From: Pseudomonas aeruginosa PAO1
GTDB taxonomy: Bacteria > Pseudomonadota > Gammaproteobacteria > Pseudomonadales > Pseudomonadaceae
Length of the DNA: 64,000 bases
Direction: 5' to 3' (one strand)
Assembly (NCBI RefSeq): GCF_000006765.1
Contig: NC_002516.2
Both the position numbers and the translations under genes were made by a program. Under the pieces are notes generated by a model. That model did no database searches. It saw nothing but the letters and a program-made list of their open reading frames with translations, and had not been told where the DNA came from. Below, in pieces: positions 1-64,000 of this stretch. Numbering within the stretch: the stretch's first letter is position 1; each line of letters begins with the position of its first letter.

Positions 1-808
1 GGTCCTTGCTGGTGTGGCTGAACAGGACATCGTAGAAACCCCACTGCGGCGCGCTGAGCACGCCGGGAATGCCCATCTCGCCGCGCAAGGCGATGTCCGC
101 CAGGCGCACGCCGCGGCTCGTCGCGTCGCCAGCGGCCCAGGACTTGCGCGAGCCGGCGTTCGGTGCGTGACGGTAGGTGCGCAGGGCCTGGCCGTCGACG
201 AAGGCGTGGGAGAGGGCGGCCAGCAGTTGCTCGCGGTCGGCCCCCATCAGCTTGGCGCAGACGGCGGTGGACGCGACCTTGACCAGCAGCACATGGTCGA
301 GGCCGACGCGATTGAACGAGTTCTCCAGGGCGATCACGCCCTGGATCTCGTGGGCCATGATCATCGCTTCCAGTACCTGGCGCATGCTCAGCGGCGCTTC
401 GCCGTTGGCCAGGCGTTTCTGCGAGAGGTGGTCGGCGACGGCGAGGATGCCGCCGAGGTTGTCCGAGGGATGGCCCCACTCGGCGGCCAGCCAGGTGTCG
501 TTGTAGTCCAGCCAGCGGACGATGCAGCCGATGTCCCAGGCGGCCTTGACCGGGTCGAGCCGGAAGGAGGTGCCCGGCACCCGCGCGCCGTGCGGGACCA
601 GGGTGCCCTCGACCAGCGGGCCGAGGTGCTTGGTGCATTCCGGGAAGCGCAGCGCCAGCAGGCCGCAGCCGAGGGTATCCATCAGGCAGTTGCGGGCGGT
701 GTCCAGGGCCTCCGTGGAATCGATGCGGTAGTCCAGCACGTAGTCGGCGATGTCCTGCAGGACGGCGTCGTAGTCGGGACGTTGGTTGAGATCGACGTTG
801 GCACTCAT
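1..808 (-). CDS. prpD: 2-methylcitrate dehydratase, 5' part only; runs off the window edge (PA0792)
   Basis: Manual translation from ATG at 808 gives [64 protein letters not shown], a typical PrpD N-terminus. It is absent from the ORF track because no stop lies in the window. Last gene of the prp operon. Confidence 0.93.
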
Positions 809-895
809 CGCGTACTCCAGTGGTTCGTAAGTGGTGGGTTTCCTCTCGGGTCAGGCTGGTTCGGGGATGGTTTTTCTTGTCGTGGCTGCAAGACG

Positions 896-929
896 CCCCG
901 GCCTTTCGCGGTGGCGGAAGGCCGGGGCA
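896..929. terminator. GC-rich intercistronic stem-loop between prpF and prpD
   Basis: GCCCCGGCCTTTCGC-ggtg-GCGGAAGGCCGGGGC inverted repeat. No strong U-tract, so it may be an mRNA stabiliser or weak terminator. Confidence 0.5.
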
Positions 930-942
930 AGGATAGGTCGGT

Positions 943-2130
943 TCAGAAGGCGTCGCCGGGTACGCGCACCCAGCCTTCCATGAGGATTCGCGCGCTGCGG
1001 CTCATGATCGCCTTGGTCACCGTCCATTCGCCGTTCGCCTGGCTGGCCTCGGCGCCCACTCGCAGGGTGCCGGAGGGATGGCCGAAGCGTACCGCGCTGC
1101 GTTCGCCGCCGCCGGCGGCGAGGTTCACCAGGGTGCCGGGAATGGCTGCGGCGGTGCCGATGGCCACCGCCGCGGTACCCATCATCGCGTGGTGCAGCTT
1201 GCCCATGGACAGCGCGCGGACCAGCAGGTCGATATCGCCGGCCGCCACCAGCTTGCCGCTGGCGGTGCGGTAGTCGCGGGGCGGGGCGACGAAGGCGATC
1301 TTCGGCGTGTGCTGGCGGGTCGCGGCTTCCTCGGGGGTCTTGATCAGGCCCATGCGCAGGGCACCGGCGACGCGGATCCGTTCGAAGCGCGCCAGTTGCT
1401 GCGGGTCGCCGTTGATCTCTTCGCGCAGCTCGGTGCCGCGGTAGCCGATCTCCTCGGCATTGACGAACACCGTGGGAATCCCGGCGTTGATCATGGTCGC
1501 CTTGAAGGTGCCGACCCCCGGCACCTCCAGGTCGTCCACCAGGTTGCCGGTGGGGAATATGGCGCCGCCGTCCTCGCCGTCGTCGGACGGGTCGAGGAAC
1601 TCCAGCACGATCTCGGCCGCCGGGAAGGTCACTCCGTCCAGCTCGAAGTCGCCGGTTTCCTGGACTTGGCCGCCGCTCACCGGCACGTGGGCGATGATGG
1701 TCTTGCCGATATTGGCCTGCCAGATGCGCACCTCGCAGATGCCGTCTTCCGGTATCCGCGCCGGATCCACCAGCCCGGCGTGCAGGGCGAAGGCGCCGGC
1801 CCCGGTGGAGAGGTTGCCGCAGTTGCCGCTCCAGTCGACGAAGGGCTTGTCGATGGAGACCTGGCCGTAGAGGTAGTCGACGTCATGGCCCGGCTGGCTG
1901 CTCTTCGAGAGGATCACGCACTTGCTGGTGCTGGAGGTGGCGCCGCCCATCCCGTCGATGTGCGCGGCATAGGGGTCGGGACTGCCGATCACCCGCATGA
2001 ACAGCCGGTCGCGCGCCTCGCCGGGGACCCGGCAGGATTCCGGCAGGTCTTCCAGGCGGAAGAACACGCCCTTGCTGGTGCCGCCGCGCAGGTAGGTGGC
2101 GGGGATGCGGATCTGGGGTGGGTGGGCCAT
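943..2130 (-). CDS. prpF: 2-methylaconitate cis-trans isomerase PrpF (PA0793)
   Basis: 395 aa; N-terminal YLRGGTSKGVFF, GGATSSTSK, DWSGNCGNL and C-terminal RSARILMEG motifs; adjacent to acnD. Confidence 0.95.
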   Translation of the reverse strand: MAHPPQIRIPATYLRGGTSKGVFFRLEDLPESCRVPGEARDRLFMRVIGSPDPYAAHIDGMGGATSSTSKCVILSKSSQPGHDVDYLYGQVSIDKPFVDWSGNCGNLSTGAGAFALHAGLVDPARIPEDGICEVRIWQANIGKTIIAHVPVSGGQVQETGDFELDGVTFPAAEIVLEFLDPSDDGEDGGAIFPTGNLVDDLEVPGVGTFKATMINAGIPTVFVNAEEIGYRGTELREEINGDPQQLARFERIRVAGALRMGLIKTPEEAATRQHTPKIAFVAPPRDYRTASGKLVAAGDIDLLVRALSMGKLHHAMMGTAAVAIGTAAAIPGTLVNLAAGGGERSAVRFGHPSGTLRVGAEASQANGEWTVTKAIMSRSARILMEGWVRVPGDAF

Positions 2131-2160
2131 GCGTCGTCGTCCTCGGCAATCGAATTCAAG

Positions 2161-2189
2161 GGCAGCGGCTGCGTTCGACAGCCGCTGCC
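2161..2189. repeat. Perfect 11-bp intercistronic hairpin
   Basis: GGCAGCGGCTG-cgttcga-CAGCCGCTGCC between acnD and prpF. Confidence 0.7.
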
Positions 2190-2196
2190 GGTCGTC

Positions 2197-2227
2197 GGCG
2201 GATGACGCTACGCGTCGTCCGTCCTAC
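2197..2227 (-). repeat. GTAG-family REP-like palindrome
   Basis: Minus strand reads GTAGGACGGACGACGCGTAGCGTCATCCGCC: a GTAG tetranucleotide followed by an imperfect palindrome, resembling P. aeruginosa REPs (GTAGGGCGGATAACG...CGTTATCCGCC). Confidence 0.6.
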
Positions 2228-2248
2228 CAGGGTGTTTCGCCGGCGCCA

Positions 2249-4855
2249 TCAGGCGCCGGCCGCCTCCAGGAAGTCCTGGGCGAAGCGTTGCAGTACGCCG
2301 CCGGCTTCGTAGATGGAGACTTCCTCGTCGCTGTCCAGGCGGCAGGTCACCGGCACTTCGAGCCGCTCCCCGTCGCGCCGGTGGATGACCAGGGTCAGGT
2401 CGGCGCGCGGCCGGCGAGCGCCGAGCACGTCGAAGGTCTCGCTGCCGTCGATCCCCAGGGTCAGGCGGGTGGTACCCGGCTTGAACTCCAGCGGCAGCAC
2501 GCCCATGCCGATCAGGTTGGTGCGGTGGATGCGCTCGAAGCCCTCGGCGACGATCGCCTCCACCCCGGCCAGGCGCACGCCCTTGGCCGCCCAGTCGCGC
2601 GAAGAACCCTGCCCGTAGTCGGCGCCGGCGACGATGATCAGCGGCTGCTTGCGCTCCATGTAGGTCTCGATGGCTTCCCACATGCGCATCACCTTGCCTT
2701 CCGGCTCGACCCGCGCCAGCGAACCCTGCTTCACGCTGCCGTCGGCGTTGCGCACCATCTCGTTGAACAGCTTCGGGTTGGCGAAGGTCGCGCGTTGCGC
2801 GGTGAGGTGGTCGCCGCGGTGGGTGGCGTAGGAGTTGAAGTCCTCCTCGGGCAGGCCCATTTTCGCCAGGTATTCGCCTGCCGCACTGTCGGCGAGGATC
2901 GCGTTGGACGGCGACAGGTGGTCGGTGGTGATGTTGTCCGGCAGCACCGCCAGCGGGCGCATGCCGCGCAGGGTGCGTTCGCCGGCGAGGGCGCCTTCCC
3001 AGTACGGCGGGCGGCGGATGTAGGTGCTCGTCGGGCGCCAGGCGTAGAGCGGGTCGACCTTCTCGCGCTCGCCGTGGGTGATGTCGAACATCGGGATGTA
3101 GACCTGGCGGAACTGCTCGGGCTTCACCGCCGCCCTGACCACCGCGTCGATCTCCTCGTCGCTCGGCCAGAGGTCCTTCAGGCGGATCTCCTTGCCGTCC
3201 ACCACGCCGAGCACGTCGCGCTCGATGTCGAAGCGGATGGTCCCGGCGATGGCGTAGGCCACCACCAGCGGCGGCGAGGCGAGGAAGGCCTGCTTGGCGT
3301 AGGGGTGGATGCGCCCGTCGAAGTTGCGGTTGCCGGAGAGCACCGCGGTGGCGTACAGGTCGCGCTCGACGATCTCCCGCTGGATCGCCGGGTCGAGGGC
3401 GCCGGACATGCCGTTGCAAGACGTGCAGGCGTAGGCCACCACGCCGAAGCCGAGGGCTTCCAGGTGCGGCAGCAGGCCGGCTTCGCGCAGGTATTCGGTG
3501 ACCACCTTGGAGCCGGGTGCCAGCGAGGTCTTCACCCATGGCTTGCGGACCAGGCCGAGGCGGTCGGCGTTGCGCGCCAGCAGGCCGGCGGCGATCACGT
3601 TGCGCGGGTTGCTGGTGTTGGTGCAACTGGTGATCGCGGCGATGATCACCGCGCCGTCCGGCATCAGGCCCTCGGCTTCCTCGGCGCGGGCCCGCTCGAG
3701 GTTGCCGGCGATGCCTTTCGCCGCCAGTTCGCTGGTGGCGACCCTGGCGTGCGGATTGGACGGGCCGGCCATGTTGCGCACCACGCTGGACAGGTCGAAC
3801 TTCAGTACCCGCTCGTACTCGGCGTCGACCAGGCTGTCGGCCCAGAGTCCGGCGGTGCGCGCATAGGCCTCCACCAGGGCGACCTGCTCGTCGTCGCGGC
3901 CGGTGAGGCGCAGGTAGTCGATGGTCTGCTGGTCGATGGCGAACATCGCCGCGGTGGCGCCGTATTCCGGAGCCATGTTGGAGATGGTCGCGCGGTCGCC
4001 GAGGGTCAGGCTGGAGGCGCCTTCGCCGTAGAACTCCAGGTAGGCGCCGACCACCTTCTGCTTGCGCAGGAACTCGGTCAGGGCCAGCACCACGTCGGTG
4101 GCGGTGATGCCCGGCTGGCGACGGCCGCTCAGCTCGACGCCGACGATGTCCGGCAGGCGCATCCAGGAGGCGCGGCCGAGCATCACGTTTTCCGCTTCCA
4201 GGCCGCCGACGCCGATGGCGATCACGCCCAGGGCGTCGACGTGCGGGGTATGGCTGTCGGTGCCCACGCAGGTATCGGGGAAGGCCACGCCGTCGCGCGC
4301 CTGGATCACCGGCGACATTTTCTCCAGGTTGATCTGGTGCATGATGCCGTTGCCCGGCGGGATCACGTCGACGTTGCGGAAGGCCTGCTTGGTCCAGTCG
4401 ATGAAGTGGAAGCGGTCCTCGTTGCGGCGGTCCTCGATGGCGCGGTTCTTGGCGAAGGCCTCGGGGTCGTAGCCGCCGCATTCCACCGCCAGCGAGTGGT
4501 CGACGATCAGTTGCACCGGCACCACCGGGTTGACCTGGGCCGGGTCGCCGCCCTTGTCGGCGATGGCGTCGCGCAGGCCGGCGAGGTCGACCAGCGCGGT
4601 CTGCCCGAGGATGTCATGGCAGACCACCCGCGCCGGGTACCAGGGGAAGTCGAGGTCGCGCTTGCGCTCGACCAGTTGGCGCAGCGAAGCCTCCAGGGTC
4701 GCCGGGTCGCAGCGGCGCACCAGGTTCTCGGCGAGCACGCGGGAGGTATAGGGCAGCTTGGCGTAGGCGCCGGGCTGGATCGCCTCGACCGCCTCGCGGG
4801 CGTCGAAGTAGTCCAGGCGGGTGCCGGGGAGCGGTTTGCGGTGTGCGCTGTTCAT
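2249..4855 (-). CDS. acnD: Fe/S-dependent 2-methylisocitrate dehydratase AcnD (PA0794)
   Basis: 868 aa aconitase-family protein with DSHT, AAITSCTNTSNP, YACTSCNGMSG and NRNFDGRIHP motifs; lies in the prp operon next to prpF. Confidence 0.95.
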   Translation of the reverse strand: MNSAHRKPLPGTRLDYFDAREAVEAIQPGAYAKLPYTSRVLAENLVRRCDPATLEASLRQLVERKRDLDFPWYPARVVCHDILGQTALVDLAGLRDAIADKGGDPAQVNPVVPVQLIVDHSLAVECGGYDPEAFAKNRAIEDRRNEDRFHFIDWTKQAFRNVDVIPPGNGIMHQINLEKMSPVIQARDGVAFPDTCVGTDSHTPHVDALGVIAIGVGGLEAENVMLGRASWMRLPDIVGVELSGRRQPGITATDVVLALTEFLRKQKVVGAYLEFYGEGASSLTLGDRATISNMAPEYGATAAMFAIDQQTIDYLRLTGRDDEQVALVEAYARTAGLWADSLVDAEYERVLKFDLSSVVRNMAGPSNPHARVATSELAAKGIAGNLERARAEEAEGLMPDGAVIIAAITSCTNTSNPRNVIAAGLLARNADRLGLVRKPWVKTSLAPGSKVVTEYLREAGLLPHLEALGFGVVAYACTSCNGMSGALDPAIQREIVERDLYATAVLSGNRNFDGRIHPYAKQAFLASPPLVVAYAIAGTIRFDIERDVLGVVDGKEIRLKDLWPSDEEIDAVVRAAVKPEQFRQVYIPMFDITHGEREKVDPLYAWRPTSTYIRRPPYWEGALAGERTLRGMRPLAVLPDNITTDHLSPSNAILADSAAGEYLAKMGLPEEDFNSYATHRGDHLTAQRATFANPKLFNEMVRNADGSVKQGSLARVEPEGKVMRMWEAIETYMERKQPLIIVAGADYGQGSSRDWAAKGVRLAGVEAIVAEGFERIHRTNLIGMGVLPLEFKPGTTRLTLGIDGSETFDVLGARRPRADLTLVIHRRDGERLEVPVTCRLDSDEEVSIYEAGGVLQRFAQDFLEAAGA

Positions 4856-4944
4856 GGCTCGGACTCAATCACGGGGTGTTCGGAAGCGTGTCGCTCGCGC
4901 CGTGGCGCAGCCCACGCCGGCCTTTCGAATTCTGGGTGCGGCAA

Positions 4945-4979
4945 CCGTCCGGCGCGCTCGCGTTCGGCGCGCCGGACGG
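4945..4979. repeat. Perfect 13-bp hairpin just downstream of the prpC stop
   Basis: CCGTCCGGCGCGC-9 nt-GCGCGCCGGACGG. Confidence 0.7.
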
Positions 4980-4985
4980 CATGGA

Positions 4986-6113
4986 TCAGCGTTGCTCCAG
5001 CGGCACGAACGCACGCTGTTCGACGCCGGTGTACTCGGCGCTCGGGCGGATGATGCGGTTGTTGGCGCGCTGTTCGAAGACGTGGGCGGTCCAGCCGCTG
5101 GTCCGCGAGCAGACGAAGATCGGCGTGAACAGCTTGGTCGGGATGCCCATGAAGTGATACGCCGAGGCGTGGTAGAAGTCGGCGTTGGGGAACAGCTTCT
5201 TCTGCTCCCACATGGTCTTGTCGATGGCCTCGGAAACCGCGAACAGGACCTTGTCGCCGACCTCGTCGGCGAGCTGCTTCGACCAACCCTTGATCACTTC
5301 GTTGCGTGGGTCGGAATCCTTGTAGATGGCATGCCCGAAGCCCATGATCTTGTCCTTGCGCTCGAGCATCTTCAGCAGCTCGGCGGTGGCTTCCTGCGGC
5401 GAAGAGAAGCGTTCGATCAGTTCCATCGCCGCCTCGTTGGCGCCGCCGTGCAGCGGGCCGCGCAGCGAGCCGATGGCGCCGGTGACGCAGGAGTAGAGGT
5501 CGGACAGGGTCGAGGCGCAAACCCGCGCGGTGAAGGTGGATGCGTTGAACTCATGCTCGGCGTAGAGGATCAGCGAGACGTTCATCACCTTCACGTGCAG
5601 CTCGCTGGGCTTCTTGCCGTGGAGCAGGGCGAGGAAGTGCCCGCCGATGGTCGGCTCGTCGCTGTTGCAGTCGATGCGCTGGCCTTCGTGGGTGAAGCGG
5701 TACCAGTAGGTCATGATCGCCGGGAAGGCGGCGAGCAGGCGGTCGGCGACGTCGCGCTGCTGGTCGAAGCTCAGCTCCGGTTCCAGGGTGCCGAGGACCG
5801 AGGCGCCAGTGCGCATCACGTCCATCGGGTGGGCGTCCTTGGGAATCCGTTCGAGAACTTCCTTCAGCGCCTGCGGCAGGTCGCGCTGGCCCTGGAGCTT
5901 CTTCAGGTAGGCGTCGAGCTGTTGCTTGTTCGGCAGTTCGCCGTAGAGCAGCAGGTAGGCGACTTCCTCGAAGATCGCCGCCGCCGCCAGGTCGCGGACG
6001 TCGTAGCCACGGTAGGTCAGGCCGGCGCCTTCCTGGCCGACGGTGGACAGGGCTGTCTGACCGGCCACCTGGCCACGCAGGCCGGCGCCACTCAGTACTT
6101 TTGCTTCAGCCAT
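4986..6113 (-). CDS. prpC: 2-methylcitrate synthase (PA0795)
   Basis: 375 aa citrate-synthase family; AEHEFNASTF, GPLHGGANE, MGFGHAIYK and FPNADF motifs. Confidence 0.96.
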   Translation of the reverse strand: MAEAKVLSGAGLRGQVAGQTALSTVGQEGAGLTYRGYDVRDLAAAAIFEEVAYLLLYGELPNKQQLDAYLKKLQGQRDLPQALKEVLERIPKDAHPMDVMRTGASVLGTLEPELSFDQQRDVADRLLAAFPAIMTYWYRFTHEGQRIDCNSDEPTIGGHFLALLHGKKPSELHVKVMNVSLILYAEHEFNASTFTARVCASTLSDLYSCVTGAIGSLRGPLHGGANEAAMELIERFSSPQEATAELLKMLERKDKIMGFGHAIYKDSDPRNEVIKGWSKQLADEVGDKVLFAVSEAIDKTMWEQKKLFPNADFYHASAYHFMGIPTKLFTPIFVCSRTSGWTAHVFEQRANNRIIRPSAEYTGVEQRAFVPLEQR

Positions 6114-6205
6114 TGCTCTCTCCTTTCTTGAACTTTTTCTGGATGCTGCAACTCGGTTTCACGGGGTTCGCGGACCGGCGCTCAGGCGCACGCCGGGCTC
6201 GATGT

Positions 6206-7102
6206 TCAGGCGTTCTTCTTCTGCGCGAAGAGCGCGTCGAGCTTCTGCTCGAAGCTGTGGTAATCGATGCGATCGTACAGCTCCATGCGGGTCTGCATGG
6301 TATCGATCACATTCTTCTGGGTGCCGTCGCGACGGATCGCGGTGTAGACGTTCTCCGCCGCCTTGTTCATGGCGCGGAAGGCCGACAGCGGGTAGAGCAC
6401 CAGGGACACGTCGGCGGAGGCCAGTTCGTCGGTGGTGAACAGCGGGGTGGCGCCGAACTCGGTGATGTTGGCCAGCACCGGCACCTTCACCGCGGCGGCG
6501 AATTCCTTGTACATGGCCAGTTCGGTCATGGCTTCCGGGAAGATCATGTCGGCACCGGCCTCGACACAGGCGCAGGCGCGGTCGATGGCGGCCTGCAGGC
6601 CTTCCACGGCCAGCGCGTCGGTGCGCGCCATGATCACGAAGGAGTCGTCGCTGCGGGCATCGACGGCGGCCTTGATGCGGTCGACCATCTCCTGCTGCGA
6701 GACGATCTCCTTGTTCGGCCGATGGCCGCAGCGCTTGGCGCCGACCTGGTCCTCGATATGCATCGCGGCGGCGCCGAACTTGATCATCGACTTCACCGTG
6801 CGGGCGACGTTGAACGCCGAGGAGCCGAAGCCGGTGTCGACGTCCACCAGCAGCGGCAGGTCGCAGACGTCGGTGATCCGGCGCACGTCGGTGAGCACGT
6901 CGTCGAGGCCGCTGATACCCAGGTCCGGCAGGCCCAGGGAACCGGCGGCGACGCCGCCGCCGGACAGGTAGATGGCCTTGAAGCCGGCGCGCTTGGCCAG
7001 CAGGGCGTGGTTGGCGTTGATGGTGCCGACCACCTGCAGCGGGTGTTCGGTGGCCACGGCTTCGCGGAAGCGCTGGCCGGGGGTAAGGGACGTCTGGCTC
7101 AT
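6206..7102 (-). CDS. prpB: 2-methylisocitrate lyase (PA0796)
   Basis: Start taken as ATG at 7102 (MSQTSLTPG), 298 aa; [17 protein letters not shown] signature of methylisocitrate lyase. Confidence 0.96.
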
Positions 7103-7112
7103 CACGGACCTC

Positions 7113-7835
7113 TTAGACGGTGGAGGAAGCGGAGGCGAGCTTCGCCGGCTGGGGTTCCAGCTGGCGCTCGATATTGCGGCGCGACGCACTGATGTGGCGG
7201 CGCATCAGCAGCTCGGCCAGTTCGCCGTCACGGTCGGCGATGGCGTCGAGAATGCGGTGGTGTTCGGCGAAGGCCTGGCGCGGCCGGTTCGGCGTGGTCG
7301 AGTACTGGATGCGGTACATCCGCACCAGTTGGTAGAGCTCGCCGCAGAGCATGCGGGTGAGAGTGGCGTTGCCGCTGCCCTGGATGATCCGGTAGTGGAA
7401 GTCGTAGTCGCCTTCCTGCTGGTAATAGCCGCGCCCGGCCTGGAACGCCTCGTCGCGCTCGTGGGTGTCGAGCACTCGGCGCAACTCGTCGATCTCGGCC
7501 TGGCTCATGCGCTCGGCGGCCAGTCGGCAGGCCATGCCTTCCAGGGACTCGCGGATCTCGTAGAGCTCGATCAGCTCGGCGTGGCTCAGCGACACCACCC
7601 GCGCCCCGACATGCGGCACCCGCACCAGCAGGCGCAGGCCTTCCAGGCGGTGGATCGCCTCGCGCAGCGGGCCGCGGCTGATGCCGTAGGTGCGCGCCAG
7701 CTCCGGCTCGGAGATCTTGCTGCCCGGCGCGATCTCGCCGCTGACGATGGCGCTCTGGATCTTGCGGAAGACGTGTTCCGACAAGGTCTCTCCGTCGTCA
7801 TGGGCAATCTCGAGAGGGGGCGGGTTCTGGGTCAT
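7113..7835 (-). CDS. prpR: GntR/FadR-family regulator of the prp operon (PA0797)
   Basis: 240 aa; N-terminal wHTH ([26 protein letters not shown]) plus FCD domain; first gene of the prp operon. Confidence 0.9.
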
Positions 7836-7856
7836 GGTACTGGCTGTCCGGGTCGA

Positions 7857-7931
7857 TGTGTCGACAATGTTTGCGAAAGCTACCGCCTGGATTGCGTGGG
7901 GTCAATCATTCGTCGCTTGATTGTCGACAAT
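7857..7931. promoter_or_regulatory. Two PrpR(GntR)-type operators
   Basis: Perfect 12-bp palindrome ATTGTCGACAAT at 7920-7931 and a 10/12 copy TGTGTCGACAAT at 7857-7868, upstream of prpR. Matches the motif I recall for GntR-type PrpR in gammaproteobacteria. Confidence 0.8.
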
Positions 7932-7991
7932 CGTCTAATGCATCGCTGGTCTATGCTTTCCCCTCCAGCCGCTGTGCCAGGAGAGAGTTTC

Positions 7992-8603
7992 GTGGGCATC
8001 TATGACCGTTACGTGTTGCCGCGCCTGATCGACTTCGCCTGCGGCATGGGCGACGTGATGAAGCAGCGTTCGCTGCTGGTGCCGCGCGCCCATGGGCGGG
8101 TGCTGGAGATCGGTCTGGGCACCGGGCTCAACCTGGGCTTCTACGACGCGGCGAAGGTGTCGGCGATCGTCGGCGTCGACCCGGCCGCGCAAATGCAGGC
8201 GCTGGCCCGCGAGCGCGCGGCGCAAATCGGCATCCCGGTGGAAATGGTCGCCCTCGAGCTTGGCGAGATCCGCGCCGAGGCGGAAAGCTTCGACACCATC
8301 GTCTGCACTTTCACCCTTTGCTCCATCGCCGCGCCGCTGCCGGCGCTGGGCGAGATGCGTCGGGTGCTGAAGCGTGGCGGCGAATTGCTGTTCTGCGAGC
8401 ACGGGCGCGCGCCGGACGCCTCGGTGCTGGCCTGGCAACGGCGCCTGACGCCCTGGTGGAAACCGCTGGCCGGCGGTTGCCATCTGGACCGCGACATGCC
8501 GGCCTTGCTGCGCGAGGCCGGCTTTCGCATCGACGAGCTGGAACAGGGCTACCTGCCCGGGCCGCGGCCGATGACCTACGTCTACCGCGGCGTCGCGCGC
8601 TGA
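7992..8603 (+). CDS. pmtA: Class I SAM-dependent methyltransferase (PA0798)
   Basis: GTG start after GGAGAGAG, 203 aa; VLEIGLGTGLN SAM motif I and FDTIVCTFTLCSI. Confidence 0.85.
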   Translation: MGIYDRYVLPRLIDFACGMGDVMKQRSLLVPRAHGRVLEIGLGTGLNLGFYDAAKVSAIVGVDPAAQMQALARERAAQIGIPVEMVALELGEIRAEAESFDTIVCTFTLCSIAAPLPALGEMRRVLKRGGELLFCEHGRAPDASVLAWQRRLTPWWKPLAGGCHLDRDMPALLREAGFRIDELEQGYLPGPRPMTYVYRGVAR

Positions 8604-8616
8604 ATCCGGGCGGCCC

Positions 8617-10938
8617 TCAGAGCGCCTTGGGCAAGGGCGCGAACAGCGCGTCGATATCGGCCTCGTCGAGCTTCCAGCCGTCGCCGTTGCCTTCGCTGAA
8701 CAGGCCGTCGGCGAGGGCGGCCTTTTCCTGCTGCAGGTGCTGGATCTTCTCTTCCACCGTGCCGCGGGCGATCAGCCGGTAGACGAACACCGGCTTGTCC
8801 TGGCCGATGCGGTAGGCGCGGTCGCTGGCCTGGTTCTCCACCGCCGGGTTCCACCAGGGATCGTAGTGGATCACGGTGTCCGCCGCGGTCAGGTTGAGGC
8901 CGACCCCGCCTGCCTTCAAGCTGATCAGGAACACCGGCACCTTGCCGCTCTGGAAGCGCTGTACCGGGGCGCGGCGGTCGCGGGTCTCGCCGGTCAGCAG
9001 GACGTAGTCGACGCCGCGCTGGCGCAGGGCGTCCTCGATCAGCGCGAGCATCGAGGTGAACTGCGAGAACAGCAGGACCCGGCGACCCTCGGCGATCAGT
9101 TCGTCGAGCATGTCGAGCAGGTAGGCCAGCTTGCCCGAGCTGAGCGCCCGGCCGCTGCGCGCGCCGTCTTCCTGGCGTTGCAGCAGGCGCGTGTCGCAGC
9201 AGACCTGGCGCAGCTTGAGCAGCGCCTCGAGGATCACGATGCGGCTGCGCGCCAGGCCGCGCCGGGCGATCTCCTCGCGGACCTTGCGGTCCAGCGCCAG
9301 GCGCACGGTCTCGTAGAGTTCGCGTTGCGCCTCGCTGAGTTCGACGAACTGGGTGAACTCGCTCTTCGGCGGCAGTTCCGAGGCCACCTGTTCCTTGGTC
9401 CGTCGCAGCAGGAACGGCCGCAGGCGCGCGGCCAGGTGACTGAGGCGTGCCTCGTCGCCGTGCTTCTCGATCGGCGTGCGGTAGTCCTGGGCGAACTGGC
9501 GGGCGTCGCCGAGCCAGCCGGGCATCAGGAAATGGAACAGCGACCAGAGTTCGCCGAGGTGGTTCTCCAGCGGCGTGCCGGTCAGGCACAGGCGATGCCG
9601 TGCCGCCAGCTCGCGGGCGGCGACGGCGGCCTTGGTGGTGGCGTTCTTGATGTTCTGCGCCTCGTCGAGGATCAGCAGGTGGAACCGCCGCTTGCCCAGC
9701 TCGGCGGCGTCGCGTGGCAGCAGGGCATAGGTGGTCAGCACCAGGTCGTGCTCGTCGATGCGGGCGAAGTCGCGGCGCCGGCCGGCGCCGTGCAGGGCCA
9801 GCACGCGCAGATCGGGGGCGAAGCGCTCGGCCTCGTCCAGCCAGTTGGGGATCAGGCTGGTGGGCATCACCACCAGCGCCGGCGTGTCGAGCCGCCCGGC
9901 CTGCTTTTCCAGGAGCACGTGGGCCAGCGACTGCAAGGTCTTGCCCAGCCCCATGTCGTCGGCCAGCACGCCGCCGCTGTCGAGTTCGCGCAGGGTCTGC
10001 ATCCAGCTCAGGCCTTCGAGCTGGTAGGGCCGCAGTTCGGCGCGCAGGCCTTGCGGCGGGGTCGCCGGACGAGCCTGGAAACTGCGTAGGCGGCGGGCGA
10101 AGTCGCGCAGGTTGTCGCCGCCTTCCCAGGCCAGCGGCAACTCGTCGAGATCGGCCAGGCGCGCCGCGTCCGGTGCGCCCAGGCGCAGCTTGCGCTGCGG
10201 TTCGGGGTCGCCCAGGTAGAAGTCGGAAAGCGCCGCCAGCACCGGCTTCAGGCGGCCGAAGGGCAGCGCCACGCGCAGCGGCGGGTTGAGTTCCAGGCGC
10301 AGCACCAGTTGCTCTTCGTCGGCGTGCCGGGCGAGGGCGCGCGGATCGAGCAGGGCCGGGCTGCGGCGGATCAGTTCGGTCAGCGCCGGCAGCAGGCTGA
10401 CCCGCTGGCCGGCGACCTGGATGCCCAGTTCCAGCTCGAACCACTGGCGGTCGTCGGCTTCCTCGACCTCGGCGTACCAGGCGTCGATGGGCGTCAGGTC
10501 GTAGGCGAAGTCGGCGCGGATGTCGATGAACCAGCCCTGCTGGCGCAGGCGCGGCAGGTCGTCCTGCATGAAGTGCAGCCAGGCGTTGTCGCCGGGCAGT
10601 TCGAACATCTCGCCGGCGCTCTCCTCGAGCGCGTCGCTGCGCCGGGTCGCCGGCTTGAAGCCGAGGCGGCGCAGGGTCTCGCGGTATTCCTGCTCGTGCG
10701 CCGGACGCCGTTCGATACGCCGCTGGGCCTCCCGTGGCTCGCTGCCGGGACGCCCGGAAACCGCCTCGCCGGCATAGATGAAGGCCAGCGCCGCACGGTG
10801 CCGGGAAATGCTCTGCATGCGTCCGCTGCGCAGGTCGTAGCCGCTGTGCACGTGGCTGCCGAGGGTCAGCCGCGCATACGGCCGGGCCGGGTCGATGGCC
10901 AGGCTGAGCTGGGTGTCTGGGGCGGAGGGTGAAGTCAT
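8617..10938 (-). CDS. SNF2-family (DEAH-box) helicase/ATPase (PA0799)
   Basis: ATG at 10938 with AAGGA RBS, 773 aa; LADDMGLGKT (motif I), LILDEAQNIKN (II), LTGTPLENHL (III), FLISLKAGGVGLNLT (V), QASDRAYRIGQ (VI). Confidence 0.92.
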   Translation of the reverse strand: MTSPSAPDTQLSLAIDPARPYARLTLGSHVHSGYDLRSGRMQSISRHRAALAFIYAGEAVSGRPGSEPREAQRRIERRPAHEQEYRETLRRLGFKPATRRSDALEESAGEMFELPGDNAWLHFMQDDLPRLRQQGWFIDIRADFAYDLTPIDAWYAEVEEADDRQWFELELGIQVAGQRVSLLPALTELIRRSPALLDPRALARHADEEQLVLRLELNPPLRVALPFGRLKPVLAALSDFYLGDPEPQRKLRLGAPDAARLADLDELPLAWEGGDNLRDFARRLRSFQARPATPPQGLRAELRPYQLEGLSWMQTLRELDSGGVLADDMGLGKTLQSLAHVLLEKQAGRLDTPALVVMPTSLIPNWLDEAERFAPDLRVLALHGAGRRRDFARIDEHDLVLTTYALLPRDAAELGKRRFHLLILDEAQNIKNATTKAAVAARELAARHRLCLTGTPLENHLGELWSLFHFLMPGWLGDARQFAQDYRTPIEKHGDEARLSHLAARLRPFLLRRTKEQVASELPPKSEFTQFVELSEAQRELYETVRLALDRKVREEIARRGLARSRIVILEALLKLRQVCCDTRLLQRQEDGARSGRALSSGKLAYLLDMLDELIAEGRRVLLFSQFTSMLALIEDALRQRGVDYVLLTGETRDRRAPVQRFQSGKVPVFLISLKAGGVGLNLTAADTVIHYDPWWNPAVENQASDRAYRIGQDKPVFVYRLIARGTVEEKIQHLQQEKAALADGLFSEGNGDGWKLDEADIDALFAPLPKAL

Positions 10939-11124
10939 CCGGTATGTCCTTCGGCGAAACCAGCCGAAACCGCAAACAGCCGATATTACCAAGCTCGGCG
11001 CGCTTGCGCAGAGCGGAGATGGACGTATGGCGCGGCGGACGAATGCGACGGGATACGACCCGCACTCGTCGGACCCCGGCAATCCCTGGCGCGACGCGAC
11101 CTGGCGGTCGTCCGGAGCAAGTAC

Positions 11125-11156
11125 AAATGCGAACGTAATTGAGATACAGTCGCAAA
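11125..11156. promoter_or_regulatory. Weak candidate Fur-like box upstream of the PepSY module
   Basis: AT-rich AAATGCGAACGTAATTGAGATACAGTCGCAAA; TGAGATA-C-AGTCGCA is an imperfect 7-1-7 palindrome. The match is degenerate. Confidence 0.3.
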
Positions 11157-11263
11157 CCTTCCGAATCGACGACCGCCTCGCCACCCGCGAGCGCGGCGTC
11201 GCCGTGCCAGCCAGACGAGGTAGCGACGATGCAAGGCCCTGTTTCCACCCGGGACGCCACCCC

Positions 11264-11560
11264 ATGACCAGCCAGGCCCTGGCCGGCGGACTGTCCGTCA
11301 CCGGCCGCATCCTCGTCGCGGTCCTGCTTGGCTACGCGCTGGCCTATGCGGTCACCGCCTGCCTGAGCATCTACCTGCCGCTGCCGCGTCCCGACCGGGT
11401 CTCGTTCGGCAGCCTCGGCTGCTTCGCCGTGTGGGTCGCGGCCATCGTCTACGCCTTCGCCGCGCGCAGCGCCTGGCGCGCCTGCTGGGTGCTGGCGCTG
11501 GCCAGCCTGGCGCTGGGCGGCCTGGCCTGGCTCGGCCTCGACTACGGAGCGCGTCCATGA
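11264..11560 (+). CDS. DUF3649-like small membrane protein (PA0800)
   Basis: 98 aa, three hydrophobic segments (RILVAVLLGYALAY..., AFAARSAWRA); ATGA overlap with the next gene. Confidence 0.8.
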   Translation: MTSQALAGGLSVTGRILVAVLLGYALAYAVTACLSIYLPLPRPDRVSFGSLGCFAVWVAAIVYAFAARSAWRACWVLALASLALGGLAWLGLDYGARP

Positions 11561-13077
11561 ACCTGCGTCAATCGATGTCCGGCCTGCATACCTGGTCGGG
11601 GCTGCTGGTCAGCTGGCTGCTGTTCGTCATCGTCTTCGCCGGCAGCCTGGCCAGCTTCGACAAGGAGCTGACCCGCTGGATGCAGCCGGACCTGCACCTG
11701 CCCGGCGCGCAGTCGCTGGGCGCCGACCAGGTGCGCGACTGGTTGCGCCAGCGCGCCCCCGATGCCCATGCCTGGTGGATGCTGCCGCCGAGCGAGCGGG
11801 CGCCCTACTGGAACGCCGGCTGGGAGCCGCGCGACGGCAGCGAGTTCAAGGTCTTTCAGCTGGACGCGGTGAGCGGCCAGCCGCTGCCGAAGACAGTCGG
11901 CGGCGAGTTCTTCTTCACCCTGCACTACGACCTGCACGCCGGCATGGTCGGCCTGTACATCGTCGGCATCGCCGGGATGCTGATGCTGGTGGCGCTGGTC
12001 AGCGGGACCATCGTGCACCGGCGGATCTTCAAGGACTTCTTCACCCTGCGCCCGCAGGCGGCGCGGCAGCGCGCCTGGCTCGACGCGCACAACGTGCTGG
12101 GGGTGATCGGCCTGCCGTTCCACCTGATGATCGCCTACACCGGCCTGGTGATCTTCATCGTCTACTACATGCAGGCGGGCCTGCAGGTGGTCTACCAGAA
12201 CGATGGCGAGCGCTTCTTCCATGAAGTGCAGGGCTCCTACGAACGCGAGGAAGTCGGCCGCCCGGCGGGGCCGCCGGCGTCCATCGACGGCCTGATCGTC
12301 GAGGCCGGCAAGGTCTGGGGCGACGGCGGCGCGCCGGGCTGGATCAGCGTCCACCATCCCTATGACGAGGCGGCCACCGTGGACATCCGCCGGCGCGACG
12401 CCTCGCGCATCCTCGACGACCAGCGCACGGTCAACTTCGATGCCTCCAGCGGCGAACTGCTGCATGCCCAGCCGTCCTATGCGCCCGGCTACGCCACCTA
12501 CGGCTGGCTGACCGGCCTGCACATGATCCAGTGGGGCGGCCAGTTGGTGCGCTGGATGTACCTGTTGCTCGGGCTGTCCGGGGCGATGATGATCTTCGGC
12601 GGGTTGCAGGTCTGGCTGGCCAAGCGTGAGGTCCGCGGCAGTCGTGGCGTTGGTCTGGTGCGGGCGCTGAACCTGGCGGTCTGCGGCGGCCTGTCGCTGG
12701 CCAGCCTGGCGCTGCTGTGGGGCAACCGCCTGCTGCCGACGCAACTGGCCGGCCGCGACACCTGGGAGATCCGCGTGTTTTGCGCCAGTTGGGCGCTGGT
12801 CGCGCTGTGGGCCATCGTCCGCCGCAACAGCGGGACCCTCGGTCGCACGCAACTGCGCCTCGCCGCCGTGCTGGCGCTGGGCCTGCCGCTGCTCGGCCTG
12901 CTGCGTAGCCCGGAAGGCAACCTGTTGGCCAGCCTGCAGCGCGGCGACTGGGTGCTGGCCGGCGTCGACCTCAGCCTGCTGGGCCTCGGCCTGCTCTGCG
13001 CCTGGCTAGGTTGGCGACGTCGGCAAGCGTCGAGCAAGCCCGTCCGGCGACGCCTGAACGTCCAGGAGGTGGCCTGA
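11557..13077 (+). CDS. PepSY-associated TM helix domain protein (PA0801)
   Basis: 506 aa; LHTWSGL, FFFTLHYDL, WLDAHNVLGVIGLPFHLMIAYTGL and LTGLHMIQW His motifs typical of haem-binding PepSY_TM ferric reductases. Confidence 0.88.
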   Translation: MNLRQSMSGLHTWSGLLVSWLLFVIVFAGSLASFDKELTRWMQPDLHLPGAQSLGADQVRDWLRQRAPDAHAWWMLPPSERAPYWNAGWEPRDGSEFKVFQLDAVSGQPLPKTVGGEFFFTLHYDLHAGMVGLYIVGIAGMLMLVALVSGTIVHRRIFKDFFTLRPQAARQRAWLDAHNVLGVIGLPFHLMIAYTGLVIFIVYYMQAGLQVVYQNDGERFFHEVQGSYEREEVGRPAGPPASIDGLIVEAGKVWGDGGAPGWISVHHPYDEAATVDIRRRDASRILDDQRTVNFDASSGELLHAQPSYAPGYATYGWLTGLHMIQWGGQLVRWMYLLLGLSGAMMIFGGLQVWLAKREVRGSRGVGLVRALNLAVCGGLSLASLALLWGNRLLPTQLAGRDTWEIRVFCASWALVALWAIVRRNSGTLGRTQLRLAAVLALGLPLLGLLRSPEGNLLASLQRGDWVLAGVDLSLLGLGLLCAWLGWRRRQASSKPVRRRLNVQEVA

Positions 13078-13400
13078 TGCTGCTGGTCTTCGGCCTCAAC
13101 CTGCTGGCTTTCACCGCTCTCTGCCTGGCCATGAACCGCCACCACAAGAACCTCCTCGGCCACGAGCCGTCGGCTCCCCGGGTGCTTCTGCTACGCGGCG
13201 TGGCGCTGCTCGACCTGGGCCTGGCACTGGCCTTCTCGATCCACCGGCAGGGCGTGGAGATCGGCATCGTCTTCTGGTCCTGCCTGCTGATGCTGGCGGC
13301 CGGCACGCTGGTCCTGCTGCTCGCCTGGCGGCCACGCTGGGCATTGCCTTGCGCCGCCGGAGTGCCGTTGCTCGGCGGGGTGCTGGCGCTGCTGCGCTGA
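13077..13400 (+). CDS. DUF3325-like membrane protein (PA0802)
   Basis: 107 aa; AFTALCLAMNRHHK motif; TGATG overlap with the PepSY gene. Confidence 0.82.
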   Translation: MLLVFGLNLLAFTALCLAMNRHHKNLLGHEPSAPRVLLLRGVALLDLGLALAFSIHRQGVEIGIVFWSCLLMLAAGTLVLLLAWRPRWALPCAAGVPLLGGVLALLR

Positions 13401-13485
13401 AGGGCGCGCCGCCCATCCGTGCCTCGGGGGCGGTCCGGTCCAGCGTCTATGCTGGTGGTCGTGCTTTCCCCCGGAGGTATGCGCC

Positions 13486-13926
13486 ATGCACACGCCCGCC
13501 AGCAACACCGTCGCCAGCGTCATTCCCTGCCTGCGTTACCGCGATGCGCCGGCCGCCATCGACTGGCTGTGCCGGACCTTTGGCTTCCAGCGCAAGCTGG
13601 TGGTGCCCGGCGAGGACGGACAGGTGCTCCACGCCGAGTTGACCTACGCCAGCCCGAACGGCGCCAACGGCATGCTGATGCTCGGCTCGAGCGTCCGCGA
13701 CAACGCCTACGGTCGGCTGATGCGGCACGTCGACGAAGCCGGCGGCAATACCCAGAGCCTCTACCTGGTGGTCGCCGATCCCGACGCCCTGTTCCGCAGC
13801 GCCCAGGCCGCCGGCGCCGAGATCGTCATCGACATCAAGGACGAGGACTACGGCGGTCGCGGCTTCACTTGCCGCGATCCGGAGGGCCACGTCTGGAGCT
13901 TCGGCAGCTATGATCCCTGGGCATGA
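13486..13926 (+). CDS. VOC/glyoxalase-bleomycin resistance family protein (PA0803)
   Basis: 146 aa; VIPCLRYRDAPAAIDWL ... YGGRGFTCRDPEGHVWSFG. Confidence 0.88.
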   Translation: MHTPASNTVASVIPCLRYRDAPAAIDWLCRTFGFQRKLVVPGEDGQVLHAELTYASPNGANGMLMLGSSVRDNAYGRLMRHVDEAGGNTQSLYLVVADPDALFRSAQAAGAEIVIDIKDEDYGGRGFTCRDPEGHVWSFGSYDPWA

Positions 13927-13957
13927 GGCCCCGTCCATTCACCACAGGAGACGCTGC

Positions 13958-14779
13958 ATGAAAACGCTCACGCTGATCGATGGCCAGGAGGTCGCCGCCA
14001 TCGGCCAGGGTACCTGGCATATCGGCGAGCAGCCCGGAGAACGCAAGCGCGAGGTCGCGGCGCTGCGCGAAGGCATCGAGCTGGGGATGACGCTGATCGA
14101 TACCGCCGAGATGTACGCCGAGGGCGGCGCCGAAGACGTGGTCGGCGCGGCTATCGCGGGACGCCGCGAAGAGGTCTTCCTGGTCAGCAAGGTCTACCCG
14201 CACAACGCCAGCCGCGAGGGTCTGCCGGCGGCCTGCGAGCGCAGCCTGCGCCGGCTCGGTTGCGAAACCATCGACCTCTACCTGCTGCACTGGCAGGGCC
14301 GGTATCCGCTGGAGGAAACCATCGAAGCCTTCGAGCGGTTGCGCGACCAGGGCAAGATCCTGCGCTGGGGCGTGTCCAACTTCGACCTGGGCGACATGTA
14401 CGAACTGGACGGCAGCGCCTGTGCCGCCAACCAGGTGATGTACAACCTGGAGGAACGCGGTATCGAATACGACCTGCTGCCCTGGTGCCAGGAGCGCGGC
14501 ATGCCGGTGATGGCCTACTGTCCGGTGGGGCAGGGCGGCAGGCTGCTACGGCACCCGGCGCTCGGCGAGATCGCCGCGCGCCACGACGCCAGCAGCGCCC
14601 AGGTCGCCCTGGCCTGGCTACTGGAGCAGGGGGTGATCGCGATCCCGAAGGCGGTGACGTCCGCTCACATTCGCCTGAATGCAGCGGCGGCCGACCTGGA
14701 ACTGAGCGCCGATGACCTGCGGGCGCTCGACCAGGCGTTTCCGCCGCCTACCCGCAAGCGAAACCTGGCGATCGTCTGA
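13958..14779 (+). CDS. Aldo/keto reductase (PA0804)
   Basis: ATG after AGGAG, 273 aa; IGQGTW, LIDTAEMY, FLVSKVYP, IDLYLLHW, GVSNF and IPKA motifs. Confidence 0.93.
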   Translation: MKTLTLIDGQEVAAIGQGTWHIGEQPGERKREVAALREGIELGMTLIDTAEMYAEGGAEDVVGAAIAGRREEVFLVSKVYPHNASREGLPAACERSLRRLGCETIDLYLLHWQGRYPLEETIEAFERLRDQGKILRWGVSNFDLGDMYELDGSACAANQVMYNLEERGIEYDLLPWCQERGMPVMAYCPVGQGGRLLRHPALGEIAARHDASSAQVALAWLLEQGVIAIPKAVTSAHIRLNAAAADLELSADDLRALDQAFPPPTRKRNLAIV

Positions 14780-14932
14780 GTGGAGTACGGGAGAAACGGC
14801 CTGCGCTTGTTTCCCCTGGCCGCGGGAATATGACGAAGTTGCCGAGGAAATATTTAAAAAGGAATAAGTAAATATTTATTTCCTGCGTGGGAACTTTCTT
14901 CAACTTAACCTGTATTTTTCGCTGTCCCACAA

Positions 14933-14959
14933 AAAAGCCCCGTCGGGGACGGGGCTTTT
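14933..14959. terminator. Bidirectional intrinsic terminator
   Basis: AAAAGCCCCGTC-ggg-GACGGGGCTTTT between convergent genes. Confidence 0.85.
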
Positions 14960-14988
14960 CCTTGCATTCGCGCTGATGCTTGCATGAT

Positions 14989-15216
14989 TCAGGCAGCCAG
15001 TGTTTTCTTGCGAACTCGATTGATCACTTCTTCCATTTTGCCGGAGTCGTCGTACTGCTCCGGATACAGGCGCTCGCTGTGGCAGGCCACGCCATGCTGG
15101 TCAACGATGGTGAAACTGAAGTTTCCTTTACGAGTTGCCTGGATCAGGCAGTCGAACGGCGCAAATGCGGCGGTTAGGGTGCGAATTGCATCCTGAGTAC
15201 GATGTTGAATAGACAT
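14989..15216 (-). CDS. Small conserved hypothetical protein (PA0805)
   Basis: 75 aa, MSIQHRTQDAIRTL...RVRKKTLAA; AAGGA RBS upstream; followed by a terminator. Confidence 0.8.
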   Translation of the reverse strand: MSIQHRTQDAIRTLTAAFAPFDCLIQATRKGNFSFTIVDQHGVACHSERLYPEQYDDSGKMEEVINRVRKKTLAA

Positions 15217-15299
15217 ATTCTTATGTTCCTTTACTTTCACGCTTATGGAGCAGCGTATATTGCAAATGTTCCCGCTCCGTGACAGTGCCAAGAAAGCTT

Positions 15300-15590
15300 T
15301 GTGTCGGGGGAACGTACTGGTTATGCCGGCTTTTTTCGAAAAGAGCAAGCTGGCAGTTCAGGTACTAATCAGAGGATCGATTGGCAGGAAAGTTTCCAGG
15401 CCAGGATCCTGATCAATCTGCGGGTGGTATTGCGGGACGCCGGTCTTCCCATCGGCCCTGCGTGGCAGGGGATTGCTTCAGAAGAGTGGCGACCGAAGAA
15501 CCATCGGAAGGCTGTAACCCTGATGGTAGAGCCCTTTTCATCTGTGGGCCCGGTCGTGGGGTAAAGCCTGATTGACTTTCAGTTTGGTAC
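15300..15590 (+). ncRNA. Approximate location of the reported sRNA PA0805.1
   Basis: About 560-nt lower-GC intergenic gap with no credible ORF. Assignment rests on synteny and recollection of the PA0805.1 literature; ends and strand are approximate. Confidence 0.4.
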
Positions 15591-15776
15591 GCAGTCCCGG
15601 ATTGTATATCTTTCGACGAAGAAAGGCCAGGACATTTTTTGAGCAGATGTCGCCCCGGCGGCGGGAATGTTTGAGCATTTGTTTCGGCGGACGCCTGCCA
15701 ACCGGGCAAAGGTTATGGGCCTGGCGTCGGCGGCGCGTGGCAGGATTGCCGTTCCATCGCCGCGCCGAGGTTATTC

Positions 15777-16172
15777 ATGCCGTCGCCCGCTCGCACGCTG
15801 CTCCTGGCCTTCGTGTCCGCCTGGTTCCTGCTGGGTGGGCTGGGCCATTTCGTCTTCACCGATTTCTTCGTCGGCATCGTCCCGCCCTACGTGCCCTGGC
15901 CGCTGGCGGCGGTGTGGGTCAGCGGGGTCTTCGAACTGCTCGGCGCCGCCGCCCTGCTGGTGCCGGCATGGCGCCGGCTGGCGGCGTGCGGGCTGTTCAT
16001 CCTGACCCTCTGCGTGACCCCGGCCAACCTCTACATGTGGCAGCACCCCGACCTGTTCCCATCCTTCCCGCCGACGCTGCTGGCCGCTCGCCTGGCGCTG
16101 CAGGCGTTCCTCCTCGGCTGCATCCTGGCGCTGATGCTGGCGCGGGACGAGGCGCCGCTGGCACGACGCTAG
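15777..16172 (+). CDS. DoxX-like membrane protein (PA0806)
   Basis: 131 aa, four TM segments; GLGHFV...GIVPPYVP...SGVFELLG...TPANLYMW pattern. Confidence 0.82.
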   Translation: MPSPARTLLLAFVSAWFLLGGLGHFVFTDFFVGIVPPYVPWPLAAVWVSGVFELLGAAALLVPAWRRLAACGLFILTLCVTPANLYMWQHPDLFPSFPPTLLAARLALQAFLLGCILALMLARDEAPLARR

Positions 16173-16181
16173 GCGCAGGCG

Positions 16182-16253
16182 AAAAAAAGCCACTGTGCGG
16201 GGGTGGACAGTGGCCGGGAATGCCAGGAGATGGAGGAGCAATCGGACCTGGCG
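16182..16253 (-). ncRNA. Candidate small RNA, about 72 nt
   Basis: Minus strand: -10-like CTACTCT (+ strand 16259-16265), then hairpin GCCAGG-UCCGAUUGCUCCUCCAUCU-CCUGGC, then terminator GCCACUGU-10 nt-ACAGUGGC-U7. No minus-strand gene upstream accounts for this terminator. Confidence 0.5.
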
Positions 16254-16592
16254 TGGATAGAGTAGTAGCCGCTCTGTCGAGGGTCTGTATGGCTATTGGT
16301 GAACTTTGTGAAGAAGTGCAAAGTAGAGCGGCCAACGGACGAACGGTGTTGCACGCGGCGGGACGCTCGCGGTAGTTTTTTCCCATGATCACGTTTCCCG
16401 TGGTCGCCCTCGAAGCCCGGCCCCAGCGCCGGGCTTCGTCGTTTCCGCCCGCCGCGCAACCGGACGCAGCGGGCGGCGACCGCTGCGAAAGGCTCTGGGG
16501 TGCGCCCGCACGGCGTCCGGCCAACTTAAAGTTCGGTTGTGCCGACTGCTGTCATAACGCCATCGTTCAGTGGCCTCGGTGAGCCCCCGTAC

Positions 16593-16656
16593 CCCCAGTT
16601 CGCTGGGGCTTGCCTTTGGTGTATCCCTTTTGCCCGGCCGCGTGCCGGGCTTTTTT
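16593..16656 (+). terminator. Tandem leader terminators upstream of ampDh3
   Basis: CCCCAG-TTCG-CTGGGG (16593-16608) and GCCCGGC-cgcgt-GCCGGGC-TTTTTT (16632-16656), 140-200 nt before the ampDh3 ATG and in the same orientation. Confidence 0.8.
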
Positions 16657-16798
16657 ATGCCCGGTCTTCTTCCTTCCGGTTTAGCCGGGGCCCGCGTTTC
16701 CTTGGCCGGCCCCTGAACCTCATCGCTGCATCGACGTCCCTAGCTACAGGCGAGCCTGTGGCCGGAGGCTTTCCATCATCCGCAAAAAGGTGAAAACC

Positions 16799-17566
16799 AT
16801 GCTGACCATCGACTACAACAGCTATCGCACCACTACCCCCTACGGCAAACGCGTGCGCTTCCTGGTGCTGCACTACACCGCGCTCGACTTCGCCGCCTCG
16901 GTCAAGGCGCTGACCACCGGCGCCGCCAGCGCCCACTACCTGATCCCGGCGCCGCACGACCCCAGCTACAAGGCCGCCGGCTTCAAGGGCCAGCGCATCT
17001 TCAACCTGGTCGCCGAGGAAGACCGCGCCTGGCACGCCGGCGTCAGCGGCTGGGCGCGCCGCGACAACCTCAACGACACCTCCATCGGCATCGAGATCGT
17101 CAACCTCGCCCGCGACGACGACGGCGTGTTCACCTTCCCCGACTACGAGCGCTCGCAGATCAACGCACTCAAGCAACTGGCGAAGAACATCCTGCAGCGC
17201 TACCCGGACATGACCCCGAAGAACGTGGTCGGCCACTCCGACATCGCCGTCGGGCGCAAGTCCGACCCGGGTCCGAAGCTGCCCTGGAAGGAACTCTACG
17301 AGGCCGGTATCGGCGCCTGGTATGACGACGCCACCCGCGATCGCTATCGCGAAGGCTTCGAGCGCGACGGCCTGCCGCCGCGCGCCGACCTGCTGGAGGC
17401 GTTCCGCCTGTACGGCTATGCGCTGCCGGCGACGGTCGACGACGCCTACTTCGCCAGCCTGCTGCGCGCCTTCCAGATGCATTTCCGCCCGGAGAACTAC
17501 GACGGCGCGCTGGATGTGGAGACGGCGGCGATCCTCTACGCTCTGAACGAGAAATACCCGGCCTGA
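16799..17566 (+). CDS. ampDh3: Zn-dependent N-acetylmuramoyl-L-alanine amidase AmpDh3 (PA0807)
   Basis: 255 aa from ATG after AGGTGA; FLVLHYT, SAHYLI, RAWHAGVS, SIGIEIVN and VGHSDIAVGRKSDPG motifs. Confidence 0.96.
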   Translation: MLTIDYNSYRTTTPYGKRVRFLVLHYTALDFAASVKALTTGAASAHYLIPAPHDPSYKAAGFKGQRIFNLVAEEDRAWHAGVSGWARRDNLNDTSIGIEIVNLARDDDGVFTFPDYERSQINALKQLAKNILQRYPDMTPKNVVGHSDIAVGRKSDPGPKLPWKELYEAGIGAWYDDATRDRYREGFERDGLPPRADLLEAFRLYGYALPATVDDAYFASLLRAFQMHFRPENYDGALDVETAAILYALNEKYPA

Positions 17567-17634
17567 GCCATTCACCGCGAGCGGCCGCTCGATGCGGCGG
17601 CCGCTTCCTTGCCCACCCCCATGGAGGACTTGCC

Positions 17635-18108
17635 ATGAATGCCGTCGCACAGGTCGTCGCCAAGGCGGAAATGCTGATCCGCCGCCCCATCGCCGAGGTC
17701 TTCGAAGCCTTCGTCGATCCGGCCATCACCGCCAGGTTCTGGTTCAGCCGCGGCGATGCCCGCCTCGAAGCCGGGAAACGGCTGCGCTGGCACTGGGACA
17801 TGTACGGGGTTTCCCAGGAAATCGAAGTGAAGGACCTGCAGACGAACCGCCGCATCCTCATCGAATGGCCGAATGGCGACAGCAACCCTTCCCAGGTGGA
17901 GTGGCTGTTCGAGGAACTGCCCGGCGCCGGGACCTTCGTCAGCATCCGCAACAGCGGTTTCGTCGGCACCCCGGAAGAGGTCATCCCGCGGGTGGTCGAC
18001 GCCACCGAAGGTTTCACCCTGGTGCTGGCCGGGCTCAAGGCCTGCCTGGAGCATGGCATCGCCTTGAACCTGGTGGCCGACCGTTTTCCCCGCGGTCTCG
18101 ATGGCTGA
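17635..18108 (+). CDS. SRPBCC/AHSA1-like START-fold protein (PA0808)
   Basis: 157 aa; MLIRRPIAEVFEAFVDPAITARFWF ... GFTLVLAGLKACLEHG; GGAGGA RBS. Confidence 0.88.
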   Translation: MNAVAQVVAKAEMLIRRPIAEVFEAFVDPAITARFWFSRGDARLEAGKRLRWHWDMYGVSQEIEVKDLQTNRRILIEWPNGDSNPSQVEWLFEELPGAGTFVSIRNSGFVGTPEEVIPRVVDATEGFTLVLAGLKACLEHGIALNLVADRFPRGLDG

Positions 18109-18159
18109 GCATTGCCTGAGTGCGCGTCCCGCACCGCGCAGCGTGCCCTCAGGCAATGC

Positions 18160-19476
18160 TCAGCCGAACGCGAAGTCGGCCAGCAGTTGCAGGTTCAGGC
18201 CGACGATCGCCAGCGCTACCGCCCAGGCCAGCCACCGGGTCCCGGCACCGATCGCCAGCGGGCCCATCAGGCGCCGGTCGGAAACGAACTGTAGCAGCGG
18301 GATCACTGCCAGCGGCAACTGCATCGACAGGATCACCTGGCTGAAGATCAGCAGCCGCGCGGTGCCATCCTCGCCGTAGAGCAGGGTCACCAGCAGCACC
18401 GGCAGCACTGCGACGCCACGGGTCAGCAGGCGCCGCGCCCAGGGCGCCAGGCGCAGGCGGAGGAAGCCCTCCATGACGATCTGCCCGGCCAGGGTGGTGG
18501 TGACCGTCGAGTTGAGGCCGGACGCGAGCAGCGCCACGGCGAACAGCAGCGAGGCGAGTTCCAGGCCGAGCAATGGCGAGAGCAGCGCGTGGGCCTGCTC
18601 GATATCGACCACCTCGGTGTGCCCGTTGCGGTGGAACACGCTGGCGGCGACGATCAGGATCGCCGCGTTGACCAGCAGCGCCAGGGTCAGCGCCAGGCTG
18701 CTGTCGGCCACCGCCCAGCGCAGCGCCTTGCGCTTGCCGGCAAGGCTGCGCGGGTAGGCGCGGCTCTGCACCAGCGAGGAATGCAGGTAGAGGTTGTGCG
18801 GCATGACGGTCGCGCCGACGATGCCGATCGCCAGGTACAGGGCAGCCGGGTCGCTGAGCACCCGCGGGCTCGGCAAGAACCCTTGGAGCACCTCGCCGAG
18901 TTCGGGACGCGAGAGCAGCAACTGTACCGCGAAGCAGGCGAAGATCAGTGTCAGCAACGCCACCACGAAGGCCTCCAGCGGCCGCTGGCCACGTCCGATC
19001 AGGACCAGCACCAGCAGCGCGTCGCCCACGCAGAGCAAGGCGCCCCAGGCCAGCGGCAGGCCGAACAGCAGCTTCAGGGCGATGGCGGTGCCGATCACCT
19101 CGGCCAGGTCGCAGGCGATGATCGCCGTCTCGCAGGCCAGCCACAGCAGGCGGCAGGTGCTCGGCGAGTAGCGTTCGCGGCAGGCCTGGGCCAGGTCCAG
19201 GCCGCTGGCGATGCCCAGGCGCGCGGACAGCGCCTGCAGCAGCATCGCCATCAGGCTGGAGAGCAGGATTACCGAGAGCAGCAGGTAGCCCAGTTGCGCG
19301 CCGCCGGCGACGTCGGTGGCCCAGTTGCCCGGGTCCATGTAGCCCACCGCGACCAGGTAGCCGGGGCCGGCGAAGGCCAGCAGGCGGCGCCACCAGTGGC
19401 CGCCGCCGGGGACTTCGACCGGCTGGGCGCGACCGGGCTCGGCGGCCTGGGGGGCCGGGGTATCCTTCGCGGACAT
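18160..19476 (-). CDS. mntH1: Nramp-family Mn2+/Fe2+ transporter (PA0809)
   Basis: 438 aa; [26 protein letters not shown] and GQIVMEGFL signatures. Confidence 0.94.
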
Positions 19477-19582
19477 GACGAAGCTCCTGCCGGATGCGTG
19501 CCGGCGCTGCGCGCGCCTTTCCCGGCGCGCCGTGGCGCGCGGGTTGGGCGAGCGGTTCAGGGGGCAGGAAGGAGGAAGTCGG

Positions 19583-20284
19583 TCAGGCCGAGGCCGCCAG
19601 TTGCCGGTGCAGGTCCAGCAGGTCGCTGGCGATCAGGTCCCAGTCCTGCTCGGCGGCGAGGTCCTGGGACTGGCCGGGGCCGTATTCCAACGGCCGGGCG
19701 ATGAACGCGGTCTTCAGGCCGAGGGCGCGCGCGGCCTTGAGGTCGTAGTTGTGCGCCGCGCAGAGCATCACCTCCTGCGGCGGCAGGTCGAGCAGGCGGC
19801 AGGCGCCGAGGTAGACCTGCGGGTCGGGCTTGTAGTGGCCGAACAGGTCGGCGCACAGCAGCATGTCCCAGGGCAGCCCGGCGTGCCGCGCGACGTCGAG
19901 CATCAGCGCGGTGTTGCCGTTGCTCAGCGCGGCGAGCCAGTAGTCGGCCTTCAGCGCATGCATCCCGGCGAGCGTGTCCGGCCACGGCCGCAGGCGGTGC
20001 CAGAAGCCAGTGATACGTTGCAGCAGGGCCTCGTCCAGCGCCAGGCCGAACTCTCCGGCCAGGGCCTCGAGACTCTGCCGGTGCAACTGGTCGAGGTGCT
20101 GCCAGGGCGCCTGGCCGTTGCGTACCCGGTCCATCGCCGGCTTGTATTGCTGGCGCCAGCGGTCGGTCAGTTCCACGCAGGGCAGGGTCCCGCCGAGTTC
20201 GCGCTCCAACGCCTGGAACTGCTCGATCAGGCTGGAACGCCAGTCCACCAGGGTACCGAACACATCGAACAGGATCGCGCGCAT
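19583..20284 (-). CDS. HAD-superfamily hydrolase, type II haloacid dehalogenase-like (PA0810)
   Basis: 233 aa; [22 protein letters not shown] and CAAHNYDL motifs. Confidence 0.92.
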
Positions 20285-20314
20285 CGTGCCTCCTCGGCCG
20301 TGGCCGTCATCGCT

Positions 20315-21562
20315 TCAGTGCTTCTGTGGCAGCGCCGTGGGCAGGCCGCGGCCGCTCCAGGCAGTGACCACAAGGGCTACCGCCGCCATCAGGCAGAGTG
20401 CCAGCCAGCCGGGGACGAAGCTGTGGCTGAAGTCCTTGAGCAGCCCCAGCGCCGGCGGCGCGAGAACGATCGCCAGCTGGTTGATGGCCATCGCCAGGCC
20501 GAGGGCGAAGCCGGTCTTGCCGACCGGCGCGGTATCCGCCACATAGGCCACCCAGGGACCGTACCAGCCGAAGCCGAAGAAGCCCAGCCAGGCCACTACC
20601 AGGCCCATCCCCAACGGTGATTGCAGGGGCAGCAGGACCAGCGCCAGCAGGCCGAGGATCACCGCGCCGAGGCAGACCATCACCGGGAAGTAGCGCCCGG
20701 CGCGGCAGCGGTCGCTCCAGGCGGCCAGCAGGATGCGCCCGGCGACGCCGCTGCCCTGGGCGACGAACAGCAGGGTCGCGGCCATGCCGATGCCGATCTC
20801 CAGGGTCTCGTGCAGGTAGAGTACGGTGAACACCAGGATGCCGTACTGCACCGAGATCAGCGCCACCCCGGAACAGACGATGTTCTTCATCGCCGGGTCG
20901 GTGATCATCGCCAGCCGCGACTTCACCACCGCGCCCAGGTCGCGTTCGGCGGGGTTCGCGCCGGGCGCCGGGGCGTCCGGCGGGGTGCGGTAGAAGAGCA
21001 TGAAGGCCAGCGCGCCGAGGAACGCCACCAGGCCGCCGGCGAGGAACGCGCTGCGCCAGCCGTAGACTCCCGCCAGGTACGGCAGCAGCGCGGCGGACAG
21101 CGCGCCGCCCAGCGGCAGCCCGGCCTGGCGGATGCCCATGGCGAAGCCCAGCTGGGTCTTGGCGAACCAGCGCGACACCGACTTGCTGCCGCCCGGCTGC
21201 GCCGTGCTGTAGCCGGCGCCGACGACCACCAGGAACAGCAGGATGGTCAGGTAGTCGGTGGCCCACAGCGAGGCGCAGAGGGCCAGCGCGACGATCAGCG
21301 TGCCGAGGCCGACCACCAGCCGTTCGGAGTAGCGGTCGAGCAGCTCGCCGGCCACCAGCAGGCCGACGATCGGCACCAGCTGCGCCGCCGACACCAGCAG
21401 GCCGATCTGTAGCGACGAGAGTTGCAGGTCGTTCTGGACGAACACGGCGATCGCGCCGATGCCCTGGACGAAGAAGCAGGCGCAGGCCTGGGCGAAGGTG
21501 GCGATCAGCAGGATGACCCAGCGGTAGCGCTGGGTCGGGTTCGCGGCGAGGGCGGCGGTCAC
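20315..21562 (-). CDS. MFS transporter (PA0811)
   Basis: 415 aa, about 12 TM segments; GELLDRYSER motif A variant; GTG start overlaps the stop of the upstream gene. Confidence 0.92.
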   Translation of the reverse strand: MTAALAANPTQRYRWVILLIATFAQACACFFVQGIGAIAVFVQNDLQLSSLQIGLLVSAAQLVPIVGLLVAGELLDRYSERLVVGLGTLIVALALCASLWATDYLTILLFLVVVGAGYSTAQPGGSKSVSRWFAKTQLGFAMGIRQAGLPLGGALSAALLPYLAGVYGWRSAFLAGGLVAFLGALAFMLFYRTPPDAPAPGANPAERDLGAVVKSRLAMITDPAMKNIVCSGVALISVQYGILVFTVLYLHETLEIGIGMAATLLFVAQGSGVAGRILLAAWSDRCRAGRYFPVMVCLGAVILGLLALVLLPLQSPLGMGLVVAWLGFFGFGWYGPWVAYVADTAPVGKTGFALGLAMAINQLAIVLAPPALGLLKDFSHSFVPGWLALCLMAAVALVVTAWSGRGLPTALPQKH

Positions 21563-22854
21563 TGGACGAACTCCCGTGCGAGGGTGAAGTTGGCTTCGCC
21601 GAGCGGATGCAGGCGCTGCAGCGACAGGTATTCGCCGAGGGTGCGTTCCATGCCCATGCGCTGGAAGATCCGTTCGCCGTCGAGCTCGGCCTCGGCGCCG
21701 TTGGCGCGCAGTTCGTCGAGAGCCTGGCGCAGCAGCTGGCAGTTGTCGCTGAGCGTCACCCGGCCGTCATCGTCCACCGCGTAGGGCGTGTCCTCCATGC
21801 CGACCCGCAGCACGTCGACCTGGCTGTCCGCCTGCGCGGCATAGGCGGCCAGCCGGCGCACCGCGCAGAGCGGGGTGCCGGCACGAGGGCCGACGTCGAG
21901 CGGCCGGAAGTGCTGCGCGGCATGCTGCGGCATCACTGCCGCGCCGACCGTGATGCTGACCTTGCGCTTGCGCACGCAGGGTTCGCCGATGTCGTACTCC
22001 AGGCTCTTGGCGCTCTCGATCACCGCGCGGAACTGCTGGTAGGTTTCCGGGAACGGCAGGCGTGGCGAGAAGCCGAACAGCAGGATCACGTTCAACTGGC
22101 CGGAATCGCCCAGGCGCAGGCGCGGGTGCTCCACGGCGAAACGGGTCATGGCGTAGCTGCGCACATGCTGCACCCACTCCACCTCGTGGAACAGGCCGAG
22201 CTTCTGGCGCGCCTGGATGGCGTTGCGGTAGACCTGGAACTGGGTCATCGGCGAGGTCACCCCGTAGTCGGCGCCCTTGCTGGTGGAGTGGGTCTGCAAC
22301 TCGGCCTTTTCCAGCGCCGTGGACGGCTGGTAGTCGCGCAGGTCGGCGAGGAAAGCCGGGCTCGAGGCATAGTCGAGGTCGAGCTTGCGCCTTTGCTTCT
22401 CCAGCTCGCAGATCACCTGCAATTCGATGGCCGCCTGGATCGTCACGAAGTGCGCACCACCCAGGTGCAGCGGGATGGCGCAGTGGCTGACCCGCTCCCA
22501 CTCGCCGAAGCGGCGGATGTTCTCCTGCACCTCGCTGCCGTTGCGGCTGGCGCCGAAGCTCAGCATCAGGTCGGGGAAGCGGTTCTGCAGGGCGCGGCTG
22601 ACCGCCTGGTAGATGTCGTTGTCGGTGGTCTGTTCCTGGGTCAGCGGGTTGCGCGCGTGATAGTGGTAGTAGCGGCAACCCATCTCGTAGAGCTGGCGCG
22701 CTTCGTCCAGCAGTTCGCCGGGGGCGGTGCGGATGGTGGCGCCGGTGCAGATGCTGTCGAGTAGGCGGTCGCCGGTGGCGGCGTGGTTGCGCGGGGTGAA
22801 CTTGGCGCCGGTGGAGGCGCATCCGAGAATCAGGGTTTTCCGGGATCCGGTCAT
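21559..22854 (-). CDS. Beta-keto acid cleavage enzyme (BKACE/DUF849, KCE-like) (PA0812)
   Basis: 431 aa from ATG after GGAGG; ILGCASTGAK resembles the ITxAxTG family start, YYHYHAR gives the HxH metal site, and RVGMEDT resembles RVGLEDN. Confidence 0.8.
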   Translation of the reverse strand: MTGSRKTLILGCASTGAKFTPRNHAATGDRLLDSICTGATIRTAPGELLDEARQLYEMGCRYYHYHARNPLTQEQTTDNDIYQAVSRALQNRFPDLMLSFGASRNGSEVQENIRRFGEWERVSHCAIPLHLGGAHFVTIQAAIELQVICELEKQRRKLDLDYASSPAFLADLRDYQPSTALEKAELQTHSTSKGADYGVTSPMTQFQVYRNAIQARQKLGLFHEVEWVQHVRSYAMTRFAVEHPRLRLGDSGQLNVILLFGFSPRLPFPETYQQFRAVIESAKSLEYDIGEPCVRKRKVSITVGAAVMPQHAAQHFRPLDVGPRAGTPLCAVRRLAAYAAQADSQVDVLRVGMEDTPYAVDDDGRVTLSDNCQLLRQALDELRANGAEAELDGERIFQRMGMERTLGEYLSLQRLHPLGEANFTLAREFVQ

Positions 22855-23067
22855 GGTCGTCTTTCCTCCATTCATCATTCCATTGAGGGCGGAGCGGTCC
22901 GCGGCGGACCGAAAGGCTGCCCAGGGCGTCGAAAGTCGTCGGTGTCTCAGGCAGGTGAAAGATGTCGCTGGCGGGATCGTTATGCGTTGTTCTACGAGAG
23001 GGATTTAAACCGCATGGCGGCGGCCGTGCGCGGCGCATTCGGCAACGCTCGTTGCCGCCGGCACAAA

Positions 23068-23139
23068 GACCTTGCGCAAATCGCCCGGCGTTGCGCCAAC
23101 GCCGGCACGGCGGCGCAACGTTGCCATTCGCGCAAGGTC
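23068..23139. repeat. Nested inverted repeats forming a long stem-loop
   Basis: GACCTTGCGC (23068-77) / GCGCAAGGTC (23130-39); CGTTGCGCC (23089-97) / GGCGCAACG (23112-20); GCCG/CGGC innermost. Starts 3 nt after the PA0813 stop. Confidence 0.7.
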
Positions 23140-23141
23140 GC

Positions 23142-24389
23142 TCAACTGGCGGCGCGCTGTCGCAGACAATCCTCCAGGGCCTCGCCGAGGCGCTCGATCT
23201 CGCCGTCGTCGGTCAGGTAGTGCGGAGTCAGGCGCAGGACCCCCGGCAGCGCCTGCTCGCGCAGCGCCCAGCGGGCATACTGCGGGCCGATGTAGGAGGC
23301 GTTCACGCCGCGCGCGTGGAGGCGCTTCAGCCATTGCTCGCCGCTCAGTTCGGGGGCCGCGTAGGTCATCAACGCGCTGGCGTGCGGCCCTTGTTCCAGC
23401 GGCGTCCAGCCGAGCCGGCGGTAGAGCTGCTGGGCGATGCGTTCGCGCAACTGGCGGTTGCGTCGGGCGATGCGCCGGACATCGGTCTGCAACAGGTAGT
23501 CGCAACTGGCCTTGAGCGCCAGGCGCAGCCCCGGGTTGAACTCCGAGCATTCGAAGCGCCGCGCGTCATCCCGCGCCTGCAAGGCGAAGGCGTCGCTCCA
23601 TTGCGCGCCGCCGACGTCCAGCCCGTCGGGCAGGGCCAGGCGCTCCAGGGCACGTTCGCCGAGATAGAGCACGCCGAGTCCCTTTGGCCCGCGCAGCCAC
23701 TTGCGTGGCGGGAACACCAGCACGTCGCAGCCGGTCGCCTCCACCGCCAGCGGCAACTGGCCGACCGCATGGCTGGCATCGAGGAAGAACAGCCCGTCAT
23801 GGGCGCGGATGCGCTCGGCCACGCCCTCCAGCGCGGTAGCCGCGCCATGCCCGGTGGGCACCGCGCTGAGCGACAGCAGCGGCGTCTGGCCGGGGGCGAG
23901 GTCGTGCAACTGCTCGTCAAGCCGTTGCAACAGCTGTGCGGCGTCGCCGCGTGCGTCGATCAGGCGCAGCTCCAGCCCGCGCTGCTGGCGCGCGGCGAGC
24001 AGGCACAGGCTGTTGGAACCGTATTCGTCGAAGCTGCTGATCGCCCGTATCCGTGGATGGGCGGCCAGGGCCGCGGCAAAGGCCACCGACCATGCGCGGC
24101 TGGCGCAGTCGAGCAGGGCGATGTGCCGTGGCTGGGTGCCGAGCACTCGCGCGACGCTGTCGCGGACCGCCAGCAAGGGCTCGGCGAAATGCTCGGCGGC
24201 GCGCTGCACGCCCCAGCGCCGCTCGGCTTCCAGCCAGCTGTCGAGGGCCTCGTAGAGCACCTGCGGCGGCAGACTGGCGGAGCCGTGGGCGAAGTGCGCG
24301 TAGCTGCCCCAGGCCGGGGTCTCGCGGCGCAGGCGCAGCAGTTCGTCGGCACCGAAGGCGTCGGGGGCGGCGGGGAAGAGCGCGCTCAT
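23142..24389 (-). CDS. PLP-dependent aminotransferase class V / C-S lyase-like enzyme (PA0813)
   Basis: 415 aa from ATG overlapping the Rid stop (ATGA); FFLDASHAVGQ and PRKWLRGPKGLG (PLP lysine) motifs. Confidence 0.88.
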   Translation of the reverse strand: MSALFPAAPDAFGADELLRLRRETPAWGSYAHFAHGSASLPPQVLYEALDSWLEAERRWGVQRAAEHFAEPLLAVRDSVARVLGTQPRHIALLDCASRAWSVAFAAALAAHPRIRAISSFDEYGSNSLCLLAARQQRGLELRLIDARGDAAQLLQRLDEQLHDLAPGQTPLLSLSAVPTGHGAATALEGVAERIRAHDGLFFLDASHAVGQLPLAVEATGCDVLVFPPRKWLRGPKGLGVLYLGERALERLALPDGLDVGGAQWSDAFALQARDDARRFECSEFNPGLRLALKASCDYLLQTDVRRIARRNRQLRERIAQQLYRRLGWTPLEQGPHASALMTYAAPELSGEQWLKRLHARGVNASYIGPQYARWALREQALPGVLRLTPHYLTDDGEIERLGEALEDCLRQRAAS

Positions 24390-24820
24390 GGCCGCACCGC
24401 CGCGATCAGTTCCACCTCCACCGCGGCGCCGCGCGGCAGCTCGGCCACGCCGACGGCGGCGCGGGCGTGGCCGCCGCGCGCGCCGAGCACCTCGTCGAAA
24501 TACTCGCTGGCGGCATCGATCACCGCCGGCTGCTGGACGAAACCCGCCGCGCTGGCGACGTAGCCGGTCACCTTGAGCAGCCGCTCGACCCGTTGCAGGC
24601 CGCCCAGCGCCTCCTCCAGCGCCAGCAGGCAGCACGCCGCGCAGAGCCGGGCGGCCTGGCGGGCCTGTTCCAGGTCGAGTTCGCTGCCGACCTTGCCGGT
24701 CCAGCGCAGCTCGCCGTGCTGGCGCGGCAACTGGCCGCTGACGTAGGCGATGCCGGCGTGGAGCACCACCGGCTGGTAGGCGCCGCCGGCGACGATGGCC
24801 GGAGCGGGGGATGTCTGCAT
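24386..24820 (-). CDS. Rid (YjgF/YER057c/UK114) family imine deaminase-like protein (PA0814)
   Basis: 144 aa; AYVSGQLP, LKVTGYVAS, HARAAVGVAELPRGAAVEVE with the conserved Arg and Glu. Confidence 0.9.
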   Translation of the reverse strand: MQTSPAPAIVAGGAYQPVVLHAGIAYVSGQLPRQHGELRWTGKVGSELDLEQARQAARLCAACCLLALEEALGGLQRVERLLKVTGYVASAAGFVQQPAVIDAASEYFDEVLGARGGHARAAVGVAELPRGAAVEVELIAAVRP

Positions 24821-24943
24821 GGTCCTGTCCTCGTGGCGGACCCGCCCGGCCACGATGCTCGGGCGGGTCGATGGCTGGAAAAGCGCGACCTCACTACTGT
24901 GGGCCGGTTTTCCCGGTCTGTTTTGCGGGAGTCGACGAGCTGC

Positions 24944-24958
24944 TTGCCAAATCGGCAA
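24944..24958. promoter_or_regulatory. LysR recognition site (T-N11-A)
   Basis: TTGCC-AAATC-GGCAA dyad between divergent PA0814 and the LysR gene, about 80 nt before the LysR ATG. Confidence 0.6.
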
Positions 24959-25040
24959 AACAAACCGAACTTTAGCCTTGCAACAGGCACCGCCGCGCGA
25001 AGTAGACTGAAAACGCCCGACCGTTGAGGAACGCGCAACG

Positions 25041-25994
25041 ATGATCGACCTGGTGATGCTCAAGGACTTCCTCGTCCTCTGTCGGATCAAGAGCTTCAGC
25101 CGTGCGGCGCAGGAGTGCCATGTCTCCGTGTCCGGGTTGAGCCGGCGTATCCAGACCCTGGAACAGTGGCTCGGTGCACCGGTGTTCGAGCGCCACAAGC
25201 ACGCCCTCGAACTGACCGAGGCCGGCCGCCAGTTGCAAGGCGTGGCGCAGGACGCGGTGCGCGCCCTGGACAACCTGCGCCAGTCGATCCGCGAGCGCGA
25301 CGAAGACGCCCAGCGGCGCATCCGTTTCTGCGCCCCGCACATCCTCTCCTCGGTGTTTTTCCCGCACTGGATTCCGCGTCTGCAGGCGGACTTCCGCAGC
25401 GCCAAGTTCAGCGTCGACTGCGATTACCTGCCGCAATGCCTGTCGCGCCTGCGCGACGGCTCGGTGGACTACGTGGTGGCGTTGCTCGACGAAGGCGAGG
25501 CGGTGTCGCGCCGCCTGGGCATCGACAGCGAAGCCGAGTTCCAGCGCCTGGAGCTTGGTCACGAACAACTGGTGGCGGTCTGCGCGCCGGACGCCGCCGG
25601 CCAGCCGCTGTTCAACCTCGACCGCCTGCAGACCGAAGCGCTGTCGTTCCTCGGCTACTCCGAGGAATGCCACCTGGGCTGGGCCCTGGAACCGCTGCTG
25701 CGCGACAGCGGCCTGTTCCTCCAGCGCCATCACAGCTCCAGCCAGACCGAGGGGCTGCGCTTCTTCGCCCAGTCGCGTCTGGGCGTCGCCTGGCTGCCGC
25801 ATACCCTGGTCCGCGAGGACCTCGCCAGCCGTCGCCTGGTGCGCGCCGGCGGCCAGCGCTTCGACGTGCCGTTGCGCTACACCCTGATCCGTCGCCGCCT
25901 GCCGCTACCCGGCGAGGCCGAACGCCTGTGGACCTTCCTCGGCGAGCTGGCGCGCCCGGCGCCGCGCTATGCGGTGGTCGGCGCGGCCTCCTGA
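25041..25994 (+). CDS. LysR-family transcriptional regulator (PA0815)
   Basis: 317 aa; HTH SFSRAAQECHVSVSGLSRRIQTLEQWLG; divergent from the Rid gene. Confidence 0.93.
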   Translation: MIDLVMLKDFLVLCRIKSFSRAAQECHVSVSGLSRRIQTLEQWLGAPVFERHKHALELTEAGRQLQGVAQDAVRALDNLRQSIRERDEDAQRRIRFCAPHILSSVFFPHWIPRLQADFRSAKFSVDCDYLPQCLSRLRDGSVDYVVALLDEGEAVSRRLGIDSEAEFQRLELGHEQLVAVCAPDAAGQPLFNLDRLQTEALSFLGYSEECHLGWALEPLLRDSGLFLQRHHSSSQTEGLRFFAQSRLGVAWLPHTLVREDLASRRLVRAGGQRFDVPLRYTLIRRRLPLPGEAERLWTFLGELARPAPRYAVVGAAS

Positions 25995-26851
25995 GCCGCC
26001 GTCTCGGCCAGCAGGGCGCGGCGGAATTCACCGACCAGGTCGTCCTGCGCCGAACCGCTGCGGCTGACCATCACCAGCTCGCGCTGGAATTCCAGCGCGC
26101 CCAGTTCGATCACCCGTACCCGCGCCGGCTCGCGTAGCCACAGCCCGGCCCGGGGCAGCAGCGCCACGCCGAGGCCGTTCTCCACCATCCGCGCGATCGC
26201 GTCGATCTCGTCCAGCTCCATCACCTGGCGCGGCCTGAGCTGCTGCGCCTCGAGGAAATCGCCCACCAGGCGACCGCCGAAGGACACATGGTCGTAGCGG
26301 ATGAACGGTTGCGTGCGCAGCAATTCCAGCGCATCCGTCGCGGTGCATTGCGGCGGCGCGATCAGCACGAACGGCTGGCGCTCGACCCGTTGCGCGGAGA
26401 GCCCGCGCGGCAGGTTGAACGGCGGGCGGATGAGGATCGCCAGGTCCAGTTCGGCGGCGTCCACCTGGTCCAGCAGGTGCAGCGAGACGCCCGGCACCAC
26501 CTGCGGCTCGATGTGCGGCGCCTGTTCGGCGAGGCGCTTGAGCACCTCCGGCAGCAGCCCGGTCTGCGCCGTGTTCACTGCACCGATGCGCAGGCGTCCG
26601 CGCGGGCTGTCGCCCTGGCCGATGCCGTCGAACAGCGCGAGGATCTGCTCGGCCGTACGCACCGCCTGCCTCCCGGCCTTGTTCAGGTGTGCCGCGCGCG
26701 GCGTGCGCTTGAACAACTCGACGCCGACGCTGCGTTCCAGCGCGCGGATCTGCGCGCTCACCGCCGACTGCGTCAGCCCCACCTGTTCCCCCGCCGCGGC
26801 GAAGGAGCCCCGGCGCGCCACGGCGACCAGGGTGCGGAGTTCGCGGATCAT
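25967..26851 (-). CDS. LysR-family transcriptional regulator (PA0816)
   Basis: 294 aa from MIRELRTL; [24 protein letters not shown]; 3' end overlaps PA0815 by 28 nt. Confidence 0.93.
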
Positions 26852-26951
26852 CCAAGCCTCGAAAAAAGTGTTGCTCAGGCGAAATATTATGCGCTTTCCA
26901 TCGAAATCGGCACGGCAAATAATCCCGGCACACCCACAGAGGAACCGCGCC

Positions 26952-27377
26952 ATGAGCCTGATGCCCTTCCACCTCGCCATCCCTGTCCACGACCTGCCCG
27001 CCGCCCGGCGCTTTTACGGCGAGGTCTTCGGCCTGAGCGAAGGCCGCTCCGCCGAGCACTGGGTCGACTTCGACTTCTTCGGCCACCAGTTGGTCATCCA
27101 CCAGCACCCGCAGACCGACTCCCAGCGCCACGCCGGCAGCAACCCGGTGGACGGCCACGACGTGCCGGTGCCGCACTTCGGCGTGGTCCTCGCCTGGGAC
27201 GACTGGCACGCCCTGGCCGAACGCCTGCAGCAGCGCGGCACCCGCTTCGTGATCGAGCCCTACATCCGCTTCAAGGGCCAGGTCGGCGAGCAGGCCACGC
27301 TGTTTCTCTTCGACCCCTGCGGCAACGCGCTGGAGTTCAAGAGCTTCCGCGACATGGGCCAGTTGTTCGCCAAGTGA
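26952..27377 (+). CDS. VOC-family (glyoxalase/extradiol dioxygenase-like) protein (PA0817)
   Basis: 141 aa; [30 protein letters not shown] and [12 protein letters not shown] motifs. Confidence 0.9.
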
Positions 27378-27395
27378 GATTGCCGGCGCTCCACC

Positions 27396-27668
27396 TTACT
27401 GTGCGCAGTCCGTGCAGAACTCCAGCGCCGCGCAGCTGGACTGCTCGTCCGGTAGGCTCGATGTCGCGCACTCTTTCTTGCGCACCACGCTGCCCAGCGG
27501 CGCCAGCTTGAACCGCTCCGGCGGCGGGCTGGCCGGCTTTGCGCTTGTCGTCCCGTCGAGGTCGGGCTTGAAGGCGTGTTCAAGGTCGCCCAGGCGTTCG
27601 TCCAGGGTGGCGGAGGAGGCGAGGGCGGGCGTCAGGGCCAGGATGAGCAGGAGAACGCGGTAGGGCAT
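27396..27668 (-). CDS. Small exported hypothetical protein (PA0818)
   Basis: 90 aa; signal-peptide-like MPYRVLLLILALTPALASSA; four Cys near the C-terminus. Confidence 0.65.
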   Translation of the reverse strand: MPYRVLLLILALTPALASSATLDERLGDLEHAFKPDLDGTTSAKPASPPPERFKLAPLGSVVRKKECATSSLPDEQSSCAALEFCTDCAQ

Positions 27669-27823
27669 AGGGTTTCCGGTGTGGGTGGCGATGCGCTGGA
27701 GCCGAGCACGGCATCCCCGCATGACGAGGAATCGAAGCGGCCATTCAAGGCGATTGCGTGTTGGCGATGGGATGCGCTCGCCCTCTGTTTGGCATTTTGT
27801 GAAGCGCTTCGCACCTTGCCCGA

Positions 27824-28117
27824 GTGGCACCTTGTCCGGGCAAAACCGTCACCGCACAGTCCCCTTCCACCTTCATCCCCCTGCGACGCACCTCGCAATG
27901 CAACCAGCATCCCGGCTGCGCCACCCTCTACCTGGACTGCAGCGCAGCCAGCGAAGATCTGTTCGACACCGCCCGCACCCGTCTGGAGTCGGCGATCGGA
28001 ACGCTGAGCGTCCTCGACCTGCTCGACGAAACCGAAGAACCCGGTGAAAGCACCTGCCGCATCACCGGCTCCTTGCTGTCGCTGTTCGAGGCGGAATACG
28101 CACGCAGACACCGATAA
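27824..28117 (+). CDS. Hypothetical protein (PA0819)
   Basis: 97 aa GTG-start ORF. The C-terminal half (TLYLDCSAASEDLFDTARTRLESAIGTLSVL) looks like a real amphipathic helical protein; start uncertain. Confidence 0.55.
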   Translation: MAPCPGKTVTAQSPSTFIPLRRTSQCNQHPGCATLYLDCSAASEDLFDTARTRLESAIGTLSVLDLLDETEEPGESTCRITGSLLSLFEAEYARRHR

Positions 28118-28415
28118 CCGACGGAGGCGGTGCCCCCGGTGAGGCCGGGGGTTGGAGGAGTCTCTAATGTGAGCTGGTATGTCCATTGAGCCGAATTCAC
28201 ACAGGCCTTAACTATGAGCGTCTGTGCCGTACTATCCGCCTTGTCTGGCTAGGCTGTTGTGGTGAATTGGGCATGCCTTTTCGCTACATGCCTAACGATC
28301 TCAAGTAGGTATAGGTTTCTGGTAGAGGGGCATTGCTCCCGCTCTTTGCCAGGTTCGATTTTGGGCAGGTGCCTGATAGGCTGTCGCTCAACCATCATGA
28401 AAGGACTCTGCAGCT

Positions 28416-29228
28416 ATGCCCGCCGTTATCGCTGAGAATGATGTGTCGATCTGGGACGACGAAACTGGAGCTGTCTACCACTACCCAAGGCGATACAGCG
28501 CCATCCTTAAGCCAGGGGTGCAGGTGGTTTACTACAAGGGCAAGCTGACAGATAAGTCTTTTGCTGATCAGCGCCTCAGTGCTCAGCCGCATTACTTTGG
28601 TATTGCGCGTATCGGCAAGGTTTACCCTGACCCTGAAAGCTCGAAAGGTGATCTCTTCGCGTTGATCGAGAGTTTTCAGCCATTTGAGCAGGCAGTCCTG
28701 GCAAAAGAAGGGAATAGCTACCTAGAGCCCATTCCGCCATCGAAGGCCAGCAACTACTGGCGTAGTGGTGTCCGGGAGATTGGACAGGTCACCTTTGATA
28801 GCATCCTGGCAAGGGCCGAGATTAAGCCTTTGCAGGTTGCCGAGAGTTGGGGCGATAGAGCTTTGGGGGGCTTCGAGTCTCGCACCGAGGGCAGTCTGTC
28901 CACCTACTACGGGGTCCGCTACGAGCGTGACCCAACGCTGCGTCTCCAAGCAATTGCGATTCATGGTGTAGCTTGCAAGGCGTGCGGTTTTGATTTCGGA
29001 AAGGCATACGGCGAGTACGCGAAGGGTTTTATCCACGTTCACCACACGCAGCCCATTTCTGAGTTCGAAGCCCCCAAAGCCGTGAACCCTGAAACTGACC
29101 TGGTGCCCCTCTGTGCAAATTGCCATGCAGTTGTTCATCGCAGGCGTGATCGAACTCTTAGCGTCGATGAGCTGAAGGGGCTTGTTCGTGGGAGGTGGGT
29201 TTGCGCGGAGGCTGATGTAGTCGTTTAG
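28416..29228 (+). CDS. HNH endonuclease with distinct N-terminal domain, McrA-like (PA0820)
   Basis: 270 aa; C-terminal CKACGFDF...IHVHHTQPI...DLVPLCANCHAVVH (Zn finger plus HNH); AAAGGA RBS. Confidence 0.9.
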   Translation: MPAVIAENDVSIWDDETGAVYHYPRRYSAILKPGVQVVYYKGKLTDKSFADQRLSAQPHYFGIARIGKVYPDPESSKGDLFALIESFQPFEQAVLAKEGNSYLEPIPPSKASNYWRSGVREIGQVTFDSILARAEIKPLQVAESWGDRALGGFESRTEGSLSTYYGVRYERDPTLRLQAIAIHGVACKACGFDFGKAYGEYAKGFIHVHHTQPISEFEAPKAVNPETDLVPLCANCHAVVHRRRDRTLSVDELKGLVRGRWVCAEADVVV

Positions 29229-29230
29229 GT

Positions 29231-29272
29231 AAGGAAAAAGAAGGAAAAAGGGGACATATTTATTTTTCTGTC
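29231..29272 (+). repeat. Tandem AAGGAAAAAG x2 followed by GGGACATATTTATTTTTCTGTC
   Basis: 10-nt direct repeat at 29231-29250, then an AT-rich element bounded by GACA...TGTC, between convergent PA0820 and tsiV. Confidence 0.55.
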
Positions 29273-29334
29273 AGGCTCGCCTCATAGGGAGTTTAGCCTT
29301 GACGAGCACTTTTGATCCCAGAAAACGTAAGCCC

Positions 29335-30423
29335 CTACAGGCGCTCCGGCAGCGTATTCGTCGCGTCCAGGTAAGGCTCAGCGCTGAGCAGTTTGTCGCA
29401 CCACCGGGGAATCTCGCTGTCTTCCACATCCAGCCGTTTCAGCCATTGATCGGCCGCCCAGCCCACCAGCCGCAATTCGCCGTCGTGGGAGCCGCCGTGT
29501 AGCGAGCCGATGGTTTCATAGCGAATGCCTTTGAGCGCGTGGTTCAGCAGCACATACGGAGCGGGCCTGGAGTCTTCCGCATCACCCGCGATATAGGGAT
29601 AGGCACCGGCCTGGATTACCACGCCATCGCCGTAGCGGTAGAAGGCAAAGTGGCTGGAGGGCAGTTGCGCACGCAGGGCATCGAGCCCGCCGGCCAGCGC
29701 CAGGCGCTCGTTGTTCAGGAGGGTTAGCCAACTGACAGTTTTGATTCTTGTAGGTTTGAACTCGGGAGTATTGGCCAGCAGACAAGCCGTCCCTACATCC
29801 AAACCCGGCATACGCGCCGCCATAAAGGCTTCGGAGGGCTCGTCATTGTCCCAACTGGTCGGCGAGAGATTGTAGGCATGCCCCGCATACCCCTGCTCCG
29901 GCTCTAGTCGCCGTGCGAAGTCAATAAACAGCTGTAGGAAATCCAATGGCTGCCGCTCTTGATATAGCAGAGGTACGGAGAACTCCAGAACACTAAGATC
30001 ATGCCCCATTTTGGCTTGCCAGCTCCGCTTGCCGTAAATATCAAACAGCCAGGCGCCTGCATCGCGGGATTTCTTGCCGCTGGTGTAGCAGAAGCTGAGA
30101 TGATCGTCTTCATCCATTGCCCCCATCATCTCGCGCAGTGGTTGGGTGTCACGGTATGCGGTCAGTGGCTTTCCTTGTGCAGGCTCTTCACGCCAGAGCC
30201 AGGTGAGGTGAGGCTCTGCCAGGCGCTCGAACTCATCGAAGCATTGGCATAATGACTCACGTACCAGTGGGGTATGGGCCTTTTTGAAGTAGAGAGTGCC
30301 GCGTAGGCAAAGCACAGCACCGATATAGTCTTCGGGGCCGCTCTTCATCAACAGGTTGCCGGCTATTTCCAGTAGATGGGGTTGCTTGGCTAACTCTGCA
30401 GCCAGATCGAATGGCTGTTCCAT
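29335..30423 (-). CDS. tsiV: DUF3396-family T6SS immunity protein TsiV (PA0821)
   Basis: 362 aa; GYAGHAYNL, MPGLDVG, IKTVSWLTLL and GVVIQAGAYP motifs; immediately downstream of the VRR-NUC effector, with AGAGGA RBS. Confidence 0.88.
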   Translation of the reverse strand: MEQPFDLAAELAKQPHLLEIAGNLLMKSGPEDYIGAVLCLRGTLYFKKAHTPLVRESLCQCFDEFERLAEPHLTWLWREEPAQGKPLTAYRDTQPLREMMGAMDEDDHLSFCYTSGKKSRDAGAWLFDIYGKRSWQAKMGHDLSVLEFSVPLLYQERQPLDFLQLFIDFARRLEPEQGYAGHAYNLSPTSWDNDEPSEAFMAARMPGLDVGTACLLANTPEFKPTRIKTVSWLTLLNNERLALAGGLDALRAQLPSSHFAFYRYGDGVVIQAGAYPYIAGDAEDSRPAPYVLLNHALKGIRYETIGSLHGGSHDGELRLVGWAADQWLKRLDVEDSEIPRWCDKLLSAEPYLDATNTLPERL

Positions 30424-30439
30424 GGGCTTTTCCTCTTGA

Positions 30440-30886
30440 TCAATAGGCGGGAATCATCGGGCGAGGGGAACGGCCTCGGGTCAAGACGAACATCACTCCA
30501 CCTGCGATGGCGACGGCCCACCCTGCTTGCTCTACTGGCACCTTGGATCGTTGATTTTCCTGGCCACAGTCGCAGTCGGAGGGTTTCATTTCAACAATCT
30601 TGTTCTTGTTGCCGGCAATCGCTGCATAATCCTCAAGTTGTTCCCTATTATGTGGGTCAGGCGGAAACTTCATCTCCACCACCTGCTTGATATTGTCCTG
30701 GGTTGGCGGCCTGTTGGGATTCTGAACGATGATCACGTCGGGCCTGCGAATCATTCCTTTCCCTGGCTTGAACGGCGGATGCTCCGGATCTTCATCCCAA
30801 TACTTGCTGATCCATCCCGGTATCCAGCCATGTGGACTGTTACCGGTCTGGCTATCGAGAATCGGCTGCGGTGGGTTCTTGGTCAT
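30440..30886 (-). CDS. tseV: VRR-NUC nuclease domain ORF, C-terminal half of TseV (PA0822)
   Basis: 148 aa; PD-(D/E)xK motif RRPDVIIV...VVEMKFP; GAGGT lies 10 nt upstream of its ATG. Confidence 0.8.
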   Translation of the reverse strand: MTKNPPQPILDSQTGNSPHGWIPGWISKYWDEDPEHPPFKPGKGMIRRPDVIIVQNPNRPPTQDNIKQVVEMKFPPDPHNREQLEDYAAIAGNKNKIVEMKPSDCDCGQENQRSKVPVEQAGWAVAIAGGVMFVLTRGRSPRPMIPAY

Positions 30887-30907
30887 GTCGTAGCTGACCT
30901 CGGGCTT

Positions 30908-31141
30908 TTAGGGGCTGCGTCCCTGGAGAACTTCGTCCAACTCTCCCAGCCGCTGTGCCACGCACGCCTGCTTGAGGCTTTTGCCATCCTGGCTGAGGTT
31001 GGGCGTGCTGCTGCAATGGCAGACCGCCGAGCACAGCACCTTCTTGTCCTGCGGATCGAGCCTGGGTTCCAGGGTGCCGACGGGGTTGGTCCTGCCTTCG
31101 GGGCTCATGCCTCCCCGGGACAGGCTGGGCTGGTCGCTCAT
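30908..31141 (-). CDS. N-terminal Cys-rich fragment of the effector (PA0823)
   Basis: 77 aa from an ATG overlapping the PAAR stop (ATGA); LCSAVCHC...KQACV. Confidence 0.65.
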   Translation of the reverse strand: MSDQPSLSRGGMSPEGRTNPVGTLEPRLDPQDKKVLCSAVCHCSSTPNLSQDGKSLKQACVAQRLGELDEVLQGRSP

Positions 31142-31656
31142 GCGTCGCACCTCTGCACCAGGTCGATGTAGAGGATCTCCGCGGTGGGGCGCTCGATCCA
31201 GGAGGTCATGCCGTCGGCATCCGTGGTGTCGAACGCATTCCAGCCGCCACTCGACCAGACCCTGACCCGGCGTCCGGCGACGGGCTTGCCCGTTTCGTGG
31301 TCGATGAGCTGGAAGCGCCCGGAACAGGGCACGCTGTTGCGGTTAAGGGGAAGGGCGGGAGCGCGCGGGGCGGGCGTGAAGACGTCGCCGATGAGTACCG
31401 TCCCCGAGCCGCCGATCACCACGTTGCCGTGCGCCCCGATACTACCCAGCGTCACCGCCGGCAGGCCGTTGATGAGTACCGTCGACGAAACGGCTGAGAT
31501 CATCGGGCTTCCGCAGGCTGAGGCGTCGCCTTGCCGTGCTGCCGGCAGGCCGTCGAAAACGACGTCGGGAGAGCCCTGGACGATGGGGTTGCTGCCATGC
31601 CCTGGCACTGGGCAGGTCGTTGGATCGGTGACGCGGGCGGCGGGTTTTCCACTCAT
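31138..31656 (-). CDS. PAAR-domain T6SS spike-tip protein with C-terminal extension, PAAR2 (PA0824)
   Basis: 172 aa; KPAARVTD...CPVPGHG, LPAARQGD...CG and PAVTLGS...HG motifs, plus about 75 aa beta-rich C-terminal domain. Confidence 0.93.
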   Translation of the reverse strand: MSGKPAARVTDPTTCPVPGHGSNPIVQGSPDVVFDGLPAARQGDASACGSPMISAVSSTVLINGLPAVTLGSIGAHGNVVIGGSGTVLIGDVFTPAPRAPALPLNRNSVPCSGRFQLIDHETGKPVAGRRVRVWSSGGWNAFDTTDADGMTSWIERPTAEILYIDLVQRCDA

Positions 31657-31829
31657 GTGCGGGTCCTTGCATCAGTGAGATGTGCTGGCCGCTCTGGCGG
31701 CCAATTCGGGATTGAACGAGTCGGCACCTATCGCCAGCGGAAGAAACGCAGAAGGGGACTTCTCCTTGTCCCACCTCCCGGCATTGGTTTCTTCTCCGGC
31801 CCGCCGAGGACCGTAGCGAGGTGCGCCGG

Positions 31830-32165
31830 TCAGTCTTGAGGGTGCGACGCGGAAGCGCCGGCTACCTGCAGCGCTGCAACTTCCAGCCGGGCGTCGCGGC
31901 GGGTCTGCTCCGTATGGCCCTGGATGATGCCGGGAATCAGGAAGGCATCGACGATCCACCAGATGCCGGTAATGATCAGGGGGAACAGGGTGAAACAACC
32001 GATCAGCGTGATGATCAGTTGGGTAACCGCCGTGCCGGTTTTCCCCAGGTAGAAGCGGTGTGCGCCGAAACCGCCCAGGAAGAACCACAGAAGATAGGCG
32101 GTGCCGGTGGATTTCTGGGCGTTGGAAACTTTCTGCTCCACGAGCATTTCAGACTGTAGTGACAT
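31830..32165 (-). CDS. TM2 (NINE) domain membrane protein (PA0825)
   Basis: 111 aa; KSTGTAYLLWFFLGGFGAHRFYLGK is the TM2 signature. Confidence 0.88.
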   Translation of the reverse strand: MSLQSEMLVEQKVSNAQKSTGTAYLLWFFLGGFGAHRFYLGKTGTAVTQLIITLIGCFTLFPLIITGIWWIVDAFLIPGIIQGHTEQTRRDARLEVAALQVAGASASHPQD

Positions 32166-32293
32166 GAGTTTTCCCACTGATCCATGCGGAAGACATGGTG
32201 GGAATTGAAACGTTGCCAACGGTGTTTTTTCAAGCGTCCAGTCTGAGGATGTTTTTGATTTGTAGTTTTATTGCGGGGCTCTGGAAGAGTCGG

Positions 32294-32313
32294 CCAGGAG
32301 TCGGAACTCCTGG
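32294..32313. repeat. Perfect 8-bp hairpin upstream of the TM2 gene
   Basis: CCAGGAGT-cgga-ACTCCTGG. Confidence 0.5.
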
Positions 32314-32362
32314 ACTTCGTAGAAGTGCTTAAAACAAACTGGCGAGTGGCTGGAGTTTATTG

Positions 32363-32396
32363 GCGAAAGGCGTCCGGCCGGGCGCCTTTCGCTTTT
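32363..32396. terminator. Hairpin terminator, GCGAAAGGCG-type palindrome
   Basis: GCGAAAGGCGtCC-ggcc-GGgCGCCTTTCGC followed by TTTT on +; the same arm sequence recurs at 45635-45662. Confidence 0.7.
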
Positions 32397-32407
32397 GTCC
32401 GTTAACT

Positions 32408-33046
32408 TCATAGTGGCGTGGTTTCGAACTTTATCTTTTGATAGTTCTCGAAAATGAACCTGTCTTCCGGCGACAGGGCCGTTTCGTCGAAGGGCAGGAT
32501 CGCGCCGTCATGCATGACCTTGTAGTCGCGAGAGGTGATTTTCGTCTCCGCCGTGGTGAATGTACTCATGAAGCGCTTATGGGCATCCTCCTGGAACTCC
32601 TTCCTGTGCTGGAGGAAGTAGGCGAAGTCCATGTGCCCAACCATGAAGACGATGCTCCAGTCCTTCCTGGCGGCTATGTCCCATTTCCACATGGCGGAGA
32701 GTTTCCGCCTAATGGCCTGGTCGGACTCCCTCAGGGCCTTCTTGAGACAGTCGAAGGCGTAGGTACTGTCTATGTCGAATTCGCAGATGGTCAGGTAGTT
32801 CACGAACTTTTCGCCGAAGACACAACTGGAGCCGAGGGTGAAAACCTCGTATCCCGGGTAATACCTGCGAAAGAAATCAAGTTCCGTCAGGAACCAGTCT
32901 TCCAGTGCGGGTCGGCTGCTCTTCCCGTAGACGTTCTTGACGATGTCTGGCGTATATTCGAACCCTTCGCTGGTGCAGGTCAGAACGTTCTTCTCATCTT
33001 TGGCGATGACTATCCTGTTTTTTGCTCCTTTCGGTTCCTTTTTCAT
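32408..33046 (-). CDS. Orphan hypothetical protein (PA0826)
   Basis: 212 aa from ATG after AAGGA (ORF could extend to GTG at 33115); low-GC; no family recognised. Confidence 0.75.
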   Translation of the reverse strand: MKKEPKGAKNRIVIAKDEKNVLTCTSEGFEYTPDIVKNVYGKSSRPALEDWFLTELDFFRRYYPGYEVFTLGSSCVFGEKFVNYLTICEFDIDSTYAFDCLKKALRESDQAIRRKLSAMWKWDIAARKDWSIVFMVGHMDFAYFLQHRKEFQEDAHKRFMSTFTTAETKITSRDYKVMHDGAILPFDETALSPEDRFIFENYQKIKFETTPL

Positions 33047-33471
33047 TTTTCTTGTCCTTCGAGCGTCTGTGGAGGCCGGTTTATCGTGTTTTGGAATCTC
33101 TGTTTTAGGTTTCACTTTCCAAGGATATAAGACGCCTGCTTACCCTGGTAGTGAGTGTCTAGCTCAAATTCTTTTTCTGTGCTTGACGAAAAGTATGCGT
33201 CGGTTTCTCGGAGGCTCGTTTTCTTGGGCGGGGAGTTTCGAACCTGAATCCATGAATGTTTTCCTGCCAGCGTTCCAGAACCTTGTTGGCGGCGGAATCG
33301 AACGGTCTCATTAACAGATTCGGGAAATATCATTCCACGCGTCCGCAGCCAAAAGGGCGGGCCGGCGAAGCTCGCCGGGTGCCGGTCACGGTAGGGGAGG
33401 GAGCAGCAAGGCGAGCCGGCAACAGGAAAGGCCCGGCGCTGGAGGAGCAGGCAAGGAACTGGGCAAAGAAA

Positions 33472-33506
33472 AAGCCCCTGAAATTCACTAGGAAAATCAG
33501 GGGCTT
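33472..33506 (-). terminator. ssrA terminator
   Basis: AAGCCCCTGA...TCAGGGGCTT stem 14 nt after the tmRNA CCA, followed by TTTCTTT on the minus strand. Confidence 0.85.
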
Positions 33507-33519
33507 ATCTCTTTGCATT

Positions 33520-33872
33520 TGGTGGAGCCGGGGGGATTTGAACCCCCGTCCGCCAGCTCTCCGCTATCGGTTCTACATGCTTAGCCAGCTCTACTGAGTT
33601 AACTCCGCGCCGCCCGAGTGGCAGGGTGCTTGGAGCGAGCTGTATGAGTTTTAGCCGTTACGTCTACAGCGAACTTGGCGGCGATCCTGTTCTATCTGAC
33701 AGTCGTTTCGGGTTTACAGGCATCCCCTAGCGACTGCTAGCCGCATTAAGCAGCTAGAGCGTAGTTGTCGTCGTTGGCAACTATAAGTTTGCAGCAGCGA
33801 ATTTACGAGTTCTGCTACCAGCTCGGCATGCCCCTCAAGTTTTGTTACCGGCGTCGAATCCTAATCGGCCCC
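33520..33872 (-). ncRNA. ssrA: tmRNA (transfer-messenger RNA), 353 nt
   Basis: 5' GGGGCCGATTAGGATTCGACGCCGG; 3' T-arm GGGGGTTCAAATCCCCCCGGCTCCACCA; tag reading frame at 33778-33746 encodes ANDDNYALAA*. Confidence 0.98.
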
Positions 33873-33895
33873 AAAACCTTGACAGGTCGACGACC

Positions 33896-33925
33896 AGTCT
33901 ACGGCAAAGGGCTGCGAGAGTCCAA
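33896..33925 (-). promoter_or_regulatory. Candidate sigma70 promoter of ssrA
   Basis: TTGGAC-N18-TAGACT on the minus strand, ending about 24 nt before the mature 5' end. Confidence 0.55.
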
Positions 33926-33933
33926 TCCGCCGC

Positions 33934-34812
33934 TCATAAACCTTTGACGCCGCTGGGTTTCCCCTCCGGAGGCGGGCTCAGGTCCAGGGGTTTGTCCGGT
34001 GCCTTGGCGTTCCGCCCGGGCGCCAGCTGTTTTTCCACGTCGGCCTGGATCGCCTGCAACACCGGTTGCAGGTCGCGCATGTTGTCGCGGACCTCGGGGT
34101 AAGGGTGGTCCTTGGCGAAAGCGGCGATGCGTTCCAGCAACTGGGCGCGCACCGGGGAGGGCAGGTGGATGAACAGCTCGGGCATTTCCTTGGCCAGTTC
34201 GGCGGAGTAGAGCACCAGGTCCTGGCGCTCGAACTGGGCGGTGAGGCCGAGGTAGTCGAGGGCGCTGCCGGTGAGCATCGCCGCGGCCGCCTTGGTTTCC
34301 TGCATGCCCTGCAGGCGCGCGGGGTTGCGCTGCTCGGCCTGGGACAGGGTCATCCAGAATTCGACGGTGAGGGTGAACAGGATCGACTGCTCGCGCAGCG
34401 AGTAGCTCATCAGGCCCAGCGCCTCGGCGCCGTAGGGCTGTTTGGCGGCGCGGAAATCGAAGTACAGGCGCATCAGCTCCTTGAGCTTGAACAGTACTTC
34501 GCGGGCCTCGTTCTGGCGGATCTCCAGGGGGCTGTAGATGTTCAGCTGCGGGCGGAAGTTTTCCTCGCTGACCATGCGCAGGTAGAGCGGCCCGGTGAAT
34601 TCGCCGCTGCGTCGCGGCAGGGCGTTCTTCTGGGTTTCCTCGATCTTCTTCAGGGCGTCGATCAGCACCTGGTAGTCGTGGCTGTCCCAGGGCTTCTGGA
34701 TGTCCGGGATGCGCTGGCCGAGGTAGTAGAGGTCGGCGGCCGCGAGCGGGCGGCCGAGAACCAGTAAAAGGATGGCCAGCGGCCAGAGCAGGCGGCGTGA
34801 TAGGGTCGGCAC
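33934..34812 (-). CDS. Exported hypothetical protein (PA0827)
   Basis: 292 aa; GTG after AAGGA; signal peptide ...LLLVLGRPLAAA-D; normal host codon usage. Confidence 0.85.
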   Translation of the reverse strand: MPTLSRRLLWPLAILLLVLGRPLAAADLYYLGQRIPDIQKPWDSHDYQVLIDALKKIEETQKNALPRRSGEFTGPLYLRMVSEENFRPQLNIYSPLEIRQNEAREVLFKLKELMRLYFDFRAAKQPYGAEALGLMSYSLREQSILFTLTVEFWMTLSQAEQRNPARLQGMQETKAAAAMLTGSALDYLGLTAQFERQDLVLYSAELAKEMPELFIHLPSPVRAQLLERIAAFAKDHPYPEVRDNMRDLQPVLQAIQADVEKQLAPGRNAKAPDKPLDLSPPPEGKPSGVKGL

Positions 34813-34899
34813 GGACTTTCCTTGCGGGGCGCGTGGATCGGCCTAGGTTAGCGATGGCCGGGGCCGCCGTCACCCCGCGCTTCGATTGGGGCGGACGGG

Positions 34900-35583
34900 A
34901 TGGCAACGGCGCAGTGGGACGGCTTGCAGGCGGTATTCGAGGACCTCGGCGGCTACGGCGCGCTGGCGCGCCAGGCGGCGCAGGGCGAGGGGCCGCTGGT
35001 GGGGCATCTGCAACGGACCAACATCCAGCTTGCGGCGATCCCGGTGTTCACCCGCAAGGGGGTCGCCGAGACCACGGCCAACGACCTGCTGGAGGCGGCA
35101 CGGGTCTCGCGGCGGACTTTCTACAAGTATTTCGCCGGCAAGCTGGAGGTGCTGGAAAGCATCTACCACAGCGCCGTGCAATTGCTGCTGGCGCGCTTCG
35201 GCGGGCTGCGCAGCGAGGCCGGCAGCGACGAGGACTGGTTGCGGGCGATGGTCTCGCTGTTCTTCGACTACCACCTGGCGGTCGGTCCGATCATCCGCAT
35301 GATGCAGGAGGAGGCCCTGCATGCCGGCTCGCCGCTGGCGGCGCACCGGCAGCGCGCGCACCTGAAGATCGTCGAGCTGTGGACCGAGCGCCTGGGCGCC
35401 CAGGGCGCGGCCCACGATGCGCTGACCTACCGGGTGCTGATCTGGGCGATGGAGGCGGCTTCGCTGGAGCTGCTCAATGCCAGCGACCCGCTGGAGCTGC
35501 CGCGGGTCAAGCGGGTGCTCGGCGACCTGCTGGTGGGTACGCTCTGTCCCCGCACCCAGGCTCCGACGAGATTGCAAGGGTAA
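34900..35583 (+). CDS. TetR-family regulator (PA0828)
   Basis: 227 aa; VFTRKGVAETTANDLLEAARVSRRTFYKYF HTH. Confidence 0.88.
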   Translation: MATAQWDGLQAVFEDLGGYGALARQAAQGEGPLVGHLQRTNIQLAAIPVFTRKGVAETTANDLLEAARVSRRTFYKYFAGKLEVLESIYHSAVQLLLARFGGLRSEAGSDEDWLRAMVSLFFDYHLAVGPIIRMMQEEALHAGSPLAAHRQRAHLKIVELWTERLGAQGAAHDALTYRVLIWAMEAASLELLNASDPLELPRVKRVLGDLLVGTLCPRTQAPTRLQG

Positions 35584-35665
35584 CAGCCGGGCAGTCGCCG
35601 CTCGCGCCTACAGAACCTAGGTTGGGCTCGCAGTCCGTCGTGGCCATGCTCTGATGCCCTGTCAT

Positions 35666-35673
35666 AACAACAA
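35666..35673 (+). promoter_or_regulatory. Hfq/Crc CA-motif (AAnAAnAA) before the hydrolase RBS
   Basis: AACAACAA 19-26 nt upstream of the ATG at 35692. Similar motifs occur before oruR (AACAATAA, 37712-19), the DegV gene and cerN. Confidence 0.55.
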
Positions 35674-35691
35674 GACGGGAGACGTGCGTCC

Positions 35692-36633
35692 ATGTCCGCG
35701 ACACCCTATCTGCTGCAACCGCCGCTGGCGGTCGGATTCGCCCGCCTGGGCTTCGGCTCTCTCTCGCTGGAGTCGTTGCGCGAACGCTACGCCGCACCGT
35801 CCAGCGGCTCGCGCTTCATCGAGCTGGACGGTTTCCCGCTGCACTACCGCGACGAAGGCAGCCGCGACAAGCCGGTACTGGTGATGATCCACGGCGTAGT
35901 GGCCTCGCTGCACACCTGGGACGACTGGGTGAAGGCGATGTCGCCGTACTTCCGCATCGTGCGCTTCGACGTACCGGGCTTCGGCCTGACCGGGCCGGGG
36001 CGTGACAGCCGTTACTCTGGCGAGCGCATGGTGGCGATCCTCGGCCAGTTGCTCGATTTCCTGAAGATCGACAAGGCCTCGATCGCCGGCAACTCCCTGG
36101 GCGGCTATATCGCCTGGAACTTCGCCCTGGCGCAGCCGCAGCGGGTGGAGCGGCTGGTGCTGATCGACCCGGCCGGTTACCAGATGCGCAAGGTGCCGTG
36201 GATGATCGCCTCGGCGGCGCTGCCCGGCTCGACCCTGGTGATGCCGCTGTGGATGCCGCGAGCGCTGATCGCCCAGGGCATCAAGGAAGTCTATGGCGAG
36301 CCGGGGCGGATCAAGCCGGGGGTGGTCGACCGCTACTACGATCTGAGCCGCCGCCCGGGCAACCGCAAGGGCATGATGGAGATCTTCCGCGTGTTGCTGA
36401 AGGTCAACCGCGAGGAGCTCGGCACCTCCGGCGAACGCATCGCCCGGATCGTCGCGCCGACCCTGCTGATGTGGGGCGAACGCGACCGCTGGATCTCGCC
36501 GAAGCATGTACCGCTGTGGCAACGCGACCTGCCGGGGATCCAGGTGAAGACCTATCCGGGCGTCGGGCATATCCCCATGGAGGAGATTCCCGAGCAGACC
36601 GCGGCGGATGCACTGCGCTTCCTGATGGCCTGA
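35692..36633 (+). CDS. Alpha/beta-fold hydrolase (PA0829)
   Basis: 313 aa; MIHG, nucleophile elbow AGNSLGG, GVGHIPMEE catalytic His. Confidence 0.92.
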   Translation: MSATPYLLQPPLAVGFARLGFGSLSLESLRERYAAPSSGSRFIELDGFPLHYRDEGSRDKPVLVMIHGVVASLHTWDDWVKAMSPYFRIVRFDVPGFGLTGPGRDSRYSGERMVAILGQLLDFLKIDKASIAGNSLGGYIAWNFALAQPQRVERLVLIDPAGYQMRKVPWMIASAALPGSTLVMPLWMPRALIAQGIKEVYGEPGRIKPGVVDRYYDLSRRPGNRKGMMEIFRVLLKVNREELGTSGERIARIVAPTLLMWGERDRWISPKHVPLWQRDLPGIQVKTYPGVGHIPMEEIPEQTAADALRFLMA

Positions 36634-36651
36634 TCCCAGGCCTTCATGAAG

Positions 36652-36681
36652 AAGCCCGCGCTGGTCAGTCGCGGGCTTTTT
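36652..36681 (+). terminator. Intrinsic terminator
   Basis: AAGCCCGCG-9 nt-CGCGGGCTT-TTT. Confidence 0.8.
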
Positions 36682-36767
36682 AATGCGTGGACGAAAGGCC
36701 GAAATACCAGGCAGGGCAGGGAAGCGATGCATGCCCCTCTCGCGGCGCGGAGGGGCGGCGAGGAGGG

Positions 36768-37601
36768 TCAGGCGGCCTTCGGTTCCGGTTCGAATTGGTC
36801 GCGGTACTGCTCGATGAGGTGCAGGTTATTGTGCTGCCAGGGGTGGAAGTCCTTCTTGTAGAAGTCCAGGTACACGCCCACCAGCGAGCGGAACACGCCG
36901 TCCTTGCCCCACAGCCACTTGATGCCGTCGCGCCAGACCTTGAAGTTCCACAGCAGGCCGTCGCGCTTGAGCATGTGGACCAGGCCCTTGGTGGTGTCGA
37001 GGGCGAAGAAGAAGGTGCCCTGGACCATCGCCCGGCGGCGCAGCCTGGCCTTGCCGTTGACCAGCATGAACACGTCGTAGGCCACCGCCTTGTGCTCGGT
37101 TTCCTCCAGTGCGTGCCAGCGCCACAGGCGGGCCATGGTCGGGTCGGCGCCTTCCAGCCACCTGGGGTTGCTCAGCAGGCCGTCGGCCATGATCGCGGTG
37201 AGGTGCTCCAGGGCCGCGGTGGCCGCCAGTTGCCGCGACGGGTGCAGTTTCTGCTGGGCGAAGCGGATGCGCCGTTTGGCGCCGCCTTCCAGGCGGTCGA
37301 TGTCGTAGCCGAGGGCGCGCAGGCGGTCGCTGTAGACCAGGTGCTCGCGGCTGTGGTGGCCTTCCTGGCCGATGAAGCCACGGATCTGTTGCTTCAGCGC
37401 CGGGTCCTCGACCCGTTCGCGGTAGTGGCGCACGGAGTCGATGAAGAAGCGCTCGCCATCGGGGAACAGCACCGACATGGCGTTGAACATGTGGGTCTTG
37501 AAAGCGTCGCCGCTGTGCCAATGGCGCGGCATCGGATCGGGCAGGTCGAAGTCCAGATGACGCGGGCGGATCTCCAGACCTTCGGGGGTGGTGCTGGCCA
37601 T
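36768..37601 (-). CDS. Predicted metal-dependent hydrolase, diiron/ferritin-like (PA0830)
   Basis: 277 aa from MASTTPEG; FPDGERFFI, QEGHHSREH, LEHLTA and WHALEETEHKAVAYD motifs. Confidence 0.88.
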   Translation of the reverse strand: MASTTPEGLEIRPRHLDFDLPDPMPRHWHSGDAFKTHMFNAMSVLFPDGERFFIDSVRHYRERVEDPALKQQIRGFIGQEGHHSREHLVYSDRLRALGYDIDRLEGGAKRRIRFAQQKLHPSRQLAATAALEHLTAIMADGLLSNPRWLEGADPTMARLWRWHALEETEHKAVAYDVFMLVNGKARLRRRAMVQGTFFFALDTTKGLVHMLKRDGLLWNFKVWRDGIKWLWGKDGVFRSLVGVYLDFYKKDFHPWQHNNLHLIEQYRDQFEPEPKAA

Positions 37602-37725
37602 AGCGGCTCCCTGTGATGGTGAAGGACCATGGGATCGACTATCGCTTGCGGGGGATAGCCTCACAAGGTTATCTTCTGCCAACTTTCCGGTCATATCCGG
37701 CCAGCGGTCAGAACAATAAACAGCC

Positions 37726-38745
37726 ATGAAACAACCGCTCAATTTCACCGCCGAACTGGTGCCGGTGGCCTATGCCGAGGCACTCCTCGATCTTGTCGCG
37801 GAGTACGGCGTATCCCGCCAGGCGCTGTTCGACGCTGCGCGGGTGCGTCCCGAGGTGCTGGACAGCCCGAACGGCCGCCTGTCCTTCCTCGACTTCAACC
37901 AGCTCACCTACAGCGCCCAGGCCCTGTGCGGCGAGCCGGCGCTGGGGCTGGTGCTCGGCCAGCGCCTGAACGTCTCCGCCCACGGCATCCTCGGCTACGC
38001 GGTGCTGTCCAGCGCCAACCTGGGCAAGGCCATCCAGTTCGCCCTCAAGTACTACCGGGTGCTCGGCCTGGCCTACGAACTGGAACTGGTGCTCGATGAC
38101 GGCCGCGCCGAGTTGCGCGCGGTGGAGTCGATGCCGCTGGGTGCCGCTTCGGTGTTCGCCGCCGAGGGCCTGATGGCGACGCTGTATTCCATCGCCTGCT
38201 TCCTGGTCGGCGAGCCGTTGCAGGACGTGCGGGTCGGCTTCGCCTATCCGCCGCCGGCCCATGCCCGGCGCTACGCCGAGGTGTTCGGGGTGGCCGCGGA
38301 GTTCGAGCAGCCCTGGCACTGGCTGAGCATGCCCAGCGAGTACCTGGAACGACCGATGGCGCTGGCCAACCCGGCCACGGTGCAGATGTGCGAGCAGCAG
38401 TGCGAGGCGCTGCTGGCCACCCTGGACGTCCAGGAAGGCCTGCTGACCCGTGTGCGCCGCCTGCTGCTGGCGCGTCCCGGCGACTTCCCCGATCTCGAAC
38501 AGGCCGCCCGCGAACTGCACACCAGCGGGCGCAGCCTGCGCCGGCACCTGTCGTCGTTGGGCACCACCTACCAGCAGGTCCTCGACGATGTGCGCAAGCG
38601 CCTGGCCCTGCAATACCTGACCACCACCCAGCTACCTCTGTACGAGATCGCCCTGCTGCTCGGCTTCAACGATTCGTCGAACTTCCGCCGGGCGTTTCGC
38701 AAGTGGACCGGCAAGCTGCCCAGCGACTACCGCGAAGCGCCCTGA
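37726..38745 (+). CDS. oruR: AraC-family regulator OruR (PA0831)
   Basis: 339 aa; Arabinose_bd_2-type N-terminus (HGILGYAVLSS) and C-terminal double HTH (EIALLLGFNDSSNFRRAFRKWTG). Confidence 0.88.
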   Translation: MKQPLNFTAELVPVAYAEALLDLVAEYGVSRQALFDAARVRPEVLDSPNGRLSFLDFNQLTYSAQALCGEPALGLVLGQRLNVSAHGILGYAVLSSANLGKAIQFALKYYRVLGLAYELELVLDDGRAELRAVESMPLGAASVFAAEGLMATLYSIACFLVGEPLQDVRVGFAYPPPAHARRYAEVFGVAAEFEQPWHWLSMPSEYLERPMALANPATVQMCEQQCEALLATLDVQEGLLTRVRRLLLARPGDFPDLEQAARELHTSGRSLRRHLSSLGTTYQQVLDDVRKRLALQYLTTTQLPLYEIALLLGFNDSSNFRRAFRKWTGKLPSDYREAP

Positions 38746-38846
38746 GCCGACGCCGGCGATCCTCGGCAGCGGATGGATGTGCCATGCTTGGCGTTTCATA
38801 GAAATCCATGGCGCGCTTGCCGCGCCGACCGTGATCGGAGTCTTGC

Positions 38847-39488
38847 ATGTCGACATCCCCCGCGCTGATCCGCGAAACCTTTCCCGTCGGGCCTTTGCAG
38901 TGCAACTGCACCATCATTGGCGATCCGCTGACCAGGAAGGCCATCGTCGTCGATCCGGGCGGCGACCACGAACTGATCCTGCAGCGCCTCGACCGCCTCG
39001 GCCTGCAGGTGGTCAGCATCATCCATACCCACGCGCACCTGGATCACTTCCTCGCCTCCGGCGAGATGAAGAAGCGCACCGGCGCCAGCCTGCACCTGCA
39101 CAAGGACGACCAGTTCCTCTGGGACAACCTGGAGATGCAGTGCCAACTGTTCGGCGTGCCCTACACGCCGGTGCCGGCCCCGGACCGCTGGCTGGCCGAC
39201 GACGAGGAACTGGCCTGCGGTTGCGGAGTGGCACTGCACACGCCGGGGCATACGCCGGGCTCGATGAGTTTCTGGTTCCCCCGGGCGAAGCTGCTGATCG
39301 CCGGCGACACCCTGTTCCGCCGTGGCATCGGCCGCACCGACCTGTGGGGCGGCGACTCGGCGGCGATCCAGCGTTCGATCCGGCAGCGCCTGTACAGCCT
39401 CGACGAGGACGCCACGGTGGTCGCCGGCCATGGCCCGGACACCACGCTGGGCGAAGAGATGCGCGAGAACCCCTTCGTCAGGGGCTGA
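38847..39488 (+). CDS. Metallo-beta-lactamase-fold hydrolase, glyoxalase II-like (PA0832)
   Basis: 213 aa; THAHLDH, HTPGHTPGS, GDTLF and GHG motifs. Confidence 0.92.
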   Translation: MSTSPALIRETFPVGPLQCNCTIIGDPLTRKAIVVDPGGDHELILQRLDRLGLQVVSIIHTHAHLDHFLASGEMKKRTGASLHLHKDDQFLWDNLEMQCQLFGVPYTPVPAPDRWLADDEELACGCGVALHTPGHTPGSMSFWFPRAKLLIAGDTLFRRGIGRTDLWGGDSAAIQRSIRQRLYSLDEDATVVAGHGPDTTLGEEMRENPFVRG

Positions 39489-39593
39489 AAAGGATTTTTC
39501 CGAGCATCGGGAATTTTGCCACTTGGCTATGCTCTAAGATATCGGCCGCCCCTCACGCAGGGGCGTTTCAGTACCTCGAGGAGTAGTTTTCCC

Positions 39594-40307
39594 ATGTTCA
39601 CCTCCCGTTGCCTGCCTCTGGCCGCAGCCGTCACCGCACTGGCGCTGCTCGCCGGTTGTGCCAACAACAACCCCTACGACACGCAAAGCCAAAGCCAGGG
39701 TGGCATGAGCAAGACGGCCAAGTACGGCGGACTGGGTGCGCTGGCCGGCGCCGTCGCCGGCGCTGCGATCGACCACAACAACCGTGGCAAGGGCGCGCTG
39801 ATCGGCGCTGCCGTTGCCGGCGCGGCCGCCGCGGGTTATGGCTACTACGCCGACAAGCAGGAAGCCGAGCTGCGTCGGCAGATGGAAGGCACCGGCGTGG
39901 AAGTGCAGCGCCAAGGTGACGACATCAAGCTGATCATGCCGGGCAACATCACCTTCGCCACCGATTCGGCGAACATCGCCCCGAGCTTCTACGCGCCGCT
40001 GAACAACCTGGCGAACTCGTTCAAGCAGTACAACCAGAACACCATCGAGATTGTCGGTTACACCGACAGCACCGGCAGCCGCCAGCACAACATGGACCTG
40101 TCCCAGCGTCGTGCGCAGAGCGTGGCCGGCTACCTGACCGCCCAGGGCGTCGACGGCACCCGCCTGAGCACCCGCGGCATGGGCCCGGACCAGCCGATCG
40201 CGAGCAACTCCACTGCCGACGGTCGCGCGCAGAACCGGCGCGTCGAGGTCAACCTGCGACCGGTTCCGGGCGCCCAGGGCCCGGCGCAGACCCAGCCGCA
40301 GTACTGA
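39594..40307 (+). CDS. OmpA-family lipoprotein, YiaD-like (PA0833)
   Basis: 237 aa; lipobox LLAGC, glycine zipper, OmpA C-domain (GYTDSTGS..N..LS..RA; NRRVE). Confidence 0.93.
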   Translation: MFTSRCLPLAAAVTALALLAGCANNNPYDTQSQSQGGMSKTAKYGGLGALAGAVAGAAIDHNNRGKGALIGAAVAGAAAAGYGYYADKQEAELRRQMEGTGVEVQRQGDDIKLIMPGNITFATDSANIAPSFYAPLNNLANSFKQYNQNTIEIVGYTDSTGSRQHNMDLSQRRAQSVAGYLTAQGVDGTRLSTRGMGPDQPIASNSTADGRAQNRRVEVNLRPVPGAQGPAQTQPQY

Positions 40308-40321
40308 TCGCGGCCTGGACG

Positions 40322-40349
40322 AAAAAGCCCGCCATTCGGCGGGCTTTTT
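40322..40349. terminator. Bidirectional intrinsic terminator
   Basis: AAAAAGCCCGCC-attc-GGCGGGCTTTTT. Confidence 0.88.
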
Positions 40350-40376
40350 CATGGGCGCTGGTCGGCGCTCTTCGTC

Positions 40377-41291
40377 CTACGCCTTGGCGTTACCGGGAAA
40401 CTCGCGGTGCAGGCTGTCGAGCAACTGGTCCTTGCGCTCCCACAGCTGGTTGACCCATTGCTGGAATTCCGCGCGGTAGCCGGCGTCCTGGTCGTAGCTC
40501 TTGCCGACGAACTGGCGCGGAATCTCCAGTTCCTCGAAGCGCACCACGACGTCCTTCAGGCGTCCGGAAAGCAGGCACCAGAAGGTCGGGCTGCCGTCCG
40601 GGTAGTGGATGGTCACGTTGACCAGGGTCTTCAATTGCTCGCCCATGGCGTCGAGGACGAAGGCGATACCGCCGGCCTTGGGCTTGAGCAGGTGGCGGAA
40701 CGGCGACTGCTGCTCGTCGTGCTTGGCGCGGGTGAAACGGGTGCCTTCGAGGAAGTTGAACACCGCTACCGGGATGCGGCTGAACTTGGCGCAGGCCTTG
40801 CGCGTGGTCGCCAGGTCCTGGCCTTTCTTCTCCGGGTGCCTGGCCAGGTAGGCCTTGCTGTAGCGCTTCATGAAGGGGAAATCGAGGGCCCACCAGCACA
40901 GGCCGATGATCGGGACCCAGATCAGTTCCTGCTTGAGGAAGAAGCGCAGCAGCGGGATGCGTCGGTTCAACTGGTATTGCAGGACGAGGATGTCGACCCA
41001 GCTCTGGTGGTTGCTGGTGACCAGGTAGGAGTGTTGGTACTCCAGGCCCTCCAGGCCCTGGACGTTCCAGCGGGTGCGCTGGACCAGGTTCATCCAGCCC
41101 TTGTTGCAGGCGATCCAGCCTTCGGCGATCAGGCTCATGATCTTGCTGCACAGGCGCTGGGCGGCGGCGAACGGCAGGAGCAGCTTGACCAGGGTCATGC
41201 CGAACAGCAGGCAGGCCCAGCACAGGGTGCTGGACACCAGCAGCAGGCCGGCCAGGGAGCCGCGCAGGAAATGGGGGAGAAACGACAGCAT
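40377..41291 (-). CDS. PlsC-like acyltransferase, YihG-like (PA0834)
   Basis: 304 aa from MLSFLPH; SNHQSWVD (HX4D), FFLKQEL and FLEGTRF motifs. Confidence 0.92.
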   Translation of the reverse strand: MLSFLPHFLRGSLAGLLLVSSTLCWACLLFGMTLVKLLLPFAAAQRLCSKIMSLIAEGWIACNKGWMNLVQRTRWNVQGLEGLEYQHSYLVTSNHQSWVDILVLQYQLNRRIPLLRFFLKQELIWVPIIGLCWWALDFPFMKRYSKAYLARHPEKKGQDLATTRKACAKFSRIPVAVFNFLEGTRFTRAKHDEQQSPFRHLLKPKAGGIAFVLDAMGEQLKTLVNVTIHYPDGSPTFWCLLSGRLKDVVVRFEELEIPRQFVGKSYDQDAGYRAEFQQWVNQLWERKDQLLDSLHREFPGNAKA

Positions 41292-41417
41292 CAAGGAGTC
41301 CTTGTACGTAGGCGCCCGGCCAGGGCCGGGCGCGTGGAGCGGGGCGTGGTCCCGCCGTTCACATGGCACATCCTCGTGCCTGGCCGAAGCCAGTGCCGCC
41401 CACTGGGCGGCGTTCCT

Positions 41418-43532
41418 TCAGGCCGGGGCCTGGGCGTCCGCCTGGATGGCGGTGAGGGCGATGGTGTAGACGATGTCTTCCACCAGCGCGCCGCGCGACA
41501 GGTCGTTCACCGGTTTGCGCAGGCCTTGCAGCATCGGCCCGACGCTGACGCAATCGGCGCTGCGCTGCACCGCCTTGTAGGTGGTGTTGCCGGTGTTCAG
41601 GTCGGGGAAGATGAACACCGTGGCCTGCCCGGCCACCGGGCTGTTCGGCGCCTTCTGGCGGCCGACGCTGGCGATGGCGGCGGCATCATACTGCAAGGGT
41701 CCGTCGATCAACAGGTCGGGGCGCTGCTCGCGCGCCAGGCGGGTGGCCTCGCGAACCTTGTCGACATCCACCCCGGAACCGGAGTCGCCGGTGGAGTAGC
41801 TGATCATCGCGACCCGTGCCGGGATGCCGAAAGCCTGCGCCGACGCGGCACTCTGCACGGCGATCTCGGCCAGGTCACTGGCCGAAGGATCGGGATTCAC
41901 CGCGCAATCGCCGTAGACCAGCACCTGGTCCGGTAACAACATGAAAAACACTGACGACACCAGGTTGTAGCCGGGCGCGGTCTTGATCAGTTGCAGCGCC
42001 GGGCGGATGGTGCTGGCGGTGGTGTGGATGGCGCCGGAGACCAGGCCGTCGACCTCGTCCAGGGCAAGCATCATGGTCGCCAGGACCACGCTGTCCTCCA
42101 GTTGCTGCTCCGCCATCGGCGCGTTCAGCCCCTTGCCCTTGCGCAGCTCGACCATCGGTTCGACGTAGCGCTGCCGCACCAGGTCAGGGTCGATGATCTC
42201 CAGGCCTTCCGGTAGCACGATGCCCTGGGCCTGGGCCACCGCCTGGACCTCTTCCGGCTTGGCCAGCAGCACGCAGCGGGCGATGCCGCGCGCCTGGCAG
42301 ATCGCCGCCGCCTGTACGGTGCGCGGCTCGCTGCCCTCGGGCAGGACGATGCGCTTGCCGGCCTTCTGCGCGCGTTGCACCACCTGGTAGCGGAACGCCG
42401 GCGGCGACAGGCGCAGCTCGCGCGGCGTGCCGCAGCGCTGCTTGAGCCATTCGAAATCGATGTGCCCGGCGACGAACTCGGTGACCCGCTCGGCGCGCTC
42501 GCGGTCGTCCACCGGGATTTCCTTGTTCATCCGGTTCAGGTTGGTCGCGGTGTCGTAGGAGCCGGTGGCCACCGACAGCACCGGCAGGCCGCCCTGCAGG
42601 GCGCCGCGGCAGAGTTCCATGATCCGCGGGTCGGGCGGGAAGTCGCTGCACAGCAGCAGGCCGGCCAAGGGTACGCCGTTCATCGCGGCCAGGCTGGCGG
42701 CGAGGATGATGTCGTCGCGGTCGCCGGGGGTCACCACCAGCACGCCGGGCTTGAGCAGTTGCACGGTGTTGGGCACGGCGCGGGCGCATAGCACGATCTT
42801 CTGCACCCGGCGCTGCTCATAGTCGCCGGCGTTGATCACCCGTGCGCTGAGCAGGTCGGCGATGTCGCGGGTGCGCGCGGCGTTGAGTTCGTCCTGCCAG
42901 GGAATGCAGCCGATCAGGCGGAAGTCGTCGCGCAGCAGCGGCGAGTGTTCGGTGAGGCGCCGGGCGAAGTCCGCCACGCCGTCCTCGGCGTTGGCCGCGT
43001 CGGCCTCGCCGCGGACCTTGTTGAGGATCACCCCGAGCACCTTCGGATCGCGCGGGCCGCCGAACAGCTGGGCCTGGATCTCGATACGGTCGGTCAGTTC
43101 GGTGAGCGTCTCGTTTTCCGGCGCGGAGACCAGGATCACCTCGGCGTCGAGACTCTTTGCCAGGTGGAAGTTGACCCGCGCGGCGTAGCTGGCGTGACGG
43201 GTCGGTACCATGCCTTCGACGATCACCACGTCCTTGTCGGCGGCGGCGCGCTGGTAGAGGCTGATGATCTCTTCGAGCAGTTCGTCCAGTTGGCCGTCGC
43301 CGAGCATGCGCTCGACCTGGGCCAGCGGCAGCGGCTTCGGCGTATCCAGGCCGTGGGTGCGCGCCACCAGTTCGCTGGAGCGCTCCGGGCCGAGGTCGCC
43401 GGGATGCAGTTGGGCGATGGGTTTGAAGAAGCCGACCTTCAGCCCGGCGCGTTCCAGGGCGCGAAGCAGGCCGAGGCTGATCGAGGTGAGGCCGACGCCG
43501 AAACCGGTCGGGGCGATGAAGAAGGTATGCAT
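41418..43532 (-). CDS. pta: Phosphate acetyltransferase (PA0835)
   Basis: 704 aa long-form Pta with AAA-like and DRTGG domains; FPDLNTGNTTYKAVQR...GPMLQGLRKPVNDLSRG. Confidence 0.97.
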   Translation of the reverse strand: MHTFFIAPTGFGVGLTSISLGLLRALERAGLKVGFFKPIAQLHPGDLGPERSSELVARTHGLDTPKPLPLAQVERMLGDGQLDELLEEIISLYQRAAADKDVVIVEGMVPTRHASYAARVNFHLAKSLDAEVILVSAPENETLTELTDRIEIQAQLFGGPRDPKVLGVILNKVRGEADAANAEDGVADFARRLTEHSPLLRDDFRLIGCIPWQDELNAARTRDIADLLSARVINAGDYEQRRVQKIVLCARAVPNTVQLLKPGVLVVTPGDRDDIILAASLAAMNGVPLAGLLLCSDFPPDPRIMELCRGALQGGLPVLSVATGSYDTATNLNRMNKEIPVDDRERAERVTEFVAGHIDFEWLKQRCGTPRELRLSPPAFRYQVVQRAQKAGKRIVLPEGSEPRTVQAAAICQARGIARCVLLAKPEEVQAVAQAQGIVLPEGLEIIDPDLVRQRYVEPMVELRKGKGLNAPMAEQQLEDSVVLATMMLALDEVDGLVSGAIHTTASTIRPALQLIKTAPGYNLVSSVFFMLLPDQVLVYGDCAVNPDPSASDLAEIAVQSAASAQAFGIPARVAMISYSTGDSGSGVDVDKVREATRLAREQRPDLLIDGPLQYDAAAIASVGRQKAPNSPVAGQATVFIFPDLNTGNTTYKAVQRSADCVSVGPMLQGLRKPVNDLSRGALVEDIVYTIALTAIQADAQAPA

Positions 43533-43594
43533 CTGGGCTCCTTAAGCCGTGCGTTTGGCCTCACCGCCTGGTTGGGCGGGGGCGTCGATCCAGT

Positions 43595-44778
<1,184 letters not shown>

Positions 44779-44779
<1 letters not shown>

Positions 44780-45087
44780 CACTGCTCCTTGGTCTGCTCT
44801 TCTTCTTCCCGGGCACACCAGCCGCAGCGAAATTCGCGGCCGAGCTGTCTGTGCCGCTCGTTTTCGTCAAGGACCCAGGCGCGCGATTGCCAGGGCGGTT
44901 GGTGGCGCAGGTGTTGAGTATGGCCACAGGACAAGACTGCCACCCAATGGCCTTCCTCGTCCTGATGAAAATCAATCACCCGCGACGGCGCTCGCGCGCC
45001 CCGTTCATCAGGGGCGCGGTCGCTTTCGGGGCTATTGATGCGTACACTTACGCATTCATCTTCTTTATCGAAAAGGTTTCGAACCAT
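44779..45087 (-). CDS. DUF3565-like small Cys/His protein
   Basis: [36 protein letters not shown]...FRCGWC resembles DUF3565. Its stop overlaps the ackA start (TGATG). Start uncertain: ATG 45087 or GTG 44979. Confidence 0.75.
44962..44975 (-). promoter_or_regulatory. Anr (FNR-type) box for ackA-pta
   Basis: TTGAT-TTTC-ATCAG, one mismatch to TTGAT-N4-ATCAA, about 185 nt upstream of ackA; ackA-pta is a known anaerobically induced operon. Confidence 0.75.
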
Positions 45088-45571
45088 GCAGATCGCGGCC
45101 AACAAGGCGGTTTCCATCGACTATACCCTGACCAACGACGCCGGGGATGTCATCGACAGTTCCGCTGGTGGCGCGCCGCTGGTCTACCTGCACGGTGCCG
45201 GCAACATCATCGTCGGCCTGGAGAAGGCCCTGGAAGGCAAGAACGTCGGTGACGAACTGAGCGTCGCCATCGAGCCGGAAGACGCCTATGGCGAATACAG
45301 CGCCGAACTGGTCGCGACCCTGACCCGCGAGATGTTCGAAGGCGTCGACGAACTGGAAGTCGGCATGCAGTTCCACGCCTCGGCTCCGGACGGCGGCATG
45401 CAGATCGTCACCATCCGCGACATCGACGGCGACGACGTGACCGTCGATGGCAACCATCCGCTGGCCGGCCAGCGCCTGAACTTCAAGGTCAAGGTAGTCG
45501 ACGTGCGCGAGGCCAACGCCGAGGAAATCGCCCATGGTCACATCCATGGCGAAGGCGGTCACCACCACTGA
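45086..45571 (+). CDS. slyD: FKBP-type peptidyl-prolyl isomerase SlyD (PA0837)
   Basis: 161 aa from [15 protein letters not shown]; YLHGAGNII.GLEKAL, VDGNHPLAG, His-rich tail. Confidence 0.96.
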   Translation: MQIAANKAVSIDYTLTNDAGDVIDSSAGGAPLVYLHGAGNIIVGLEKALEGKNVGDELSVAIEPEDAYGEYSAELVATLTREMFEGVDELEVGMQFHASAPDGGMQIVTIRDIDGDDVTVDGNHPLAGQRLNFKVKVVDVREANAEEIAHGHIHGEGGHHH

Positions 45572-45634
45572 TCGGCGTTCATTCGCCGATTGATGGCCTG
45601 GGCCGTCCGCCGGCGGAACTGCTAAGCTGGTATA

Positions 45635-45662
45635 GCGAAAGGCGCCTTTGGGCGCCTTTCGC
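45635..45662. terminator. Perfect 12-bp hairpin after slyD
   Basis: GCGAAAGGCGCC-tttg-GGCGCCTTTCGC. Confidence 0.65.
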
Positions 45663-45776
45663 GTCATGCGCCATGCCTGGGCTCTTTACCCCGTCCCTGG
45701 GGATGCGCCGCAGCCAGGGTTCTTGCCCGGTGCGGGGCTTGGCACGTTGTGTCGCTGAATGCGCAAGGAGTACGTC

Positions 45777-46259
45777 ATGAGTGCCTTTCACGATCTCACC
45801 CTGCAGGGGTTGGATGGACAGGACCTGCCGCTTTCCCCGTTCAAGGGCAAGGTGCTGCTGGTGGTCAATGTCGCCTCCAAATGCGGCCTGACACCCCAGT
45901 ACGCCGGCCTGGAGAATCTCTACCAGACCTACCGCGAGCGCGGTTTCGCGGTGCTCGGCGTGCCCTGCAACCAGTTCGCCGGCCAGGAGCCGGGCAGCGA
46001 GGCGGATATCCAGTCCTTCTGTAGCCTGAACTATGGCGTCAGCTTCCCGATGAGCGCCAAGGTCGAGGTCAACGGCAGCGCGCGGCATCCGCTCTATCGC
46101 CTGCTGGCGGGCGAGGGCGCGGAGTTTCCCGGCGACATCACCTGGAACTTCGAGAAATTCCTCCTCGGTCCCGACGGTCGCGTGCTGGCGCGTTTCAGCC
46201 CGCGCACGGCGCCGGACGACCCGGCCCTGGTGCAAGCCATCGAGAAGGCCCTGGGTTGA
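45777..46259 (+). CDS. Glutathione peroxidase family protein (PA0838)
   Basis: 160 aa after AAGGAG; VNVASKCGLTPQY, PCNQF..QEPG and WNFEKFL motifs. Confidence 0.95.
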   Translation: MSAFHDLTLQGLDGQDLPLSPFKGKVLLVVNVASKCGLTPQYAGLENLYQTYRERGFAVLGVPCNQFAGQEPGSEADIQSFCSLNYGVSFPMSAKVEVNGSARHPLYRLLAGEGAEFPGDITWNFEKFLLGPDGRVLARFSPRTAPDDPALVQAIEKALG

Positions 46260-46384
46260 TCTCCCCCGCGGGACGCGTTCGCGTCCCGCCGCTTCCTTTC
46301 CTGTCTTGCGCCGGTTCATGACGCAACGCGATAAGTCCCTGCCTGTAACGCCTGATCACCGCCGTTGATAATGCTGGGCGGACG

Positions 46385-46398
46385 AGACGACCGGTCAT
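46385..46398. promoter_or_regulatory. Candidate TetR operator
   Basis: AGACGACCGGTCAT with palindromic core GACCGGTC, 14-27 nt before the TetR ATG; resembles NemR-type boxes. Confidence 0.45.
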
Positions 46399-46411
46399 AT
46401 TCTCTCGTTCC

Positions 46412-47002
46412 ATGACTAGCAACCGACTCGACAAGCGCGAACTGATCCTGGCCAAGGGCTCCGAGGTCATGACCCGGCGTGGCTACCACGGCACCGGGGT
46501 GCTGGAGATCGTCCAGGCCGCGCGCATCCCCAAGGGCTCCTTCTATCACTACTTCGACAGCAAGGAAGCCTTCGCCCAGCAGGCCCTGGAGCACGTCTAC
46601 GCGCCGCGCCTGGCGCGCTACGCCCAGGCCCTCGGCGACAGCCGCTTCAGCCCGCGCGAGCGGGTGCTGCGCTACTACGGCGAGCTACTGGAGCACTTCG
46701 CCCGCCAGGAAAAGCCCGAATACCACTGCTTCATCGGCAGCCTGAGCTTCGAGATGGCCGAGCTGTCGCCGCCGATCGCGGCCAAGGTCGAGTCGATCCT
46801 GCAGGCTTCCGCGCAAATCCTCCAGGACTGCCTGGAGCAGGCGCGCGAGGCCGGCGAACTGGCCGCCGACGAGGACTGCGCGAGCCTGGCCGGCTTCATC
46901 GGCTTCGCCTGGCAGGGCGCCCTGGCGCGCTTCAAGGTCGGCGCCGGCCTCGCTCCGTTGAATGCTTTCATGTCGCGCCTGGAGCTGCTGCTCCGCGCCT
47001 GA
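46412..47002 (+). CDS. TetR-family regulator, NemR-like (PA0839)
   Basis: 196 aa; GYHGTGVLEIVQAARIPKGSFYHYFDSKEAF; upstream of an Old Yellow Enzyme gene. Confidence 0.92.
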   Translation: MTSNRLDKRELILAKGSEVMTRRGYHGTGVLEIVQAARIPKGSFYHYFDSKEAFAQQALEHVYAPRLARYAQALGDSRFSPRERVLRYYGELLEHFARQEKPEYHCFIGSLSFEMAELSPPIAAKVESILQASAQILQDCLEQAREAGELAADEDCASLAGFIGFAWQGALARFKVGAGLAPLNAFMSRLELLLRA

Positions 47003-47042
47003 TACCTGCCCGAACCTCCCATTCCCCCTCAGGAGTCCGTCC

Positions 47043-48155
47043 ATGAGTGCCCCCGTAGAAGCCCTGTTCCAACCGTTCCGCCTCGGCGCCCTGGAACTGC
47101 CCACCCGTGTGGTGATGGCACCGATGACCCGCAACTTTTCCCCCGGCGGCGTACCCAACGCCAAGGTCGTCGAGTACTACCGCCGGCGCGCCGCCGCCGG
47201 CGTCGGCCTGATCGTCAGCGAAGGCACCACGGTCGGCCACAAGGCCGCCAACGGCTATCCGAACGTGCCGCGCTTCTATGGCGAGGACGCCCTGGCCGGC
47301 TGGAAGCAGGTGGTCGACGCGGTGCATGCCGAGGGCGGGCGCATCGTTCCGCAGCTCTGGCACGTCGGCAGCGTCCGGCGCCTGGGCGTGGAGCCGGACG
47401 CCAGCGTGCCCGGCTACGGCCCGATGGAGAAGGCCAAGGACGGCAAGGTGCTGGTCCACGGCATGAGCAAGGCCGACATCCAGGAGGTCATCGCCGCCTT
47501 CGCCCAGGCCGCCCGCGACGCCCAGGCGATCGGCATGGATGGGGTGGAGATCCACGGCGCCCACGGCTACCTGATCGACCAGTTCTTCTGGGAAGGCAGC
47601 AACCAGCGGGACGACGAGTACGGCGGCAGCCTGGCCAATCGCTCGCGCTTCGCCGTCGAACTGGTGCGGGCGGTGCGCGCGGCGGTCGGCGCGGATTTCC
47701 CGATCATCTTCCGCTTCTCCCAATGGAAGCAGCAGGACTATTCCGCGCGCCTGGTGGAAACCCCGGAGGGCCTGCGCGAGTTCCTCGCGCCGCTGGTGGA
47801 GGCCGGCGTCGACATCTTCCACTGCTCGACCCGCCGCTTCTGGATTCCCGAGTTCGAAGGCTCGGAACTCAACCTGGCCGGCTGGACCCGCGAGCTGACC
47901 GGCAAGCCGACCATTACCGTGGGTAACGTCGGCCTGGACGGCAGCGAGTTCCTGCAATTCTTCGGCAAAACCGACGAGGTGGCGCAGCCGGCGAGCATCG
48001 ACGGCCTGGTGGAGCGCCTGGACAAGGGCGAGTTCGACCTGGTCGCGGTGGGCCGCGCGCTGCTGGTGGATCCGGAGTGGGCGGTGAAGGTCCGCGAGGG
48101 GCGCATCGGCGACATCAAGCCGTTCAGCCGCGAGGCCCTGGCCAGCCTGGTCTGA
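47043..48155 (+). CDS. NADH:flavin oxidoreductase, Old Yellow Enzyme family (PA0840)
   Basis: 370 aa; VMAPMTR, QLWHVG, GVEIHGAHGYLIDQF and DEYGGSLANRSRF motifs. Confidence 0.94.
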   Translation: MSAPVEALFQPFRLGALELPTRVVMAPMTRNFSPGGVPNAKVVEYYRRRAAAGVGLIVSEGTTVGHKAANGYPNVPRFYGEDALAGWKQVVDAVHAEGGRIVPQLWHVGSVRRLGVEPDASVPGYGPMEKAKDGKVLVHGMSKADIQEVIAAFAQAARDAQAIGMDGVEIHGAHGYLIDQFFWEGSNQRDDEYGGSLANRSRFAVELVRAVRAAVGADFPIIFRFSQWKQQDYSARLVETPEGLREFLAPLVEAGVDIFHCSTRRFWIPEFEGSELNLAGWTRELTGKPTITVGNVGLDGSEFLQFFGKTDEVAQPASIDGLVERLDKGEFDLVAVGRALLVDPEWAVKVREGRIGDIKPFSREALASLV

Positions 48156-48198
48156 AGGCGCGTCCGCGACACACCGGTCCGGCGCTGCGCCGGCAAGG

Positions 48199-48226
48199 AA
48201 ATCCCACCCCTCGGGGTGGGATTTTT
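48199..48226 (+). terminator. Intrinsic terminator
   Basis: AAATCCCACCCC-tc-GGGGTGGGATTT-TT. Confidence 0.85.
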
Positions 48227-48345
48227 CATGGCCGTGATTTTTTCCGAAAACCCGCCCTGCGACCGGCTGACTTCAAAGTCCGAAACCGGCATTGTATGAC
48301 CGCCAACACAACAATAGGCCGAGAAACGGCCAGAGGAGCGAATCC

Positions 48346-49305
48346 ATGCGTATCGGCCTGGTGGTCGACGCGACCTGCGACCTGCCGCCCGAATTCCTCG
48401 CCGCCCACGGCATCCGCGTGATGCCGATCGGGATCCGCCTGGGCGAGCAGCGGCTCATCGATCGACGCGACCCCGACACCACCCTGAGCTTTTACCGCGA
48501 CCACCTGCCCAAGGTCGGTAGCAAGGACGGCAGCCAGCCGCTCTCCGCCGCCGAGTTGCAACAATGGTTCCTCGACGAACTGGTGACCGACTTCGACTAC
48601 GTGGTCTGCCTCACCGTCGACAGCCTGCGCAGTCCGATCTTCGAGCACGCCACCCAGGCCTCCTTCGGCCTGCTCCAGCACTACCACGAGCGCCGCCACG
48701 CGGCCGGCATCGCCGGTCCCTTCACCCTGCGCGTACTCGACAGCCACTCGGTGTTCGCCGGCATCGCCTGCCTGGCGGCCGAGGGCACGCGCCTGCTGGC
48801 GCAGGGCAGCCACCCCAACGCGCTGCGTACGCGCCTCGAACAGCTCAGCCAGCAGACCTGCACCTACCTGGTCGCCGATGACCTGGGCCACTTGCGCCGG
48901 CGCGGCTTCCAGAAGGGTGATCGCAGCGGTTTCGTCGACCGGGTCAAGGGCGCAGCGCTGGGGTTGGGCTCGCTGCTCGACGTCAAGCCGGTGTTCAGCC
49001 TGGCCGATGGCGAGGACAAACCGGTGGCGCTCTCGCCGAGCTTCGAGAAGTCGGCGGAGAAGCTGTTCGGCTATGCCCTGGCGCGGGTACAGGCGGGTGA
49101 GCTGCTGGCACCGCAACTGGGTCTCAGCTATGCCGGCGATCCGACCGCGCTGCGCGACCTGCCGGGCTTCGCCGCGCTGGAGAACGCCTGCCGCGAGCGC
49201 GACATCCACTTGCACCTGGGCATGCTCAGCCCTACCGGCGGCATCAATCTGGGCGCCGGGGCCATGAGCCTGGGCTTCATCGCCACGCCGAAAGCCTTTG
49301 CCTGA
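48346..49305 (+). CDS. DegV/FakB-like fatty-acid-binding protein (PA0841)
   Basis: 319 aa after GAGGAG; MRIGLVVDATCDLP, SQP, LDSHS, DDLGHLRRRG and SLLDVKPV follow the DegV motif pattern. Confidence 0.82.
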   Translation: MRIGLVVDATCDLPPEFLAAHGIRVMPIGIRLGEQRLIDRRDPDTTLSFYRDHLPKVGSKDGSQPLSAAELQQWFLDELVTDFDYVVCLTVDSLRSPIFEHATQASFGLLQHYHERRHAAGIAGPFTLRVLDSHSVFAGIACLAAEGTRLLAQGSHPNALRTRLEQLSQQTCTYLVADDLGHLRRRGFQKGDRSGFVDRVKGAALGLGSLLDVKPVFSLADGEDKPVALSPSFEKSAEKLFGYALARVQAGELLAPQLGLSYAGDPTALRDLPGFAALENACRERDIHLHLGMLSPTGGINLGAGAMSLGFIATPKAFA

Positions 49306-49308
49306 GAG

Positions 49309-50529
49309 CTACTCGCGGCTGCGTGGCAAGGCCCCGCCATCCTCTGCCGGCGGCCGCTCGGGCTTCGACCGAGCGGGCTGGACCAGCGGACTGGCGCAGG
49401 CGTCTTCCAGGTAGTTCTGGAAGTGCTCGACGATACTGTCCCAACCTTGCCGGCTGGCGTGTTGGCGGGCGTTGAGACGGACCCGGCGCAGGCGTTCCTG
49501 GTCGTCCAGCAGCCAACTGGCGACTTCGACGAAGCCGCTCTTGTCGCCCGGCGCGGCGAGCACGCCGTTGTGCCCATGGCGGATGTGCTGGCCGGCGGCG
49601 GCCTGGTCGAAGGCGACCACCGCGAGACCGGCGGCCTGGGCTTCGAGGACCACGTTGCCGAAGGTCTCCGACAGGCTTGGGAAGAGGAACAGGTCGCCCG
49701 AGGCGTAGTGGGCGGCCAGGGTTTCGCCGCGCTGGACGCCGCAGAACAGCGCTTCGGGCAGGTCCCGTTCGAGGTGCTTGCGCTCCGGCCCGTCGCCCAC
49801 CAGTACCAGGCGCAGCTTCAGCTGCGGATGGGCGGCGCAGAGCGCGCGGAAGGTGCCGCCGAGCAGGCCGAGGTTCTTCTCCGCCGCCAGCCGGCCGACG
49901 TGCAGTACGGCGATGTCCTGTTCGCCCAGGCCCCAGCGCCGGCGTAGTTCGGGATCGCGCCGGGAGGGATGGAAGAGTTGGCTGTCGACCCCGCGGGAGA
50001 GCAGGTTGAGGCGTTCGAAACCGCGCCGTTGCAATTCCATGCGCTGGCTGCCGCTGGGCACCAGGGTCATCTGCGTGCGGTTGTGGAACCAGCGCAGGTA
50101 GCCGGTGACCAGCCGGGTCAGCGGGCCGAAGCCGTAGTGCTCGCTGTACTGCTGGAAGTTGGTGTGGAAACCGCTGACCGCCGGGATGCCCAGGCGCCGC
50201 GCGGCGCGCAGGGCGGAGAAGCCGAGCGGGCCTTCGGTGGCGATGTAGAGCACGTCCGGGCGCTGGCGCTTCCAGCAGCGCAGCAGCTTGTGCAGGCTCG
50301 ACATGCCCCATTGCAGGCCGGGGTAGCCGGGCAACGGCCAGCCGCGGGTCAGCACCAGCTCGGCGTCGCTGCGCCGGCCGTCGTCGCCGGGCTGGCGCGG
50401 GCGCACCACCTGGACCCGATGGCCAAGCTGCTGGAGACCGGCATGCAGGCGACCCAGGGTATTGGCGACGCCGTTGACTTCCGGTGGGTAGGTTTCGCTG
50501 ATCAGGGCGATGCTTAGAGGTCTGCTCAT
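49309..50529 (-). CDS. agt2: GT4 glycosyltransferase, phosphate-starvation glycolipid synthase (PA0842)
   Basis: 406 aa; ISETYPPEVNGVA, HVGRLAAEKN and FPSLSETFGNVVLEA motifs; Pho boxes upstream. Symbol from recollection of the literature. Confidence 0.85.
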   Translation of the reverse strand: MSRPLSIALISETYPPEVNGVANTLGRLHAGLQQLGHRVQVVRPRQPGDDGRRSDAELVLTRGWPLPGYPGLQWGMSSLHKLLRCWKRQRPDVLYIATEGPLGFSALRAARRLGIPAVSGFHTNFQQYSEHYGFGPLTRLVTGYLRWFHNRTQMTLVPSGSQRMELQRRGFERLNLLSRGVDSQLFHPSRRDPELRRRWGLGEQDIAVLHVGRLAAEKNLGLLGGTFRALCAAHPQLKLRLVLVGDGPERKHLERDLPEALFCGVQRGETLAAHYASGDLFLFPSLSETFGNVVLEAQAAGLAVVAFDQAAAGQHIRHGHNGVLAAPGDKSGFVEVASWLLDDQERLRRVRLNARQHASRQGWDSIVEHFQNYLEDACASPLVQPARSKPERPPAEDGGALPRSRE

Positions 50530-50551
50530 GACGTCAGTGTCGACCGACGCC

Positions 50552-50591
50552 GTGTAGCGGATGTGAAGTTTTGGTGACGCTTGCGTGACGG
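50552..50591 (-). promoter_or_regulatory. PhoB box array
   Basis: Minus strand CCGTCAC-gcaa-GCGTCAC-caaa-ACTTCAC-atcc-GCTACAC: four heptamers at exact 11-bp period, resembling CTGTCAT. Confidence 0.8.
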
Positions 50592-50616
50592 CGCCCCTGT
50601 CGGGGCGCCGTGGATT

Positions 50617-51240
50617 TCAGCGTTGCAGCAGGCGTGGGTTCTCCTCGCCGAAGATCTGCTTGCGCAGGGCCTTGAGGCGTTCGTCGATGGCGGCGTGACG
50701 CTGCTCCTCGTCGTCGACGCTGGCGAGCACCTCGGCGATCACCTTGTCCGACTCTTGCGCGTATTCGCGCAGTTGCTCTTCCTCGCCAGGCGTCGGCGCT
50801 TGCTGCTGGACGGAGGCGTTGTCCTTGAGCGCCATCCAGATCTCGAAGTCGAGCGCCTCGCGGCGCCTGGCATCGGCCTCCACATAGGGCGTCAGACGCT
50901 GGATCTCCTCGAAGGTCTGGCGCGGATCGGCGCCGACCGCCACCTCGCGCTTGAGCTGTTCGATCAGACCTTCGGCGGCCTGCTTGCGTTCGATCTCGGA
51001 CATCTGCCCGGCGTTGCGGCCGAACTCGCCGAGTTGCTGTTCCAGGTTGTCGGGAGCGGTGGCTGTATTCATCTCGGGGGCTCGGGAAGGAATGGAAGGT
51101 TTTGCCGCCGGTGTGGCCTGCGGGGGAGACGCGAAGGGCGCGACGGGCGCCGGCTCCGATGGGTAAAACAACAGGACGGCGCCGATGGCCGTGCCGCAGA
51201 GCAGCAGGGCCAGCAAGGTCCAGGTCAGGGTAGGTCTCAT
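50617..51240 (-). CDS. plcR: Phospholipase C accessory protein PlcR (PA0843)
   Basis: 207 aa from [15 protein letters not shown]; directly downstream of plcH. Confidence 0.92.
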
Positions 51241-51257
51241 GCGATGGACTCCTCGCT

Positions 51258-53450
51258 TCAGGTCGCTGCGATGTCGAGCAATGGATCGCTCCTGCTCGGC
51301 TTGCCGGTCTCGACGTGTCCGGCCAGGCGGCGGAGATAGTTGGCTTCCGTATTGCTGGCGGTCACGCTGAGGTCGTACCAGCCCTGGCTGCTGCGTAACA
51401 GCCACACTTCACTGATCGCCTGGTTCGGTTCGAGTTCATAGCGACGGCTGCCCTCCCGGGTATAGGCCGGGTTCGGCGTCACCGTCACGCTGCACGGCAG
51501 GCGGCCGAGATTGCGGATGTTCAACTGCAGGTTGCCGTTGCGTTGATAGGTGACCGATACCTCGGGCCGCGCCATCTGCGCGGCGAGATGCAGGTTGCCG
51601 TGGAACTCGCGGAAGAAGCCGTTGGGGCCGTGCACCTCGAAGGCGTAGCGGCCGTTGGCGTCGAGCAGGTCGTCGAGTTCGTCGTTGAGGGTCCGGCCCA
51701 GTTCCTCTCCGCTTTCCTGGACCACCGGATAGCTGGTCACGGTATAGAAGCGCGGATTGCCGACTTCCCGCGGCTGCACCTGGAATACCGCAGCGGAGTG
51801 TCCCTGCGGATTGCCCGGCAGGCTCATGCCGTCGTTGCCCAGGGTCAGGCGCAGCTTGCCGGCGGCGATGTCGAGGGCCAGCGTGGCGTGCAACTGGTAG
51901 GGCACCGCGAGGGTAGGGCGCTGGCCCTTTTCCTGGCCGGGCAGGCTCTTGGGCTCGTAGGACCAGTATTTGGGACTGGGCCGGTAGAACTGCTGCCAGT
52001 AGGCGTCCTCCTTGCGCGCGTCGCTCTGCGGGACGTTGGTCAGGTCGGGGGCGACCTGGGTATCGCCTGCGCCCTGGAAGTCGAACAGCGAAGTCAGGTC
52101 GCCGCAGACGGCACGCCGCCAGGGCGAGATGTTTTCCTCGACGACGCCGAAGCGGCGTTCGAGGAAGCGCAGCACCGAGGTATGGTCGAACACTTCGGCG
52201 CTGACCTTGCCGCCCTTCGACCAGGGCGAGATGGCGATCAGCGGGACGCGGTGGCCGAGCCCGATGGGCAGCCCGCTGGATACCTCGATCTCGCCGGCGG
52301 TGCTGACCGTGGAAAGGCCGACGCCATCCTTCCACGGCGGCACCGGGGCGCTGGCGTGGTCATAGAAGCCGTCGCCCTCGTCGTAGTTGAGGATGAACAC
52401 GGTCCTGGCCCAGACCTCGGGGTTGCTGGTCAGCGCCTCGAGCACCCGGGTCACGTAGTACTCGCCGAACGAGGGGCCCCACCAGGGATGCTCGCAGTAG
52501 CAGTAGGGCGCGACGATCCACGACACCTGCGGCAGCGTGTTCTCCTGCACATCCTTGCGCAACTGGTCGACGCCGCGGGCGAGCATGGCGCGCTGCCAGA
52601 GGTCCGAATCGCGCGGAGCGTTCTTGAAGTTCCTGAACCAGGCGAGGGCGTTGCAGTCGTAGTTGTTCTGCTCCTGGAGCCGGTATTTCCAGTAGGCGTC
52701 GACGTACAGGTACCAGAGTGACGAGGAGCGGTAGCCGCCTTCCTGGTAGACCCGCCAGTCCACGCCAGCGGCGCTTAGCCGCTCGGGATAGGTGGTCCAG
52801 TCCACCGTGCCGCTGGCGCCGATGGTGCCGTCGCCCATGTCGTTGCCGATGTGTACGTCCTTGCCGTCGCCGCTGGGGGCGGCGCGTCCGCTCATGTGGT
52901 AGAGGCGGTTCGGATTGGTCGGGCCCATCATCGACTGGTGGTAGGCCTCGCACAGGGTGAAGGCGTCGGCCAGGGCGTAGTAGTAGGGAATGTCGCCGCG
53001 CTTGAAGTAGCCCATGGCTTCGGGGTACTGCACCGCCATCCACTTGTCGTTGCGGCCCTGGTTCCAGATCGCGTGGAAGGCCGACCATTCATGGTTCTGC
53101 GAACTCACCCACTGGGCGCTGGTGACCTTGGTATCCCAGTGATAGGGGGAGAACTCGTACTTGTAGTTCTGGTACCAGACCGGCTTGCCGTCCTGGCGCT
53201 TGAGCGCGCGAGGGTCGTTGAAGCCGCGGACGCCGTTGAGGTGGCCGAAGTAGTGATCGAAGCTGCGGTTCTCCTGCATCAGGATGACCACGTGCTGGAC
53301 GTCCTGGATGGTTCCGGTGCGGATGTCCGGCTCGACGGCCAGGGCGCGCCGGAGCGTCTCCGGGAACAGCCCGGAAAGGCCGGCCAGGGTAGCGGCCTGG
53401 GCGCCGTGCTTGAGAAAGGTTCGACGGCGGAATTTCCAGTTTTCGGTCAT
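51258..53450 (-). CDS. plcH: Haemolytic phospholipase C (PA0844)
   Basis: 730 aa; Tat signal FRRRTFLK; [29 protein letters not shown] and FDHTSVLRF motifs. Confidence 0.97.
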
Positions 53451-53473
53451 CGTTTTATTTCCCGGGTGGTTTT

Positions 53474-53487
53474 TTGATTTCCATCAA
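53474..53487. promoter_or_regulatory. Perfect Anr box in the plcH leader
   Basis: TTGAT-TTCC-ATCAA, 24-37 nt upstream of the ATG, a position consistent with repression. Confidence 0.85.
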
Positions 53488-53594
53488 TCTGCGTACTTCT
53501 TGTTTCGAGATGATTAATCGTCTTCGCTGTTTTTCCGGCAGGGAATACAGCGAGCCGATGGTTTCATGGCGATAATTTATCGGTTGATCCCGAA

Positions 53595-53622
53595 AGCGAC
53601 TTCGATATGACCTTGAGCGACA
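53595..53622 (-). promoter_or_regulatory. Direct-repeat activator site upstream of plcH (GbdR and/or PhoB candidate)
   Basis: Minus strand TGTCGC-TCAA-GGTCAT-ATCGA-AGTCGC; GTCGC repeats 21 bp apart. plcH is known to be GbdR- and PhoB-regulated. Confidence 0.5.
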
Positions 53623-53650
53623 ACTTGAGAAGTTTTTCGGGATAAAAACA

Positions 53651-53680
53651 AAGGGCATGGAAATGGAGTTCCATGCCCTT
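53651..53680 (-). terminator. cerN terminator
   Basis: AAGGGCATGGAA-6 nt-TTCCATGCCCTT followed by TGTTTTT on the minus strand. Confidence 0.85.
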
Positions 53681-53791
53681 GTCGGCTGAATGAAAGGTCA
53701 CTTGTTCATGTGTTTTAAATCACATTTTATTTGACGACTTTCATGCGTCATAAAGTTGGCTGGCGAATCTCGCAACCTTGGCTGGAGCCCG

Positions 53792-55804
53792 CTAGGGAGT
53801 GGTGCCGAGCACCTCGAAGGAGCGGGTCGAGCCGCCGATTTCGCTGATCTTCTGGGTCCAGAAGTTCTTCGCGTTGCCGTAGTGCCTGATGTAGTAATGG
53901 CCGGGCTCGGTCCCTGGTGGAATGGACCAGCTGATAGTCGCTTTCGAGGCAGATATACCCACTCTCTCCCAGCGGTATTGAGTATCCCAGTCATTATCGG
54001 TGGCAACGGTCTCGGGCGTCTGTTTGCCATCCTTGCCGATATTCACCACTTCCAGGAAAGTCTTCTCGGTGCGCAAGTCATTCTTCGGATGTCCGGTCAC
54101 GAAAGCGACGGTCACCTTGTCGCCGATGCGATAACTTTCCCTGGGTTGTTGCAACACGTCGCCGAAGGACTTGCCGATATAGGGATCGTCGGCCACTACT
54201 CCGGTCTGGAAGTTCATCTGGCAGCAGGACAGGTCCGGCGCTATCGCCGAGGTTTCCACCGGCAGGCGTTCGCGCAGCGCCACCGCCATGTCGACGAACA
54301 ACTGCTGGTAGGCGGCCTGGGTCCAGGGGCCGTAGAGGGTCGAGCCGCCTTCGTATTCCTGGGCGGCGTATTCCTCGCGGGTGGTGACGTAGCTGGCATA
54401 GGCATTCGCGTAGCCATTGAAGACCACATGGCGGATACCGGCCGCTTCGCTGGCCGCCTGCACCGCGCGGCGGATCCGCACCCCGGCCATCACGGTGAAC
54501 TCGGCGGGGGCGCCGAGCAGTTCCAACTGGCCGATGCGGAACATCTGGATCGGCAGCACCGTCGGCGTCCAGGGGTAGGGTTTCTTGTTGCCGGTGTCGG
54601 CGAGGATGGTCTTTTCCGCCTGGCATTGCACCAGTTCCTGCGGCGGCACGCCGGTGAGCAACCCGCCAAGGGCCGAGAGGAACGGATTGTTGCCTTCCTC
54701 CAGCCCCAGCGGGCCTGGACCGTCTTCGGTGCTACCGGCGGCCAGGCTGGTGCCGATGGCCGCGGTGCACAACTGGCGCGGCTGGCCGTCGGTGAACTCC
54801 GGGCGGATCGGCAGGCGGGTGAAGTCGACGAAACGGAAGCGCGAATCCAGTTCGCCGAGCACTTCCTCCTGGGCCTGGCCGGCGATCTCGTAGGCCTTGG
54901 CGAATTGGCGCAGACCGATCTCGCGGGTGTTGTCGAACTCGTTGTCGAAGGGACCGGAGCCGGGCTTCAGGTTCAGGTTGGGCGACAGGTTGCCGGCATT
55001 GGTCTGGGCGAAGGCGGCGACGAAACCGCTCTTGCGGCTGACGTCGTGCTCCCAGTGATAGGAGGCGTAGCCCTTGTTGTCCGGGGAGATCAGGTGATTG
55101 GCGTTGGTCATCGAGGTGCTGTGCACCGGGAACCAACTGATCGCGCCGGCCAGCTCGCCGTTGGCGTCGACGAAGCTGAGCACGCTCATCTGCGGGTCGA
55201 TGCCATCCTCGTAGCCGACGATGTCCGGATTCTTCAGGTGCGACAGCAGCGAACGGTTGCGGTTGGCGTTGCGCAGCTCGCCGCTGCCGTAGAACAGGCG
55301 GCCGGGCTGCAACCTGGCCTGGGCCCGCTCGATGGAGCGGACGATGCCGTCGACGATGGCGTTGAAGGTCTTTTCCTGGAAGCCGAGCACCGACAGGTTG
55401 TACATCGCGTAGTGGGAGAAGCCGCCCGGACCGGAGTGGGTGTGGGTGGCGGCGAGCATCACGTTGTTCTCGTCGTAGACACCGGGGTACTTCGCCTTGA
55501 GCCGGGCCAGGACCTTCAGGTGCACGGCCTGGAAGATCATCCCCAGGTCGGTGTTGACGTAGACCAGGCGACGTCCGCTGGCCGCTTCCTCGATCACGAA
55601 GGCACGCGCCCACTGGCGCATGTGGATGCCGGCGGTCTTCTGTTCGAGGGAGGAGTAACCCATCATGCCGACTTCGGCGGCTTCGCCGGTGATGTCCGCC
55701 TTGCCCAGGCCGAAGCGGTAGGGCAGGTCGTCGGCCCTGGCAGGCATGGAGAGCGCCAGCAGGACGCAGGACAGCAAGAGCGCGGTGAATGCGGAACGTG
55801 ACAT
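53792..55804 (-). CDS. cerN: Neutral ceramidase (PA0845)
   Basis: 670 aa; signal peptide; ATHTHSGPGG, WFPVHSTSM, GNLSPN, PAEFTVMAG and YEGGSTLYG motifs. Confidence 0.96.
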   Translation of the reverse strand: MSRSAFTALLLSCVLLALSMPARADDLPYRFGLGKADITGEAAEVGMMGYSSLEQKTAGIHMRQWARAFVIEEAASGRRLVYVNTDLGMIFQAVHLKVLARLKAKYPGVYDENNVMLAATHTHSGPGGFSHYAMYNLSVLGFQEKTFNAIVDGIVRSIERAQARLQPGRLFYGSGELRNANRNRSLLSHLKNPDIVGYEDGIDPQMSVLSFVDANGELAGAISWFPVHSTSMTNANHLISPDNKGYASYHWEHDVSRKSGFVAAFAQTNAGNLSPNLNLKPGSGPFDNEFDNTREIGLRQFAKAYEIAGQAQEEVLGELDSRFRFVDFTRLPIRPEFTDGQPRQLCTAAIGTSLAAGSTEDGPGPLGLEEGNNPFLSALGGLLTGVPPQELVQCQAEKTILADTGNKKPYPWTPTVLPIQMFRIGQLELLGAPAEFTVMAGVRIRRAVQAASEAAGIRHVVFNGYANAYASYVTTREEYAAQEYEGGSTLYGPWTQAAYQQLFVDMAVALRERLPVETSAIAPDLSCCQMNFQTGVVADDPYIGKSFGDVLQQPRESYRIGDKVTVAFVTGHPKNDLRTEKTFLEVVNIGKDGKQTPETVATDNDWDTQYRWERVGISASKATISWSIPPGTEPGHYYIRHYGNAKNFWTQKISEIGGSTRSFEVLGTTP

Positions 55805-55985
55805 GGCGACCCTCTTCTTGTTTTCCGCCGCTGGGCGGGCTGGGGACGGTGGTCATCGAAAGCGGGCCGGAGCCTGCTTCGCCTGGTTGCCACTGTAGTG
55901 CCAGGGTGGTGGAGTCGAGGGGGGCGTAGCGGACAGGAAGGGGGTGAGCGCCGGCCATCCTGCATGGACGGCAAGGCAGGCGGGT

Positions 55986-56022
55986 AAAAAAAGGCCGCCT
56001 GCGTGGGGAGGCACCGGCGGCC
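55986..56022 (-). terminator. Terminator downstream of cysZ
   Basis: GGCCGCC-16 nt-GGCGGCC-TTTTTTT on the minus strand. Confidence 0.7.
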
Positions 56023-56181
56023 AGTCGGTTCGGCAGCGTCGAGCCGGTCTGCAAGGGCTGGCGCAGGTCTCGGCTGCGGCCTGCGCCGACGCTCCCGAGG
56101 GCATTCGTAGTGTGCCCGACGCCGGCTGTCAGGGCGCTGACGCCCGCCTGACAATGCCGACAGCGGACACCGGGCGCATGC

Positions 56182-56922
56182 TTATTTCACCAGCGCCCTC
56201 TCGCCTTCCTCGCGGACCCAGAACAGGGTGGCGCCGGCGACGGCGGCGGGCATCATGACCAGGTTGACCAGCGGGATCAGCAGCGCCAGGTAGGTCACCC
56301 CGCCGAAACCCATGCACGCCCAGCGCTTGCTGCGCAGCCAGGCGAGCATCTCGTTCCAGCCGAGCTTGTGGTTGTCCGCCGGATAGTCGATGTACTGCAC
56401 CGCCATCATCCAGATGCCGAAGAGGATCCACAGCGGCGTGGCGATCAGGTTGACCCCGGGCACGAAGCTCAGCACCAGCAGCACCAGCGCGCGCGGCAGG
56501 AAGTAGGCGAGCTTGCGCATCTCGCGACCCATGGTGCGCGGGATCATCGCCAGCAGTTCGGCCCAGCTGAACGGCGGGAAGTCGTCGCGGCCGCGAACCA
56601 CCACCTCGACCTTTTCCGAGAGGAAGCCGTTGAACGGCGCGGAGATGATGTTGGCGACCATGGTGAAGGTGAAGAACACGATCACCAGCACCAGCAGGAC
56701 GAACAACGGCCAGACGATGTACTGCAGGAAGCTCAGCCAGTCGGGCAGGCTGGGCATCAGCAGGTCGACCCAGTGGCTGAACTGCTGCATCGCGAAGCCG
56801 ATCAGCAGGGCGAACACCAGCAGGTTGAGGGTCAGGGGGATCAGCACGAACAGGCGCAGGCCGGGACGCATGATCAGCTTCAGGCCTTCGCCGAGGTATT
56901 GCGGGCCGCTCAGGGCTGGCAT
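56182..56922 (-). CDS. cysZ: CysZ (EI24 domain) sulfate-transport-associated protein (PA0846)
   Basis: 246 aa; [29 protein letters not shown] and [11 protein letters not shown] motifs. Confidence 0.93.
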
Positions 56923-57006
56923 AGGGAATGGTTCTCCGATGGGATGCGGGCTGAAACCTTAGCAGACTGGCGAAAGCCCGCGACAGAGCCTGTTTGTCCG
57001 CGCATT

Positions 57007-58962
57007 TCAGGCTGGCGCCTGGTACAGGCAATAGTGGTTGCGCTGGCGCTTGGCCTCGTACATGGCGCTGTCGGCGGCACGGACCAGTCCTTCGGCATCG
57101 CCGGCATGCCGCGGGTAGAGAGCGATGCCGATGCTCGGGGTGACGAAGTCGATGCGTTCGCCATTCAGCGCGATCGGTTGGACCAGCGCCGCCAGCAGGC
57201 GTTCTGCGAGGCGCTGCGGATTGTTTTCCTGGCTGTCCTCGAGGAGCACGGCGAATTCGTCGCCGCCCAGGCGGTAGGCCTTGTCCGGCTGCCGCAGGGT
57301 GCTGCGTACCCGTTCGGCGACGGTCCTGAGGAGGGCATCGCCGATGTCGTGGCCGAAGCGGTCGTTGACCTCCTTGAAGCGGTCCAGGTCCAGGTACAGC
57401 AGCGCCAGTTCGCTTCCGCCGGAGCCGGCGCGAAGCAACGCCTGGCCGAGCTGTTCGTCGAAGGCCTTGCGGTTGCCCAGGCCGGTCAGCGGGTCGCGGT
57501 AGGCCATTTCCAGCAATTGCTGCTGGTAGGCGATCTGGTCGCTGACGTCGCGGACGATGCCGCGGTAGCCCCGTAGTTCGCCCTGCAGGTCGTGGATCAG
57601 CGAAACCGTGGCCTCGAAGTAGCCGAGGCTGCCGTCGGCGCGCTGCAGGGGGATGGCGAAGGTCTTGCCTGCGCCGCTCTGCATGGCGCGCTGGAAGGGT
57701 TGGCGGGCACGCGCCAGGTCGTCTTCGCCGAGCAGTTCGTAGTAGGGATGGCCGATCAGCGTTTCGCGCGTCTGGCCGAGCAGTTGGCAGAGCGCGGGGT
57801 TGACGGTGAGGATCACGCCGTCGACGTCCATTTCGAAGTAGCCGTCGCGCATCGACTGGAGGATCGCCCGGTCGCGCGCCTCGCTGTGTTCCAGGCGCTC
57901 GAGCATCTGGTTCATCTCGCCCGCCAGTTGTCCCAGCTCGTCGTTGCCGAAGTCGCTCAGGCGTATCGAGTGGGCGTTGCGTCCGACTTCGGCGACCTCC
58001 CGGTTGAGCCGTTGGACACGGCGCAGGACCCACAGCTCCAGGGCCAGGTAGCCGACCAGGAAAGCGCCCAGCGCGACCAGCAGGGAGGCGCCGAGGAAGA
58101 AGTTGATGGCCTTCTCGCCCTGGATGTAGAGCAGGCGTTTCTTGGTGATGTCGAAGCGCAGCTGCGGCTCGCCGCTGGAACTCAGGTACTGCACCGAGAC
58201 CTGCTGGACATGTTCGCCGATGAACCGCCGTGGGCTGAGCAGGGCCTGGTTGTGGGTACTGCCGCTGCGGCTGCGCAGCGGCTTCCAGGTGGAGTCGGTG
58301 GCGATGTTGGGCATCGGTTGCAGGTCGGCCTGCATCTGTTCGCGGAGGTTGGCCAGGCGTTCCCGGTCGAGGAAGTAGCCGGCGAGGATCGCGCCCTTCG
58401 CCGGCGCGCTACCCTGGTTGTTGCTGATAGGCACGCTGACCAGCAGGGTCGGCAGGTTGTCGACCAGCAGCAGCTCGCTCAGGCTGTGGTCGGTGCGTCC
58501 GCGAAAGTCCAGCGCGCCGAGGCGGATGGCGCGTTGCTGCAGTGCCTCGAGCAGGGCCTGGTCGCTCGCCGAGGGGGCGCCGAAGAGCACGCGCTGGTCG
58601 GGCGCGGGCGGGGACCACTGCTTCAGTTGCAGGTGACCCCGGTCGTCGAGGAACAGGACGAAGTCGAATCCCAGGTCGTCGAGCATCTCGTGGTCGAGGT
58701 TTTCCTGTTCGAAGGTCTCGTTGGGGCGCTGGATGAAGTCGTAGCTGGCATCCCACCAGGCGTAGGTGCGAACGATGTCCAGATGGCGCTTCAACTCGAA
58801 GTCCAGCCGGTTGTGCAGGACGGTGGCGCCCTCTTGCAGGCGTTGCTGGTCCTCTCGGTCGAAACGGCTCAGCAGGATGCTTTCCGACAAGAGCCAGATA
58901 CCGCCGAGACTGGCGGCCAGCAACGGCAGGAATAGCCAGAGCAGGCGTGTGCGTAGGGGCAT
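57007..58962 (-). CDS. Membrane diguanylate cyclase, CHASE4-HAMP-PAS-GGDEF (PA0847)
   Basis: 651 aa from MPLRTRLLWLF (alternative ATG 58992); YAWWDASY (CHASE4), DELGQLAGEMNQML (HAMP), PAS, intact RLGGDEF and RxxD I-site. Confidence 0.92.
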   Translation of the reverse strand: MPLRTRLLWLFLPLLAASLGGIWLLSESILLSRFDREDQQRLQEGATVLHNRLDFELKRHLDIVRTYAWWDASYDFIQRPNETFEQENLDHEMLDDLGFDFVLFLDDRGHLQLKQWSPPAPDQRVLFGAPSASDQALLEALQQRAIRLGALDFRGRTDHSLSELLLVDNLPTLLVSVPISNNQGSAPAKGAILAGYFLDRERLANLREQMQADLQPMPNIATDSTWKPLRSRSGSTHNQALLSPRRFIGEHVQQVSVQYLSSSGEPQLRFDITKKRLLYIQGEKAINFFLGASLLVALGAFLVGYLALELWVLRRVQRLNREVAEVGRNAHSIRLSDFGNDELGQLAGEMNQMLERLEHSEARDRAILQSMRDGYFEMDVDGVILTVNPALCQLLGQTRETLIGHPYYELLGEDDLARARQPFQRAMQSGAGKTFAIPLQRADGSLGYFEATVSLIHDLQGELRGYRGIVRDVSDQIAYQQQLLEMAYRDPLTGLGNRKAFDEQLGQALLRAGSGGSELALLYLDLDRFKEVNDRFGHDIGDALLRTVAERVRSTLRQPDKAYRLGGDEFAVLLEDSQENNPQRLAERLLAALVQPIALNGERIDFVTPSIGIALYPRHAGDAEGLVRAADSAMYEAKRQRNHYCLYQAPA

Positions 58963-59015
58963 GCGGTGAGGACGGGTAATGGGCGACAGCATGAGTCTAG
59001 CCGCAGGTTGAGAGC

Positions 59016-59052
59016 ATAGGCTGACTCTATCGTGCGAATTGAAATTCGACAT
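59016..59052 (+). promoter_or_regulatory. OxyR binding site upstream of ahpB
   Basis: ATAG-N7-CTAT-N7-ATTG-N7-ACAT against consensus ATAG-N7-CTAT-N7-ATAG-N7-CTAT. Confidence 0.75.
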
Positions 59053-59146
59053 TTCAATGCATCGTCGTGGCTGGGTAACCTGCGCTGCATATTCTTCCGG
59101 GAGCCTGGCGTCGTCGGGCGCAACCCAACCTTCTAGGAGCCTCGCG

Positions 59147-59746
59147 ATGAGCGTACTGGTCAACAAGCAAGCCCCCGATTTCACTGCCGCCGCGGTCCTC
59201 GGCGACGGTTCCATCGTCGATGCCTTCCAGCTTTCCAGCCTGCGCGGCAAGTACGTCGTACTGTTCTTCTGGCCGCTCGACTTCACTTTCGTCTGCCCCT
59301 CGGAAATCATCGCCCACAACAACCGCATGGATAAGTTCCGCGAGCTGGGCGTCGAGGTGGTCGGTGTCTCCATCGACTCGCAGTTCACCCATCACGCCTG
59401 GCGCAGCACGCCGGTGGAGAAGGGCGGCATCGGTGCGGTCGAGTTCACCATGGTCGCCGACGTCAAGCACGAGATCACCCGCGCCTACGGCATCGAGCAC
59501 GAGGACGGCGTGGCCTTGCGTGCTTCGTTCCTGATCGACCGCGCCGGGGTGGTCCAGCACCAAGTGGTGAACAACCTGCCGCTGGGGCGTGAGGTGGACG
59601 AGATGGTGCGCCTGGTCGAGGCCCTGCAGTTCACCGAGGAACACGGCGAGGTCTGCCCGGCCGGCTGGCGCAAGGGCCAGAAAGGCATGAAGGCGAGCGC
59701 CGAGGGCGTGGCCTCGTACCTGGCCGAGAACGCCGAGGCACTGTGA
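59147..59746 (+). CDS. ahpB: 2-Cys peroxiredoxin AhpB (PA0848)
   Basis: 199 aa after AGGAG; PLDFTFVCPSE and GEVCPAGW motifs. Confidence 0.95.
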   Translation: MSVLVNKQAPDFTAAAVLGDGSIVDAFQLSSLRGKYVVLFFWPLDFTFVCPSEIIAHNNRMDKFRELGVEVVGVSIDSQFTHHAWRSTPVEKGGIGAVEFTMVADVKHEITRAYGIEHEDGVALRASFLIDRAGVVQHQVVNNLPLGREVDEMVRLVEALQFTEEHGEVCPAGWRKGQKGMKASAEGVASYLAENAEAL

Positions 59747-59858
59747 TCCCGATGCCGGGCGCGAAGTGTGCCCGGCCGACCTTTTCCCGGGGCGACCGCT
59801 CCTTCCAAGCCTTCCCCATGTGCTTTGGTGGCCCCGTTTTTATTCGCGCCGACGCTGA

Positions 59859-60830
<972 letters not shown>

Positions 60831-60865
60831 TGAGAAGACAGCCCTGAGTGCTGCGTGCAAGGAAG

Positions 60866-60890
60866 GCCCCGCTTCGGCGGGGCTTTTCTT
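60866..60890 (+). terminator. Intrinsic terminator
   Basis: GCCCCGC-TTCG-GCGGGGC-TTTTCTT. Confidence 0.88.
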
Positions 60891-61083
60891 TGTCCGTTCG
60901 GAAGGCCGCGGGCAGTGGGTCGTCCGGTTACGCATCCGCCGACGGCGTACATCGGGGCCGAGCGGCGTGCCGGCAGAACACGACTTAAGGACGGCGGACT
61001 GCGAATAGAGCAATTGCTCTAGCCGGCCTAGAATCCAGACGCTTCATCCTTCCCACGACAACACAATAGAAGGAGCGTCATCC

Positions 61084-61503
61084 ATGTTTCTCAGCCCTAG
61101 CGCGATCTGCCTGCTCGGCCTGATCGCCTGGACCCTGTTGCTGGTCTTCCTGCTGGTCAGCCAGCGCGGCCTGCTGGTACTCGGCGGGCGGATGGCGGTG
61201 AACGCCTTCGCCGCCGATGGCAGCAACACGCCTGGCGGTTTCGGCCAGCGGCTGGTGCGAGTCCATGCCAACTGCGTGGAGAACCTGCCGCTGCTGGCCG
61301 GCGCGCTGCTCTACGCGATCGCCAGCGGGCAGAGCAGCCTGACCGACCCGTTGGCGCCACTGGTGCTCGGCGCCCGGCTGTTCCAGTCGCTGATGCACCT
61401 GGTCAGCACCTCCGCGCTGTTCGTCTGGCTGCGTTTTGCCGGCTTCTTCGTGCAGTTGCTGGTGCTCGCCTGGTGGCTGCTGCTCCTCGCGGGGCTGGCC
61501 TAG
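61084..61503 (+). CDS. MAPEG-family membrane protein (PA0850)
   Basis: 139 aa; RLVRVHANCVENLP and GARLFQSLMHL motifs; AAGGAG RBS. Confidence 0.88.
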   Translation: MFLSPSAICLLGLIAWTLLLVFLLVSQRGLLVLGGRMAVNAFAADGSNTPGGFGQRLVRVHANCVENLPLLAGALLYAIASGQSSLTDPLAPLVLGARLFQSLMHLVSTSALFVWLRFAGFFVQLLVLAWWLLLLAGLA

Positions 61504-61513
61504 CGGCGCCGGC

Positions 61514-62476
61514 TCAGTCGCCGGCGGCCAGTTGCTCGGCGAATACCTCGCGGTCGACGTTCGCTCCGCTGAGGATCAGGCCTACCTTCAGCCCCTTCAG
61601 GCGCTCGCGCTCCTGCCAGGCGGCGGCCAGCGCCGCCACCCCGGCGCCCTCGGCGACGTTGTGGGTGCTGGTGAAGCACAGGCGCATGGCCGCGCCGATC
61701 TCCCTGTCGCTGACCCGCACCAGGCGATCGGCGCCGGCCAGGATCATTTCCAGCGCGCTCGGGTCCGGCGTACTGCACGCCATGCCGTCGGCCAGGCGGG
61801 TGTCGACCGGGTGGCTGATCGCCGTGCCGGCCTCGAACGACAGGGCGTAGGCCGGCGCATGGGCGGACACCACGCCGACGATGCGGGTCTTCAGGCCCAG
61901 CGCGTCGCGCGCGGCGATCAGACCGCAGATGCCCGAACCCATACCGATCGGCACGTAGACTTCGTCAAGGTCGGCCAGCGCGGCGAACAACTCCAGGCTG
62001 TAGCTGGCGACCCCGGCCACCAGCCAGGGATGGAACGCCGGAATCAGGTGCAGGCCTTCGCGCCGGGCGCGCTCGGCGGCGTATTCGCGGGAGGCCTGGA
62101 AGTCCTCGCCGTGCTCAATCAGCTCCGCGCCAAGGCTGCGCATCGCCGCGTTCTTCTCGCGGCTGTTGCCGTGCGGCACGACGATGATCGGCTGGATGCC
62201 GTAGCGGCTCGCCGAGAAGGCCACCGACTGGCCGTGGTTGCCGCGGGTCGCGCTGATCACGGCGGCCGGCCGCTCGCCCTGGTGCGCCAGGTGGTGGAAA
62301 TACACCAGGCCGCCGCGCAGTTTGAAGGCCCCCACCGGCAGGTGGTTCTCGTGCTTCATCCACACTTCGCAACCCAGTGCCTCGCATAGCAGCGGCCAGC
62401 GTATCTGCGGCGTCGGCGGCAGGCTCTGGTGGACGATGGCGGCGGCCTGTTGGAGGGCGGCGAGAGAAAAAGGCAT
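61514..62476 (-). CDS. PLP fold-type II serine/threonine dehydratase-like enzyme (PA0851)
   Basis: 320 aa; KHEN..PVGAFKLRG, ATRGNHGQSVA, PIGMGSG and LSGANVD motifs. Confidence 0.92.
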   Translation of the reverse strand: MPFSLAALQQAAAIVHQSLPPTPQIRWPLLCEALGCEVWMKHENHLPVGAFKLRGGLVYFHHLAHQGERPAAVISATRGNHGQSVAFSASRYGIQPIIVVPHGNSREKNAAMRSLGAELIEHGEDFQASREYAAERARREGLHLIPAFHPWLVAGVASYSLELFAALADLDEVYVPIGMGSGICGLIAARDALGLKTRIVGVVSAHAPAYALSFEAGTAISHPVDTRLADGMACSTPDPSALEMILAGADRLVRVSDREIGAAMRLCFTSTHNVAEGAGVAALAAAWQERERLKGLKVGLILSGANVDREVFAEQLAAGD

Positions 62477-62652
62477 GCGTGGTTTCCCCGTGCTGGTGGT
62501 CGGACCAGCCTAGGGAGCGCACGGCAGCTTGAACAGGCACACGTAGCCAGGGTTTCGCCGGGGGACTGTACCGTTGCGCGGATTCGCCGTCTCGCGGCGG
62601 GTGCCTGGCGGCGAAAACGACTGCCGCCCGGAGCGGGCGGCAGTCGAGGGCG

Positions 62653-63822
62653 TTACAGCAGGGTCCAGGCGTCCTGCCAGGCCATGCCCTTGCCCGGGGC
62701 GTAGTAGAGGTCCCAGCCCTTGCACCAGCCGGAGTTCGGGTAGGGCTTGCACTGGTAGCGCTTGCCATCGGCACCGCGCACTACGGTCCCGGCGTCGTAT
62801 TGCTGCAGGCCTTGCGGATAGTCGAAGTCGACCTTGCCGTCGCCGCCCGGTTGCTCGCCGCCGCCCTCGACCGGCAGTTCGATGTCGACCTGGAAGCGGT
62901 AGCCGGCCTGGCGCACGTAGACCTGGTTGTCCTGCGAGCTGGCCACCGGGCTGACCGCCCCGTAGGCATCCAGCACGCCGATGTTGACCAGGGTGGAGTC
63001 CTGGTTGACCTTCTGCGCCAGCGCCAGCGGCCATTGCTTGGCACCGTTGGCGCCCTGGGCCAGGGTCAGGCTGTGACGCTGGGCGTCGCGGCCCTGGGCA
63101 TCGAACAGACGCAGGGTGACGGTAGCACCGGCTGGCAGGTCCTGCTGCGCGCGCAGGTTGCCCAGCGCTTGCCAGGGGTTGGCGACGGCGCCGCTGAAGC
63201 TCACGTCGATGCAGGCGTAGAAGGCTTCCGGGCTGTCCGAGCGCTGCCAGACGTTATAGATCACATGCTTGCCGGTCTTGCCCTGGGGCAGCGGGCAGTT
63301 CATCCGGTAGGTGCCGTTCTCCAGCTTGACGCTGGTGATCGAGCAGAACGGCGCGGGTTCCAGGTCGCTCCAGGCCAGCGGCTTCTCGGGGTTATAGCCG
63401 TCCTTGGTGATGTAGAAGTCGAAGTAGCGGGTCGCGTGCGGCGCGCTGGCCTTGTAGACGAACTGGAAGTTGCCGCTGGCGTCCGGCGCGATGGCAGTGC
63501 TGGGCCAGTCGCTGCGAGCCAGGTTCAGGCCCTTGAACAGTGCCTTGCCGGCGCCGCAGAGCTGGCCGTCGGGGACCACCGCCTGGTGGTTGCCGTTGGC
63601 GTTGCCCTGGTTGACGCCATTCCAGTCGTACAGTGCCTGGGTGCCGCCGGCGGCGACGGCGGCCTTGCAGGCGGCCGACTTGGGATTCTCCGGACCTTCG
63701 AGGAAGCAGCCGTAGACCCGACTGGGCGGCGTTTCCATCGAGCCGTGGGCATGGGCTGCCTGGGGCAGGAACAGGGCGAGGGTGAGTGGCAGGAGTGCCA
63801 GGGTGGCTGAGTAGTGTTTCAT
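62653..63822 (-). CDS. cbpD: Chitin-binding lytic polysaccharide monooxygenase CbpD, AA10 (PA0852)
   Basis: 389 aa; signal peptide ending AHA then His1 (HGSM); second His in APHATRY; WQRSDSPEAFYAC; C-terminal CBM73-like module. Confidence 0.96.
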   Translation of the reverse strand: MKHYSATLALLPLTLALFLPQAAHAHGSMETPPSRVYGCFLEGPENPKSAACKAAVAAGGTQALYDWNGVNQGNANGNHQAVVPDGQLCGAGKALFKGLNLARSDWPSTAIAPDASGNFQFVYKASAPHATRYFDFYITKDGYNPEKPLAWSDLEPAPFCSITSVKLENGTYRMNCPLPQGKTGKHVIYNVWQRSDSPEAFYACIDVSFSGAVANPWQALGNLRAQQDLPAGATVTLRLFDAQGRDAQRHSLTLAQGANGAKQWPLALAQKVNQDSTLVNIGVLDAYGAVSPVASSQDNQVYVRQAGYRFQVDIELPVEGGGEQPGGDGKVDFDYPQGLQQYDAGTVVRGADGKRYQCKPYPNSGWCKGWDLYYAPGKGMAWQDAWTLL

Positions 63823-63894
63823 GACAAGTCCTTTTTTCCAGAACCGGATTCATTTCGAAGCGGGCTGATCCTAGCCCTCGGTGCCGGTTTGAGG

Positions 63895-63914
63895 TCCCTA
63901 CCAAATGTGACGGG
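63895..63914 (-). promoter_or_regulatory. las/rhl box upstream of cbpD
   Basis: CCCGTCACATTTGGTAGGGA, one mismatch to NNCT-N12-AGNN with the typical TGGTAG half; cbpD is quorum-sensing controlled. Confidence 0.6.
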
Positions 63915-64000
63915 CCGGTCAGATTCGCTACCCATTCCTGATGGATGTCGCGGAATGCAAAGCGGTCGGCACCCGCACTGTGAGCCGGTAGAGGCAGGCA

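Follow-up and report, generated by a model that had tools for sequence, protein, structure and literature searches.

PA0810–PA0815 of Pseudomonas aeruginosa: a candidate LysR-controlled locus that joins a Rid–PLP gene pair to a rare BKACE-like enzyme

The genes of the locus

We analyzed a 64-kb stretch of the Pseudomonas aeruginosa PAO1 genome (the window). The cluster of interest corresponds to the real genes PA0810–PA0815 and is a probable small-molecule breakdown locus. Five genes are co-oriented on the minus strand and encode a Rid protein, a class-V PLP enzyme, a BKACE-like enzyme, an MFS transporter, and a HAD hydrolase; the LysR gene is divergent from them across a 220-bp spacer (Table 1). 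The family assignments of the original prediction, which was made from the sequence alone, all hold (for BKACE, at the level of the superfamily). The original prediction also described ATGA/GTGA overlaps in the row. The co-orientation and the divergent LysR gene are as described, but of the four junctions only Rid/PLP (ATGA, 24389-24386) and BKACE/MFS (GTGA, 21562-21559) overlap. The MFS and HAD genes are 30 nt apart, and 287 nt separate the PLP stop from the BKACE-like start (264 nt if the longest ORF, which extends to 22878, is used), so the cluster is not one tightly packed block. We looked in the 287-nt gap for a terminator-like site, for an Rfam match, and for a credible small ORF, and found none of these. 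Its fold is not more stable than those of shuffled sequences (z = -0.94).

Table 1. Features of the PA0810–PA0815 region, in window coordinates.
Feature	Position	Strand	Remarks
LysR-type regulator PA0815	25041..25994	+	Pfam HTH_1 and LysR_substrate
Predicted LysR box 1, TTGCCAAATCGGCAA	24944..24958	.	TTGC-N7-GCAA; inner T-N11-A at 24945-24957
P. aeruginosa-specific segment: rid promoter region, rid, PLP gene, most of gap	22865..24942	.	Interrupts P. citronellolis lysR–BKACE spacer homology
Rid1-subfamily imine/enamine deaminase PA0814	24386..24820	-	Pfam Ribonuc_L-PSP
Class-V fold PLP enzyme PA0813, probably eliminating lyase	23142..24389	-	Pfam Aminotran_5, 103.8 bits
Predicted LysR box 2, TTGCGCGAATGGCAA	23121..23135	minus-strand sequence	6 nt past PLP stop
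287-nt PLP/BKACE-like spacer, GC-rich inverted repeats	22855..23141	-	Possible internal promoter or processing region
BKACE-superfamily metal-dependent TIM-barrel enzyme PA0812, long (431 aa)	21559..22854	-	Pfam BKACE, 36.9 bits
MFS transporter PA0811	20315..21562	-	Pfam MFS_1, 182.9 bits
L-2-haloacid-dehalogenase-type HAD hydrolase PA0810	19583..20284	-	TIGR01428, 222 bits vs cutoff 125.4
Nramp transporter MntH1 (PA0809), possibly associated	18160..19476	-	Pfam Nramp, 421 bits

PA0814 matches the PDB entry 9BK9 ("Rid family protein PA0814") over residues 1-144 of 144 (E = 1.8e-88). In vitro, PA0814 is an imine deaminase that acts on 2-aminoacrylate and several imines, and ridA complementation has been reported (PMC5619798). 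Clustering of Rid1 genes with class-V PLP genes of the "cysteine desulfurase" type has been noted (PMC4433059). The nearest families to PA0813 are EgtE, C-DES, and SufS (E = 1e-9 to 1e-12), and its best NCBIfam match is EgtE, with 74.7 bits where the cutoff is 400. Across 17 members of this PLP family, the Schiff-base lysine (K230) and D204 never vary, and downstream of K230 there is no conserved cysteine, which agrees with the earlier observation that the catalytic Cys loop is missing. PA0813 is probably an eliminating lyase.

In PA0812, the Pfam BKACE domain (PF05853) scores above gathering but covers only residues 52-128 (75 of 274 profile positions). When the AF2 model of PA0812 (pLDDT 84) was compared to known structures with Foldseek, Kce/BKACE proteins matched with TM(target) of about 0.8, and CESH[D] and ObcA were also matched. 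H64, H66, E354, and D355 are invariant. A BKACE-like sequence cluster labelled P. aeruginosa is 99% identical to PA0812, and the long subfamily is rare: we found 38 representatives (E ≤ 1e-30) among 1.84 billion. PA0812 belongs to a divergent long BKACE subfamily, with putative BKACE chemistry.

Among NCBIfam families, PA0811 fits best those of the D-galactonate (ACS), phosphoglycerate, and aromatic-acid symporters; with efflux families it scores below 20 bits. Because PA0811 resembles organic-anion importers, it probably acts in uptake; of the two options that had been offered, uptake with catabolism is favored, and synthesis with export is not. PA0810, described before simply as a HAD hydrolase, can be refined to an L-2-haloacid-dehalogenase-type protein with a solved structure: it is 100% identical to PDB 3UMC, which was deposited as a haloacid dehalogenase. 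The next named PDB relatives include the CESH[L] cis-epoxysuccinate hydrolases, which share the Asp–His–Glu arrangement, and Deh4a (PDB 2NO4) matches with E = 3e-16. On the same strand, mntH1 lies 106 nt downstream of PA0810; mntH is absent from the corresponding site in P. paraeruginosa.

Two gene modules and a mosaic history

We surveyed the gene neighborhood of the BKACE-like enzyme in 45 genome loci. The MFS gene adjoins it in 13 of the 45, with 50-69% identity in other genera. Pseudomonas, Halomonas, and Franzmannia have the arrangement LysR–BKACE–MFS, and four of these loci also carry HAD, a gene missing from most loci that have the BKACE-like–MFS pair. In contrast, Rid–PLP accompanies the BKACE-like gene in P. 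aeruginosa and P. paraeruginosa only (1 of the 45 loci), which does not support a single five-gene route conserved as a whole. The closest relative, P. citronellolis (L055), has LysR–BKACE–MFS without Rid–PLP, and L054 and L056 also show LysR–BKACE–MFS. The conserved core is, as judged by sequence comparison, the LysR, the rare long BKACE-like enzyme, and the MFS, sometimes with the haloacid-dehalogenase-type HAD. We refer to PA0814–PA0813 as module A and to PA0812–PA0811–PA0810 as module B.

The comparison with P. citronellolis locates the break. By blastn, positions 5682-6715 of L055 correspond to 25976-24943 of the window (80%) and 6991-8355 to 22864-21500 (82%), with no significant homology between the two blocks. 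The interruption is thus 2,078 bp long and falls precisely at rid–PLP.

Elsewhere, Rid–PLP accompanies amino-acid ABC transporters and DHDPS-type lyases, with LysRs of the same clade as PA0815. The Rid gene is directly upstream of the PLP gene in three loci at 68-73% identity (L066, L072, L073) and in L089 at 50%. In L073, a LysR is followed by a DHDPS-family gene, an ABC amino-acid transporter, Rid, and PLP; in the Variovorax type, a LysR (60-64%) is followed by DHDPS–PLP–TctC–MR_MLE–aminotransferase. Overall, PLP homologues are found in varied gene contexts. In Bradyrhizobium, one LysR of the PA0815 clade is flanked by a class-V PLP gene and a BKACE-like gene. Taken together, the cluster appears to be two separately conserved modules under one LysR and not one ancestral five-gene operon. 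The functional link between Rid/PLP and BKACE that had been suggested does receive some independent support: one LysR clade is found over either module, and the Bradyrhizobium LysR is flanked by both.

Streptomyces have a BKACE–MFS pair with identities of 70% and 66%. In Streptomyces and Kitasatospora, the BKACE-like gene heads a co-directional 13-gene cluster with a LuxR regulator, an ATP-grasp ligase, two aminotransferases, a methyltransferase, cupin, VOC, LhgO, Nramp, and MFS; a second arrangement is ATP-grasp–BKACE–MFS–ferredoxin–Nramp. Linkage of Nramp to the BKACE-like gene takes several forms in these genera. The BKACE-like clusters in Streptomyces look biosynthetic (ATP-grasp, methyltransferase, LuxR), which counts against a catabolic reading.

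The regulator and its predicted boxes

A published cloning primer for PA0815 matches the start region of the LysR gene. PA0815 shares 79% identity with the LysR that adjoins BKACE–MFS in P. citronellolis and 60-64% with LysRs that adjoin DHDPS–PLP operons. LysRs from module A loci and module B loci intermingle in a single clade (support 91/96).

A dyad with T-N11-A had been noted between the LysR gene and the row. It is present, as part of a conserved TTGC-N7-GCAA box (box 1) that lies 83 bp from the ATG of lysR and 124 bp from that of rid, upstream of both. A bare T-N11-A has 2202 matches in the window and is therefore uninformative by itself. TTGC-N7-GCAA occurs three times per 64 kb (1.3 expected), and two of the three copies fall within the 507 bp of the cluster's two spacers (P ~ 5e-5, by our own Poisson estimate). 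The second of these (box 2) is about 267 nt from the ATG of the BKACE-like gene, which is unusually far; a comparable sequence in P. citronellolis, TTGCGCGTCCGGCAA, is 100 nt upstream of the BKACE-like gene there. The flanks of box 2 have no homology to the P. citronellolis promoter region.

The box is 82-92 bp from the lysR start in Variovorax-type loci and in L089, and in most other related loci it adjoins lysR or precedes the BKACE-like gene. It is absent from three of the four Bradyrhizobium loci that we checked. The conserved box supports LysR control, as predicted from the sequence, and we infer that PA0815 binds at the boxes and that there are two promoters. Two points from published ChIP-seq work weigh against this: the PA0815 motif is given as a degenerate GC-rich string, and PA0812 and PA0814 are not among the targets in the supplements examined.

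Proposed role and comparison with known systems

Our literature search found no published pathway for PA0810–PA0815, so the statement that the pathway was previously uncharacterized stands. We propose, with moderate confidence, that PA0815 governs a two-unit regulon through which an amino-acid-like or 2-substituted carboxylate compound would be taken up and broken down, with modules A and B separately conserved elsewhere. In module B, the organic-anion-type MFS symporter would import a carboxylate and the metal-dependent PA0812 would transform it, with C–C cleavage or a related metal-polarized carbonyl reaction as the likeliest chemistry. PA0810 would hydrolyze the C2 substituent of a related carboxylate, as an accessory step in some lineages only. 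In module A, the PLP enzyme, which lacks the persulfide cysteine, would carry out an elimination on an amino-acid-like substrate, and the coupled Rid1 protein PA0814 would then hydrolyze the enamine or imine product, yielding a 2-oxo acid and ammonia. The 2.08-kb segment with module A came between lysR and PA0812 in the lineage of P. aeruginosa. Each unit has a TTGC-N7-GCAA box of its own. The two modules probably serve the same or related compounds, but they may act on unrelated ones.

The original prediction was a single co-transcribed five-gene operon encoding a complete linear route, from MFS uptake to a keto acid (PLP and Rid), cleavage with acetyl-CoA (BKACE), and then HAD. The co-orientation, the two translational overlaps, the gap without a terminator-like site, the single divergent LysR gene with its conserved box, and the Bradyrhizobium LysR flanked by both kinds of gene would all fit. 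Yet only 1 of 45 loci places Rid–PLP beside the BKACE-like gene, P. citronellolis has LysR–BKACE–MFS alone, a second box lies inside the 287-nt gap, and HAD is optional across lineages. Also, PLP and Rid enzymes yield 2-oxo acids and canonical BKACEs need 3-oxo acids, so the hand-over misses a step. We consider this route unlikely. At the other extreme, Rid–PLP might have arrived by chance next to a LysR–BKACE–MFS unit unrelated to it and have its own regulation, which would suit the mosaic history and the varied contexts of the PLP homologues. We judge this highly improbable: elsewhere module A is under same-clade LysRs with the same box at the same spacing, both modules co-occur independently in Bradyrhizobium, and Rid–PLP occupies precisely the interval that separates the box from the BKACE-like gene.

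Two other explanations assign the BKACE-like enzyme a different job. It could build an unusual carboxylate or amino acid (for instance, metal-binding or an antimetabolite) that the MFS exports, with Nramp taking up the metal. The two Streptomyces/Kitasatospora arrangements, mntH1 directly downstream in our window, and the biosynthetic BKACE relative BsfD point this way, but PA0811 scores with importer and not efflux families, the Pseudomonas and Halomonas loci are a minimal LysR plus divergent operon (typical of catabolism), mntH is not at the P. paraeruginosa site, and the window has no ligase or tailoring genes; we think this quite unlikely. Or, the locus might detoxify or use 2-halo or epoxy carboxylates, with PA0811–PA0810 resembling the haloacid permease–dehalogenase of Burkholderia and PA0812 being a CESH[D]-like hydrolase instead of a CoA-dependent cleavage enzyme. 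PA0810 passes the equivalog model for haloacid dehalogenase type II and was deposited as such, CESH[L] and CESH[D] are among the relatives or structural matches of PA0810 and PA0812, respectively, and such an operon exists in B. caribensis MBA4. However, most BKACE-like–MFS loci lack HAD, true BKACEs match PA0812 in structure better than CESH[D] does (TMq of 0.53-0.54 versus 0.45-0.47), and dehalogenase activity in vitro may be promiscuous, which leaves this explanation very unlikely.

Among known systems, PA0812 shares the TIM-barrel fold of BKACE/DUF849 enzymes (Kce of lysine fermentation, PDB 2Y7D/2Y7F; PdKce, 8RIP), and the N-terminal TG strand, H-x-H, and G-(L/M)-E-D motifs that carry the metal ligands align. 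But PA0812 has 431 amino acids versus about 275-310 for characterized BKACEs, is 11-17% identical to them, and scores 15-19 bits against their NCBIfam equivalogs (cutoffs 350-430). The cis-epoxysuccinate hydrolase CESH[D] (5ZMY) and ObcA (4NNC) are structural matches below the true BKACEs (TMq 0.45-0.50). BsfD of flavophos synthesis, which belongs to DUF849 and has a central Zn site at its TIM barrel, is not among the Foldseek matches listed, and we found no sequence-level match of PA0812 to any of these three. Together they indicate that the scaffold supports hydrolysis as well as C–C bond formation and cleavage. Given the low identity and the quite different chemistry of these same-fold relatives, C–C cleavage by PA0812 is a guess.

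The pairing of PA0811 with PA0810 is like that of the deh4a–deh4p operon of Burkholderia caribensis MBA4 (PMC3931356, PMC2777183), where an MFS carboxylate permease adjoins an L-2-haloacid dehalogenase; this is a likeness of gene pairing. In P. aeruginosa a BKACE-like gene precedes the pair, and it is this enzyme, not the dehalogenase, that consistently accompanies the MFS. Module A recalls RidA and the enamine-releasing PLP enzymes (threonine dehydratase, cysteine desulfhydrase), through the translational coupling of its Rid and PLP genes, but PA0814 is of the Rid1 subfamily, which has no known in vivo substrate, and PA0813 is from an uncharacterized class-V clade. Finally, the locus resembles classical LysR divergent units with a T-N11-A box: lysR is divergent, the dyad is about 83 bp upstream of its start, and the box is conserved in orthologous loci. 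The differences are that a second copy of the box lies within the gene row and that one regulator clade serves two different enzyme modules across bacteria.

A locus of probably two units on the minus strand

The window is high in GC, and this region of it corresponds to PA0807–PA0816 of P. aeruginosa. The HAD protein (233 aa) is 100% identical to PDB 3UMC, which was deposited as L-2-haloacid dehalogenase PA0810; the Rid protein (144 aa) aligns over residues 1-144 of 144 to PDB 9BK9, "Rid family protein PA0814" (E = 1.8e-88); a protein cluster with 1,625 members, assigned by its sources to Pseudomonas aeruginosa, matches the BKACE-like protein at 99% identity; and a published cloning primer for PA0815 matches the start region of the LysR gene.

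All five genes on the minus strand match the original description, as does the LysR gene that diverges from them. Running away from the regulator (PA0815), the five encode a Rid protein (PA0814), a class-V PLP enzyme (PA0813), a BKACE-like protein (PA0812), an MFS transporter (PA0811), and a HAD protein (PA0810). The overlaps noted earlier were found at two junctions (ATGA for Rid/PLP and GTGA for BKACE/MFS, 4 nt each) and not at the other two: a spacer of 30 nt with a GAGGAGG ribosome-binding site separates the MFS gene from the HAD gene, and 287 nt separate the PLP stop codon from the BKACE-like start. That start is an ATG at 22854, preceded by GGAGG, and it is the same in the NCBI annotation and in P. 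citronellolis.

The PLP–BKACE spacer contains GC-rich inverted repeats. Its fold energy is not below that of shuffled sequence (z = -0.94), there is no Rfam match of note (riboswitch or known RNA) to it or to the rest of 16-28 kb, and the one small ORF that we found in it (47 aa, with a TTG start) is unconvincing. A scan for intrinsic terminators and sigma-70 promoters, which is weak at this GC content, found none in the spacers. Layout and conservation do not support a single five-gene operon: the spacing is not tight, given the 287-nt gap, and the members are not co-conserved, as the Rid–PLP pair is absent from 44 of 45 genome loci with the BKACE-like gene. The best-supported description is a PA0815 regulon of two units, Rid–PLP and BKACE-like–MFS–HAD.

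Features of the PA0807–PA0816 region, and a related Streptomyces cluster
Feature	Location	Strand	Remarks
ampDh3 (PA0807), AmpDh3-type amidase	16790-17566		before the five-gene row in window order
AHSA1 protein			before the five-gene row in window order
mntH1 (PA0809), Nramp transporter	18160-19476	-	same strand as PA0810 and 106 nt downstream of it
TTGC-N7-GCAA, box 2	23121-23135		PLP–BKACE spacer, 6 nt past the PLP stop
TTGC-N7-GCAA, box 1	24944-24958		lysR–rid spacer; TTGCCAAATCGGCAA
13-nt inverted repeat	24914-24967		CGGTCTGTTTTGC / GCAAAACAAACCG, 28 nt apart, flanking box 1 on both sides
PA0815, LysR-type regulator	25041-25994	+	divergent from the row
PA0816, second LysR gene	25967-26851	-	convergent with PA0815; 3' ends overlap by 28 bp
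TTGC-N7-GCAA, third copy	26309-26323		inside PA0816
HNH-motif-like ORF	28416-29228
13-gene co-directional cluster (L093)	10885-26886 of S. canus plasmid NZ_CP109336		also in L008-L019, L029, L036, and L050

After DNA damage, antitermination by AlpA yields a plus-strand transcript of PA0807–PA0829 (PMC7969949). In window 16790-25994, mntH1 and PA0810–PA0814 would be read antisense by this transcript, and PA0815 in the sense direction. In one transcriptome, PA0807, PA0809, PA0811, and PA0812 group with the alp genes (PMC7044273), and AlpA read-through may explain why PA0809, PA0811, and PA0812 move with them. We also considered co-regulation under manganese starvation via mntH1, and discarded it as the publications consulted provide no link. 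In P. paraeruginosa (L001, L059), mntH1 is missing between the HAD and AHSA1 genes. On the other side of the locus, GC content falls to 0.54-0.61 at 28000-34000 (versus ~0.68 elsewhere), and this stretch may be an island or a mobile insertion.

A shared operator and a single clade of regulators

As expected for a LysR-type unit, PA0815 has HTH_1 and LysR_substrate domains, and both a divergent target and a T-N11-A dyad are present. The dyad lies between the LysR gene and the row, where it had been noted. The bare T-N11-A pattern is uninformative (2202 matches), and we used TTGC-N7-GCAA in its place. This box occurs three times in the 64-kb window (1.3 expected; see the table). The first copy is 83 bp from the ATG of lysR, which matches the spacing in other bacteria: in a scan of all the related loci, Variovorax-type loci and one other relative's locus (L089) had the box 82-92 bp ahead of the lysR start. 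In Pseudomonas, Halomonas, and other related loci, the box adjoins lysR or precedes the BKACE-like gene. Its overall frequency is just 61 copies in 1.38 Mb. Given its conserved position, its spacing, and its low frequency, TTGC-N7-GCAA is a credible operator for the PA0815 family, which would bind it.

P. citronellolis carries just lysR and BKACE–MFS, at another chromosomal site; its BKACE-like protein is 89% identical and its LysR is 79% identical. Homology between the window and the P. citronellolis DNA runs through lysR to 24943, beside box 1, and begins again at 22864. Between these positions, 2,078 bp of P. aeruginosa DNA stand where P. citronellolis has 275 bp, and we detected no homology between the two segments. 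Homology of the box 2 flank or of the rid upstream region to that spacer was not above shuffles, so we do not claim that box 2 is a retained ancestral operator.

In a maximum-likelihood tree of 25 LysR sequences, the regulators of PLP-type operons and those of BKACE-type operons intermingle within one clade (support 91/96). The neighbors of PA0815 and its P. citronellolis counterpart are the BKACE-type group from Halomonas and the PLP-type group of the Variovorax-type loci. Together, the single clade and the shared operator suggest that the two modules respond to related effectors. This is our main argument that the modules are probably functionally connected and not chance neighbors. A ChIP-seq paper on PA0815 describes a degenerate, GC-rich motif and ribosomal genes as targets, and the supplements consulted mention neither PA0812 nor PA0814.

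The proteins and their neighborhoods

PA0814 matches the Pfam Rid family (YjgF/L-PSP; 57 bits) and belongs to the Rid1 subfamily, with broad imine deaminase activity in vitro (PMC5619798). The clustering of Rid1 with "desulfurase"-type genes has been noted before in the literature. PA0813 matches almost the entire class-V profile (PF00266, 103.8 bits, positions 5-371 of 371), and the Schiff-base K230 and the PLP-binding D204 are invariant in the family alignment. As had been thought, the desulfurase cysteine is missing: no Cys after K230 is invariant or nearly so. We rejected a cysteine desulfurase, as PA0813 scores 36-60 bits against the SufS, IscS, and CsdA models (cutoffs 475-661) and the persulfide Cys is absent. 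An EgtE-type C–S lyase was not supported either (74.7 bits versus an equivalog cutoff of 400), and EgtE is just the nearest named relative. The nearest named relatives as a group (EgtE, C-DES, PvdN, and SufS/CsdA) are all far below their family cutoffs.

A metagenome scan with the PLP family alignment identified three loci in which a Rid gene (68-73% identical) immediately precedes the PLP gene, and a fourth with a more distant Rid–PLP pair. The one locus that was fully readable encodes a LysR, a DHDPS-family protein, SBP_bac_3, two permeases, an ABC ATPase, Rid, and PLP. In Variovorax-type loci, a LysR that is 60-64% identical to PA0815 is divergent from DHDPS–PLP–TctC–MR_MLE–aminotransferase. 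Other PLP homologs are in unrelated contexts, and none of the partner genes of Rid–PLP has an NCBIfam equivalog-level assignment that points to the substrate. Some gene calls of 455-557 aa (P0121-P0126 and P0131-P0135) join the Rid domain and the PLP enzyme in one protein, with 89-100% identity; they come from several assemblies in Logan, NCBI, and elsewhere, and may reflect frameshifts at the ATGA overlap or artefacts of assembly or gene calling.

PA0812 belongs to a family whose members are ~130 residues longer than canonical BKACEs. We did not obtain a full-length match to the BKACE profile or to equivalogs for characterized enzymes in Pfam or NCBIfam: PF05853/DUF849 matches residues 52-128 (36.9 bits, and just positions 24-98 of 274 in the profile), and the Kce-type equivalogs score 18.8 and 15.3 bits (cutoffs 430 and 350). 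Sequence searches of the PDB gave marginal matches. An AlphaFold (AF2) model built from 24 homologs (pLDDT 84, pTM 0.88) has the predicted (β/α)8 TIM-barrel fold of Kce. Its top Foldseek matches were 3LOT, 2Y7D, 9HNF, and 8RIP (E = 4e-11 to 2e-9, TM(target) 0.71-0.83); the best matches are Kce and other DUF849 proteins, and CESH[D] and ObcA were also matched. Both motifs of the BKACE metal triad are present, H-x-H after strand 2 and G-L/M-E-D, which reads G-M-E-D here. These align with HIHARD and RVGLED of 3LOT, 3E02, and 9ZSC, and none of 24 sequences varies at H64, H66, E354, or D355. A conserved Tyr is another catalytic residue of BKACEs (PMC12871164); the PDB profile search aligned PA0812 at the two metal motifs only, and a profile search of 1.84 billion sequences returned divergent intermediates and no canonical BKACE to align by residue. 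The fold and the metal motifs support membership in the BKACE superfamily but not a particular reaction, such as the acetyl-CoA-dependent cleavage of 3-oxo acids by BKACEs, as the DUF849 fold is known from the literature to host several chemistries and some of its members are not BKACEs.

This family is rare, with 38 representatives among 1.84 billion sequences at E ≤ 1e-30, and highly conserved between phyla, at 55-72% identity across Pseudomonas, Streptomyces, Mycobacterium, and Bradyrhizobium. Among the 45 genome loci that we surveyed, Rid and a close PLP homolog accompany it in P. paraeruginosa only, at the same locus. A PA0811-type MFS is the recurrent partner (13 loci), including in Streptomyces, Kitasatospora, Nocardioides, a Xanthobacteraceae MAG, and the cyanobacterium Tolypothrix. 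The BKACE-like (~70%) and MFS (~66%) proteins are unusually similar between Pseudomonas and Streptomyces or Kitasatospora (L003-L005 and L046 versus window 20315-22854), which suggests that the two genes are transferred horizontally together. A PA0815-type LysR is adjacent in the loci of Pseudomonas, Halomonas, and Franzmannia, and four loci go on with a PA0810-type HAD. The Bradyrhizobium locus has genes on both sides of a PA0815-type LysR: after it come a three-subunit dehydrogenase, the BKACE-like gene, an AEC transporter, and an oxidoreductase, and its other flank has an ABC transporter for amino acids and a class-V PLP gene whose product is 31% identical to PA0813; no NCBIfam equivalog-level assignment of these partners reveals a substrate. 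Mycobacteria pair the BKACE-like gene with a different MFS and an aminotransferase.

In Streptomyces, the BKACE-like gene is found either in the order ATP-grasp–BKACE–MFS–ferredoxin–Nramp or in a 13-gene row, which in L093 has the BKACE-like and HAD genes at its head, then discoidin, cupin, class-III aminotransferase, ATP-grasp, Ldh-family, VOC, methyltransferase, and class-I/II aminotransferase genes, with lhgO, Nramp, and MFS at the end; a LuxR regulator adjoins. We found no known biosynthetic cluster in the literature with this arrangement, and the row resembles a biosynthetic or salvage cluster not described before. Nramp genes are linked to the BKACE-like gene in several differing arrangements in Streptomyces and Kitasatospora.

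PA0810 scores 222 bits against the model for type II HAD L-2-haloacid dehalogenases (TIGR01428, equivalog cutoff 125.4). Its motif I has a single Asp (FD7VFGTLVD) instead of the DxD phosphatase motif; the HAD of the 13-gene row likewise lacks the second Asp. Its Asp–His–Glu positions also align with those of CESH[L], and PA0810 belongs to the dehalogenase/CESH[L] group.

Possible roles and significance

We favor a role in catabolism or detoxification, as PA0811 has an importer-like profile and the proteobacterial loci have a minimal layout of a LysR gene plus an operon. The actinomycete clusters and the repeated linkage to Nramp make a biosynthetic or metal-related role a less favored rival. 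2-halo or epoxy carboxylates as the compounds handled by the locus would be a specific but weakly supported guess: PA0810 falls in the dehalogenase/CESH[L] group, and CESH[D] shares the fold of PA0812. A broader joint reading, which we consider unlikely, is that the long BKACE-like family is a new class of DUF849-fold enzyme with non-BKACE chemistry that uses Mn or Fe from the linked Nramp; that PA0812, the dehalogenase-type HAD, and Rid/PLP form an unseen route for a natural, reactive 2-substituted compound, namely an epoxy, aziridine/azetidine, halo, or thio carboxylate or amino acid; and that one conserved LysR clade senses this compound across Proteobacteria, while actinomycetes reuse the enzyme to build it.

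P. aeruginosa PAO1 is among the best-studied bacteria. Nevertheless, and as originally stated, a literature search found no description of a pathway for PA0810–PA0815, despite two structures (3UMC and 9BK9) and in vitro activities for two of the proteins. There are now three handles on the inducer or substrate: the division into two modules governed by one LysR clade; an operator that is both conserved and sharply defined; and a central enzyme from a rare, tightly conserved, horizontally mobile subfamily whose companions are an anion transporter and, often, an Nramp. We know of no in vivo substrate for the Rid1 subfamily, and solving this locus would give it a physiological context. The value would be incremental and not field-changing, unless the BKACE-like enzyme has new chemistry.

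Overall, the original finding is real and is more structured than was first thought. As a LysR-controlled small-molecule locus, it is of a common type, and what is new is mainly the long BKACE-like subfamily and the LysR clade that swaps modules.
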